IMG/VR virus record: IMGVR_UViG_3300035047_000295 | Coordinates: 1 to 40,348 of that record | Length of the DNA: 40,348 nt | Strand: one strand, 5' to 3' | Source of the DNA: a virus | Taxonomy: Duplodnaviria; Caudoviricetes | Shown: one piece after another, positions 1 through 40,348 of the stretch | Position numbering within the stretch: the first letter of the stretch is position 1 | Layout of the letters: every line of letters begins with the position of its first letter | Notes under the pieces: generated by a model | Told to the model about the DNA's origin: nothing | Database searches by the model: none | Seen by the model: the letters and a program-made list of their open reading frames with translations, nothing else | Translations under genes and position numbers: made by a program

Positions 1-315
1 GCTGTGGTAATAATCATCGTCATGGCCGTCATGCTCATATCCGTGGCCATACCCGCTTTCATATGCGTTGCAAATTTCAAAAACTCTTGTGATTGCTACC
101 ATCAATTCACCTTCCTTTCTCCCGTACTCGCCATACTTTGCTTTCATGGCACACTCATGACACATCTTATCATCAACACATTGCTGATGCGGAACATCGT
201 AGGGGCTTTGTTTTACGATCCAGTGTGCAAAAGCTGCAATAACGTCAGATCGATACAAAAAGAAAGAGCACTCTGAATACTGTTGGGATATATCCCTGTT
301 GCAAAGTAACGGCAT
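1..315 (-). CDS. Hypothetical phage protein, 3'-truncated by the window edge
   Basis: Not in the ORF track. AAGGAGG lies upstream of the ATG at 315 and the frame is open to base 1 (MPLLCNRDISQQ...NAYESGYGHGY...). Confidence 0.65.
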   Translation of the reverse strand, partial: MPLLCNRDISQQYSECSFFLYRSDVIAAFAHWIVKQSPYDVPHQQCVDDKMCHECAMKAKYGEYGRKEGELMVAITRVFEICNAYESGYGHGYEHDGHDDDYYHS

Positions 316-334
316 GGTACCTCCTTTTAACAAA

Positions 335-853
335 TTAATATAAATTCTCTGAATAGAGTCTCTTACCGTCCCCACCTACGCGGCGAAGTATCTGCCTATT
401 TTTTTTTGCTAAATTCCAGGCCTCCTCTCGGGTATAGAATTTGCCAAACTGATCCACAAATCCCTGGACTGCTTGCCCTTCCTTCGGGTAGGTGCCTCTG
501 AGGGCATCGAACATGAAATCATCAAAATGCCGGATAGATGGTATAATTCTTCCACTTGGGAACATACAGGCGGCACAGACTATTCTCGGCCCTACCGCTG
601 CAAAGGTATGTCCTAACAACCAAGTCTTTACCCAGTAAAACCATATTCCCTGCCCCCAGCAGTAGGTGTACCAGATACAGAGTATAAGGATACCCCACTG
701 CCCGTTTGCAGTTACAGTGATAAACCAGAATGGTTGCCCCAAAAAACCTAGAATAAATGCCCACCTTCTCCAGGTTTCAGGGCGGGATACAATCCAAGCA
801 GCTGGTAGGCTGAAAGCCAGAATACCAATCTGAGCTATATCTGAATTAATCAT
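335..853 (-). CDS. Hypothetical protein: Trp-rich membrane N-terminus fused to a small conserved phage domain
   Basis: Likely start MINSD at 853, overlapping the upstream stop. Hydrophobic segments are followed by RIVCAA...RHFD...QGFVDQFGKFYTREEAW...LYSENLY. Confidence 0.65.
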   Translation of the reverse strand: MINSDIAQIGILAFSLPAAWIVSRPETWRRWAFILGFLGQPFWFITVTANGQWGILILCIWYTYCWGQGIWFYWVKTWLLGHTFAAVGPRIVCAACMFPSGRIIPSIRHFDDFMFDALRGTYPKEGQAVQGFVDQFGKFYTREEAWNLAKKNRQILRRVGGDGKRLYSENLY

Positions 854-1586
854 CGATCTCGCCGTCCTTTCCCCAGGATACATCCTCGGGGTATTTGATT
901 TTAAATGGAAAACCCTCCTGCTTAGAGAGTTCGAAATCCGGGCCCAAACATCTTTTAGGAATAAACATAGACCTGGGTTGCTTGCGTTCTTCGTAAAGTA
1001 TACACGCAAACATCGCAGCTTCCCGCGCCTCAGATGGAGTGAACTCTGCCTGATGAATTAGCCCCTCTATAGCATCTACCAGCCTTCGGTACTTTGAGTC
1101 GTTTTGGTATTTTTCTTGAGGTGTTTTCATAACAGAACTTGAGGTATGAAATTGCGCCCATAGCAGTAAGGGGCATTTCAGTGGATCTTGTGCTTTGTCT
1201 TCCTCTTGCTTTTCACCTCTTTCTTCCGGCCAACCGGGACTCAAAGCAGATACCTCGATCTCCGTAGAGAAGACATCCCCCTCTGTGAAGTAACATACAC
1301 AGAACCCCTTGTGCTGTAATTGTGTAGTTGCCAAGACGCGCTGCCCATGGTACTTATGAAACTTCTGCAGACCTGACGGCTGATTTATCCAATATCTTTG
1401 CATTCTGTGCCCCTCCTTACTGGGGGTTGAGTCTCTTTTTTCCAATTCTTTAGCGTGAGCCCCATAGATATCCAAACCACGGATACCGTACTCTGTCGTT
1501 ATGTATCGGGGGTTTTCCTTAAATTTTTTACACCTGCGCTCGTACATACTTTCGTCATAGGCTATTGCAGCTATCATGTCTGACAT
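846..1586 (-). CDS. Hypothetical protein, apparently several small modules fused in frame
   Basis: GAGGAG RBS upstream. An internal AAGGAGG+ATG precedes MQRYWINQPS, and a further module begins MKTPQEKY. Confidence 0.6.
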   Translation of the reverse strand: MSDMIAAIAYDESMYERRCKKFKENPRYITTEYGIRGLDIYGAHAKELEKRDSTPSKEGHRMQRYWINQPSGLQKFHKYHGQRVLATTQLQHKGFCVCYFTEGDVFSTEIEVSALSPGWPEERGEKQEEDKAQDPLKCPLLLWAQFHTSSSVMKTPQEKYQNDSKYRRLVDAIEGLIHQAEFTPSEAREAAMFACILYEERKQPRSMFIPKRCLGPDFELSKQEGFPFKIKYPEDVSWGKDGEIDD

Positions 1587-1790
1587 GCCTTTTTCTCCTC
1601 TATTTTATACCCACGTAATTTATTGCAGAGATCAGTACCACATAATCTTCCATAGGGTGGAGCCCAATTGTCCTTCACTGCCTGTCTCCACTCTTCTGCA
1701 AAGAAACATCAATGTCATCTAAAGACACACCGCATTCCATGGCGTATTCTCTGGCACTGTTGGTTTTTTGAATCAATTCTTTTAAGGTCA

Positions 1791-2030
1791 TTATTCATCC
1801 TCCCCCTTTTCCGGAGTAACCCTTATTTTGTATTTTTTGTTGCCAAGCTGAACAACTTTTTCCGATCCTTTTGGGGCGTCGTGCATCATATGTCGAACCA
1901 ATGCCGACATGACATCTGCCTCTGCTTAGCGCTTGTCCAGCGCCATGGCAGGGTCCTTTACATGCCTATACAGAAAGATAGTGTCCGTAAGAGGCGAGTG
2001 TCCGATTTTTATTTTATTTAGATCCATCAT
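1791..2030 (-). pseudogene. Small phage protein interrupted by an in-frame TAA
   Basis: GGAGGT RBS. Reads MMDLNKIKIGHSPLTDTIFLYRHVKDPAMALDKR*AEADVMSALVRHMMHDAPKGSEK...GEDE, with the stop at 1926-1928. Confidence 0.6.
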
Positions 2031-2063
2031 ACCTCCCTCTCCCGCGTGTCAGATGCGCAGCCC

Positions 2064-2121
2064 CTGTAATACGCACATCACTGGTGCGGCCCTTTGCATC
2101 CAGTGTATGAGCTGATTAGCT
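2064..2121 (-). other. attC-like recombination site A (AAT/ATT core)
   Basis: Minus strand AGCTAAT-CAGCT-CAT(A)CAC-TGG(A)TGC-loop-GCACCA-GTGATG-TGCGT-ATTACAG, immediately after a stop codon. Confidence 0.7.
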
Positions 2122-2124
2122 GGT

Positions 2125-2394
2125 TTATTCCGCATTTTTGACAGCATGTAAATGGGCAATAAAATCGCTCAAAACATCCCTAAGTTTGATAGCTTTATTT
2201 ATAAAATCTTGCTCGGAATCTTCATACGTTCGGTGCAGTCTAATACCGTTATGGCAATCCTTTACTTCGATAAAAGAATCTCTTACTTCTTCCATACCAT
2301 CTTTATATTTAAGTGGTCCATCGTACACCGAGACAGATCCTGTTGAAGCTGATTCTGTAGAATTTAACCAAACCTTTTGTACATATTTTTTCAT
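2125..2394 (-). CDS. Hypothetical cassette-borne protein
   Basis: AGGAGG RBS before MKKYVQ; bounded by attC-like sites. Confidence 0.75.
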   Translation of the reverse strand: MKKYVQKVWLNSTESASTGSVSVYDGPLKYKDGMEEVRDSFIEVKDCHNGIRLHRTYEDSEQDFINKAIKLRDVLSDFIAHLHAVKNAE

Positions 2395-2454
2395 CTTCCC
2401 TCCTGATAACCGGCTGGGCCGGTTCATTAATTTATTAGCAAAGGGTTATCCCGG

Positions 2455-2505
2455 AGCTAATGTGGACATAACCGGCGTTAGTCCGGGTTAATGTCTTGAT
2501 TAGCG
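2455..2505 (-). other. attC-like recombination site B (AAT/ATT core)
   Basis: Minus strand CGCTAAT-CAAGA-CAT(T)AAC-(C)CGG-ACTAACG-CCG-GTTATG-TCCAC-ATTAGCT. The gene's TAA stop lies in the first box. Confidence 0.7.
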
Positions 2506-2781
2506 GTTAACATCAAGCAAGTGCGCAACTCCACATATTTTTCGCCCACTATAACGCTCTTTGTTGTACAGATCTGCCAACCATTCAGCCTCTTCCTTGC
2601 TAGTGCAGGCTGTAAACCTCCATCCACCTTTACCCGCGGTATGGCAAATGTTTTGCCCCCGCTTTAACACGATCCACAAATTTGCCCTGTCTTTTAACTT
2701 GGCCCAATCGTTTGATTTCTCAATGTTCCCTGCTTCGCACTCGAAACCACAGCTTTCAATTTTGTCTATAAAAGTTTCCAT
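2500..2781 (-). CDS. Hypothetical cassette-borne protein
   Basis: AAGGAGG RBS; 93 aa ORF between attC-like sites. Confidence 0.75.
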   Translation of the reverse strand: METFIDKIESCGFECEAGNIEKSNDWAKLKDRANLWIVLKRGQNICHTAGKGGWRFTACTSKEEAEWLADLYNKERYSGRKICGVAHLLDVNR

Positions 2782-2844
2782 TTCCTTCCTCCTTATAACC
2801 GGCTGGGCCGGTTCATTAATTTATTAACAAATGGTTTATCTCAG

Positions 2845-2909
2845 AGCTAATGCAAAGTTGAGCGGTGGCCCGGCTTTTTGTGCCACCCGTCTCTAACTTT
2901 TTATTGGTG
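2845..2909 (-). other. attC-like recombination site C (AAT/ATT core)
   Basis: Minus strand CACCAAT-AAAAA-GTT(A)GAG-(A)C(G)GGTGGC-loop-GCCACCG-CTCAAC-TTTGC-ATTAGCT, overlapping the gene end. Confidence 0.7.
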
Positions 2910-3345
2910 ATTCAGTTGTTTTTATGCAGCCATAGTCTTGGATATCTTCTATCCGGTTCATTATGCATGCTCCGCATAACAATCCTGCCCCTTCATTCTT
3001 GCCGTTCGGCTTGATTTTTTCCCACATATCATCAGGAACAATTAAATCTATCCCATACTTCCTACCGCAAGATTGGCAAGTGCAGCCTTCCTTTTTTGTA
3101 GGGGTCTTTATCAATCGCCACGGGCCTCCTATGCTATGCAGTTCGCCAAACTCTCTTAATCTTAAATTCTCTGTTTCTTCCAGGTTCCGCTGTAAAGCAA
3201 GGCCTAAGTTGCCATTGCCCTCAATGGTAAATGCAAAAGTATGCACAAGCCCACAGTCACAACATGCAAAATCTAATAATTCATTCTTTTTTATGTTTAT
3301 TTCGACACCTTCGCCGTCAATTATTTTTGGGTATTTTCCACTCAT
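2893..3345 (-). CDS. Hypothetical Cys-rich (zinc-binding) protein with two modules
   Basis: CCDCGLVH module, then a CTCQSC...LLCGAC module. Confidence 0.7.
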   Translation of the reverse strand: MSGKYPKIIDGEGVEINIKKNELLDFACCDCGLVHTFAFTIEGNGNLGLALQRNLEETENLRLREFGELHSIGGPWRLIKTPTKKEGCTCQSCGRKYGIDLIVPDDMWEKIKPNGKNEGAGLLCGACIMNRIEDIQDYGCIKTTESPIKS

Positions 3346-3414
3346 TTTTGTTTTCCTTGGTTCGCTCTGCGGCGCGGCCCGCAGCAGCGTTGTGATTGGC
3401 GGCGGTCATCCGCG

Positions 3415-3467
3415 AGCCAATAAGCAGTTATGCTGTTCTGTGTATCAGCCACTACCGCTTGTTATCC
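3415..3467 (-). other. Degenerate attC-like site D
   Basis: Minus strand GGATAAC-AAGCGGT...GCTG-loop-CAGC...ACTGCTT-ATTGGCT, an imperfect hairpin. Confidence 0.45.
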
Positions 3468-3504
3468 GGACAATCCGGACAATCCGGTATCCGTTTTCTT
3501 TCAG

Positions 3505-3762
3505 CTACTCAATGAACCCTGGGACTCTGGCATGACAGACATATGCCTCGCAGGATTCGCGGTCATTACCTACTAAAGCTTTGCATACTATGGCATGACA
3601 AAACTCATGCTTCTGGTATTCCTGCTGGTTCTCCAATCCTCCCAGCGCATCAATCAGACCCGATACTATCTTGTCTGTTTCCGTTTTATCATAGCCAAAA
3701 ACAAAACTATCACTGTTGTTGTGCCGGTATTGTCGTAAAGCCTGTTCTAAAACCTTCATCAC
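3505..3762 (-). CDS. Hypothetical protein
   Basis: 85 aa ORF whose start overlaps the upstream stop. Confidence 0.6.
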   Translation of the reverse strand: MMKVLEQALRQYRHNNSDSFVFGYDKTETDKIVSGLIDALGGLENQQEYQKHEFCHAIVCKALVGNDRESCEAYVCHARVPGFIE

Positions 3763-4379
3763 TCACCCCCTCTCACCGCCGCCATGACAACATTATTCCA
3801 CCAGTCGGCCCATGCTTGGGCACGGGATTCTGTGCGGTGGACATTCCCAGCCATTAGCTTTTCCATATCGTATGGGCAAGCACTCCAAACACGCTTAACC
3901 ACATTCCCGTTATCGACAGAGAAATAATGAGTGCCAGCGAATGGTTCTATATGCTCCGGCCTTGGCAACTTCACCCCGCCTATGGTGATGGTTGGGTGGG
4001 CGTATGTTTCGGGTGTTGTGCGAACGTATGTCCACCAACACAGGTTACTTAAAAATCTTTGATAATCACCAACAACAGTAGAGACCTTGATTAATGTGCC
4101 AGGACCTTGCCAATATCCTCCATCCTTTGAGTACTCCACAACCTTCCCCACCAGCTTCTCAGCCTCCCGCCAATTCAGGCCGGAGAAATATTCAGGCTGG
4201 AAGGGCTGTTGTTTGCGGCGGTATTCAATATTACTAAAAAACCTTGGTGAAGTAGGATCACATGGGTTCCAGTTTTTGTTATCATCATTAGGATCACGCC
4301 ATTCCCAATATGTGTGGGCTGTACCGCCAAGGTGTTTAACGTCTTTCTCCCACTGTTTTTTAAGCTCCTCGTGTGCCAT
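3759..4379 (-). CDS. Hypothetical protein, paralogue of 19443-20048
   Basis: Likely start MAHEELKKQW. Shares PEYFSGLNW.AEKLVG, PETYAHPTITI.GV.LP and RAQAWADWW blocks with the paralogue. Confidence 0.8.
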   Translation of the reverse strand: MAHEELKKQWEKDVKHLGGTAHTYWEWRDPNDDNKNWNPCDPTSPRFFSNIEYRRKQQPFQPEYFSGLNWREAEKLVGKVVEYSKDGGYWQGPGTLIKVSTVVGDYQRFLSNLCWWTYVRTTPETYAHPTITIGGVKLPRPEHIEPFAGTHYFSVDNGNVVKRVWSACPYDMEKLMAGNVHRTESRAQAWADWWNNVVMAAVRGGE

Positions 4380-4485
4380 CTCAATTTCCTTTGTTTTTCT
4401 AATCTTAGATTTATGTTCACATACGTTGATGCTTCCTTTTGGATACTCTATGGGATTAGATTCATGCAGCACGAACCCAACCCCA

Positions 4486-4626
4486 TTATTTATTGATGAA
4501 AAATTCAACTCTCTTTGCTTTGAGTGGAATAGCAAACCTACAACGATCATACACTGTAACAATATCGTACAGTTCAAACTCTTTCTTCCAGATTGGTTTT
4601 AAGTTGTCTTGGTAATCGCAGTCCAT
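4486..4626 (-). CDS. Small hypothetical protein (46 aa)
   Basis: AAAGGA RBS then MDCDYQDNLKPIWKKEFELY...FFINK; below the ORF-track cutoff. Confidence 0.4.
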   Translation of the reverse strand: MDCDYQDNLKPIWKKEFELYDIVTVYDRCRFAIPLKAKRVEFFINK

Positions 4627-4638
4627 TTCAGTTTCCTT

Positions 4639-5283
4639 TTATGGATATATATCGTTGAAGATTACCGGCACTTTTGTTTTCAGTTCTGCCAATAACGGCA
4701 CCATCAACGCCCTAATCTGTGGATGTGCTTTTTTGGCACACCGCAGCGTAAACATATGCCGCCACTCGCGGATGTTGGCTTTGACCACGATTTCGGTTTT
4801 CAGGGAATTGGGCAGAACTTCCCTGGCTTGTTCAGGTCTCCATCCATCCTCTAATAAAGACAGATAACAACATTCAGCGTTATAACAAGCATCTAACCAT
4901 TTCAGTTCTTGTTTGGATATATTTTTAGTTCTTAATCCTTTCAAATTAATTCCGATAAGTTCATCAGAACACCACACCGGCCTGATAAACTCCATCCCGC
5001 CGTCATACTTCACATATCTCGTTGACTCCTGAGCGAAAGAACATAATCTGTGCCGCACCAGCTCATGGGTCACGCCCCTGTTGGTAATAAACCTGATAGT
5101 GATGTCTCCAAATTCAATCATGGCATGGTGGCTCCAGTCTCGCATGCGGGCCACAAATCTGGTAGCGGAATCAGATGTGATTTTGTCTTCGGATTTATAA
5201 CAGGTGCGGCCGGCCGCCTCGATGACCTGAAGCAGATTGCTCGGCAGGTTGATAATTTCATGGCTCTGGTCGATGATTTTCAT
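4639..5283 (-). CDS. thyX: Flavin-dependent thymidylate synthase (canonical)
   Basis: AGRTCYKS, HHAMIEF, the RHRx7S signature (RHRLCSFAQESTRY), AREVLPNS and ANIREWRH. Confidence 0.95.
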   Translation of the reverse strand: MKIIDQSHEIINLPSNLLQVIEAAGRTCYKSEDKITSDSATRFVARMRDWSHHAMIEFGDITIRFITNRGVTHELVRHRLCSFAQESTRYVKYDGGMEFIRPVWCSDELIGINLKGLRTKNISKQELKWLDACYNAECCYLSLLEDGWRPEQAREVLPNSLKTEIVVKANIREWRHMFTLRCAKKAHPQIRALMVPLLAELKTKVPVIFNDIYP

Positions 5284-5299
5284 TATTTTCCTTTATTCC

Positions 5300-5477
5300 T
5301 GTAAATTTAAGGTTTAGACTTAAAAATATTTTATTTTTGAGTTCATAAACAGCTGATAGAGAACTTTTTAAATATTCCTAATATATTATTATTAGGAATA
5401 TTTATACATTTTTAAATAAAGTATTTTTTGCTAAACCTTATTTTATTAAATATTTATAATAATATCAATAACTTAGA
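5300..5477. repeat. ~175 bp palindromic intergenic element, copy 1
   Basis: TAAGGTTTAG...CTAAACCTTA outer inverted repeat, internal hairpin AAATATTCCTAATA/TATTAGGAATATTT, and terminal TATCAATAACTTA. Related copies at 6731-6899 and 36220-36390. Confidence 0.85.
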
Positions 5478-5486
5478 CTATTTATG

Positions 5487-6716
5487 TTAACAACTTGCAA
5501 CTCTTTTAAATCTCGGTAAAAATAAAGAGTACTTTCCATTTGATTCAATCACAGTATTATACAAGACTTCAATTTTTTCTCCAATAAAATATTCTTCAGA
5601 TCGTTGAATATCAAATTTTGATAATCCACTCCCTACATGAACTTCAATAAATACATCTCCAACATCTTTATCGTGAATTGTCCCACTACAGCACAGAGAA
5701 CCTACGTTACCCTTTACAGGATTCGAGTGTGGAATTACAGAAGTACAATTAAGAACACATTCTTTGATTGTCTTTTTCTTTATTAAACGAGGAACTCGTT
5801 TCCATTCGTAAACATCATCATCGTATCTATGGATTGAACCTTCGTATCCGTTTGAAATTAACTTATCGAAGTATTGCTCAACATCTTCAATAGACACATG
5901 AACTTCGTGATCAACTTGTTTGACATGTAAAGAATCTTGAATACCGAAATTAAACGATTCAGCGAGCATTTGTTGTCTCTCTAAAAAAGTGGAAACTCCT
6001 ACTTTAGCATCCCATTCATCAAGTGGAATATAATCATAAATGTTATATTTATATTCTTCAAGATCTGTTTTTGTTCCTGCAAGAAGACTGTTTAACTGCC
6101 CAGAAATAGAAGTTCTATTTACTTGCTTTCCTTCTTTACTTGTCAGTTCTCCTTCGTATACTCCGTAAGTTGCTTCAGACATTTCATCAATTAAAGAAGA
6201 TAAAATAAATTCTGCTCCAGAACTAGAAGTCAAAGTAATTCCTTCGGGTCTTACAAAAGCAAAAACTTTTACTCCATCAAATTTTATTGAAGATTTTACA
6301 GGAAATTCTTCAATAGGAACATCTTGACCTTTCATAGATTTAAATACTGTGATTAATCCAGAATACACTTTATTTATTGTTGTACTAGAAATTCCTGCTT
6401 TAATTGATCTGTTCAATACAAGACGAAAGATTTCACCATATTTTTCTGACATTTCAAAAGCTAGTTCTTTTGCTGCTTTCCCTGAAACTTCTCTTGTAGA
6501 TAATTTTTTCAAACTCTCAAAGAAATCATCTTCTATTGGAGATTCGTTAAATTCAAGAGAAGAAGGAGAACTTACATTATACGTAATTCTTGTATCATAC
6601 GTTGCAATAAGAATTTTTTTCCAAATTTCATTGTCTTCGTATTTTTTAAGTATTCTTTGTTTGCCTCTTGTTCCAGAAGTCATTCTAAGTTCATGTACGA
6701 TGCTGATATATTGCAT
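5487..6716 (-). CDS. lig: ATP-dependent DNA ligase
   Basis: Motif I KFDG, motif III YEGEL, IIIa YNIYDYI, IV YEGSI, V KKK, and an OB-fold ending SLFLPRFKR. Confidence 0.93.
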   Translation of the reverse strand: MQYISIVHELRMTSGTRGKQRILKKYEDNEIWKKILIATYDTRITYNVSSPSSLEFNESPIEDDFFESLKKLSTREVSGKAAKELAFEMSEKYGEIFRLVLNRSIKAGISSTTINKVYSGLITVFKSMKGQDVPIEEFPVKSSIKFDGVKVFAFVRPEGITLTSSSGAEFILSSLIDEMSEATYGVYEGELTSKEGKQVNRTSISGQLNSLLAGTKTDLEEYKYNIYDYIPLDEWDAKVGVSTFLERQQMLAESFNFGIQDSLHVKQVDHEVHVSIEDVEQYFDKLISNGYEGSIHRYDDDVYEWKRVPRLIKKKTIKECVLNCTSVIPHSNPVKGNVGSLCCSGTIHDKDVGDVFIEVHVGSGLSKFDIQRSEEYFIGEKIEVLYNTVIESNGKYSLFLPRFKRVASC

Positions 6717-6730
6717 TATTTTAATTCTCC

Positions 6731-6899
6731 TGTAAATTTATGGTCTTGAGTATAAAATATTTTAAAATTGAATCTATAGACAGCTGACAGAGACCGATAC
6801 AAATATTCCTAATATAATTATATTAGGAATATTTTATCCTTATTAAATGAAATATTTTTTGCTAAACCTTATTTTATATAATAATATCAATAACTTACA
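6731..6899. repeat. ~175 bp palindromic intergenic element, copy 2
   Basis: Co-linear with 5300-5477: GTAAATTTA...CAGCTGA.AGAGA...AAATATTCCTAATATA...TTTTTTGCTAAACCTTATTTTAT...TATCAATAACTTA. Confidence 0.85.
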
Positions 6900-6902
6900 C
6901 AA

Positions 6903-7310
6903 TTAGTAATTAGATTCAATTCTACTCATAATTTTATCGTGTATCTTATTGTACTCGTCATCAATTGTCTCAGAAGTAATTCCTGCTCCGATTAAAATAT
7001 TCATACAAAAGCATAAAACATCAATTGCTTCTTCTTTAACATACTGAGTACTTATATAAGTTTCTTGAACAGCTTCTTTATATCCAGTTTTCCACGGTTT
7101 TGAAATTAGTTTAGAAGGAGGATGAACAAGTTCTTCTGTCAGTTCCTGAACTTCATCTGATAAATGACGTAAAGTACTCCAGAAAAATTCTGCAGTTTCT
7201 TTGATAGTCGACTCGTGTTCAATTGGAAATTTTTGTTTTCCTTTTAAAACCATTAAATTTTGAAGTTCTTCATGTTTTTTAAGAATCGATTTCATTAAGT
7301 TCCTCCACAA
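6903..7310 (-). CDS. All-alpha NTP pyrophosphohydrolase (dimeric dUTPase/MazG-like)
   Basis: DEVQELTEE, KPWK and KEEAIDVLCF motifs. The true start may be the second Met. Confidence 0.8.
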   Translation of the reverse strand: MWRNLMKSILKKHEELQNLMVLKGKQKFPIEHESTIKETAEFFWSTLRHLSDEVQELTEELVHPPSKLISKPWKTGYKEAVQETYISTQYVKEEAIDVLCFCMNILIGAGITSETIDDEYNKIHDKIMSRIESNY

Positions 7311-8187
7311 GAGTATTCCATAAATTTACAAATTTTTCTCCTCCTGACATTTCTTTTCGTTCTTTTTTGTATAAAAACCACTCAGGCTTGTATTCAAAAA
7401 TATCATTTCTGGGTTTTTCAGGCATATAAATGTTAGAACTACGACCAGTGGGAACTGTTTGAACATAGAAAGAATCAGGTCGATTTACATCTATCATATT
7501 TTTTATAAATGGATATTTTTTAACAATTTCAATCCACATCTGTAAAGCAATGATATTGTCTGATTCAGGCTGAATTTGACGATCAATTCTTTGACGAATA
7601 AAATGAAGAGCATCTTTAATATTTACTCTACAATAATAATGATTTTCTAAACATCGAGGAAGAATTGTTCTTGCGTCAAGAAGAGAAACTTCATTTGAAT
7701 CAACCATATCTGCGTATAATTGTTTTGCCATTGAAACAATTTGCACATATCTTTTTGAAAATTCTTTTGAATTAAGTATTGAATTTTTTACAAGACATGA
7801 GTCGTGTCGTAAGTCTCGATCTGCTGTACAGACAGCTGAAAATGACATTGTACGATGTCTTAAAAGATGAGTTACATCTACAAGATCAATATTTGAAATA
7901 AGAAAGACTAAACCAATTGTTTCCATAGCAGAAGGCAGTAAATTTCCTTCAAAAAGATCTTTTAAAATTTGAAGTCTTTCTTCGTCTGAATACTCATCAT
8001 GAGGCTTATCTTGCCAAGTAGCAGTCCCCCATCTTGGAATGTACTCAAGAAGATCTTCAATAGAAGGTGCGTTAAGTAATTCAACAGAAATTATTTCAAG
8101 ATGCTCAAAAAAGTAAGTAACTGGAACTTCAAAATTTTTAATTTGTACTGGTAATTTAATATCAGGTAAATTTTCATTTACAGGCAT
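7279..8187 (-). CDS. Divergent ThyX/Thy1-fold protein
   Basis: THLLRHRTMSFSAVC (signature Ser replaced by Cys), ARTILP and NIKDALHFIRQR. Confidence 0.8.
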   Translation of the reverse strand: MPVNENLPDIKLPVQIKNFEVPVTYFFEHLEIISVELLNAPSIEDLLEYIPRWGTATWQDKPHDEYSDEERLQILKDLFEGNLLPSAMETIGLVFLISNIDLVDVTHLLRHRTMSFSAVCTADRDLRHDSCLVKNSILNSKEFSKRYVQIVSMAKQLYADMVDSNEVSLLDARTILPRCLENHYYCRVNIKDALHFIRQRIDRQIQPESDNIIALQMWIEIVKKYPFIKNMIDVNRPDSFYVQTVPTGRSSNIYMPEKPRNDIFEYKPEWFLYKKERKEMSGGEKFVNLWNTLVEELNEIDS

Positions 8188-8199
8188 TAGTTGTCTCCT

Positions 8200-8493
8200 T
8201 TATTTTCCTTTATGTATTTCTTTTATCTGACGTACAATAGTAGAAACTCTTTTTGCATATCCAGAAAGATCAACCCAGGAGTCATGATGAGTGGGAGTTA
8301 CTGCGATTCGAACTATTTTTATTAAAATATGTAAAATACAAATTTCGTAGAATTTTGGCATTTCTTTTCCATGCTCTTCTTGATACCTTTTAAGAATTAA
8401 TTTAAGAAGATTTGAAGTTAAATCAATTCCTTTTTCAAAATCTCCGTAAATTATAGATCTTTCATCAAGAGTTTTCGTTACATGATCGTTCAT
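8200..8493 (-). CDS. DUF6378-like protein
   Basis: TLDERSIIYGDF...KIVRI...HHDSWVDLSGYA pattern. Confidence 0.75.
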   Translation of the reverse strand: MNDHVTKTLDERSIIYGDFEKGIDLTSNLLKLILKRYQEEHGKEMPKFYEICILHILIKIVRIAVTPTHHDSWVDLSGYAKRVSTIVRQIKEIHKGK

Positions 8494-9037
8494 ATTGTTT
8501 TAATTCCTTTTTTAATTCATTTATTCGTCTTTCTGTCTCAATACGTATTTTAGAAATATTTTTATTTCCAAGAGAAATTTCATTTAATACATATTGATTT
8601 ACTTGTAAAACGTCTGCGTAATTAACAACGAGACCTTCTACTAAATTTGAGTTAAAAATTTGAACTCCTTCAATTACAGCTTTTGGATATTTTTGAATTT
8701 CTTTTTCTTCTGCAAGTTGAATTTCTTTTGCAAGATTTTTATGTTTAAATTTAACTTCATGAGTAATATCACTTAAATCAGCTTCAGTAATATCATGACT
8801 AATAGCTGCTTGTAAAGCTTTTCCTAAATCGAATATATACTTATCGTAAAGTTTTAATACAATTGCTGCTACAAAAAAAGAATGTTGAGCAACATCTTCA
8901 TTTCTAACACGTATTATATTAGTATATCTATTTATAAACGAAAGTTTATAAATTTGTGTATAGTATTCAGATAAGCACATATGTCTTGTTTTTGACAAGT
9001 ATTCTTCTAAATTATTAAAAGATTTCAAAGATTTCAC
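8465..9037 (-). CDS. HD-domain nucleotide phosphohydrolase (YfbR/DatZ-like)
   Basis: INRY...EDVAQHSF...HDITEADLSDI...YAD. Confidence 0.88.
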   Translation of the reverse strand: MKSLKSFNNLEEYLSKTRHMCLSEYYTQIYKLSFINRYTNIIRVRNEDVAQHSFFVAAIVLKLYDKYIFDLGKALQAAISHDITEADLSDITHEVKFKHKNLAKEIQLAEEKEIQKYPKAVIEGVQIFNSNLVEGLVVNYADVLQVNQYVLNEISLGNKNISKIRIETERRINELKKELKQYERSCNENS

Positions 9038-9462
9038 TCAATTTCTCCTTTGTATTCGATATATCTTACAAATCCGTCTTTTATAACATTTTGAAGAGAA
9101 AATTTAAGCAATTCGAATGAAGTACAAACTTGTTTTGCAGTTTGACTTAGCATCAGATTAAACGGACCTTCGCCGCCAGGCCAGTAGTAAATAAGTGGAA
9201 TACCAATACTATAAGAAAATCCGCATTCGAATAACGTGCCCATGTCCTTATCTACTGTTGAAGCAATAACTAAGTTACTGTTAGTTATTTGTTTAATATT
9301 TTCTTCAAATACTTCTTGTGGATTTGTTTTTCCTTTTATGTACAAAAAATCATCTTTTGGGCTGTAAACTTGAAGCTCTGCAAATTTACACGCATCAAGT
9401 ATTTGTATACGTGCTTTTTCTTGCTCTTTCCCCCACCATCCCGAAGCTACGTACGCTCTCAT
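9034..9462 (-). CDS. Nucleoside 2-deoxyribosyltransferase / nucleotide N-hydrolase family protein
   Basis: YVASGWW, YSPKD, DMGTLFECGFSY.IGIP and NLML. Confidence 0.85.
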   Translation of the reverse strand: MRAYVASGWWGKEQEKARIQILDACKFAELQVYSPKDDFLYIKGKTNPQEVFEENIKQITNSNLVIASTVDKDMGTLFECGFSYSIGIPLIYYWPGGEGPFNLMLSQTAKQVCTSFELLKFSLQNVIKDGFVRYIEYKGEIE

Positions 9463-9483
9463 TTTGTCTCCTTTTATCTTCTT

Positions 9484-11199
9484 TTAATGAAACGTCCACA
9501 CAGGTCCTGCATCGTATCCGTGCGGCATCGGAATTTCTGGGTCAGCTAACTCAGAAATTACGTATTTCCAAGCATCTACCATGCATTCACTTAATCTATT
9601 TCCCCATTTTTCAGTTTCTTCTTCTTTTGCAAGTAAAATATTAGAATCATGAATTGTATTTATTAAACACGCTTCGTAATCATCTTGCAAAATATGTTTA
9701 ACTTTTTGTAACTCAGGATATCTACTATAAAGAAGACCTATAGAAACTTTTGTTACTTCAACTGAAGATCCTTGAATTGGAAAGTTCAAAGAATCAGGAA
9801 TTGAATAAGTTCTAATTCGTCTACCCAATGCAGTCTCAATATCAACGTATCCAAATACATTAAATTGATACTTATGCATATCATGCCAAACTGTAAAACC
9901 TTCATATAATTCAAACCACCTATTCATTAATCGTTTTACTTCTTGAAAAGGAAGATCTAAATTTGCTTGAAGTTTTAGCATAGATTGAACTGTTTTTACT
10001 CCAACTCCGTAAATTAATCCGAAATTGAAGGTTTTAGCTATAGTACGATCTTCATAAGAAATATCTTCTTTTTCAAAAACGTACTTAGCTGTTTCAGTAT
10101 GCATATCTGCGCCAGATTTCATCATTTGAGCCATTACTTCTTCTCCTGTAAAAGCAACAGCCATTCTTAATTCAATTCCAGAGTAATCTTTATACACAAT
10201 TCTGTACTTATCCGGAGCTTCAACAATATCATGTAAAGAATTTGGTATTTGCTGTAAATTCACATGATCGTATCTATTTCCGCCTGTGCATGAAAATCTA
10301 CCTGAAAGAGCTGCGCAAGGATTGAAAAATCCCTTAATAACAGGTCTATCATACGCTTTCAAATACTCAAGAGACTTAAAAAATGAACGAGCATCAGAAA
10401 TTCTTTTTGCTCTTTCATTGCCTTCTTGAGCCATTTCTAACAAAACATCATGAGCAGAAGACTTTGAGTTTAAATAAATACAACATTGTTTAGAAGATCT
10501 AACGTTTAGATCAGGTGGAAGTTGTTTAAATGTGTCTTCTAATTTTTGTACGTATTCTTTTTTTAACTCAAGAACTCTATTTTGATTGACAGGCATACCA
10601 TTTCTTGCGTAATTTACAGCATATTTTAAATTATTTATGTCTAAATTATAGACAGTTGAAGTTTTAAATTCTTTGACGGATTCGTATAGTTTAGCTAAAT
10701 ACACTACGTCAGCAGCTGCGTACGTTAGTTGTCGATCAGAAAGAGCTCCCGACCAATCACTTTTTTGCTCTTCTTTTTTATCAATTCCGTCAATTAAAGA
10801 ATCAGAATTATTAGAGTACTTTAAACACTCATAAAATCCGAATTTTTGTTTTGTAAAATACTTTAAACGAGAAAGATAAAGAGTATCATCTAATTCTTTC
10901 GGAAGCCAAGTTTCTTCTGTTTTTAAATTAATTGTATGAAGATCAAAACTTCCGTTGTGAAAAATTAAATGATGTGGTTGAAGTAAATTTAAAACTTCAT
11001 TTAAAGGTATAAAAAAACAATCAATTACAACAGCTTTTTTCCATGTTGATTGAAAAATCTGAAATAATCTGATTTTCCCGTACAGCCCGCCTGAAGATAA
11101 ACCCTCATCCTCCGTTGTCTCTGTATCACAGAAAACAGGAAGATGAGGGTCTACAGAGATTTTGCGGAAAATCTCAAGATCTCTTATAAGATCGTGCAT
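9484..11199 (-). CDS. polA: Family A DNA polymerase with 3'-5' exonuclease
   Basis: Exonuclease motifs DTETT, HNGSFD and YAAAD; GRFS; NLQQIP; motif A DYSGIELR; motif B KTFNFGLIYG; motif C IHDS. Confidence 0.95.
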   Translation of the reverse strand: MHDLIRDLEIFRKISVDPHLPVFCDTETTEDEGLSSGGLYGKIRLFQIFQSTWKKAVVIDCFFIPLNEVLNLLQPHHLIFHNGSFDLHTINLKTEETWLPKELDDTLYLSRLKYFTKQKFGFYECLKYSNNSDSLIDGIDKKEEQKSDWSGALSDRQLTYAAADVVYLAKLYESVKEFKTSTVYNLDINNLKYAVNYARNGMPVNQNRVLELKKEYVQKLEDTFKQLPPDLNVRSSKQCCIYLNSKSSAHDVLLEMAQEGNERAKRISDARSFFKSLEYLKAYDRPVIKGFFNPCAALSGRFSCTGGNRYDHVNLQQIPNSLHDIVEAPDKYRIVYKDYSGIELRMAVAFTGEEVMAQMMKSGADMHTETAKYVFEKEDISYEDRTIAKTFNFGLIYGVGVKTVQSMLKLQANLDLPFQEVKRLMNRWFELYEGFTVWHDMHKYQFNVFGYVDIETALGRRIRTYSIPDSLNFPIQGSSVEVTKVSIGLLYSRYPELQKVKHILQDDYEACLINTIHDSNILLAKEEETEKWGNRLSECMVDAWKYVISELADPEIPMPHGYDAGPVWTFH

Positions 11200-11870
11200 T
11201 ATTTTCCGGAACCTTCTTTCGCAACAATCGTCAAAACTTTCAGTGCGGTCAAACCGTTCGCAAGAGCATATGCCATTTTATAGTACTGTCGTGTATAATC
11301 AGCAGCATTCTTTTCAGTTTTTGTAACTTTCTTCAAAGCTTCAAACAACTCTTTTTCAGAAGCTTTTTTATTTGCAGCAAATACATCGATAACAGTTTTG
11401 TTGACGACGCCCATACGACCTCGTGCAGGAGCAGTTTTTCTGGGAAATTCCTTTCCAGCTTCAGTAAATTTCTTTTTGAAAAGAGTCATGAAACGAGCTG
11501 CTGTAGCTCCTTTGATTTCTTCTGCCATCTTTTCAGCAGTATTCATCAAATTTTCATACGGCTCATCATATTTGAACTTGACGTTTTTCACTGCAGTTTC
11601 AATCCTCTCTTTGAGAGTTTTCGGATCAACTTCAAGACCCAGCTCAACTGCGCAGTAGTTGAAGACTCGAGCCAATTTGCTGAATGTAATGCCTTTACCG
11701 AACAGGGCAGATTTGATGGCGTCAGGATCTTGATTTGCTTTGTAACCGGATTTAACAACATCCATTGCCATATCGATAGTTTTCTGATCGACTCCCTTCG
11801 GCAGTGCTTTCTTTTCGGGTCCCTCAACTTTTTTTGCTTCTTTCACTGCTTCTTTAACTTTTTCAACCAT
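11199..11870 (-). CDS. Lys/Ala-rich hypothetical protein, paralogue of 24091-24765
   Basis: AAGGAG RBS before MVEKVK; has its own promoter; shares the GRMGVVN.T.IDVFA.NK block. Confidence 0.8.
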   Translation of the reverse strand: MVEKVKEAVKEAKKVEGPEKKALPKGVDQKTIDMAMDVVKSGYKANQDPDAIKSALFGKGITFSKLARVFNYCAVELGLEVDPKTLKERIETAVKNVKFKYDEPYENLMNTAEKMAEEIKGATAARFMTLFKKKFTEAGKEFPRKTAPARGRMGVVNKTVIDVFAANKKASEKELFEALKKVTKTEKNAADYTRQYYKMAYALANGLTALKVLTIVAKEGSGK

Positions 11871-11927
11871 TTTACTTCTCCTTTTAATAAAAATTATTAA
11901 TGAATTACCATTTAATCCATTATAGTT

Positions 11928-11956
11928 AGTATACAATATTTTTTTATAAAAGTAAA
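11928..11956 (-). promoter_or_regulatory. sigma70-type promoter
   Basis: TTTACT-17 bp-TATACT on the minus strand. Confidence 0.7.
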
Positions 11957-11977
11957 CATTTTTTTTTTATTTTTATA

Positions 11978-13588
11978 TTAAAATTCAACATCTTTTATTA
12001 CAGGGAATTTATCAGAAATATCTACTAAAATTTTAGAAGGTATTTTTAGATTTTTTGAATTTTTGTACAACTCGTAAATATTTTTTGGCATAAAATCTAA
12101 CCGATGCGAAATCCAATTTTTAGCTTTATGAGTTGCATACCCTCCATGGTCAAGACAAATAAATTCATTATAAGAAAGTAATCCACATTTATAAATTACT
12201 TTCAAACTATCTGGTTTATTTGTTTTTGAATGGACTGAATAAAAAACTTCATCAACATTAATCCACTCTTCAATTTTTTCTTTTGGTACAGCAATTACAT
12301 CTTCTTGACTAAAAAATGCTTTTATTTGTTCTTTAAAATCAAACTCAGTTCCACACACATCGCAGAGTTTAACAGTTGGGTGATGTAAACAACCGCATTT
12401 TTTACATTTTTTTACAATCGGTTTTCCTGTTCCTTTTTTCTTTCCTTTTTCTGGAATTTTAACTGCATTTATAGGTCCAAGTCTAGAAATATTTCCAGCA
12501 AAATCTAGAACAAGACAGTGAGTTTTTCCTGTGCTCGGAGAAACTCTAGATCCTCGTCCGATCATCTGCACGTGGAGCACTGGACTTTTAGTAGGACGAA
12601 GAAGAACAATTAAATCAATATTCGGAGCATCAAAACCGGTCGTCAAAACTCCGACACTTACTAAACACTGTATTTTTCCAGATATAAATTCATCTGTAAT
12701 TTCATGTCTTTCTCCATCTGATCTTGAATGAAGAACTTTCGACTTAATATTATAAGATTGAAGTTCTTCATTTATATGATCAGCATGATCAATATCAATA
12801 GCAAAAACAAGCCACGATTTGTAATTTTTACTAAATTTCAAAAGCTCTTTAATTGCAGCATTTGTAATTGACTCTCTATCAAAATGAGCTGAAAGATCTT
12901 TTACATTAAAATCTCCCGCAGACTCTTTGACGTTAGTCGTGTCCAGCTGTAAATCAGTAGGCTTACTAAAAAGTTTTGTCAAATACCCTTCATTGACTAA
13001 ACGATTAAAATTTTCCATTGAACTCAAATCATACGAAAGTTTATTAAAAAGAGCTCCTTTTCCTTTATGTACGTACCCGTGCCCTGTTCTAAAATGAGTT
13101 GCAGTCAGCCCGACTCTTCTTAAATTTACTTGATCAAAGAATTTACGATACATCCCAGTACCTTTAGTAGGCACTGAATGCGCTTCATCAATTATTGCAA
13201 TATTAAAATTCTTAAACAACTCCTGTTTTCGATAAATTGATTGAATCCCTGCAACAGTAATTTTTTCAATTGTTCTAGAACCGAGACCAGAGCTATACAA
13301 ACCAATGTAGATTCCCGGGAAAAACTCTTCCACTGCTTGATGATCTTGTTTAAGAATATTTTCAGTATGAGAAAGAACTAAAATATTATGATCAGGTCGT
13401 AATTCCAGATACTTATAAATAAGAGAACTTAAAATTTTAGTTTTCCCAGCACCAGTTGGAACTGCTGCGATAGGATGACATTCTTCATCTGTAAGTAAAT
13501 CTCGAAGAAGAGCATTTTCAGCTTCAACTTGGTACCATCTGTCTTCAAATTTTGTCTGAGGAGATTCAATTGAATCAAAAGATAACAT
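11978..13588 (-). CDS. Superfamily 2 helicase (RadD/YejH-like) with C-terminal zinc ribbon
   Basis: PTGAGKT, DEAH, TAT, TTGFDAP, QMIGRGSR and CKKC...CDVC. Confidence 0.93.
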   Translation of the reverse strand: MLSFDSIESPQTKFEDRWYQVEAENALLRDLLTDEECHPIAAVPTGAGKTKILSSLIYKYLELRPDHNILVLSHTENILKQDHQAVEEFFPGIYIGLYSSGLGSRTIEKITVAGIQSIYRKQELFKNFNIAIIDEAHSVPTKGTGMYRKFFDQVNLRRVGLTATHFRTGHGYVHKGKGALFNKLSYDLSSMENFNRLVNEGYLTKLFSKPTDLQLDTTNVKESAGDFNVKDLSAHFDRESITNAAIKELLKFSKNYKSWLVFAIDIDHADHINEELQSYNIKSKVLHSRSDGERHEITDEFISGKIQCLVSVGVLTTGFDAPNIDLIVLLRPTKSPVLHVQMIGRGSRVSPSTGKTHCLVLDFAGNISRLGPINAVKIPEKGKKKGTGKPIVKKCKKCGCLHHPTVKLCDVCGTEFDFKEQIKAFFSQEDVIAVPKEKIEEWINVDEVFYSVHSKTNKPDSLKVIYKCGLLSYNEFICLDHGGYATHKAKNWISHRLDFMPKNIYELYKNSKNLKIPSKILVDISDKFPVIKDVEF

Positions 13589-13601
13589 TAAATCATCCTT
13601 T

Positions 13602-14420
13602 TCAAGATTTTAAACAATCTAATAATTGATAGTTATCACACCCGATTCTCTGCTGTCCTGTTGCAAGTTGAATACTATGTCTAGAACACTCCCATTTTCC
13701 TTCAGGTAAAATATCACAATTTTCACAAGTTCTGCAGTTTTTCTCTGGAATTCCTTCAAAATGGCAGATATCTCGAGCATCACACCACTTGCATTCAAAC
13801 CAGGTAGAATCAAATTCTTTTTTAGGTGGTTTTTCAGAAAGAATGATATCTTCAGCTTTTCTTTCAAGCTCATCAGCAAAATCTTTGCTATATTTTATAC
13901 GTTCTATGTACATAGAATCATCATTTTTATTTACTGCAATAAAAAGAGTTCTAGTTAATTTCAATTTTTTCATGTAAATTTGACATTGTGCATAATAAAT
14001 TGGTTTAGAAGCTTTTACTCCAAGTTTACATACTTCTTTGAAATATTTATCTGACATTGTTTTATACTCATTCAAATGAACAGTTTTCGGAGCTTCAATA
14101 ACTCCGATTGACATTCCATCACAGTGTCCTTTTGAATGTCCGTGAGCCATTATAACTTCTGTCTGATCACCGTAACAGATGATTCCAATTTTATTTAAAG
14201 TCTCAACAATTGCAGGCTCTTCTCTGTGTCCTCGATTAAAAAGTCGTAGTAATCTTGCAGAATGATTAATTTCATATGCCCATCTAAATGTATACCATAA
14301 GTATCTAGAACATGAATGCCCAATTTGACTCATTCCTAAATAAGGACGATGCTCTTGTTTTTCAGTTAATTTTTCAATTTCTCCAAGTGTAGTTTTAAAT
14401 ATTCCATTTAGAGCGACCAT
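13602..14420 (-). CDS. Cas4-like PD-(D/E)XK exonuclease
   Basis: YLGMSQIGHSCSR, GHCDG, EYKT, YYAQCQIYM and CKWC.....C. Confidence 0.85.
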   Translation of the reverse strand: MVALNGIFKTTLGEIEKLTEKQEHRPYLGMSQIGHSCSRYLWYTFRWAYEINHSARLLRLFNRGHREEPAIVETLNKIGIICYGDQTEVIMAHGHSKGHCDGMSIGVIEAPKTVHLNEYKTMSDKYFKEVCKLGVKASKPIYYAQCQIYMKKLKLTRTLFIAVNKNDDSMYIERIKYSKDFADELERKAEDIILSEKPPKKEFDSTWFECKWCDARDICHFEGIPEKNCRTCENCDILPEGKWECSRHSIQLATGQQRIGCDNYQLLDCLKS

Positions 14421-14422
14421 AG

Positions 14423-15007
14423 TTATCCTTTAATATCCTTTGTAATTTCGTTCCAGATTTTTAAACAACATATACGAGTAGATTGAATGTCACTGACAGC
14501 ATCATGAGCGTTGTTTAGTTTGACTCCAAGAATCTCACAAACTCTTCCAAGTTTGTAAGAATCAAAAATTTTTCTACCATGAAATAACTCATATTGGATA
14601 GTTAAATTTTTTAAATCAAAAACGCCAGGAGTTACGAAAGCTCTCCAATATTCGTCGTTATTTCGTTTAAAGAATTCATTAATAAACATCGAGTCAAATT
14701 GAACATTTTGACCACATAAAGTTATTCTAGTTTCTTTATTCATCGGATCGACCCATTTATACAAGAGCTCTTTAAAATTTTTATATACAAATTCTGAGTC
14801 AGGAAACAATTTCATTTGTTCAATTGAAATTCCGTGAGTTTCAGTTGCTTTTTCATCGATACAACTAAAGTCAGTCGGTTTAACGTAAGTAATAAATTCT
14901 TGACCAATTTGTTTTTCAGTGCATTCAAGAAGTGCTGCTATTTGAATTATTTCATTTTTTACAGGATCAAGTCCAGTTGTTTCTACGTCGATCCAAAGAA
15001 GTTTCAT
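14423..15007 (-). CDS. DEDDh (DnaQ-like) 3'-5' exonuclease
   Basis: DVETTGLDP, GQNVQFD and HDAVSD. Confidence 0.9.
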   Translation of the reverse strand: MKLLWIDVETTGLDPVKNEIIQIAALLECTEKQIGQEFITYVKPTDFSCIDEKATETHGISIEQMKLFPDSEFVYKNFKELLYKWVDPMNKETRITLCGQNVQFDSMFINEFFKRNNDEYWRAFVTPGVFDLKNLTIQYELFHGRKIFDSYKLGRVCEILGVKLNNAHDAVSDIQSTRICCLKIWNEITKDIKG

Positions 15008-15009
15008 AT

Positions 15010-15225
15010 TTATTCCTTTTCAAGTTTGTAGAATGGATCAACATCGTGGAAAGACAAGACATAGCCTTTGTATCGCCATTCCATAGTAATTTCATCAGGA
15101 TCAGTCCGGATTCCTTTTTTAATGAAGTCATCAAAATCAAGCCCGAACTTCTCTTTGAGGTCTTTACAAAAGTATTCCCTGGCATCTGGAGCACAGTCGT
15201 CTTCCATTAAAAGATATTCAGTCAT
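15010..15225 (-). CDS. Small acidic hypothetical protein
   Basis: AAGGA RBS before MTEYLL. Confidence 0.6.
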   Translation of the reverse strand: MTEYLLMEDDCAPDAREYFCKDLKEKFGLDFDDFIKKGIRTDPDEITMEWRYKGYVLSFHDVDPFYKLEKE

Positions 15226-15240
15226 TTTATTTTCCTTTTT

Positions 15241-15359
15241 AATAAGTGAGGGCAAGGATTTGCACCCTGCATGTAATCACCTGATAAGAGTATCGCTTCC
15301 GGCTGCGAGTGATTACCAGTACTCATCGTGCGTCTACCTATTCCGCCACCTCACTTATT
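15241..15359 (-). ncRNA. tRNA-like structured RNA with replaced/expanded anticodon region
   Basis: 11 bp closing stem AATAAGTGAGG/CCTCACTTATT, Leu-type D arm TGGCGGAATAGGTAGACGC, T-like arm GCAGGG-TGCAAAT-CCTTGC, and a ~59 nt insert containing a GTAATCAC/GTGATTAC stem. Confidence 0.75.
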
Positions 15360-15378
15360 CTAGATTTTAATTACTTAC

Positions 15379-15879
15379 TTATTCCCAGGGTAATTTCTTT
15401 TCCTTAGGTGCTGAATTTACTTCTTCACTCGTCGAGCTCTGCTCTGTTGTGGAGTTTTGAGAAAAAGTTGCTCCTTCTTCAATCGGAGTGTAAGAAACAA
15501 CTTGATTTGAAGCAGGATTCGTCTTTGTTGCAGGAACAACTTTCAAAGTTGCATAAAACGGGATCCCGTGAAGTTCTTCAGAATCTTGGACCCCAGCTTT
15601 TTTGCAGGCTTTACAAATTGAATTCAAAGCTTTATTTGCAATTTCAACTGCAGTCGGATTCGGGTTATCAAGATTCAAGTTCTCAAAAAGAACTCGACCT
15701 TTGTATTTTCCATCGATGACCTTTTGCTGAAGCTGAAGATAATGACCGTTTTTTGCTTTTGTCTGTTTATACTCAGATTTGACAATAACGACAGGGTATT
15801 TATCAGCAGGAAGAGCAGTAAAATCAGAAAGTCCTTCGTTATTATCAGGTGTATTGTATGAAAGTGGAAGTTGAGCCAT
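15379..15879 (-). CDS. DUF669-family single-stranded DNA-binding protein
   Basis: DFTALPADKY...KGRVLFENLNL...SEELHGIP and a LPWE tail; adjacent to a Sak4-like gene. Confidence 0.8.
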   Translation of the reverse strand: MAQLPLSYNTPDNNEGLSDFTALPADKYPVVIVKSEYKQTKAKNGHYLQLQQKVIDGKYKGRVLFENLNLDNPNPTAVEIANKALNSICKACKKAGVQDSEELHGIPFYATLKVVPATKTNPASNQVVSYTPIEEGATFSQNSTTEQSSTSEEVNSAPKEKKLPWE

Positions 15880-15937
15880 TTGTTACTCCTTTTAATTTTT
15901 GTTTTTTACTTGTTGGGTTTTGTTCGTTCGTTCATTT

Positions 15938-16687
15938 TTACTCGTTTGTTTTTGTTTCAGTTTCTATTTCTGTTTCTGTTTCTTTTTTTGTTTCACCTCC
16001 TTTTGTTTCTTTAGGTCCTTTTGAAATTCGATTAAAAACATCTGTCAAATCGGGCTTCATTTTAGGTGGAAGAGATCCGCTCCTATCTTTTGCATCATAT
16101 TGAAAATCAGTATATGTTTGAAGATATTTGTATAGTGTGCCGTCTTCAAGCTGACCAACTCTCATACAAAAAACTTCGTCGAAGAAAAAACTCAATCCGT
16201 TAAGCAATGTTTTACCCGGCATCCCAGGAAGATACGAAGTAATTCCAGTTTTTTCATCAGTAAATTTTGTTTGCTTAGCAGTGAAATATACATGCTTTCC
16301 TTTAAGATCACGGAAAGAACGAATAATTTCTGCCATATCATCGTTAAGACGACCGTACGCTTGACGAGGATCTTTTTCATCTTTTTTATACTCACTTAAA
16401 AGAACTTCTGCAATATCTGTAATTGAATCAAGACAAATTGTTTCAAATTGTTTTGCTTCTTCAGACTCAGTTACCCATTTGTAAGCTTCGTTAAGACCGT
16501 CAACTGAAGTAATTTCAACAGCAGGAATATTATACTCTCTCAAAGAAAGTAAACCACCTTCTGCAGAAATTATGAAAGGATTGGGAGCAGTAGCACAAAG
16601 ACGAGTTTTACCGATCCCTGCAGGGCCGTACGTTAGAACTTTAACGCCTCCCGTCCCGTAGTTTTTAGTGGAAATTATTTTAATCAT
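15938..16687 (-). CDS. AAA_24 / Sak4-like ATPase (recombinase)
   Basis: YGPAGIGKT, SAEGGLLSL, LDSITD and AKDRSG. Confidence 0.88.
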   Translation of the reverse strand: MIKIISTKNYGTGGVKVLTYGPAGIGKTRLCATAPNPFIISAEGGLLSLREYNIPAVEITSVDGLNEAYKWVTESEEAKQFETICLDSITDIAEVLLSEYKKDEKDPRQAYGRLNDDMAEIIRSFRDLKGKHVYFTAKQTKFTDEKTGITSYLPGMPGKTLLNGLSFFFDEVFCMRVGQLEDGTLYKYLQTYTDFQYDAKDRSGSLPPKMKPDLTDVFNRISKGPKETKGGETKKETETEIETETKTNE

Positions 16688-17050
16688 TTACAAATCCTTT
16701 ATTTTTAATGTTGGCATAGAAGGGGACATCGTTACTGCTTCTCTTAAAATCGCTGTTTCAGGCAATTTTTTGTACTCACGAAGTTTAAGAGCGGGTTTAA
16801 AATTAAGTGCATTCTTTTCTTCATCAGAAAGATCTGGAAAAATTTGATCAACAACACGTTCATCTAATTTAAAAGAAACACCCTGAACAGCTTCGATTTC
16901 AAGACCTTCATATTCGAACTTATTTTTGCAGGGTGGAACTTTTGATTTAAGAAACTCTCCGCAAAGCTCTCTTCGTAATTTAGCCTCCTTTTCTTTAAGA
17001 TTTTTTAAATCATCACTCATTTTTCTCCACTGAATTAACTTTTCAATCAT
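16688..17050 (-). CDS. Hypothetical coiled-coil protein of the recombination module
   Basis: GGAGG RBS before MIEKLIQW; abuts the Sak4-like gene. Confidence 0.7.
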   Translation of the reverse strand: MIEKLIQWRKMSDDLKNLKEKEAKLRRELCGEFLKSKVPPCKNKFEYEGLEIEAVQGVSFKLDERVVDQIFPDLSDEEKNALNFKPALKLREYKKLPETAILREAVTMSPSMPTLKIKDL

Positions 17051-17945
17051 GATAGTTTTGTAACCTCCAGTACTTTGGTGTGCAATAATCACACGTTATG
17101 TTATTTAGATTAGTTAACTTTTTTGTAGTTAAAAAATCCATTGAATCTTTATCGATGTTTCCGAGCAAAAGTTCAGGAAAAAGTTCTTGACCAATTTCTC
17201 CGCCAGCCATACAACACGGATATACATCTCCATTTATTCTAATGTATAATGATTTTGAGTTAACTGAACATGAAGACATTTTTTTGTACTTCTGGTTAAT
17301 GTATGTAAAATTTACTGAATTCATATCAAGAATATCTAAAAAACAAGATATTCTGTAAGATTCATCATAAGATAAAATAGGAGAGTTATAATCAATTGAG
17401 GGAAAAATATTAAAAATATACAAAAAATCAACATGATTTTTAACAAATTTCACTAAATCAAGAGCATGTTCTTTTAAATAGTTTACATTCTTCCCACTTA
17501 CAATAGTATAATTAAAAATTAGAGTATTAAAATACTGTAAACGTCGTAGATTATTGCATAACAGTTCGAATTTTTTGACATTGTAAAATTTTTCGTACTC
17601 ATCGTAAACTGCAAAAAGAGAAACTCTTAAAATGTCAGCTAATGAAGTATATCGTATCACTTCAGGATCTGGGGACAAGAGAGTTGTTGTAATATCAAGT
17701 ACAATATTTGTCTTCGTTTTTATGTAGAACATCATATCTATGATATCAGGATGAGTTAAAGGATCATTTCCAGCAAGACGAATTTGATTGAATCCGTTTT
17801 CAATAAGTTTATCGACTCGAGAAGTAAATACGTCGAAGTTAATTTTTTCATGTGGTTTTTTATGAATATCGCACATTACACAGTTACAAAAGCATTGATT
17901 CCCAACTTCAAGATAAGCAATTTTATTGGTATTTATATTACTCAT
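17043..17945 (-). CDS. Radical SAM protein with SPASM/Twitch-like C-terminus
   Basis: CFCNCVMC (CxxxCxxC), GNDPL and YIRINGDVYPCC...LGNI...CDYC. Confidence 0.88.
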   Translation of the reverse strand: MSNINTNKIAYLEVGNQCFCNCVMCDIHKKPHEKINFDVFTSRVDKLIENGFNQIRLAGNDPLTHPDIIDMMFYIKTKTNIVLDITTTLLSPDPEVIRYTSLADILRVSLFAVYDEYEKFYNVKKFELLCNNLRRLQYFNTLIFNYTIVSGKNVNYLKEHALDLVKFVKNHVDFLYIFNIFPSIDYNSPILSYDESYRISCFLDILDMNSVNFTYINQKYKKMSSCSVNSKSLYIRINGDVYPCCMAGGEIGQELFPELLLGNIDKDSMDFLTTKKLTNLNNITCDYCTPKYWRLQNYHD

Positions 17946-18235
17946 TTTTCTTCCTTTTTCTTAGTTTTTCTTGTTTTTAATGGATCTTTTGAAATTTCAG
18001 AATATAAAATTTCTTCTGCTCTCCATAATCTATAACATTCTCTGCAACGACCCGAAAAAGAGTACCGAACAGAAACGTGGCCATGTTCGCACGGAGTTCC
18101 ATTCCAATACATTTTATAACCTTTTTCTAACGCTTTTCTTCTAGAGACTTTTTCTTCAGTCTGAGTTGGAGCGTTAGGGCTTCTTTTACACATAAAATCA
18201 AGACGAGATTTAACGTCATGCTTAAGTTCGTTCAT
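17942..18235 (-). CDS. Small zinc-binding hypothetical protein
   Basis: YWNGTPCEHGH...GRCREC; AAGGA RBS before MNELKH. Confidence 0.65.
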   Translation of the reverse strand: MNELKHDVKSRLDFMCKRSPNAPTQTEEKVSRRKALEKGYKMYWNGTPCEHGHVSVRYSFSGRCRECYRLWRAEEILYSEISKDPLKTRKTKKKEEK

Positions 18236-18270
18236 TTTTATCCTTTTCAAGTATTTAAACTTATGAGATC

Positions 18271-18299
18271 ATAATACCATAAAATTTTGAACTTGTAAA
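18271..18299 (-). promoter_or_regulatory. sigma70-type promoter for the replication block
   Basis: TTTACA-17 bp-TATTAT with TG extension. Confidence 0.7.
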
Positions 18300-18317
18300 T
18301 AATTATTTTTAATTTCA

Positions 18318-18369
18318 AATAATTATTTTTGTATCTTATTGTATAAAAATAAGATACAAAATAATTATT
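18318..18369. terminator. Long AT-rich hairpin (terminator or processing site)
   Basis: AATAATTATTTT(T)GTATCTTATT-loop-AATAAGATACAAAATAATTATT. Confidence 0.5.
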
Positions 18370-18374
18370 CGAAG

Positions 18375-18563
18375 TTAAATTATGTCAACGTACTCCATCG
18401 TGACTCGAAGAAGATTGTCGTAGTCTCCTAAAATCGCTTCTTCTTTATATTTTTGAATGTACTCAGACTAAAAACCCGCTCTTCTTAGAGCTTTAATTAC
18501 TTTTCCCATGATTAAAAAAGCATTGCCATCTTCACCGATAAGCTTTACTTTTGGTTTACCCAT
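18375..18563 (-). pseudogene. Small conserved-looking phage protein with in-frame TAG
   Basis: AAGGAG RBS. Reads MGKPKVKLIGEDGNAFLIMGKVIKALRRAGF*SEYIQKYKEEAILGDYDNLLRVTMEYVDII, with TAG at 18468-18470. Confidence 0.7.
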
Positions 18564-18575
18564 TTTGTCTCCTTT

Positions 18576-18902
18576 TCAAAGTCCTACAAGTCTTAACGCA
18601 CATTTAGTTGAACATACAGGGTATCTGCCAGCAAATTTTGCTACTTTTTCTGATATTTTCTTTCCACATTCAGAGCAAGACATCGTCCCATCGAATTCAG
18701 TGTAGAATTCTGGAATACCTCCAGAAGGAAACTGAGAAGCAGTAGGGTCTATGATTTCTCCTTCAATTGTTTTTGTCCACCAATGCTCTTCGTCTTTGTT
18801 CCACAGAGGTTCATAGTACCAGCCTCGAACTAAAGTTAAAGTTGGATCTTTTTTAACAAGTTCTTCTGACATTTCTTTGCATTTGCCTCTTAAACTATTC
18901 AC
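18576..18902 (-). CDS. Hypothetical protein with C-terminal zinc finger
   Basis: GKC...LVRGWY...HWW...IIDPT..QF and CSEC...CSTKC. Confidence 0.7.
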   Translation of the reverse strand: MNSLRGKCKEMSEELVKKDPTLTLVRGWYYEPLWNKDEEHWWTKTIEGEIIDPTASQFPSGGIPEFYTEFDGTMSCSECGKKISEKVAKFAGRYPVCSTKCALRLVGL

Positions 18903-19135
18903 TAAACTTCTCCTCTTTCTTGTTTACAAAGTTCTAACTCTTTCTGTAGCTGGCAATAGTGACAATTTTTCTCTGAGTAGTGGGAAAAGTTACGTTCTTG
19001 TTGATGTTTCTTACACAAATTCAAATTATATTTTTTTTCTTCTCTTTTCAGACGTTCAAATTCTTCTCTTTGCTTTTTTATTAATTGATCAAGTTCTTTT
19101 CTATAGAAGAGCATTATTTTTATATATTTAAACAT
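18902..19135 (-). CDS. Hypothetical protein
   Basis: Translationally coupled ORF with CKKH...CHYC. Confidence 0.6.
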   Translation of the reverse strand: MFKYIKIMLFYRKELDQLIKKQREEFERLKREEKKYNLNLCKKHQQERNFSHYSEKNCHYCQLQKELELCKQERGEV

Positions 19136-19442
19136 TTTTATCTCCTACTTTATGAACTGAAAATGCGTTATAACCAAAACTTGAAGAAGGACAAATTGCT
19201 AAAATCAAACTTCTATCTAAAGAAGTTTGTTCTTTATTGTTAAAAACATTAGGTCTCCCTGAAATGTGCTTTATAGGAATTTCATTCTTTTTGTCTTTAA
19301 CTGCAGGAGTTACGACGTACCTAGAGCTTTCAGCAATATCAATAAAGCTCAAAATATCTTCTTCTAATTCAAGTTGTTTACATCTAAAATGTTGTGGTGG
19401 ACAATCAATATCTAATGTATCTGTTATGAATAATTTTTTCAT
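19128..19442 (-). CDS. Hypothetical protein
   Basis: Coupled ORF in the minus-strand operon. Confidence 0.6.
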   Translation of the reverse strand: MKKLFITDTLDIDCPPQHFRCKQLELEEDILSFIDIAESSRYVVTPAVKDKKNEIPIKHISGRPNVFNNKEQTSLDRSLILAICPSSSFGYNAFSVHKVGDKNV

Positions 19443-20048
19443 TTATTCCCCTTTCATCGCCTTTATCACGGTATTTTCCCACCAGTCTGCCCATGCCTGG
19501 GCACGGTCTTCGGTGAGGTGAACAAATCCTCTTTTAAGGGCTATTTCTTCCCCACAATAGCCCTGATATGTTGTTTCGTAATATCCATCAGGATGAAATG
19601 GTGTGAAAACCCATACCATGCACCCGCATCTTGGTGATTCAATCTCCGGACTCGGCAACTCCACTCCGCTGATTGTGATAGTTGGGTGGGCGTATGTTTC
19701 GGGGCAGGTTCTGATGTATGTCCATCGACCAGATTGTAGTTCAAAGCGTGATATAACTGGATAAATAGATACGCCTTTTAACATAAATGGGCCTGCCCAT
19801 TTATCACCATCGTTTGATACCTCTATTTTTCTCCCTACCAGCTTCTCAGCCTTCGGCCAGTTCAGGCCGGAGAAGTATTCAGGTTCAAAGGGCGGCTCTT
19901 TGCGGCGGTACTCGCACTCGCTTGCAAATTGAGGGCTATACATGCAAGTATGCCACCTAGAACTTTTGAATTCCCACAACTCCCATGGTCTTTTATAGTT
20001 TTTGCAGTCTTCTTCATACTGCTTTTGCAATTTTTCATGTGCCATCAT
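19443..20048 (-). CDS. Hypothetical protein, paralogue of 3759-4379
   Basis: AAGGAGG RBS before MMAHEKLQ; shared sequence blocks with the paralogue. Confidence 0.8.
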   Translation of the reverse strand: MMAHEKLQKQYEEDCKNYKRPWELWEFKSSRWHTCMYSPQFASECEYRRKEPPFEPEYFSGLNWPKAEKLVGRKIEVSNDGDKWAGPFMLKGVSIYPVISRFELQSGRWTYIRTCPETYAHPTITISGVELPSPEIESPRCGCMVWVFTPFHPDGYYETTYQGYCGEEIALKRGFVHLTEDRAQAWADWWENTVIKAMKGE

Positions 20049-20468
20049 ATCCTCCTTATCTATGATTTTTAAACTCATGAACTAACCCACCAATGTCGAA
20101 CCCAAAGACAAACAAAAAGCGTACACAAAATAGCGGTCTGGCAAAGCATCGAACTACTCAAAAAATTCACTCATTTTATCCTCAGAATGAGCCTTTTAAC
20201 GTCATGCTCAGGATATTTAACTACTTAGTTTCAACAGCTCCTCTAGTTGGCCCTACATATCCTTTTTGATTAAAGATTATTTTTTTAGAATCAGGACAAA
20301 TAAGACCTAATTTTCGTACAACTTTTTCAGATAAAAAACTTAATAAAATTTCCTTTTTCATCTGCTAAACAAAAATGAGGTCTTGAGTAAAATACATTAG
20401 ATTCAGTAGTTATTAATCTTCCGCAATACTGTCCTCTTACTTTTCTTTCTTTAATTTCTTTTTCCATT

Positions 20469-20768
20469 TTATTCTCCTTTTTTAGTTTCAATAGCTTTGT
20501 TTGAAATTTGTTTAAAAAACTCGTCCATTTCTTGTAAAAGTTCTAAAGTACCTGTGCATAGCACAGCGCCTAAGGATGCTTGCCACCTGCTGTACATACT
20601 CATTAAAAACATTTGTGAAATTTCTCTAAAATCAAATTCTTTTTCTAAACAACTCAAATGAAACTCTGTCATACTTTTAGAGTACTCGCAAAGTTTATTC
20701 TGCAGTTCTAGAATCGATTCTAGAGAATTCGAAGCGTTTGCATTGAATTCGATAGAAATTTTTGACAT
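20469..20768 (-). CDS. Hypothetical protein
   Basis: AAGGA RBS; 99 aa. Confidence 0.6.
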   Translation of the reverse strand: MSKISIEFNANASNSLESILELQNKLCEYSKSMTEFHLSCLEKEFDFREISQMFLMSMYSRWQASLGAVLCTGTLELLQEMDEFFKQISNKAIETKKGE

Positions 20769-20806
20769 TCTGCTATCCTTTTCTTACTGGTTGTGTGTTA
20801 TCTTGA

Positions 20807-20866
20807 AAGTGGAAGGTGGGATTCGAACTCACAATGACCCTGCTTTTTCTTTCCGTCACTTCCCAT
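20807..20866 (-). ncRNA. tRNA-like remnant (T arm plus acceptor-like stem)
   Basis: Minus strand GGAAG-TGAC...GTCA-TT-GTGAG-TTCGAAT-CCCAC-CTTCCA; no D arm or anticodon arm. Confidence 0.45.
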
Positions 20867-21094
20867 CAATTGATTAATACGTCCGCCTGCTGGCGAGCAT
20901 CCGTTTATTCCTTTCGCAGAACTCACAGTAGGGCTTTCGTCGGTCCGATGTATTTCGGCTGCTAATGGTTGTCTGCGTGATACTAGCACAAGGGGACTTC
21001 CGCTACGGGTTTAAAATAATCGCAGGTGTCGGTCTTCTGCCAGATAAAAGTGCCGGTTTCGTTTTCCATGTCCGTTCTCCTTTTCTTGTTGGAG

Positions 21095-21298
21095 TTATTT
21101 TTTGATAGCCAAGGTGATGTAATCACGACCGATAATCAGACGGTCAAGGTCACCGCGAAGGCGTGAGGCTGCATCAAAATGGATATTGCCACGATAATTG
21201 TCGTCTTCGGAATAAAAAGCGGCGGCCTTTTCTTCAAGAAGCCGGATTGCAGTGCGGAGGGATTCCACAGAATTATTCAAGTGCTTTTCAACGCTCAT
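21095..21298 (-). CDS. Hypothetical protein
   Basis: AAGGA RBS before MSVEKHL, just downstream of a hammerhead ribozyme. Confidence 0.65.
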   Translation of the reverse strand: MSVEKHLNNSVESLRTAIRLLEEKAAAFYSEDDNYRGNIHFDAASRLRGDLDRLIIGRDYITLAIKK

Positions 21299-21327
21299 GG
21301 TTGGTTCCTTTTCTTGTTGGTTAAAAT

Positions 21328-21384
21328 CCTCAGACCCGGCATCCTCCAATACCAGGTTTCGCCGTCTACGGCTCGTCAGTGAGG
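21328..21384 (-). ncRNA. Hammerhead ribozyme, type I
   Basis: CCUCA-CUGACGA-GCCG UAGA CGGC-GAAA-CCUGGUAU loop AUGCCGGG-UC-UGAGG. Complete core with a GUC cleavage triplet. Confidence 0.92.
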
Positions 21385-21385
21385 C

Positions 21386-21535
21386 TTATTTTAAGTGTTT
21401 CCTTGCCCAGGGCCACCTTGATACTACCAGAAGGTAGATATCATTGTAAAACCTGGGAGTTCTTGGCGGGTTATCTGAGGTTACGAACTCCCAAGTTTTT
21501 TGATCCATCATTTTAAGAAATTCACATGCCGTCAT
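21386..21535 (-). CDS. Small hypothetical protein
   Basis: GAGGAGG RBS before MTACEFLK. Confidence 0.55.
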   Translation of the reverse strand: MTACEFLKMMDQKTWEFVTSDNPPRTPRFYNDIYLLVVSRWPWARKHLK

Positions 21536-21704
21536 AGTCCGCCTCCTCAAGGCATTTGGCCAGATGTTCGTACAGGGGTTGTCCAAGAGCTCTGCATTGC
21601 TTATCTATTTCAAGTAGTTCTTCAATGCTACTAAGCCGAGATTCTAACCATTCTACGGTATTTATTTCTTCCGATTCGTTCAGTATTTTTGTTAGTTTTT
21701 CCAT
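21522..21704 (-). CDS. Small hypothetical protein
   Basis: AAGGAGGT RBS before MEKLTKIL. Confidence 0.65.
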   Translation of the reverse strand: MEKLTKILNESEEINTVEWLESRLSSIEELLEIDKQCRALGQPLYEHLAKCLEEADYDGM

Positions 21705-21806
21705 AACAACCTCCTTATTAATGAAAATGATGCCAGGCCCAGGCGTAACCAGCCATAATCCCGGCGATGAAAATACAAAATCTAATTGACCAGGCTTCAA
21801 AACGAC

Positions 21807-21998
21807 TCATTTAAAATCTCCTTTTATTGTGATTCTAGTTCCTTCAATTCTTTCAACTTCGTAAACTTGAGTCAGATCATTTTTTGCAATATATAGTATT
21901 CGACCGTCTTGACCAATTTCAAAGCATACGATGTTTTCAATGTGCTCATGAATTGTACGAGTCCCGTTTTCGTTGTCTGTTACTTGAGATAAAATCAT
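21807..21998 (-). CDS. Small hypothetical protein
   Basis: 63 aa ORF in the operon. Confidence 0.55.
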   Translation of the reverse strand: MILSQVTDNENGTRTIHEHIENIVCFEIGQDGRILYIAKNDLTQVYEVERIEGTRITIKGDFK

Positions 21999-22043
21999 AT
22001 TTCCCCAAATCTTAGTGGAAAGTCCTGATAAAAAGTTAACTTG

Positions 22044-22754
22044 CTATCCGATCATTTTAGTTGTTTGCTCTTGTTTGACTCCTTTATGAATTTGAGTACT
22101 TTTACCTGCGTTAAATCCGGCGTCATTGTATGAAATTCCTCTAGACTTAGAGTACTTTATTTTAGAAGTTTTTGTGTACTCGTTCATAGCTTGATCATAC
22201 AAAGAAACAACTACAAGACCATGTTTTTGTTCGTATTCTTGAATTTTAATCTTTTTGTATTCATTTAATTCTCTTAATTTTGCTTGAACACCAAGACTAA
22301 AACCGTTTAACCAATTAGCTCTAAAAGATTTATCAGGAGAAAATTTGTGTTTTGCTTTGAACTCTTTTCTAAATTCTTTCCACTTAGTCTCGCGTTGACT
22401 CAGAACTACAAACATCATATAGTCATTTGATTCTACATCGCATCTTCTTCCCACAAAGATATTGGCTCCTTTTGTTCGTCCTTCTTGTGAAAGATAAACG
22501 ATTCCGTTGAATCTAGAAATAACATTAAGAAGTATTTTATCATGCTTGTAAGGAGCTTTACTGGTGATTGTTCTTTTATGAGTTTCAAACTTCAAATCTG
22601 AATTTTCTTCTGAAACTGAGATATCGAATTTTGCCATCAATTCAGCTGCCTTGTCTTTAGCAGCTTTTGCTTCTGCAGTGCAAGAGTTATTCTCAGAAAG
22701 TGCAAGAAGCTTTACGACTTTGTCAATGATTTTTCTGCGATCTGTGATTTCCAT
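22044..22754 (-). CDS. DUF2786-domain protein
   Basis: KIIDKVVKLLALSE...EAKAAKDKAAELMAKFDI N-terminus and GFNAGK C-terminus. Confidence 0.85.
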   Translation of the reverse strand: MEITDRRKIIDKVVKLLALSENNSCTAEAKAAKDKAAELMAKFDISVSEENSDLKFETHKRTITSKAPYKHDKILLNVISRFNGIVYLSQEGRTKGANIFVGRRCDVESNDYMMFVVLSQRETKWKEFRKEFKAKHKFSPDKSFRANWLNGFSLGVQAKLRELNEYKKIKIQEYEQKHGLVVVSLYDQAMNEYTKTSKIKYSKSRGISYNDAGFNAGKSTQIHKGVKQEQTTKMIG

Positions 22755-22790
22755 GCTTTCTCCTTTTTATAAGTTCATCTAGTCAACTAC

Positions 22791-22836
22791 TTATTCGGAC
22801 CTTCCACTAAGTGGAAAGTCCTGATAAAGAGTCAAC
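22791..22836. repeat. Intergenic hairpin whose right half is repeated at 22014-22040
   Basis: TTATTCGGACCTTCCACTAAGTGGAAAGTCCTGATAA. The sequence AGTGGAAAGTCCTGATAAARAGTYAAC occurs on both sides of the DUF2786 gene. Confidence 0.7.
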
Positions 22837-22840
22837 CTAG

Positions 22841-23050
22841 TCAACTTTTAAGAACTTCTCGAACTTCCTTTGCTCGAGGATGGCGCCAGTGACTGAGATT
22901 TGAAAGAATGTAAAGAACCTGAACTCTGAACTCTTCAGAATCTTCTTCCATTGTAAGAGCGGCTCTACAATAATTAACTGCATAATTGAGAGTTGTTGTG
23001 TACTTAGCTTTATCGCCAAGAATCAAAATAATTGCCTCTTTTTTAGTCAT
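22841..23050 (-). CDS. Hypothetical protein
   Basis: AAGGAG RBS before MTKKEAI; ends YILSNLSHWRHPRAKEVREVLK. Confidence 0.7.
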   Translation of the reverse strand: MTKKEAIILILGDKAKYTTTLNYAVNYCRAALTMEEDSEEFRVQVLYILSNLSHWRHPRAKEVREVLKS

Positions 23051-23252
23051 TAGCTTTCTCCTTGAGTTTGATGTTTTTTGAAATATGCGGAATTGGTTGA
23101 GTATGTTGCCATTGAATAGCTTGATAATACAGTGTTTCGTACTGAGCTGCTCGATAAGCTTCTCGTTCAATTCCAATTCGAAGTCCTACATTGTAGCCTC
23201 CGATAAAAATCAGAATTGCTACAGATGAATAAAAAGCAAATTTCATTTCCAT
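23043..23252 (-). CDS. Small protein with N-terminal membrane segment
   Basis: Hydrophobic stretch FAFYSSVAILIFIGGY. Confidence 0.55.
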   Translation of the reverse strand: MEMKFAFYSSVAILIFIGGYNVGLRIGIEREAYRAAQYETLYYQAIQWQHTQPIPHISKNIKLKEKAND

Positions 23253-23425
23253 CTCCTGTTCCAGATTTCTGTTAAAGTATCTGTGTTTTCTTCATTTTTG
23301 CTGTTAAGTAAATTTCTGATAGATTTGTCAACGTCTAGTAAACTAGGATCGTCAAGTTCGCTAATATCTAAATCTTCATCAAAAAGCGAGTAACTTCTAT
23401 ACTCTTGAAATTTGTCTTTTTCCAT
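23243..23425 (-). CDS. Small acidic hypothetical protein
   Basis: AGGAGG RBS. Confidence 0.6.
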   Translation of the reverse strand: MEKDKFQEYRSYSLFDEDLDISELDDPSLLDVDKSIRNLLNSKNEENTDTLTEIWNRRWK

Positions 23426-23439
23426 TTTGCCTCCTATTT

Positions 23440-23655
23440 TGCGTTATAACGCGTTATGTGCGTTATAACAAATTTGTCATAACGGTCTTCAACTTGATGA
23501 AGATTGTTATAAGACGTTATGTGCGTTATGCACGTTACGAAGTGAGAGAAGCAATGCAGTCCTACTTCTTACAACTTATAACGTTATGTATAATGTTATG
23601 AACTCATAACGAATTTAACGAAATGTTATGAACTCATAACGTTATGCATAACGAA
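23440..23655. repeat. GTTAT(G/A)/CATAAC-rich repeat block 1
   Basis: Many GTTATG, GTTATA and CATAAC units around the core AGTGAGAGAAGCAATGCAGTCCTACTTCT. Confidence 0.85.
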
Positions 23656-23661
23656 AAAAGT

Positions 23662-23755
23662 AGTTCCACAGACGGCTGTTTAAAGACGATCTTTTTTATC
23701 CATAGGGTAATATAAGGATATGTTGAATCGGTCTTAAACGGCCGTCTGCGGAATT
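23662..23755. other. Long imperfect palindrome
   Basis: AGTTCCACAGACGGCTGTTTAA...TATCC..GGATA...TTAAACGGCCGTCTGCGGAATT. Confidence 0.75.
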
Positions 23756-23763
23756 GGTTCTCG

Positions 23764-23991
23764 TTATCCTTGTTCGTAAAATCCTTTGTCGTAACATTTC
23801 ATGATGTCTGTTTCGTTTAACCGGCAGAAAGTTATTTTACCTTTGATCTGTCTTGTGATGTCGTTAAAAATAATCCATTGCTCATCACGAAATAAATTTG
23901 CTTGATCAAATGGAGTCCCAAATTCTTCTGCCTCAATGATCTGTCCTTCCGGAGCGTAATAACGTCCGGTATTAAATTTAATTTTTGCCAT
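23764..23991 (-). CDS. Hypothetical protein
   Basis: AAGGAG RBS before MAKIKFNTGRYY. Confidence 0.7.
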   Translation of the reverse strand: MAKIKFNTGRYYAPEGQIIEAEEFGTPFDQANLFRDEQWIIFNDITRQIKGKITFCRLNETDIMKCYDKGFYEQG

Positions 23992-24027
23992 GTCGATCTC
24001 CTTTTTTTTCCTGTTTAAAAAATTAAA

Positions 24028-24086
24028 AATTAATTCCACATGAAGAGCGGCCACCGTAGTGACCGCCCTCGGTGTTGAATTAATTG
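24028..24086. other. Long intergenic hairpin (RNase III-like site or terminator)
   Basis: AATTAATTCCACAT..AGAGCGGCCAC-CGTA-GTGACCGCCCT..GTGTTGAATTAATT. Confidence 0.55.
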
Positions 24087-24090
24087 CAGT

Positions 24091-24765
24091 TTATTTTACG
24101 ACTTTTTTCAAAGTCTCTTCAGAAGTTTTGCCGTGTGAAAGTGCCCAGCAAACTTTGTACCAGGCTTCGGTGTAGTCTGAAGCATTTTTCTCGTTTTTGG
24201 TTACCTTTTTAAGTGCCTCGAACAAATCCTTTTTTGTAGCTTCCTTGTTCTTGGCAAAGACGTCGATCAATGTCTGATTGACAACGCCCATCCGGCCTTT
24301 TTTCTCGCGAATGACAGCAGGAAATTTTTTCTTGTTGTCTTTGAAAAGTTTTCTCATGCTTGAAAGAACTTTTGCTTCAGTCGCTCCTTTGATTTTCTTC
24401 GTGATTTTTTCAGCAATTTCATCAAGCTGTTCACGAGTCATATCAAATTTGATTTCAGCCGATGCAACTTCCTTGTCAATATTTTCCTTGACAGCTTTCG
24501 GATCCTCGATGTAACCAAGATCAATTGAAGCCTTAGTAAAAATGGCGTTGATCTTATTAAAAGGAACGCCGCCAGTGAGGATCAATGCCTTGATCTCGTC
24601 ATCCGTTTTATTGTCCTTTTTTCCCAGGCGGATGGTGCTCAGTGCTTCAGCATAAACTTTTTTATCAACTCCGCGAGGAGGAGTAAAAGTTTTGACAGAA
24701 TTTTTTTCGTTTTTGGAAGTTTCGTGTTTGACAACGTCTTTTGCGGTTTTGTTTGCCTTTGTCAT
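24091..24765 (-). CDS. Lys-rich hypothetical protein, first gene of the leftward arm; paralogue of 11199-11870
   Basis: AAGGAG RBS; alignable with 11199-11870 over most of its length. Confidence 0.85.
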   Translation of the reverse strand: MTKANKTAKDVVKHETSKNEKNSVKTFTPPRGVDKKVYAEALSTIRLGKKDNKTDDEIKALILTGGVPFNKINAIFTKASIDLGYIEDPKAVKENIDKEVASAEIKFDMTREQLDEIAEKITKKIKGATEAKVLSSMRKLFKDNKKKFPAVIREKKGRMGVVNQTLIDVFAKNKEATKKDLFEALKKVTKNEKNASDYTEAWYKVCWALSHGKTSEETLKKVVK

Positions 24766-24791
24766 GATAATCTCCTTGGGGCATGTTAGCC

Positions 24792-24855
24792 CATTTTTTA
24801 TTTCGGCGATCTGCGCCTCATCAGCGGTGGTAAAATATCCACCGGATAAAAAATG
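24792..24855 (-). ncRNA. Hammerhead ribozyme, type III
   Basis: CAUUUUUUA-UC-CGGUGG auauuuua CCACCG-CUGAUGA-GGCG cagau CGCC-GAAA-UAAAAAAUG, with an AUC cleavage triplet. Confidence 0.92.
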
Positions 24856-25169
24856 TAACTAACAATTAATTATATCCCTTTGGCTTGCTCCAAAAATTTT
24901 ACTCAGCTGATTTTCAAATTTTTGACTTGGAGTATTGGCTTCCAAAAATCCCATCGTGCGGGTCTAGTATCTGTACCGCAGTGTTTCCTCCTTTCGTCTT
25001 ATTTACTTACCGCGGCCTTGTTTAAGGCTATGATCCGGTGTCATGGGCCCGAGCGGCTATGGTCTTAATTTCCCTCGGCTGGTGGAAAGATGTTTTTAAT
25101 GGGGTTTACTCACTGGATCCGTTTCCCCTGATCCTCTTTCCCGGATTAGGTATTTCCTATCCTGAATAC

Positions 25170-25198
25170 AATCTATCATAGTAAAATAGGTAAGTAAA
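25170..25198 (-). promoter_or_regulatory. sigma70-type promoter for the leftward arm
   Basis: TTTACT-17 bp-TAGATT with TG extension. Confidence 0.55.
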
Positions 25199-25268
25199 TA
25201 ACTTTTTTTAGTAAATGAAAAGTATATTTTGAATCAGAAATATAAAATGAATCGGATTCAGGACAATT

Positions 25269-25809
25269 GGTCTACTGATTAGACCGTTTGACTTTTTGCC
25301 CCTCTATATAATAAGGTATAAAATAGGTCTACAAAAAAGACCGACTTGTAGTGATCAGTACAGATTGGTACAGTTTTTAGACCGCAAATGTGAGATCAAA
25401 TGTAACGTACATTTTATTGCGTTACAAAGTGGAAATTTATGAAAGACGATATACAGGATGCGGATTCGCTGATATCTAAGTGCCCTCATATAGTTATATT
25501 AGAAAAGTGCGAATCAGTCTCTATCAGAGTTTCATTTCAGAAGCATAGCAGGACTCGGATTTTGAAGTTTTTCTCAAATCCAATAGGTGCATATAGGTAT
25601 TGAAAAATCTCAGCGTATCGCGCTTCTGCATTGCAGAAGTATATGCCTCTAACGCTGTAGACGGCCGTTTCGCTGATATACAGTAAAACCCAGGTATACC
25701 TATTAAGACGATAAAAAAGTCCGTTAAACGGCCGTATACCATATTCTGAAGTAAATTTGAGGTAACATCCTTATCTATCAACCCTTTTCACAGGTCTATT
25801 TTTTAGACC
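25269..25809. promoter_or_regulatory. Cluster of 17 bp palindromic operators GGTCTA-N5-TAGACC
   Basis: Copies at 25269-25285, 25326-25342, 25367-25383 and 25793-25809; a fifth at 33072-33088. Confidence 0.75.
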
Positions 25810-25956
25810 AATGCGAAATGGTTGTCTATCATACCTTTCCCGATAATTTATGAAATACGATAGGCAGAACTCGGATAGAAGCCGATTTAAACCTTATTAA
25901 TAGGGTACTATATATTTGACAAAACTCAGCCTCTATCGCGATATTTTAGAAATAGC

Positions 25957-26026
25957 CAAAAATTGTCATTTATACAAAAATTGTCATTTATACAAAAATT
26001 GTCATTTATACAAAAATTGTCATTTA
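25957..26026. repeat. Iteron-like tandem repeat, 18 bp x ~4
   Basis: CAAAAATTGTCATTTATA three times exactly, plus 16 bp of a fourth copy. Confidence 0.95.
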
Positions 26027-26092
26027 CTTCCTGAATCTGATTCATTGCCTGAATATTATTTATTTACTAAATCATATTTAGGCAATGAACTT

Positions 26093-26348
26093 TAATCAAA
26101 TAATATACGTAATTCAAATAATATACGCAGTTCAAATAATATATTTAATTTATTTCGTAAATCATTTTCATTTCATAAATTTTAATTATTTTGTAAATCA
26201 TTTTTATTTCGTAAAAGATATTTATATCATTAATCGTATACATAATATTATACTCATTTATATCATTAATCGTATACATAATATGATACTCATTTATAAC
26301 AAAAGTTATATACATAACATGATACTCATTTATAATAAAAGTTGTATA
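26093..26348. repeat. AT-rich degenerate 18 bp and 36 bp tandem repeats
   Basis: TCAAATAATATA units, ATTTCGTAAA units, then the 36 bp unit ATTTATATCATTAATCGTATACATAATATKATACTC x ~3.5 from 26220. Confidence 0.85.
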
Positions 26349-26387
26349 AGTATAACTTTATTTTACTGCATGCAGACTGTTATAAAT

Positions 26388-26582
26388 TCTCGTAACATCT
26401 CATAACATCTAATAACATCTCATAACATCTCATAACGTTACAACGATTCGTTATGAGTGAGAGAAGTAAGGCAGTCGTGCTCCTCTCACATAACGAATTC
26501 ATAACGAATTCATAACAATCTTCAATGTTATGAAGAACGTTATGAACGTTATGAACGTTATGAACATTATGAACATTATGAC
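26388..26582. repeat. CATAAC/GTTATG-rich repeat block 2
   Basis: CTCATAACAT x5 and GTTATGAAC repeats around the core AGTGAGAGAAGTAAGGCAGTCGTGCTCCT. Confidence 0.85.
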
Positions 26583-26670
26583 CGCAAATTCATTTTTATA
26601 AAAATTACTGCATAATCTCGAATTGCGTAAGTTATTGAATTTATTACTTATTTACTACTTTTTTTAAATA

Positions 26671-26699
26671 TTTACTTTCCATTAAAAATATAGTATTAT
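26671..26699 (+). promoter_or_regulatory. sigma70-type promoter for the rightward arm
   Basis: TTTACT-17 bp-TATTAT, with an IHF-like box upstream at 26628-26640. Confidence 0.7.
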
Positions 26700-26737
26700 T
26701 TAATACATAATTATCAAAAACTCAAAAGGATCTAGTA

Positions 26738-26953
26738 ATGTCATTTTCAACATTTTTTAAGCTTTTTAAAGATTTTGTCTCATTTACTCTTGCTATTGTC
26801 AGTATTTTAATTTTTTCGTACATTTTTTATGTGTGGTTTAAAAATCCCGAACTCAGCTACATGCAAGTTTTTAAAATATTTTTCTGGGAGATACTCGTAG
26901 CAATTGTGTGCTCGTGTCTTTCCACTTTTTTAAAAATTGACTTAGACCTTTAG
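26738..26953 (+). CDS. Small two-TM membrane protein
   Basis: AAGGA RBS; two hydrophobic segments. Confidence 0.65.
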   Translation: MSFSTFFKLFKDFVSFTLAIVSILIFSYIFYVWFKNPELSYMQVFKIFFWEILVAIVCSCLSTFLKIDLDL

Positions 26954-26961
26954 GAGGAGAC

Positions 26962-27156
26962 ATGAATTTGTATTCGTTCCGTGGAGATGAACTTTTTATG
27001 ATCGCGCTTATTTTTTGTATTTTTTCTGTGCTTATTACTTTTATTTGTCGTGAACTCGTTTGTTGGTACTTCAAAATCAATGAACGTCTTAAAGTTCAAA
27101 AAGAGATCAGAGATTATTTTATCGGAGGCCATAAAGAAAGCAAAAAGGAAAAGTAA
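26962..27156 (+). CDS. Small membrane protein
   Basis: AGGAGGAG RBS; TM segment then CRELVCWYFKINER. Confidence 0.7.
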   Translation: MNLYSFRGDELFMIALIFCIFSVLITFICRELVCWYFKINERLKVQKEIRDYFIGGHKESKKEK

Positions 27157-27348
27157 ATGACACAATTTGAAGGCAAGACTAAGATCTATTTTTGGCCAGA
27201 TGGCTTTTGGTGCTTTGAAGAAGATTTAGAAGAATGTCAAACGTCTAGATCTGATGATTTTGGAATTATTCACATCCCTGAAGAAATCGCATATGATGAA
27301 GAAGCCGTTGAACTTACAGTACAAAATCAATTAAACCCACTTTTTTAG
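27157..27348 (+). CDS. Small acidic hypothetical protein
   Basis: Coupled ORF with WPDGFWC...SDDF. Confidence 0.65.
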   Translation: MTQFEGKTKIYFWPDGFWCFEEDLEECQTSRSDDFGIIHIPEEIAYDEEAVELTVQNQLNPLF

Positions 27349-27357
27349 GAAAAGTAA

Positions 27358-27573
27358 ATGACAAAAAATTCATCTTCGATCAAATCTTACATTGTAAACC
27401 CGCCTGATAAAAATTCGCCTCAAGTAAAAACTTATTCTGCTAAAATTGTTAACTTGCAATCAGTTATCAAGACTACTCGATTAATCCAAGCTCTTCGAAT
27501 AACTGATGCGTTACGAGTAATTGAGTACGATCTAAAACAAGGAGAACGTGTTATTTCAATTTCCCAACTTTAA
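27358..27573 (+). CDS. Hypothetical protein
   Basis: AGGA RBS; in operon. Confidence 0.55.
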   Translation: MTKNSSSIKSYIVNPPDKNSPQVKTYSAKIVNLQSVIKTTRLIQALRITDALRVIEYDLKQGERVISISQL

Positions 27574-27583
27574 AGGAGTTTAA

Positions 27584-27799
27584 ATGATCTTTTATTACCG
27601 ACTTTGTTTACCGATTCGTCTTTTTGATTTTTATTTCTTTCCTCGAACTAAGTCTTTTCCACTTAATCCACTTAAACATAGGCAGTGGACAATTAAAAAT
27701 TGTCTCAAAGTCGTTCGTTCATTTTGGTTTCGTTTAATGCATCACAAGTCAGGTTGGGTAGCTCGTTCTTTAGCTAAAAAGAAAGGAAAAAGAGTATGA
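27584..27799 (+). CDS. Basic hypothetical protein
   Basis: AAGGAG RBS; ATGA overlap with the next gene. Confidence 0.55.
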   Translation: MIFYYRLCLPIRLFDFYFFPRTKSFPLNPLKHRQWTIKNCLKVVRSFWFRLMHHKSGWVARSLAKKKGKRV

Positions 27800-28332
27800 C
27801 CACTACGACTGAAATTTCAAATCTTCTTTCTCTTTTTTCATATAATCCACTTTCTGGAAAGTTTTACAACAAGCACAATCAAGAAATTGGGACAAAAACA
27901 AAAAGAGGCTACGTAGTTATTCATTTGAATAAAAAACTCTATTATGCTCAGATTTTAGCCTATCTTCACCAAGAAGGTCATTTTCCTAAACATTTTTTAA
28001 CTTTCAAAGATGGAAATCCGCAAAATTTACGGTACTCCAATATAGAAGAAGTTTCTAAAACTTGTATAGCTCGTAGAATAACTCTACGTTCTACAAATAC
28101 ATCTGGAGTCACTGGAGTCACTTTTTGCAATCAAACAGGAAAGTGGAAAGCGTATATTTATGTTAACGGAAAAAATCGATATCAAGGTCGATACGATTAT
28201 TTTGAAGAAGCTGTAATGGCTAGATATTTAGCTGAAGAAAAATATGAGTTTTTAAAAGACAATCCTAATTCAACGGCGGCTACATATGAATACAGAGAAA
28301 CCATTGAAACAATTGACCCAATCTCGGCTTAA
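27796..28332 (+). CDS. HNH-like endonuclease with AP2-like domain (catalytic His apparently lost)
   Basis: YNPLSGKF, FKDGNPQNLRYSNI, NTSGVTGV, KWKAYI and EEAVMAR. Confidence 0.8.
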   Translation: MTTTTEISNLLSLFSYNPLSGKFYNKHNQEIGTKTKRGYVVIHLNKKLYYAQILAYLHQEGHFPKHFLTFKDGNPQNLRYSNIEEVSKTCIARRITLRSTNTSGVTGVTFCNQTGKWKAYIYVNGKNRYQGRYDYFEEAVMARYLAEEKYEFLKDNPNSTAATYEYRETIETIDPISA

Positions 28333-28816
28333 AGAACTTTTAGAGTACAACCAACTTACAGGTGAATTTATTCACAAAACAGGAAAACACAAAGATAAAG
28401 TAGCAGGTTGTATTCAAAAGAAATCTGGCTACGTACTTGTAGGCATTAATAAAAAAAAATATCCAGCTCATCGTTTAGCTTGGCTTTACATGGAAGGCTA
28501 CTTTCCACTTGGATTTGATGTAGATCATAAAGATCGAATCAGACATCATAATGAGTGGAAAAATCTTCAACTTAAAACAAGATCTTGCAATTTGAAAAAC
28601 AGATCTCCTCGTAAAGGCACAATTCCCGGAGTCTCGTCAAAAGGAGACAAATTTCAAGCGTACGTTAACGTAAATGAAAAAAGAGTTCATCTCGGAACAT
28701 TTGATCTGTATTCAGATGCAGTTCTAGCTCGTTATGAAGCTGAACTAAAATTTTACTCAAGTTGTCAAGAGCACTCTTTAGCTGAAAAATATCTTCAAGA
28801 ACAGGGATTGATCTAA
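28286..28816 (+). CDS. HNH homing endonuclease with AP2-like domain
   Basis: LTQSRLKELLEY, AHRLAWLYMEG, VDHKDRIRHHNEWKNL and HLGTFD...AVLAR. Confidence 0.88.
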   Translation: MNTEKPLKQLTQSRLKELLEYNQLTGEFIHKTGKHKDKVAGCIQKKSGYVLVGINKKKYPAHRLAWLYMEGYFPLGFDVDHKDRIRHHNEWKNLQLKTRSCNLKNRSPRKGTIPGVSSKGDKFQAYVNVNEKRVHLGTFDLYSDAVLARYEAELKFYSSCQEHSLAEKYLQEQGLI

Positions 28817-31087
28817 ATGAAGATATTTATAGGCTCAAGTTTTAAAAATCGACCTACAGGAGAGCTCCTTTTACGAGAAGTAGATTCATTTCAAGATTTT
28901 TGTACTAAGTATCTGAAAACTTGCCGCAAAGGAGCAAAAAACGAGTGGTACATTACTATTGGCGACGATTACAGCATAACGTACGCAGACAGAGAACAGC
29001 ATCCAAATTCATACAAATATAACGACCACTATCATAGAAATAATGTCTCTCAAAAATCAGCGTGGCTTCTTCCATTCGATGGAGATAGTTCACATTCTGA
29101 TAAGAACTCATGTGTCCAACCTATTGAAGTTCATGAAATTCTTAAAAAGTTGAATTATACACATGTCATTTATACGACGCATTCTCATCAGCCGCCTGAT
29201 AAAATTAGATGGAGATTGTTCATTCCGTGTAAAATGACAGATAAACGCCAGTTAACAGCTTCGATGATGCATCTTCTTAAAGAAATCAATCATCCTGATT
29301 TAAAGTTATCTAATGAAAGTAAAACGTGGTCGATCCCGTGGTATTTGCCGACTAGAGACGATCCTGATGATGGCCTTTTTGAGTATTACTCGTACTTTAA
29401 TGGCAGACCATTTACAGCTGTAGACGGCGTTCCCGATACGTACGATCGTGATGAAGCGGAAAAAACAGACAGATCTGTTGAATCAATGATTCAAATTATA
29501 AAACAGGGAGCTCCTAATACAGGACTACACGAAGCAACACGTGATCTTGCGATGGGTTTCATAAAAGATGGTTTAAAACCAGGAGCTGTAAAAGCAATTC
29601 TCCACCAATTAACAGATCATTATGATATGTCTAATGCTAGACAGAAAGAGAATAAAAGTAAAATTGATGATCTTGTTGATTCTGCGTGGAAGAAATACTG
29701 CAACCCAGAAGTTCAAGACTGCGAATGGGAAGAGTCAGAAGAAAAAGAAGCAGTTTTTACAAAATATCCAGATCAAGGAGGAATGTTCGAAAAAATTGTT
29801 CAAGAATGTATGAAGTGGATGATTTTTCCTAATCGACAGATTGCAGTAACTGCAGCTCATGCGTTGATTTCCACTCTTGGCGGTAGAGTTTACAGCACTC
29901 CAGATCAAGGAGGTATTGTTTTAACAGCTCTTTTAACTGGAAGATCTACTATAGGAAAAAGCAATGTTAAAAAGTTTTGTATATTCGCTCTTAATAACTT
30001 TGATATTGGTTCTCATTCACATGAATTTATCGGAAGTCATTTTTATACTTCTGGTAAAAATCTTGTAAAAGAACTTCAAAAATCAGGCTCCTTGCTTTCT
30101 ATGAGAACTGAATCAGGCCAGTCTGATCAATCTCAAGCAGGTGATATGAAACGAGTTATGTTATATGAACTTGAGCTTAGCACTGAAAGTGGACCGAGAG
30201 GCTACATTTCTTCGGGAGGTCAGAACGATAAAATTCCTGCAATGTTTAGTCCAGCTATGACTACAATCAGAGAATCTGTAGCTCAAATTCAAGGAATCGC
30301 TGACTACGAAAATAAGACTTCTATAGCAGGAGTAGCTGGTCGTCGAAGTCATATAATTGTAGATCCTATAAAACATCCTAAAAATACTTCCTGCTCTACT
30401 TCTCTTTCTAAAGAAGTAAGGACTCTTTTAATTGAAATGTACAAAAAAGCTTCTGAGGATCATCGTAAAAATGTTGAAGAACCTCTTCCAAAGGAATCTT
30501 GGATCCACTGCAAGTACGAAGATCCTTCGTATATTCAAAAGAGAGCAGAAGAGTGGTTAGAAAAAGAAAATGAAGCTGCTAAAAACAACGAGCACTTTAC
30601 TTACACTTTTTATGGTCGACTATACGAACGAATTCCCGCCTATGCTTCTAGACTAGCAATCGCTGATAATCCTTTGATGCCAATAATTACGAATTCTCAT
30701 CTCGATATTGCAGAAAAAAGTTTAATAGCTGAATTAGAAGCTCATAAAGGAAGAGAAGAAAACGGAGAAACTTCAGGTCCGATGAGTGCAATTGTAGCTA
30801 GAATTAAGAGCTATTTTGAAGGTGATTTGACTAAGCTCAAAAATAAGCCGAAAACGAAGACTTTACAAATGACTCCACTTATCATGAGACGAGATGGAGT
30901 TCTTAAATGGAAATGCATCCACTTATTATTAGCTTCTTCTTCTGAAGAGTACAGGAATATGAAAGATTCGAAAGGTTTTCACCGGGATTTAGAAGAGCAA
31001 TTAAAAGCAGTTGACATTTTTCCCGTAACAGATACTGAAGCTAAGATTCGTTACGGATTCAGAGGTAAGATGTATCAGAGGATGTAG
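28817..31087 (+). CDS. Primase-polymerase (AEP-like) fused to a P-loop ATPase/helicase-like domain
   Basis: PFDGD, IYTTHSH and RWRLFIP in the N-terminus; TGRSTIGKS Walker A in the C-terminal half. Confidence 0.8.
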   Translation: MKIFIGSSFKNRPTGELLLREVDSFQDFCTKYLKTCRKGAKNEWYITIGDDYSITYADREQHPNSYKYNDHYHRNNVSQKSAWLLPFDGDSSHSDKNSCVQPIEVHEILKKLNYTHVIYTTHSHQPPDKIRWRLFIPCKMTDKRQLTASMMHLLKEINHPDLKLSNESKTWSIPWYLPTRDDPDDGLFEYYSYFNGRPFTAVDGVPDTYDRDEAEKTDRSVESMIQIIKQGAPNTGLHEATRDLAMGFIKDGLKPGAVKAILHQLTDHYDMSNARQKENKSKIDDLVDSAWKKYCNPEVQDCEWEESEEKEAVFTKYPDQGGMFEKIVQECMKWMIFPNRQIAVTAAHALISTLGGRVYSTPDQGGIVLTALLTGRSTIGKSNVKKFCIFALNNFDIGSHSHEFIGSHFYTSGKNLVKELQKSGSLLSMRTESGQSDQSQAGDMKRVMLYELELSTESGPRGYISSGGQNDKIPAMFSPAMTTIRESVAQIQGIADYENKTSIAGVAGRRSHIIVDPIKHPKNTSCSTSLSKEVRTLLIEMYKKASEDHRKNVEEPLPKESWIHCKYEDPSYIQKRAEEWLEKENEAAKNNEHFTYTFYGRLYERIPAYASRLAIADNPLMPIITNSHLDIAEKSLIAELEAHKGREENGETSGPMSAIVARIKSYFEGDLTKLKNKPKTKTLQMTPLIMRRDGVLKWKCIHLLLASSSEEYRNMKDSKGFHRDLEEQLKAVDIFPVTDTEAKIRYGFRGKMYQRM

Positions 31088-31113
31088 AAAGTAAACAAGA
31101 AAAGGAGACTAAA

Positions 31114-31335
31114 ATGGAAAATGACATGTATCTTTATGTTGAAATGTTTGATAGTTGGGCAGCTTTTAATGAATCAAATTACGGATGCTCAGTTCCTTCT
31201 GGTTGTCGTAGAATTGTGAAAATTAAACTAACAGAAGAACAAATTAAGCAACTTGAACCTCGTGAATGCGGCAGTAACGGAAATAATATAATGTATGAGT
31301 CTGTAAATCCACTTTGTATTCAGAAAGAGGTTTAA
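31114..31335 (+). CDS. Hypothetical protein
   Basis: AAGGAG RBS. Confidence 0.65.
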   Translation: MENDMYLYVEMFDSWAAFNESNYGCSVPSGCRRIVKIKLTEEQIKQLEPRECGSNGNNIMYESVNPLCIQKEV

Positions 31336-31569
31336 ATGTCTGAAATAATTAAGTTAAATCAAAAGGAAGCTGACGCTGCACAAGAGTTTTCTGATTTAGT
31401 TGCAAATGGAAAAATAACTCATGGAATGGCTTGTTATCGAACTCAAGAGGGAGAAATCCACTACTTGCTCATCAATTCAGCTCATCTTACTTACATCATC
31501 GGTTTAATGGAAAGATCTAAGATGTACATTATTGATATGTGTACACAAGATGTAGAAGAGGAGATGTAG
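31336..31569 (+). CDS. Hypothetical protein
   Basis: GAGGT RBS; abutting genes. Confidence 0.65.
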   Translation: MSEIIKLNQKEADAAQEFSDLVANGKITHGMACYRTQEGEIHYLLINSAHLTYIIGLMERSKMYIIDMCTQDVEEEM

Positions 31570-31908
31570 ATGAATTTCCAAGAAAATCTGACAAAATGCG
31601 CAGACATCGTTGAAGAGTGTTTTTCGTTACCTTTAAGAGATCTTGCAAAAATTCCGTGTACAAGAACTTTACAGCAGACACCTTACAGAGTTCGATGTGA
31701 TAATATTCTGATGTGGAATGCTTTAAGTCAAATTCTAGCTCGACACAAAGAATATCATCGAATCAAAAAGGATAAAGCATTTAAAGAATGTCTAGATGAC
31801 GAGCTCGAGAAAAGAGGTATTTTTGTTGTCAACGCTGAAGAGGCGTACATGAAGTACGAGACGAGAAGGAAGATGTACCAAAAACGTCAAAAACGTCAGG
31901 AGAGGTAA
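31570..31908 (+). CDS. Stand-alone paralogue of the primase C-terminal domain
   Basis: LAKIPCTRTLQQTPYRVRCDNILMW...RGIF...RKMYQK aligns with the primase C-terminus. Confidence 0.75.
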   Translation: MNFQENLTKCADIVEECFSLPLRDLAKIPCTRTLQQTPYRVRCDNILMWNALSQILARHKEYHRIKKDKAFKECLDDELEKRGIFVVNAEEAYMKYETRRKMYQKRQKRQER

Positions 31909-31929
31909 CAGAAGGAAAGGAGAAAGAGG

Positions 31930-32538
31930 ATGAGTTTAGACAGACTTTGCAAAGAATTAGAAACTGATCGTAAAAATTTATTAAAAAGACAGAAAAAACG
32001 AAATTCTTTTTATATTAAAACAAAAATAAATGAAATAAATAAAAAAATTGATTTAATAAGAAAAAGAGAAAAACTAGAAAAAAAGTATGAAAGTTTAAAA
32101 TTAAAGGGATTGAGAACAAGAGCAAAAGAATTAGAATTAAAAATAATTAAAGAAAAATTAATAGAAGTAGAAAATGAAGAAAATTTGATAAAACAAAAAG
32201 AAGAAAAAGAGTTAAATGATCCCTATTATTCGATTTGTAATTATGTTGAAACATTTTTTGAAGTAGATTTAACTAAACTTAAAAAAATTCCAAAAACTAA
32301 AGTTCTTCAACAAACTCCACTTCGTATGCGAAGGGATAGCGTTTTAATATGGAGTTTCATTCATTCTAAAATTAAATCAAATTCTAGTCTTAAAAATTTA
32401 TATTCAATTCTAAGCTGCTCGCCTGAGTTTGATAAAATATTAGAAGAAAAACTACGAGAACGAGGAATTTTTACAATTAGTAAACAAGAAGGCGTAAAAA
32501 AGTACGGCTTTAGAGGAAAATTAATTCAAATAAGATAA
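31930..32538 (+). CDS. Coiled-coil protein ending in a paralogue of the primase C-terminal domain
   Basis: FEVDLTKLKKIPKTKVLQQTPLRMRRDSVLIW...YGFRGKLIQ. Confidence 0.75.
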   Translation: MSLDRLCKELETDRKNLLKRQKKRNSFYIKTKINEINKKIDLIRKREKLEKKYESLKLKGLRTRAKELELKIIKEKLIEVENEENLIKQKEEKELNDPYYSICNYVETFFEVDLTKLKKIPKTKVLQQTPLRMRRDSVLIWSFIHSKIKSNSSLKNLYSILSCSPEFDKILEEKLRERGIFTISKQEGVKKYGFRGKLIQIR

Positions 32539-32560
32539 TATAAATAGATACGCAGTAGCC

Positions 32561-32726
32561 TAAGTATTTGATTTTATTAATAAAAATAAAAGGAAATAAT
32601 AAATTTTTAGAGTATTTCTTGGAAATAATGATAAAATGTTTAATAAAATCAATAACTTAGATTCATTTTTGAAAAGAAAAAAAAAAGTAAATTATTGATA
32701 AAATCCTTAATAAAATCAATAACTTA
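32561..32726. promoter_or_regulatory. Cluster of IHF-consensus sites in an AT-rich non-coding region
   Basis: WATCAANNNNTTR matches at 32561-32573 (minus), 32647-32659 and 32714-32726. The latter two lie within a ~31 bp direct repeat. Confidence 0.65.
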
Positions 32727-33145
32727 CATATAGTTTTAGAAAAAATAAATTTTCACTTTGATAGCCATGGGTGGCCATATGAGTAAAGGATTACACGCTG
32801 AAGAATTTGTTAAAAGCTAGCAAGAGGTGAACGAGCGTTCACTTTTATAGCTTTTTTATTATAATTATTTATTTTTATATATATTATTATCTATATATAT
32901 GATATGATTACAAATATTGGTAAATTTTCAGGAAATATTCAGGAAATAAAATGACAAAAATAAATAAATCTACAGCCATACGCTTGCTAAACCTTAAAAA
33001 TGATATCACAATGTGACAATATGACAAAAATGTCATAAATAACTTCATATTTTTTGCTAAACCTTAAAATAGGTCTAAAAAATAGACCAAAAAAGATTTT
33101 TAACTCAAGACCGCAAACGAACAAGAAGCAAAGGAGATCAAGAAA

Positions 33146-33556
33146 ATGGTCGAAGACGCTCAAGAAACCAGAAAGCCTAATTTATCGGACATCGTAGATG
33201 AACTGGTGGAAACAACGTATCATTTATTGAGGTGGCGGATCATTGCATCTCAGAACCGAGTTATCGAAGACGAAGAGAAAGCTCGTGAACTCGGTCTTCC
33301 TGAAAATTACTTTATTTTTGATCACACAGAATTAAACAAAATTGTTGATCTTGTGAAACCGATGTTAAAAGATGCTCAGAGCACTAGAAAGATTGAAGCT
33401 CAAACTTCTCTCGAAGTTATTCAGCTTTTACAGCGAGGAGAAGTTTCTGTTGAGGACGCAATCAAATTGATGAATCTTGTCAAATCAAAAGTGGAAGTAG
33501 AAGAAAAAGAGACTAAAGTCAAGATTCAGAAAAATATGTACGAACTTCTTGAATAA
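33146..33556 (+). CDS. Hypothetical protein
   Basis: AAGGAG upstream; 136 aa helical ORF. Confidence 0.7.
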   Translation: MVEDAQETRKPNLSDIVDELVETTYHLLRWRIIASQNRVIEDEEKARELGLPENYFIFDHTELNKIVDLVKPMLKDAQSTRKIEAQTSLEVIQLLQRGEVSVEDAIKLMNLVKSKVEVEEKETKVKIQKNMYELLE

Positions 33557-33573
33557 AAAATAAGGAGTAGAAA

Positions 33574-34431
33574 ATGACTTCTTATTTTATGAATAAAGGA
33601 GTTTTTAAATCTGCTGAAGAAAACACAGAAACTTATAAACAGTTCGTAGAAAGCTCTTTGTACAAAAAAGTTGATATTCCTTTTATTACAGTCTCTATTC
33701 CGGTCTACAAATCAAAAGGATTATTGAGAATAGCTGTAAAATACATTTTAAGACAGACTTATCCAAAATTTGAACTTCTTGTAGTTTCTGACGCAGATCC
33801 TGATAACTCAATCAATGAGATACGAGATTTAAATGATTCTCGTCTTAAGATCATCGAGCTTGAAGAAAACATCGGAAGATACGCAATTGATCACTTAGTT
33901 GTAAATGATCTTTCAAACGCTGATTATTGGGTTCCAGTCGATTCTGATGATTGGTGTTCAGAAAACTATTTAACGACTCTTGTTCATCGACTTCTTAAAA
34001 AACCCGACTCAGACGTAATTTTTGCTGCGCAGTATGTTCAGATAAACTATAGTAAAAGAGTACAACGAATTAAAGAGTGGAATGGAACTGATGAATTAAT
34101 CTGGCATGCTCACATGTCAGCTCTTTGGAGACGAGAGTTCTTAATCGAGTACAATTTGACAAATCCGAACTTTAGAATAGCTTGGGACTCAATTATAACT
34201 TCAGTCCCGTGGCTAGTAGGAAACGTCGACTATACGCAGTCTGCAATGTATTACAGGGTCAAACGTTCAGATTCTTTGACTTCAGCAAAAGAGACGTGTT
34301 TTGGTTCTGATTGCAGAAATCGTGCAAAAGCTTATTTAATCGAGCTCTGGAAAGAACTTGTGTATAATAAAGATGACAAAGAAAAAATTAAACAAATTTT
34401 AAAAAGGAGTAGAAATGAACAAATTTGGTAG
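33574..34431 (+). CDS. Glycosyltransferase family 2
   Basis: ITVSIPVY, ILRQTYPKFELLVVSD, ENIG and VDSDDW. Confidence 0.9.
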   Translation: MTSYFMNKGVFKSAEENTETYKQFVESSLYKKVDIPFITVSIPVYKSKGLLRIAVKYILRQTYPKFELLVVSDADPDNSINEIRDLNDSRLKIIELEENIGRYAIDHLVVNDLSNADYWVPVDSDDWCSENYLTTLVHRLLKKPDSDVIFAAQYVQINYSKRVQRIKEWNGTDELIWHAHMSALWRREFLIEYNLTNPNFRIAWDSIITSVPWLVGNVDYTQSAMYYRVKRSDSLTSAKETCFGSDCRNRAKAYLIELWKELVYNKDDKEKIKQILKRSRNEQIW

Positions 34432-35626
34432 CATCGACTTCGTAAAATCTCAAGTCGGAACAAAAACACCTTGGGCTATAACTCCAGATGCACTTGCTGA
34501 GATTGACTACAGACTTCACGTTAAACAACCTAAAGTTGTTTTAGAGTGCGGTTCTGGACTTTCTACTGTTGTGCTGGCAAACTACGCAAAAAGCAATCCA
34601 GAAGCTACTGTGATTTCTTTAGAGCACGATTTGAAGTACTTTGAACGAACTTCAAATTTACTCGGAAACTTGAAACAAAATGTAAATCTAGTGCATGCAC
34701 CTCTTGTAGGAACTCCTCCTATTTACGAAGTGGATTTGTATAAATTTCCAAGAATTGACTTCGTTTTGATCGACGGTCCCCCAACAGGCGAAGGAGGGAG
34801 GAGTAGAATTTTTGACTGGTTGTTCACGTATTTAAATGATGAGTACGAAATTTGGCTAGATGACGGAAACAGGAAAGAAGAGCAAGAAGCTGCAATAAAG
34901 TGGAAAAATGAGTATAATCTAAATGTAAATTATACTAAGATTCAAAAAGGACTTATAATTCTTACAAACTATCTTCCTGAGCACTTTGTTCCAAGAATGA
35001 ACGATGTAGTTGTTACAATGCTTTCTGGAGCTCGTCATGAACTTTTAGATCGAACTCTTTCAAGTCTTCCAGATTACATTTTAAATGAAATAATCGGACT
35101 TACAAATGGAGGAGATCAAGAAACAATTGAAGTATACAAAAATTATGGCATCGATCCGATTATTACTCCGTATCTTTTAAAAACTGGTCAATCGACTTCT
35201 TTTTTAGCACATCTCGCATTTGAGTCTAAAAAAGAGTACTGGTTGCAATTACAAGACGACTGGGAATTTGTAAGCGAAGATGAGTTATGGTTAGAACGAT
35301 CAAAAAAAGCTTTAGAAGAAAGTCATCAAGTTCGTTTACGTCATTTTAGCGATCCTGTTCTTACTCGACATATGTATACAAACAAGCCTTTTAATCTTAA
35401 AAGCACTAAATTTGGAAAACTTGGAGAAATGCACTGGACATTTAACCCTACTTTACAAAAATGTAAGCATATACCTAATGTGTATCCTGCTAAGGGAGAG
35501 AGATCTGCTCAAAAGAACGCATACGAATCAGGTAAAAAATTAACTACTCAATTATACCCGGGCTGCTTTTTTCATATCGGCTGGGAAGATTCTCTAGAAG
35601 TTAGAGTCGGAATGCGATCTAAATAA
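34415..35626 (+). CDS. Class I SAM methyltransferase fused to a GT-A-like glycosyltransferase domain
   Basis: VLECGSGLST, SLEHD, LIDGPP and LDD; C-terminal LDRTLSSL, LQLQDDWEF, TFNPTL and HIG. Confidence 0.8.
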   Translation: MNKFGSIDFVKSQVGTKTPWAITPDALAEIDYRLHVKQPKVVLECGSGLSTVVLANYAKSNPEATVISLEHDLKYFERTSNLLGNLKQNVNLVHAPLVGTPPIYEVDLYKFPRIDFVLIDGPPTGEGGRSRIFDWLFTYLNDEYEIWLDDGNRKEEQEAAIKWKNEYNLNVNYTKIQKGLIILTNYLPEHFVPRMNDVVVTMLSGARHELLDRTLSSLPDYILNEIIGLTNGGDQETIEVYKNYGIDPIITPYLLKTGQSTSFLAHLAFESKKEYWLQLQDDWEFVSEDELWLERSKKALEESHQVRLRHFSDPVLTRHMYTNKPFNLKSTKFGKLGEMHWTFNPTLQKCKHIPNVYPAKGERSAQKNAYESGKKLTTQLYPGCFFHIGWEDSLEVRVGMRSK

Positions 35627-35641
35627 CTGGAGGAAGATAAA

Positions 35642-35833
35642 ATGACATCTGTAACAAATTCTGAAGAGTATAAAGAAGAATACAAAAAAGTTCAGTCTTT
35701 AATTCAAGATCTTCTTGGAGTCGTCAAATACTACGGAAAAGAAGACTGGAAGAGCTTGACACTGTTAGATCGCGGTGATTTAGCTAGAAAGATATACAAA
35801 GAAATAACTGGAAAAAAAGTTTGGGAGGATTAA
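35642..35833 (+). CDS. Hypothetical protein
   Basis: GGAGG RBS. Confidence 0.6.
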   Translation: MTSVTNSEEYKEEYKKVQSLIQDLLGVVKYYGKEDWKSLTLLDRGDLARKIYKEITGKKVWED

Positions 35834-35834
35834 A

Positions 35835-36209
35835 ATGACATTAGTAAATACTTCAACTCATCCATCTTATTGCAATTGTCCGTTGTGCATCGAAAACAGA
35901 AAAAAGAAAAAAGTTCCTGTTATAAAAAATTCAAAAGAAAAGAAAGATACGATTAAAAAGAATAATCATGAAGTAGAGCTCTCAGATTACACTTCTGAAA
36001 GTATTTATTCTAAACATCAAAAAAGAATTGAAGATCTCGTCAATGCACACTGGGCTTATCAAGAAAAACTTTTGTCAGCAGGTCAAGATAAAGAGCAAAA
36101 ATTTACCTGGGAACAAGTAATGGAGATGAGAAAGTGGGATTACTGTAGTTCTGCTAAACATTTTTACGGTCATGGTTACGAAGACGCGATGTCTAATATT
36201 TTAAAGTAA
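35835..36209 (+). CDS. Hypothetical protein
   Basis: GGAGG RBS; contains HP..CNC..C and HFYGHG. Confidence 0.6.
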   Translation: MTLVNTSTHPSYCNCPLCIENRKKKKVPVIKNSKEKKDTIKKNNHEVELSDYTSESIYSKHQKRIEDLVNAHWAYQEKLLSAGQDKEQKFTWEQVMEMRKWDYCSSAKHFYGHGYEDAMSNILK

Positions 36210-36219
36210 TTAGACATTG

Positions 36220-36390
36220 TATAAGTTATTGAATTTATTATATAATTTAAGGTTTAGCAAAAAATATTACATTTAAGGATTAAAATTTTATCCTAATATA
36301 ACCATATAAGGATAAGTCTGTATCGGCCGTCTACATATACAGAATGAATCCATATTTAAAATATTTTTATACTCAAACCCTTAAATTTAC
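36220..36390. repeat. ~175 bp palindromic element, copy 3 (inverted)
   Basis: Reverse complement aligns to 6731-6899: TAAGTTATTGA, TAAGGTTTAGCAAAAAATA, TATCCTAATATA..TATAAGGATA and TAAATTTAC. Confidence 0.8.
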
Positions 36391-36422
36391 CCGAATCATT
36401 GTTAAACACAACGGAGCCGCAT

Positions 36423-36902
36423 ATGACAGACAATTTTAAAGTAGAACAACTCAGTTGGGCTGATGTTGAGTCAATAAGATCAATTTTATCTCATGAACAG
36501 CAAGGAATTTGTCCGATTTGCAAGAAAAAGCTCAATAATCCGTGTCTTGATCATCAGCATACAAAAAAAGTAAAAGGGTCGGGACAGATACGCGGAGTTA
36601 TTTGTCGTTCATGCAACGTTCTTTTGGGAAAAATTGAAAATAATTGTGCCAGATACTCAGTCTCTCAACAAGAGCTCCCAAAAGTTTTACATAATATGGC
36701 AAAATATCTTGAAAAAGAGCATCTGCCATACTTGCATCCTTCTGAAGCCCCGAAGCCAAAAAAGCTTAAGAAATCAAGTTACAATAAATTAAAAGCTTTA
36801 AGTACAAAATGTCCTACGTATCCTCGTTCGGGAAAACTGACAAAAGCTCTTGAACGATTATACGCAGAGTACGAAATTGAGCCAGAGTTTTACGCGAATT
36901 AG
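36423..36902 (+). CDS. Recombination endonuclease VII (Holliday junction resolvase-like)
   Basis: QQGICPIC, CLDHQH and IRGVICRSCNVLLGKIEN; GGAG RBS before the ATG at 36423. Confidence 0.88.
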   Translation: MTDNFKVEQLSWADVESIRSILSHEQQGICPICKKKLNNPCLDHQHTKKVKGSGQIRGVICRSCNVLLGKIENNCARYSVSQQELPKVLHNMAKYLEKEHLPYLHPSEAPKPKKLKKSSYNKLKALSTKCPTYPRSGKLTKALERLYAEYEIEPEFYAN

Positions 36903-36954
36903 TACAAGAACTAAGTAAGAGTTCATGCTCTCTTGTTTTTCGAAGAGTCCCGGT

Positions 36955-37080
36955 TCCGTGGACGTTTAGCTGAAAAATCAGTCTCCTCCTTTCGCTGATT
37001 GCACTTGAGTAAGCTAAATTTTTGGTTAACGGACAGCGCAGGGCTTAAGTTTTCTGGGAGGCTTACTTAAGTCCTGCTTT
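36955..37080. ncRNA. Putative structured RNA followed by a terminator-like hairpin
   Basis: Nested stems TCCGT/ACGGA, TTTAGCT/AGCTAAA and AATCAG/CTGATT, then GCAGGGCTTAAGT/ACTTAAGTCCTGC plus TTT. Confidence 0.55.
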
Positions 37081-37149
37081 AACTATTAAAGCAACGAGAA
37101 GCTACTCTATCAATGGTTTTCAATACTTTAATACTTTAAAAAATAATTG

Positions 37150-37178
37150 TTTACAAAATTGTATAATTATGATACAGT
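37150..37178 (+). promoter_or_regulatory. sigma70-type promoter of the packaging operon
   Basis: TTTACA-17 bp-TACAGT with TG extension. Confidence 0.55.
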
Positions 37179-37185
37179 AAATATT

Positions 37186-37506
37186 ATGGAGTCTGTTCTA
37201 GAAATAATTAAAAAGTACAAAGGTCGTCGAGGTTTAATTGCCAAGAAGCTCGGCGTATCTTTAGCACAATTGACTGAAATTTGTGAAGAAGTTCCTGAAA
37301 TGAAAGAAGAAATTGAAGTTCAAACTTCTTTAAAAGAACAGCTTGTTCAAGATCTTTTTGATATTCAGCTCGAGACTTCTCTTGTTCTTAAAGAGCCTTG
37401 GGCTCTTGCTTATATGTCAGCTAAAAATGCAGGACTTTCTACTGAAGACGCGATTCCTGTTCCTGTGTCTATTGAAATTCCTGTTGAAGACGGTCGAGTA
37501 AAATGA
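37186..37506 (+). CDS. terS: Probable terminase small subunit
   Basis: HTH-like IAKKLGVS; ATGA overlap with the large terminase. Confidence 0.65.
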   Translation: MESVLEIIKKYKGRRGLIAKKLGVSLAQLTEICEEVPEMKEEIEVQTSLKEQLVQDLFDIQLETSLVLKEPWALAYMSAKNAGLSTEDAIPVPVSIEIPVEDGRVK

Positions 37507-38762
37507 CATTTAAAGTCACAATTCCGCAGGCAAGATTTTTGAATCTTGAGCATAGATTCAAAGCTTTTGTTGCAGGATACGGTTCTGGCAAAACATTTGT
37601 GGGTTCTGTCGATATTTGTAAAAATTTTCTTCAGAACCCAGGAATGAACCAGGGATACTTTGCTCCTACTTATCCTCAAATTCGTGACATTTTTTACCCG
37701 ACGATCGAAGAAGTTGCGTATCTCATGAATACGACTGTTGAGATTAAAGAAGGAAATAAAGAAGTACATTTTTATACAGGACGTCAATACAGAGGAACTT
37801 GTATCTGTCGTTCAATGGAAAGACCTCAATCTATTATTGGTTTTAAAATATCTCATGCTCTTATTGATGAAATTGATGTTCTAACTGAAGAAAGAGCAAC
37901 AACTGCGTGGCGTAAAATTATCGCTCGTATGAGGTATCTTAATGCTAATAATACAATTGATGTAACTACGACTCCAGAAGGATTTTTGTTCACGTATAAG
38001 ACATTTGTCAAGGCTTTGAATGATGATCCAGCAAAAATGGGACGGTACGCAATAATTCAAGCAAGTACGTATGATAACGAGAAGAACCTACCTGCTGACT
38101 ATATACCAAGTTTAGTGGAAGCGTACCCGAAAGAATTAATTGCAGCGTATTTGAATGGACAGTTCGTAAATATGAAATCTGGGACTGTTTATTATGCTTT
38201 TGATCGTAGAGAGAACAACTCTAAAGAAACTGTCAAAAAGAATGAACCACTTAAGATTGGAATGGACTTTAACGTTCAACATATGGCAGCAACAGTTTAC
38301 GTAATTAGAAAAGATGGATGGCATGCTGTTCATGAGTTTAAAGAAATTTTTGATACTCCTGCAATGATTAAAGAAATTCAACATACATTTAAAAATCATC
38401 AAATTACAATATATCCTGATGCTTCTGGAGATAGTCGTAAATCTCTTGATGCAAGTAAATCTGATATTAAATTATTACGAAATGCAGGATTTTCAATAAA
38501 AACTCATAAAACTAATCCTTATATTAAAGATCGTGTAATGTCAGTAAACAAGCAATTTCAAGATAAAGAACTTTGGGTGAACGTAGACAAATGTCCGACA
38601 GTTGCAAATTGCTTAGAACAACAAAATTATGGATTAGACGGACTTCCGAATAAAACTTCAGGGCATGATCATCAAAACGATGCAACTGGGTATCCAATTG
38701 CTTACGAATTTCCAATTATAAAACCGCAATTTGGTTTAACTTCAATAAGAATGGCAGTTTAA
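37503..38762 (+). CDS. terL: Terminase large subunit
   Basis: AGYGSGKT Walker A, LIDE Walker B, TTTPEG, GMDFN and DHQNDATGY. Confidence 0.96.
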   Translation: MTFKVTIPQARFLNLEHRFKAFVAGYGSGKTFVGSVDICKNFLQNPGMNQGYFAPTYPQIRDIFYPTIEEVAYLMNTTVEIKEGNKEVHFYTGRQYRGTCICRSMERPQSIIGFKISHALIDEIDVLTEERATTAWRKIIARMRYLNANNTIDVTTTPEGFLFTYKTFVKALNDDPAKMGRYAIIQASTYDNEKNLPADYIPSLVEAYPKELIAAYLNGQFVNMKSGTVYYAFDRRENNSKETVKKNEPLKIGMDFNVQHMAATVYVIRKDGWHAVHEFKEIFDTPAMIKEIQHTFKNHQITIYPDASGDSRKSLDASKSDIKLLRNAGFSIKTHKTNPYIKDRVMSVNKQFQDKELWVNVDKCPTVANCLEQQNYGLDGLPNKTSGHDHQNDATGYPIAYEFPIIKPQFGLTSIRMAV

Positions 38763-38775
38763 GAGGAGAAAATTA

Positions 38776-40188
38776 ATGATTGATTTAGATGCAACTCACA
38801 AAGACTACGACGAATTTTCTCCTATTTGGGAAAAAATTGATGATATTTGTGACGGAAACAATTTGAAAAAGTATTTGATTCAATTGAATCCTCTTGATCT
38901 GTCAGATGAAAATGTTTTAAGAAACAAACAATATTATGAAAGAGCTGTATTTTACGCAGTTGCAGGATATACTTGTCGAGGGATGCTTGGTATGCTTTTT
39001 AGAAAAGAACCAGCTCTTAGTATAGAAAAAGGTCTTGAATACGTAAAAGAAAACATTGATGGAAAAGGATTGAGTATTTATCAGCAATCTCAAGATGTAT
39101 GTAAAGATTTGATAAGAAAAGGAAGATGTGGACTTTGGGTTGATTTTCCACAAACTGATGGAAATACTTCACAGTTAGATATCAAAAATCTTAAAGTATT
39201 TTCAACTGTTAAAAAATTTGATGCGACTCAGATCGTAGACTGGTCAATTGAAACATATGGAGCAAAAATTTATCTCTCACGAGTTCTTTTAAGCTACACA
39301 GAGCAAGATGACGACGGAGAAGATATGGAAGTTCGTCTTGAACTTCTTATTGAAGAAAATATTTATATTGTTAAAAAATGGATAAAAACAATAAATAGTT
39401 CAGAATGGACACTTATTGAAGACTATACTCCAAAAGATAGTAAAGGAAATAGTTGGAATGAAATTCCCTTCATTTTTGTAGGAGCTGAATCAAATACGTA
39501 TATTATTGATCAACCTCCTTCTTTAGATATTGTAAGAATAAATATCGGACATTGGAATAATTCAGCGTCTTACGAAGATTCTATATGGTTTGCGGGTCAG
39601 ATACAACCATGGATGAGTGGAATTTCTGAAGAGTACTTGAAAATGATGTCAGATGCAAATATGTACGTAGGTTCAGGACGTTTGCTGGGAGTGCCTTCTG
39701 GAGAGCAGTTTGGCTTCGCGCAAGCAAAACCGAACCAAGCAATGAAAGAAGCAATGATGGACAAGATTAATATGATGATTGGTCTTGGTGCTATGTTTCT
39801 GCAACCTGGCTCCGCAGTAAAAACTGCGTCTCAGTCTGAAGGAGAAAAAGAGATTCGTCATAGTGTGCTTTCATTAATTGCTTCAAATGTAAGTGAAGCC
39901 TATGAAAAATGTCTATGGTGGATGTCTAAGTATATGGGAACATCTGAAGAAAATATTGAATATAAAGTTAATCAAGAATTTGTTAAACCTCAAGCTACTT
40001 CTGCTGATTTGAAAGAAATTGTTGCAAGTTTACTGCAGGGAGTCATCCCATTTTCAGATTATGTTGCTTGGTGTCAAAAATACGGATATATCGATGAGTC
40101 TAAAACACCAGAAGAAGTTGAAGAAGAAGTTGAATGGAAAAGTACGTTGAATGTTCCAAATCTTGAAGAAGATGATGACGAGGATTAA
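38776..40188 (+). CDS. Portal protein (DUF4055-like)
   Basis: Follows TerL; RAVFY, ENIDGKG, GRCGLWVDFP, IPFIFVG and NIGHWNNSASYE. Confidence 0.9.
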   Translation: MIDLDATHKDYDEFSPIWEKIDDICDGNNLKKYLIQLNPLDLSDENVLRNKQYYERAVFYAVAGYTCRGMLGMLFRKEPALSIEKGLEYVKENIDGKGLSIYQQSQDVCKDLIRKGRCGLWVDFPQTDGNTSQLDIKNLKVFSTVKKFDATQIVDWSIETYGAKIYLSRVLLSYTEQDDDGEDMEVRLELLIEENIYIVKKWIKTINSSEWTLIEDYTPKDSKGNSWNEIPFIFVGAESNTYIIDQPPSLDIVRINIGHWNNSASYEDSIWFAGQIQPWMSGISEEYLKMMSDANMYVGSGRLLGVPSGEQFGFAQAKPNQAMKEAMMDKINMMIGLGAMFLQPGSAVKTASQSEGEKEIRHSVLSLIASNVSEAYEKCLWWMSKYMGTSEENIEYKVNQEFVKPQATSADLKEIVASLLQGVIPFSDYVAWCQKYGYIDESKTPEEVEEEVEWKSTLNVPNLEEDDDED

Positions 40189-40190
40189 AA

Positions 40191-40348
40191 ATGCCAAGTA
40201 CTCCAAAAGAACTCATAGATATACATACTAGACATATTTCTCATAATGAAAGATTGAAGTCTAGTAATGTCAAAGAATACGAGAAGTTTTTGCAACAGAT
40301 GTCGAATTCTGTAAAGAAATGGCTTTCTGGAACAAAACCTTTGACGGA
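40191..40348 (+). CDS. Probable minor head (morphogenesis) protein, partial
   Basis: ATG 3 bp after the portal stop; MPSTPKELIDIHTRH... open to the window end. Call based on synteny. Confidence 0.55.
   Translation, partial: MPSTPKELIDIHTRHISHNERLKSSNVKEYEKFLQQMSNSVKKWLSGTKPLT

Follow-up and report, generated by a model that had tools for sequence, protein, structure and literature searches.

In integrons, the bottom strand of an attC site folds during replication, and the integrase IntI, bound at the R and L boxes, carries out an exchange of a single strand. The closest described relatives of the locus reported here come from phages and from the laboratory. In the available part of Qi et al. 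(2023, PMC9892861), 17 phage-borne CALINs are reported from 10,705 genomes, IntI1 recombined five of the six sites tested, and five of its phage sites listed in the supplement have AAC/GTT cores. According to the available part of Frumerie et al. (2010, PMC2811028), every integron characterised so far has GTT, and cassette exchange is the proposed cause. That part also gives the relative frequencies at which IntI1 recombined engineered sites: ATT against ATT reached 1, the wild-type rate, and ATT against GTT fell to 3.1–3.4 × 10−3, about 300-fold less. These values are for attC × attI in E. coli and not for a Desulfobacterota enzyme acting on attC × attC. As to the triplet's first base, it needed only to be identical in both partners, as shared homology. 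Cassette insertion by IntI also occurs outside integrons, where the core is very short (attG/SALIN); the accessible portion of the preprint gives its consensus as GWT (bioRxiv 10.1101/2022.09.11.507474). Truncated attC sites within larger mobile units are known from fused cassettes (PMC4670013), and short units without a gene from gene-less cassettes (10.1101/2023.11.21.568050), as far as the available text of these two reports goes.

The window, by which we mean the whole stretch of 40,348 nucleotides that was analysed, is an entire linear virus record that is 78% complete. It encodes a terminase, a portal, a family A polymerase, a helicase, a Sak4-like annealase, a Cas4-domain exonuclease, and two ThyX genes. 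The array of interest sits in a left block with 44.7% GC, versus 33.6% for the remainder of the window, and lies with its neighbouring genes entirely on the minus strand. The metagenome runs that contain window DNA are almost all from oil fields.

This array is a genuine phage CALIN that is mobile and has a naturally occurring A/TT core (the slash marks the crossover). It behaves as an integron cassette array does, and it is neither a canonical attC cluster nor a complete integron. Its sites have attC anatomy, Desulfobacterales kinship, and a compensated core, and its cassettes stand in varied orders, with filled and empty pairs at A/TT. We consider it probable that this integrase-less phage array consists of three integron-type cassettes which are exchanged at A/TT, likely by the IntI of a host, itself likely a Desulfobacterota member, acting in trans.

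Like the phage-borne CALINs of PMC9892861, the locus is an attC cluster behind small, co-oriented phage genes with no integrase. It differs in its AAT/ATT cores and in the visible shuffling among unrelated phages, whereas the part of that report available to us shows no cassette movement between phages. The compensated first-base change is the one in the engineered attC-aadA7-ATT and attI1-ATT sites described in the consulted portion of PMC2811028, except that those are laboratory mutants and the phage sites are natural. Phage CALINs and engineered ATT sites have already been published; for natural attC sites with an ATT core, as in this phage array, our literature search found no paper (its scope excluded subscription journals, bioRxiv supplements, and the annotation file of Qi et al.).

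Site anatomy and kinship with chromosomal attC

On the gene (minus) strand, sites A, B, and C (Table 1) each read R'' (xxxYAAT), a 5-nt spacer, L'', L', a second 5-nt spacer, and R' (ATTRxxx), and all three have the box spacing of attC (R''-5-L''...L'-5/6-R', 50 to 150 nt). Their L arms pair at 7/7, 7/7, and 6/7 positions, respectively, leaving the fourth L'' base unpaired (A in A and C, T in B) along with more bases on that arm. The bottom (plus) strands of A, B, and C, with folding z-scores of −2.6, −4.2, and −2.8, form single-strand hairpins with extrahelical L''-arm bases; D, whose R'' retains the canonical AAC, scores −0.4 and thus does not fold as attC. A structure scanner, with a threshold fixed after A, B, and C had already been seen, reported three sites in region 2000-3500, versus none in 995 and one in five of 1,000 dinucleotide shuffles, and it reported A, B, and C alone on both strands of the whole window. 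An Rfam search gave no match, and none of A to D was called as an intrinsic terminator (a GC stem followed by a T run). The boxes, the pairing, the z-scores, and the shuffles bear out the original prediction of attC-like anatomy at A, B, and C, with a non-canonical AAT/ATT core and a degenerate D.

Table 1. Positions of sites, cassettes, genes, and truncated sites in the window
Feature	Position	Strand	Details
attC site A	2064..2121	−	AAT/ATT core; 58 nt; crossover between 2070 and 2069
attC site B	2455..2505	−	AAT/ATT core; 51 nt; crossover between 2461 and 2460; stop codon within R''
attC site C	2845..2909	−	AAT/ATT core; 65 nt; crossover between 2851 and 2850
Degenerate site D	3415..3467	−	AAC/ATT core; poor fold; crossover between 3421 and 3420
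Cassette A	2070..2460	−	391 bp
Cassette A gene	2125..2394	−	89 aa; hypothetical phage protein
Cassette B	2461..2850	−	390 bp; gene 2500-2781, 93 aa
Cassette C	2851..3420	−	570 bp; gene 2893-3345, 150 aa
Truncated attC-like site, cassette A leader	2405..2440	−	fits site-B pattern
Truncated attC-like site, cassette B leader	2794..2829	−	54-nt repeat in common with cassette A leader
Truncated attC-like site, cassette C leader	3364..3401	−	partial model match 3363-3389, 10.1 bits, weak

The AAT/ATT core occurs in all six intact phage sites, namely A, B, C, and the sites E, F, and G of the phages described below. Since these six and D all lack the invariant AAC/GTT core of canonical attC, we class them as an attC variant and not as canonical members. 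Three co-oriented sites within 850 bp, with no PF00589 match in the 40-kb record, make the array a CALIN. A complete integron has intI and an adjacent attI; here there is D, which is acceptor-like, leads the array in three phages (the window, L002, and L003), and is likely an acceptor site.

It had also been claimed that the R'' closing each cassette complements the R' with which that cassette begins, and that for A and C this fit is better than with the adjacent R'. The better fit was borne out for A and C, whereas B is a tie. Among the four variable bases, the closing R'' of A, B, and C matches the own-start R' at 4, 3, and 2 and the adjacent R' at 1, 3, and 1, while G reverses the rule (1 versus 2). 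Pooled over six cassettes, the counts are 16/24 and 15/36, a modest margin.

The host set comprised 40 regions around IntI from Desulfobacterales genomes and yielded 99 AAC/GTT sites in 27 loci, as well as five scattered AAT/ATT matches, which is the level of the control cores. A covariance model trained on 40 canonical Desulfobacterales sites only ranked A (27.8 bits, E = 5 × 10−4) and B (25.6 bits, E = 1.5 × 10−3) as the top two of its 14 matches in the window. The third match, at 26488, is an AT-rich repeat; C came fourth with a weak score (16.3 bits, E = 0.15), and D was unmatched. The alignment, which is fitted to the model, shows a C-G core pair in 32 rows; the five phage rows (A, B, C, and two more copies of B) have T-A there. 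The phage sites resemble the 99 chromosomal sites in length, box spacing, bulge position, and loop motifs, and differ from them in that the latter have an AAC/GTT core and lie beside IntI; a related class, the Deltaproteobacteria-type attC, appears in the available part of Ghaly et al. (2021, PMC8352920). By this sequence comparison, sites A and B, and more weakly C, are related to Desulfobacterales chromosomal attC and homologous to bona fide attC. The earlier statement that the extrahelical base is usually C fails for these 99 sites, in which the first such base is T 40, G 37, C 19, A 3; a T bulge is ordinary here and only A is uncommon.

Of 401 Desulfobacterales-order genomes, 183 encode an IntI that scores above the cut-off, and the array DNA gave only short, weak matches to these 401. 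A narrow ATT pattern was absent from 401 genomes, versus 7/101 for its GTT twin, a weak test given that the pattern covers only 2/99 host sites. A wider ATT pattern, covering 18/99 host sites, gave 32 matches in 29 of 401 genomes of the phylum, versus 17 for the reversed control. Neither the 40 IntI loci nor 12 regions followed in 10 of those 29 genomes held a pure ATT integron; the 12 regions contained single sites and one mixed array. Half-changed and single sites (ATT, AAC/ATT, AAT/GTT) occur in a few Desulfobacterota chromosomes (L297, L298, L299, and L300). In L300 (1573-3677), a chromosomal three-site array has consecutive AAT/ATT, AAC/ATT, and AAC/GTT cores, and in L297 a lone ATT site lies behind a PIN-domain gene. 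An attC with an AAC/ATT core also lies directly upstream of IntI in L075 (5228-5280), at the contig end.

Cassette orders in other phages and in metagenomes

The site-B pattern led to two further phage contigs (L002 and L003), and a pattern made from their sites led to a third (L037). The array reads D-C-B-A in the window, D-E-B-G in L002, D-E-F-B-I in L003, and a G remnant followed by E in L037. Outside the cassettes and the D block, the four contigs have almost no DNA in common (112 to 828 bases covered per pair). L002 and L003 carry cassette B at 94% identity, the homology stops at both A/TT junctions, and the downstream neighbours of site B differ between these two phages. The sequences that follow sites D, B, E, and G have in common only ATT plus zero to four bases, and the crossover, as read from the shuffled neighbours, lies after the first R' base with a resolution of those 0 to 4 shared bases. 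Several units are found both filled and empty: E fills a junction in L037 that is empty in L002, F occurs in L003 and is missing from L002, and unit I is filled in L003, with loose ends in runs X2 and X12 that connect B straight to the post-I sequence. D is followed by a different cassette in L002, L003, and runs X4 and X7, and near-identical cassettes (94–99%) occur in new contexts with the A of the core retained.

Gene order thus varies between phages, the breakpoints lie at A/TT, and the core pair covaries, in agreement with the original prediction that attC-type cassettes shuffle phage accessory genes. These comparisons add sequence evidence for the movement of attC cassettes between unrelated phages. 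As in attG insertion (the accessible portion of 10.1101/2022.09.11.507474), the arrays end in unrelated phage sequence, which here starts with ATT, so that the first base is A and not the G of the GWT consensus. The downstream flank of the array in L037 (830-925) and at the end of L002 is the 3' tail of a frame containing an AHPQIRAL motif, which we take to be thyX-like. This suggests that the array inserted into a thyX-like gene at an ATT secondary site.

Contigs from public metagenomes offer a view of the window's own array. A joint from 2067 to 2459 omits 391 bases, the length of cassette A, in five of eight runs (six of the eight are 2020 oil-field samples, possibly from one campaign and possibly including the source); its short side is only 25 to 27 letters long, and it carries the flag "between: not known." Cassette A has other neighbours on both sides in the runs, with a contig branch at 2068, and a loose end at 2847 lies near the site C crossover. 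Among the 24 loose ends listed (there are 27 more), 14 are no more than 7 bases from a crossover. X4 and X7 have a second joint, from 2066 to 2460 with two other letters, which is off the exact cut. The order of the window is retained in run X13, and of the 15 joints listed in one contig survey, 13 lie away from the sites, so the region is mosaic by other means too. In X24, the two flanks are connected by eight other letters and the array is absent; this empty allele is not a simple excision product. Among the joints listed, all from assembled contigs, none at the sites is a circle junction or goes back.

Wider searches returned little beyond these contigs. Exact leader patterns had no match in viral contigs, blastn of the array against GenBank phages gave one chance match, and the downstream-flank pattern gave one chance match in viral contigs (L001) and none in metagenomes. 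The E/F-family pattern hit 35 loci and was real in only three (L037 and the two contigs already known), and the B-family pattern had 17 matches in GTDB genomes versus about 18 estimated by chance. None of the 92 viral loci matching a C-type ATT pattern had a convincing site, so no further phage lineages were found. One of the 17 GTDB matches, L056, agrees with the leader at 20 of 21 bases; we do not take it for the host, as the seven model matches in its genome were all AAC/GTT. We expect detectors that hard-code AAC/GTT to miss ATT arrays, and counts of cassette arrays in phages may be too low for that reason.

The recombinase and competing explanations

The original prediction that no integrase lies in the window agrees with the lack of a PF00589 match in this record. 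Its further proposal of a recombinase with altered specificity is not supported: unmodified IntI1 recombines attC-ATT with attI1-ATT at a relative frequency of 1 (PMC2811028), and a changed enzyme is therefore unnecessary. We propose instead that the host bacterium's ordinary IntI would be supplied in trans. Recombination between two attC sites would excise a cassette, which could then re-enter another phage at an ATT site during co-infection. D would probably act as a double-stranded acceptor that retains a half-changed AAC/ATT state; its bottom strand would then have a T-G wobble, which is plausible as an intermediate. As ATT × GTT recombination is about 300-fold poorer, the ATT pool is expected to be largely insulated from host GTT arrays. 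The host is likely a member of the Desulfobacterota, judging from attC kinship (with a model built on Desulfobacterales only) and one named terminase relative at 62%. The phages would thus hold in nature an ATT pool like the one engineered by Frumerie et al., and the proposal of those authors, in the part of PMC2811028 available, that GTT is kept for cassette exchange and not for chemistry becomes directly testable.

The same cassettes might be served by a dedicated enzyme, either a phage tyrosine recombinase encoded in the unsequenced part or a host IntI lineage with an ATT attI. We find this unlikely. It would fit a phage pool that is uniformly ATT next to host arrays that are GTT, and the phage records are incomplete; yet PF00589 is found in none of the four (G000 and G002-G004, which are 78, 25, 67, and 37% complete), wild-type IntI1 requires no change, and no pure ATT array stands beside IntI in the 40 IntI loci or the 12 phylum-wide regions. 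Still less probable, in our judgement, is a shuffling of units at short boundary sequences by phage recombination proteins (a Sak4-like annealase and a Cas4-like exonuclease) that would leave the hairpins as leftovers. The junctions have just three to seven bases in common, and the hairpin and bulge geometry is intact in six different site sequences. Both proteins are indeed encoded in the window, many joints lie away from the sites, and a 54-nt repeat flanks the B gene, but the breakpoints fall at ATT and not inside that repeat.

The sites could also be decayed host cassettes: ordinary GTT sites that C-to-T and G-to-A changes have inactivated and that the phage now carries passively. That both changes are transitions, that D is degenerate, and that host chromosomes contain single ATT, AAC/ATT, and AAT/GTT sites and one mixed array would all agree with decay. 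Independent decay would not, however, yield the same compensated pair in six of six unrelated sites with intact L arms, nor would it account for 94–99% identical cassettes in new contexts with the A in place, and we give this explanation very little credence. Scarcely any remains for terminator-like or chance hairpins, which their location at gene ends might bring to mind: no terminator was called for A to D, the shuffle null was rejected, and the breakpoints lie at the core.

Cargo, leaders, and the possible making of cassettes

The cargo throughout consists of small hypothetical phage proteins, probably transcribed from upstream phage promoters. The longer ORF that contains the cassette A gene had no Pfam or PHROG match; the cassette A protein had no relative among viral contigs or GenBank phages, and its look-alikes in an atlas search are unnamed viral clusters. 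The two halves of the cassette C protein match two distinct families of about 70 aa. In L003 (3396-3932), the cassette E and F genes read in frame through their long attC sites (124 to 133 nt), and the attC loop encodes a CxxC...CxxC tail.

A truncated attC leader opens four of the six intact cassettes (A, B, C, and G of L002) as a unit of about 55 to 60 bp. It runs R', 12 to 15 bases, a complementary R'', spacer, L'', loop, L', and then a ribosome-binding-like motif at the position of R'; the stretch R''-spacer-L''-loop-L' followed by this motif in place of R' is seen at the truncated site of cassette A. The leaders of A and B have the 54-nt repeat in common, a leader resembling that of C is present in L002, and a third gene in run X12 is preceded by the same leader type. 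Cassettes E and F have no truncated leader, and their own R' provides a GGAG motif ahead of the start codon. The cassette-B gene family occurs in three settings: bare and adjoining an ERF gene in L060 and L061, within canonical GTT units of opposite orientation in L058 and L059, and within ATT units. The sites in L058 (413-478 and 1276-1332) and at the end of L059 are canonical Desulfobacterales-type attC oriented opposite to the genes, and L058 and L059 part immediately past the gene-proximal TAAC.

From the truncated leaders and the three settings of the B gene family, we tentatively derive a further reading, which we hold to be possible and on balance doubtful. These phages would act as a cassette factory whose address code is their own. 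Mini-cassettes that lack a gene, are about 70 bp long, and consist of hardly more than an attC would land at A/TT beside ordinary phage genes, often at ribosome-binding motifs; a gene enclosed by two such units would become a new cassette, the upstream unit would decay into its leader, and the A core would bar these cassettes from the host's GTT integron while they use its enzyme. The evidence fits the creation of cassettes from phage genes by such mini-cassettes and is no proof of it. Cassette fusion through attC truncation is the simpler known account of the truncated leaders. Both the fused cassettes of PMC4670013, with a truncated attC within a larger mobile unit, and the short units without a gene of 10.1101/2023.11.21.568050 are similar to the leaders; as far as the available parts of these reports show, the truncated unit here differs in its length of about 55 to 60 bp, its presence in four of six cassettes, and its end in the gene's ribosome-binding region. 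Through these leaders the creation of cassettes becomes open to study, and the factory reading, if true, would expose the stages of cassette genesis, a long-open question.

Several other features of the window deserve mention. A 166-bp direct repeat (79%) lies on both sides of the DNA ligase gene, at 5297-5462 and 6728-6893, and each copy has an internal palindrome and sigma-70-like boxes. The first copy marks the boundary between the 45% GC block and the 34% GC backbone and is possibly a promoter driving the array. The ThyX-family genes are at 4639-5283, within the GC-rich block, and 7279-8187. Dense clusters of CATAAC/GTTATG repeats at 23440-23650 and 26388-26581, close to the divergence point, have a common GTGAGAGAAG motif and score weakly with the attC model; they are possibly origin or regulator sites. 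Between them, multiple AT-rich tandem repeats of 18 and 36 bp make 25957-26348 origin-like. Upstream of D, at 3464-3490, the window carries a 9-bp tandem duplication that is missing from the majority variant in most runs.

Follow-up and report, generated by a model that had tools for sequence, protein, structure and literature searches.

A recurrent phage gene module with a divergent ThyX-fold protein that may make a modified pyrimidine nucleotide for DNA

In the phages SP-15, YerA41 and Carin-5, whose thymidine is hypermodified, a divergent ThyX occurs together with an NDT-family enzyme, and SP-15 carries two Thy1 genes (PMC5977210). DHPU is made before DNA synthesis, and the title of a 1978 paper states that ribose label enters DHPU. 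The linker of YerA41 has been reported as 104 Da (PMC12686479; PMC13697223). For ThyX itself, His53 is described as stacking on the folate pteridine (PMC11940539), and a mechanistic report states that methylation is slowed in the S88A, R90A and Y91A mutants, that R174 activates dUMP by deprotonating uracil N3, and that the enzyme turns free formaldehyde into a flavin carbinolamine, which it then uses (PMC8316439).

The locus compared here with these systems lies in the caudoviricete record IMGVR_UViG_3300035047_000295, whose 40,348 nucleotides were analysed as a whole and are referred to as the window. The original prediction had placed five small nucleotide-metabolism genes tightly behind a polymerase gene, and all six were recovered there, on the minus strand and packed head to tail from 6903 to 11199, with gaps or overlaps of -29 to 21 nt (21, -4, -29, 12 and -17 nt from the polymerase downstream) and AGGA/GGAGG-type sites upstream of all five small genes. 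They encode a family A DNA polymerase (PolA) with a 3'-5' exonuclease (9484-11199; PF00476, E 1e-35; PF01612), an NDT-family N-deoxyribosyl enzyme of the nucleoside type (9034-9462; PF05014, E 9e-12), an HD-domain YfbR-like hydrolase (8465-9037; PF12917, YfbR-like, E 2e-15), a small helical DUF6378 protein (8200-8493; E 5e-8), a divergent ThyX-fold flavoprotein (Thy1-like) of 302 aa (7279-8187; PF02511, E 2e-16) and an all-alpha MazG/dimeric-dUTPase-like pyrophosphatase (6903-7295; PHROG 173, E 2e-6; Pfam dUTPase_2 only E 0.09), with a probable ATG start at 7295 and a longest open reading frame from a TTG at 7310. Searches of the record (78% complete) for PurA/PurZ, QueC, ThyA and dCMP deaminase found none, in agreement with the earlier statement that PurZ, QueC and ThyA-type genes are missing, and no ThyA-fold dNMP-modifying enzyme was found in the window. 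That the protein in the proposed synthase slot has a ThyX fold is likewise borne out, by the PF02511 match and an AlphaFold model.

A second, canonical ThyX (4639-5283, minus strand; 113.5 bits on TIGR02170, cut-off 87.9) had been overlooked. It lies outside the six-gene cluster, about 2 kb away, with His53, RHR and QESTRY intact; its linkage to the module depends on the present assembly, with no bridging piece among those listed. Two glycosyltransferase-type genes (33574-35626) had also been overlooked. The wholesale removal of the canonical base that had been envisaged is not borne out, since the phage has its own canonical ThyX and GATC avoidance persists in many relatives.

The ThyX-like protein combines a conserved fold with a rebuilt active site. 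Its model (pLDDT 94.6) aligns with 3gwc over 211 residues (Z 17.2, rmsd 3.2 A); the ThyX-fold enzymes among its fold matches act on (d)UMP, and the top matches include PolB, the ThyX of a nucleoside pathway. R110, R112, R173 and R200 are invariant in 70/70 ThyX-like proteins and represent the RHR flavin motif and the equivalents of R147 and R174, Arg200 corresponding to the uracil-activating R174 of Thermotoga maritima. Residue correspondences were mapped by sequence profile, not by superposed coordinates, and on this mapping His53 is replaced by Leu (70) or Val (2) in the 72 scored proteins, Glu86 by Ala and Ser88 by Cys in all 72, Arg90 by Ala or Gly in 71 and Tyr91 by Asp in 70; the protein also has His for the Gln75 of canonical ThyX. 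The S88-x-R90-Y91 catalytic loop is not kept in the family, whose motif reads RHRxxSFSAxC[TS][AG]D[RK]. An Arg or Lys two places after the lost Arg90 site might stand in for R90. The protein scores 43.1 bits on TIGR02170, below the cut-off, which the window's canonical ThyX passes. We propose that it is the synthase of a modified dNMP.

Conservation of the gene neighbourhood, named in the original prediction as a check, was found: in 52 non-redundant loci (those with enough flank, window included) the ThyX-like gene has these same neighbours, so that the grouping is not due to chance. The core of the module comprises the ThyX-like protein, the NDT and a 5'-nucleotidase, and is found in unrelated PolA and PolC phages. 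A nucleotidase lies within 5 kb of the ThyX-like gene in 52/52 loci, with HD in 44 and NT5C/HAD replacing it in 8 (one false match removed), and an NDT is present in 50/52 (49 plus L076). No NDT was found anywhere in two 100%-complete relatives, G016 and G019, despite the same synthase motif. DUF6378 occurs in 15/52 loci and a P-loop dNMP kinase in 28/52, the two never together, and in 14 loci the NDT forms a fusion with a P-loop gene of the dNMP-kinase type. The suggestion of a dedicated polymerase failed: PolA scores 75.3 bits on the DpoZ_2 model (cut-off 350), and of 75 loci, 21 have the module beside PolA and 28 beside PolC. One cultured carrier was found, Geobacillus phage GR1, which encodes a thymidine kinase and whose DNA was Illumina-sequenced and PCR-amplified with no difficulty reported in the available text (PMC10237291). 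GT2 genes occur in only 4/29 relatives and in 0/14 complete ones. The rarity of GT2 genes and the normal handling of GR1 DNA make a bulky glycosylated base unlikely in most carriers.

The HD protein is likely a 5'-deoxynucleotidase. It is closer to YfbR (E 3e-15) than to DatZ (E 9e-7), and in place of the DatZ W20-x-I22 signature it has R37-Y38-T39-N40; across the family the signature site holds Tyr in 51/55 proteins and the next signature residue is Asn in 29 and Thr in 9. The MazG-like enzyme likely converts dUTP to dUMP. In the NDT, Y4, E79, D73 and N102-x-M104 supply the Tyr and Glu pair and the Asp/Asn 5'-OH pocket of NDT/PDT enzymes, with D73 kept in 58/58 and N102 in 57/58 module NDTs. 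A monophosphate N-glycosidase of the MilB/DNPH1/DmtZ kind needs a small uncharged 5'-phosphate pocket, and the retention of D73 and N102 instead marks a nucleoside enzyme, so the suggested analogy with MilB and DNPH1 does not hold; likewise, the best PDB match is 6evs (E 1.5e-21), with DNPH1 only at E 0.002. The module NDT carries Asn55 at the acid/base position, where Asn is found in 57/58 module NDTs and in 9/9 cultured ThyX-like-linked NDTs and Asp in 10/10 controls; Asn also occurs there in the transferase TbPDT and the hydrolase/transferase DmtZ. In an unrooted tree with few (seven) controls, the ThyX-like-linked NDTs fall on one side with 97/97 support, which drops to 90/59 (93% of bootstrap trees, unrooted) when three cellular controls are added to make ten. 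The NDT is proposed to release 2-deoxyribose.

A further link to the phages with hypermodified thymidine comes through Streptococcus phage GXN1, in which NDT, HD and ThyX-like genes stand in the module's order beside an SP-15-type synthase. Its NDT (134 bits) and HD protein (174 bits) are full family members on the module profiles, on which control NDTs score 28-76; most SP-15-type NDTs score 62-101 bits, overlapping the controls. Membership of the module synthase in the SP-15 gp130 family was rejected: hhalign gives 38% probability over 60 columns, the module profile gives no match, the gp130 type ranks 16 in Foldseek on viral models, and a quick tree shows no sister relation. Ser/Thr88 and Arg90, both lost in the module synthase, are kept in the gp130 type in an alignment judged by eye. 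The prediction that a dedicated SDR divides 88-Da from 104-Da phages failed, the SP-15 gp129 SDR being closer to a YerA41 SDR (32%) than to Carin-5 gp58.

Taken together, the conserved module, the rebuilt active site, the separate canonical synthase and the links to these phages support the reading that the module probably makes a non-canonical pyrimidine dNMP, of whatever kind, that goes into DNA. The likeliest specific form of this reading, in which deoxyribose is reductively joined to C5 of dUMP, is offered tentatively. The HD enzyme would dephosphorylate deoxynucleotides and the NDT would hydrolyse the nucleosides, freeing 2-deoxyribose, whose open-chain aldehyde might be captured as a carbinolamine by the reduced FAD N5 of the ThyX-fold enzyme, in the way that ThyX captures formaldehyde. 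The C5 atom of dUMP, supplied from dUTP by the MazG-like enzyme and activated by Arg200, would displace the carbinolamine, and elimination and hydride transfer would give 5-(3,4,5-trihydroxypentyl)-dUMP. A kinase would raise this to the triphosphate, and the product would replace thymidine in phage DNA in part, since canonical ThyX would keep dTMP available. The computed mass of dU plus 2-deoxyribose plus H2 minus H2O is 346.138, or 104.047 above dT, in line with the 104 Da of the YerA41 linker. This match, the early making of DHPU and the ribose label, the module's conservation, its rebuilt site, the non-redundant synthases, the flavin carbinolamine precedent and the hypermodified links favour the deoxyribose reading. 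Against it stand a synthase outside the gp130 family, the lack of an NDT in G016 and G019, word avoidance unlike that of SP-15 and YerA41, the easy sequencing of GR1, the rarity of GT2, the weaker NDT tree, the overlap of most SP-15-type NDT scores with those of the controls, the Asn in TbPDT, the failed SDR prediction, dCMP-type ThyA-like neighbours in 12/52 loci, and a nominal mass of 104 Da that fits any C4H8O3 isomer. The broadest version is doubtful: a ThyX fold turned folate-independent C-C ligase in a widespread phage family would place nucleotidase- and NDT-cut 2-deoxyribose on the C5 of a pyrimidine nucleotide, leaving bare 5-(3,4,5-trihydroxypentyl)uracil in the DNA of small phages, and a second ThyX lineage would use the same chemistry for the 104 Da linker of YerA41 and, with one further deoxygenation, the 88 Da of SP-15 and Carin-5. 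If true, the deoxyribose-to-uracil route would also explain how SP-15 builds its long-known odd base.

It is also conceivable, if unlikely, that the synthase modifies C5 of dCMP, with Cys120 as covalent nucleophile and a one-carbon or deoxyribose-derived donor, canonical ThyX and a dCMP deaminase keeping dTMP flowing as in T-even phages. The loss of Arg90 and the invariant Asp and Cys at the Tyr91 and Ser88 sites would suit this scenario, as would the precedent that an Asn-to-Asp change turns ThyA enzymes to dCMP (PMC13326640). In 16/52 loci a dCMP deaminase is encoded no more than 10 kb away, and the short dCMP-type ThyA-like genes mentioned above, with Asp at the N177 slot and in one case fused to a kinase, adjoin the synthase, although such a neighbour also suggests that cytosine is handled by another protein. 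Avoidance of GC-only palindromes (ratio below 0.3) was found in 0/36 module loci and strong GATC avoidance in 15/36, which fits a cytosine target, but control phage PH1, without the module, has the same GATC pattern; the window avoids no word tested (GC-only palindromes 142/140). Further against dCMP are the invariance of the R174 equivalent, which deprotonates uracil N3, the (d)UMP substrates of the ThyX-fold matches, and NDT links that lead to T-modified phages.

Of about the same low probability is pool management, in which an aberrant but working thymidylate synthase is accompanied by NDT, HD and MazG enzymes that rebalance or sanitise pools and the DNA is canonical. The window and 6/29 relatives carry another, canonical ThyX and one further relative a ThyA, so that 22/29 show no other canonical synthase, as this scenario would expect; the persisting GATC avoidance and the handling of GR1 DNA, as far as the available text describes it, agree with it. 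In addition, the genes beside the closest cultured PolAs (about 31% identity) are annotated as thymidylate synthases, and neither an NDT nor an HD protein is annotated there. The family-wide loss of His53, Arg90 and Tyr91 with new invariant residues, and the gap between 43 and 113.5 bits on TIGR02170, argue against a working thymidylate synthase, and in 4/5 annotated control phages salvage NDTs sit with deoxynucleoside kinases or transporters, whereas the module NDT sits with a nucleotidase.

Less probable still is a flavin-dependent dUMP hydroxymethylase, or another one-carbon transfer without reduction, with HD, NDT and MazG destroying dTMP, thymidine and dTTP as accessory enzymes do in SPO1-type phages. 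Kropinski et al. hypothesised that SP-15 gp130 is a hydroxymethyluridylate synthase, the accompanying deaminase, nucleotidase, pyrophosphatase and kinase suit such a route, and a small base is compatible with easy sequencing and continued GATC avoidance. However, the folate-stacking His53 is lost in 72/72 proteins, and dTMP destruction conflicts with the canonical ThyX of the window and 6/29 relatives and with the thymidine kinase of GR1. A free modified base or nucleoside acting on the host and never entering DNA is very unlikely: the genes can be read in the synthase, nucleotidase, N-glycosidase order of MilA/MilB nucleoside-antibiotic logic, PolB is a top fold match and it would be clear why restriction-site avoidance is not relaxed, but the module lies in the replication block with a dNMP-kinase-type gene in 28/52 loci, NDT-fused in 14.

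The dZ (2-aminoadenine) cluster of PurZ, DatZ, MazZ/DutZ, DmtZ and DpoZ, to which the locus had been likened, has a similar layout of synthase, HD, pyrophosphatase and NDT by PolA, and DmtZ shares the Asn at the acid/base position. The analogy goes no further: PurZ was not found in the window (78% complete) and occurs in only 1/29 relatives (0/14 complete ones), the HD protein has Y38-T-N40 rather than W20-x-I22, the NDT pocket is for 5'-OH and not phosphate, and PolA is not DpoZ. T4 (hmC), Xp12 (5mC), RB69 (5hoC) and SPO1 (hmU) follow the same logic, in which a paralogue of thymidylate synthase makes a modified dNMP amid kinase, pyrophosphatase and deaminase; all of them use the ThyA fold, whereas the module uses the ThyX fold with an NDT in its core. 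Compared with ThyX of T. maritima (TM0449), M. tuberculosis and S. cacaoi (PolB), the module protein has the same fold, RHR flavin motif and R147/R174 equivalents, but differs at His53, Gln75, Glu86, Ser88, Arg90 and Tyr91, has a longer chain (about 300 aa), falls below the TIGR02170 cut-off and is accompanied by an NDT and a nucleotidase. Phages of the SP-15 type differ from the module phages in being large myoviruses that carry sugar clusters and polymerases fused to UDG, and their synthase is another lineage of about 410 aa. SP-15 and YerA41 avoid GC-only 4-mer palindromes (2 against 53 expected and 1 against 5), which neither the module group nor Carin-5 does (12/15), although Carin-5 is T-modified too. 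SP-15 (gp127 NDT, gp129 SDR, gp130 Thy1, gp90 HD), Carin-5 and YerA41 nevertheless share a divergent ThyX and an Asn-type NDT with the module; an HD nucleotidase is also present in SP-15, GXN1 and Vibrio 1.031.O, SP-15 has a second, canonical Thy1 as the window does, and GXN1 has the NDT and HD families themselves in common with the module, along with their gene order.

The six genes of the original prediction (PolA, NDT, HD, DUF6378, a divergent ThyX-like synthase and a MazG-like protein) were recovered by gene calls and family searches at the predicted positions and in the predicted families, lying on the minus strand of the window with successive gaps of 21, -4, -29, 12 and -17 nt. PurA/PurZ, QueC and ThyA are absent, as predicted, from this linear virus record, which is 78% complete, and dCMP deaminase is likewise absent. 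The minus-strand replication block (AAA/Sak4, DUF669 SSB, exonucleases, helicase, PolA and ligase) also contains, outside the module core, a radical SAM/SPASM protein (17043-17945, minus strand) with a relative in the same block of related loci L005/L089; terminase and portal were identified by family matches at 37.5-40.2 kb. On the plus strand, two tandem HNH endonucleases lie ahead of the primase (27796-28816), an endonuclease VII-type gene lies ahead of the terminase (36399-36902), and at 33574-35626 a GT2 glycosyltransferase precedes a protein of 403 aa whose N-terminal domain is Methyltransf_24 and whose C-terminal half appears by eye to be GT-A-like; the pair could decorate DNA or the virion. 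The window DNA was found in full within four oil-field metagenome runs, perhaps the origin of the record, where contigs span the module in pieces; no RNA dataset was among the listed sequencing runs containing this DNA, and promoter and terminator scans gave no signal above chance.

The module is real, conserved and uncharacterised. Among 862 candidates, 194 relatives of the synthase were found at E <= 0.001 (the best 120 being 45-73% identical), and the one match among 50,697 phage records was the cultured Geobacillus phage GR1 (44%). By pattern scan, 253 stretches were confirmed in viral contigs, a further 179 in metagenomes and 3 in 185,579 prokaryote genomes. The best 80 from viral contigs and the best 80 from metagenomes led to 165 loci, forming 75 groups at 85% identity; across three collections, the module is present in no fewer than 75 distinct lineages. 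The proposed survey of the gene neighbourhood, run on the 52 of 75 loci whose flanks reach 1.5 kb or more upstream and 1.2 kb or more downstream (window included, the other 23 excluded), bore out its conservation: synthase, NDT and nucleotidase recur together, with a nucleotidase in all 52 loci (HD in 44, NT5C/HAD in 8, both together in none) and NDT in 50. Other companions are a pyrophosphatase (32/52), a P-loop kinase (28/52), a dCMP deaminase within 10 kb (16/52), DUF6378 (15/52), a short ThyA-like protein (12/52) and an epimerase (5/52). The neighbouring polymerase is PolA in 21 of the 75 loci and PolC in 28, and gene order is variable. Because of these locus counts and the varied polymerase and gene order, the unit consists of synthase, NDT and nucleotidase, and the polymerase belongs to the backbone; the dedicated polymerase originally proposed is not upheld, since the module adjoins two PolA types and also PolC. 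In the three nearest annotated PolA relatives examined, thymidylate synthases are annotated and no NDT or HD is. Another PolA relative without the module, L227 (MW202744), has two thymidylate synthases, MazG and dCMP deaminase around its polymerase (8459-12272), a layout like that of 5mC phages.

DUF6378 and the P-loop kinase never occur together in the 52 loci, a mutual exclusion that is confounded by lineage, though L009/L091 and L011 share one gene order and have the two in a common slot. A third small family (about 90 aa, PQYGD motif) takes this slot in L069 (9676-9945) and L073 (9649-9939). A cluster search with DUF6378 (Atlas) matched only DUF6378 or unnamed clusters, and the PHROG label 'phosphofructokinase' for this protein was not accepted. 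Fusions found in the loci join NDT to kinase and kinase to ThyA-like protein; none involving the synthase was found among proteins of 665-2000 aa, which is weak evidence. A large-phage branch (L050, L075, L078, L079 and L081) has a dUTPase-like/NT5C fusion around the synthase, with an NAD-dependent epimerase/dehydratase and an Fpg glycosylase nearby. The correlation of pairwise identities between the three core genes (rho 0.32-0.50) is put down to shared descent rather than read as a sign of co-evolution.

The AlphaFold model of the synthase (7279-8187, minus strand) is confident (pLDDT 94.6), and structure comparison of this model indicates a ThyX fold. Residues were mapped by profile alignment to T. 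maritima ThyX, not by superposed coordinates. The RHR motif, R147 (R173) and R174 (R200) are kept, without variation across all 70 full-length proteins. Residue changes were scored in the 72 of 75 proteins with a scorable motif: His53 is replaced by Leu/Val, Gln75 by His, Glu86 by Ala and Ser88 by Cys in all 72, Arg90 by Gly/Ala in 71 and Tyr91 by Asp in 70. In ThyX, His53 stacks on folate (PMC11940539), R174 activates dUMP through N3 deprotonation, and S88, R90 and Y91 help methylene transfer (PMC8316439). Since the R147 and R174 equivalents are retained while His53 and S88/R90/Y91 are replaced, the synthase is predicted to be flavin-dependent, with pyrimidine-nucleotide binding preserved and the donor site altered. 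When reduced, ThyX can capture formaldehyde in free form, yielding a flavin carbinolamine (PMC8316439). PMC8989533 treats ThyX solely as a methylase, and databases label relatives of the synthase 'thymidylate synthase ThyX'.

A canonical ThyX (4639-5283, minus strand), overlooked in the original prediction, is also encoded in the window. His53 and S-x-R-Y are intact in this protein and in four canonical copies from relatives; three others fall outside the pattern and were left unscored. The gene sits in a higher-GC stretch, GC left of about 5 kb (window 1-5350) climbing from about 0.30 to 0.42-0.47. Because no contig piece among those listed joins it to the ligase, its link to the module rests on this assembly and on parallel cases in relatives. 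Other runs cover the 5' part of the gene far more deeply, and loose ends lie at 5283; related copies therefore occur in other contexts. A second, canonical ThyX is present in 6 of 29 relatives (3 of 14 near-complete), ThyA in one more and neither in the other 22.

The analogy with the 2-aminoadenine (dZ) pathway did not hold: PurA/Z is absent, the HD protein is nearer YfbR/OxsA (E 3e-15) than DatZ (E 9e-7), and the PolA is not DpoZ. In one relative, an adenylosuccinate-synthetase-family gene (PurA or PurZ; G014:C1:86344-87234) lies about 77 kb from the module. The interchange of HD with HAD nucleotidases across loci points to a monophosphatase. Nor is the NDT of the suggested MilB/DNPH1 type, as it keeps Tyr4, Glu79 and an Asp73/Asn102 pocket for the 5'-hydroxyl that is missing from monophosphate glycosidases (PMC12884076), and among solved structures its best relative is 6evs, a nucleoside enzyme. 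The acid/base Asp is changed to Asn in 57 of 58 module NDTs. As HD looks monophosphatase-like and NDT nucleoside-type, HD would act first and NDT second, taking dNMP to deoxynucleoside and then to base and deoxyribose, which is salvage in reverse; among five annotated NDTs of control phages, four adjoin nucleoside kinases or transporters. It counts against this reading that two complete relatives with the same synthase motif have no NDT anywhere in the genome, and under an added assumption their sugar could come from host nucleoside catabolism. Their NDT slot holds a HAD and a protein with an FAD amine-oxidase fold (L053:8579-9454, L062:6228-7121) that belongs to a large, unnamed viral cluster. 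A recent study (bioRxiv 2025.10.22.683976) reports NDT enriched in restriction-resistant contigs with YfbR-type HD and PolA, not beside PurZ, an HD motif Y20-T/S22, and one NDT acting on purine deoxynucleosides. In the module HD family, Tyr stands at the Y20 place in 51 of 55, with Asn (29) versus Thr/Ser (11) two positions on; these contigs may belong to the module family and are not counted as support.

The NDTs also connect the module with phages carrying hypermodified thymidine. SP-15 encodes NDT (gp127), SDR (gp129) and Thy1 (gp130) together; it also has a second Thy1 and, as gp90, an HD nucleotidase. Relatives of gp130 occur in Carin-5, GXN1, YerA41, GN1, phiXF1 and three Vibrio phages; NDT is encoded in all seven gp130-relative genomes examined and adjoins the synthase in Va2, phiXF1 and 1.031.O. 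GXN1 has the order NDT-HD-synthase, as in the window, and its NDT and HD fall inside the module families. All 9 cultured NDTs linked to a ThyX-like gene (those seven plus LIS04 and GR1) have Asn at the acid/base position, where all 10 controls have Asp. Unrooted trees place the linked NDTs on one side, with support of 97/97 with 7 controls (28 module rows randomly drawn from 58, plus the window and GR1) and 90/59 with 10 controls (14 module rows drawn randomly, second halves of tandem NDTs excluded). The NDT gene is mis-annotated in YerA41 (gp86, L167:10380-10916, as mannosyltransferase), unannotated in GXN1 (L166:11986-12477) and one or the other in Carin-5 (L176). Close kinship of the synthase to gp130 was sought in four ways and not found.

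The genes, linkage, fold, residue changes, canonical-synthase co-occurrence and shared NDT signature are observed here, whereas all activities of the module are inferred; probably a non-canonical pyrimidine dNMP enters DNA. Our best reading, held tentatively, is that deoxyribose is joined to C5 of dUMP, the synthase reductively joining 2-deoxyribose to dU. Over dT, the linkers of SP-15 and Carin-5 measure 88 Da and that of YerA41 104 Da (PMC12686479, PMC13697223); SDR presence failed as a switch between the two. The dihydroxypentyluracil (DHPU) of SP-15 is made before DNA synthesis, with gp130 hypothesised to be a hydroxymethyluridylate synthase (PMC5977210), and the Carin-5 paper describes the pathway as not deciphered (PMC12686479). 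By computation, 2-deoxyribose reductively joined to dU adds 104.047 over dT, ribose 120.04 and dihydroxypentyl 88.05. A 1978 paper, by its title, reportedly concerned ribose label and DHPU.

An unlikely variant of the non-canonical pyrimidine reading is that cytosine, instead of dUMP, is the acceptor. GC-only 4-mer palindromes number 2 versus 53 expected in SP-15 (49 kb) and 1 versus 5 in YerA41, T-containing ones being near expectation in both, and word counts in the window are flat (142/140, 984/987, 1449/1417). GATC is at most 0.05 of expectation in 5 of 10 near-complete relatives and in control PH1; among 36 loci of at least 14 kb, 15 have GATC below 0.3 and another 15 above 0.7, with GC-only sites below 0.3 in none. 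These counts weigh against T substitution being full or bulky in many members, and lean slightly towards cytosine, a small base or no modification. Palindrome avoidance as a sign of protection found no support and some evidence against it. One PolC branch carries, after the synthase, a ThyA-like gene with Cys and with Asp at the N177 slot, a signature marking dCMP enzymes (PMC13326640; bioRxiv 2024.12.05.627091). Short ThyA-fold proteins (L137:3726-4328, L158:11039-11947 and L146:2280-3344, with HCF/PCI Cys, MRS[CN][DN] and Asp at the N177 slot) adjoin the synthase in 12 of 52 loci, one being fused to a kinase, and several have Asn at D169, the proposed mark of a 5-hydroxy-dCMP synthase. Possibly these provide a second modification, directed at cytosine. 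GT2 genes are rare among relatives (4 of 29), though the window encodes one and the GR1 module includes an annotated glycosyltransferase. Routine methods sufficed to sequence and amplify the DNA of GR1 (PMC10237291).

Ordinary nucleotide metabolism is equally improbable: the word counts lean slightly towards no modification, but against the ThyX profile TIGR02170 (cut-off 87.9 bits) the divergent synthase fails (43.1) whereas the canonical ThyX passes (113.5). A one-carbon uracil product, the other variant of the pyrimidine reading, is more doubtful still, with the slight leaning of the word counts towards a small base in its favour. That the module makes a free small molecule is very unlikely.

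Known pre-replicative pyrimidine substitutions use ThyA-fold synthases. A literature search, with most subscription papers outside its scope, found no description of the module, no paper joining ThyX, NDT and phage thymidine modification, and no demonstrated ThyX-fold synthase of a non-canonical DNA base. If the deoxyribose reading is true, it would offer a concrete route for the linkers of YerA41 and Carin-5 and for the DHPU of SP-15, which was described in the 1970s and still lacks a biosynthetic pathway. New flavin chemistry would be involved as well, in which a sugar aldehyde reductively C-alkylates a nucleobase, and the database annotation of these proteins would need correcting. GR1 provides a cultured, easily handled carrier of the module. 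On the features tested, the module is not a member of the canonical ThyX, dZ cluster, MilB/DNPH1 glycosidase or gp130 families; it has parts in common with SP-15-type T hypermodification and would work like the pre-replicative pyrimidine substitutions.
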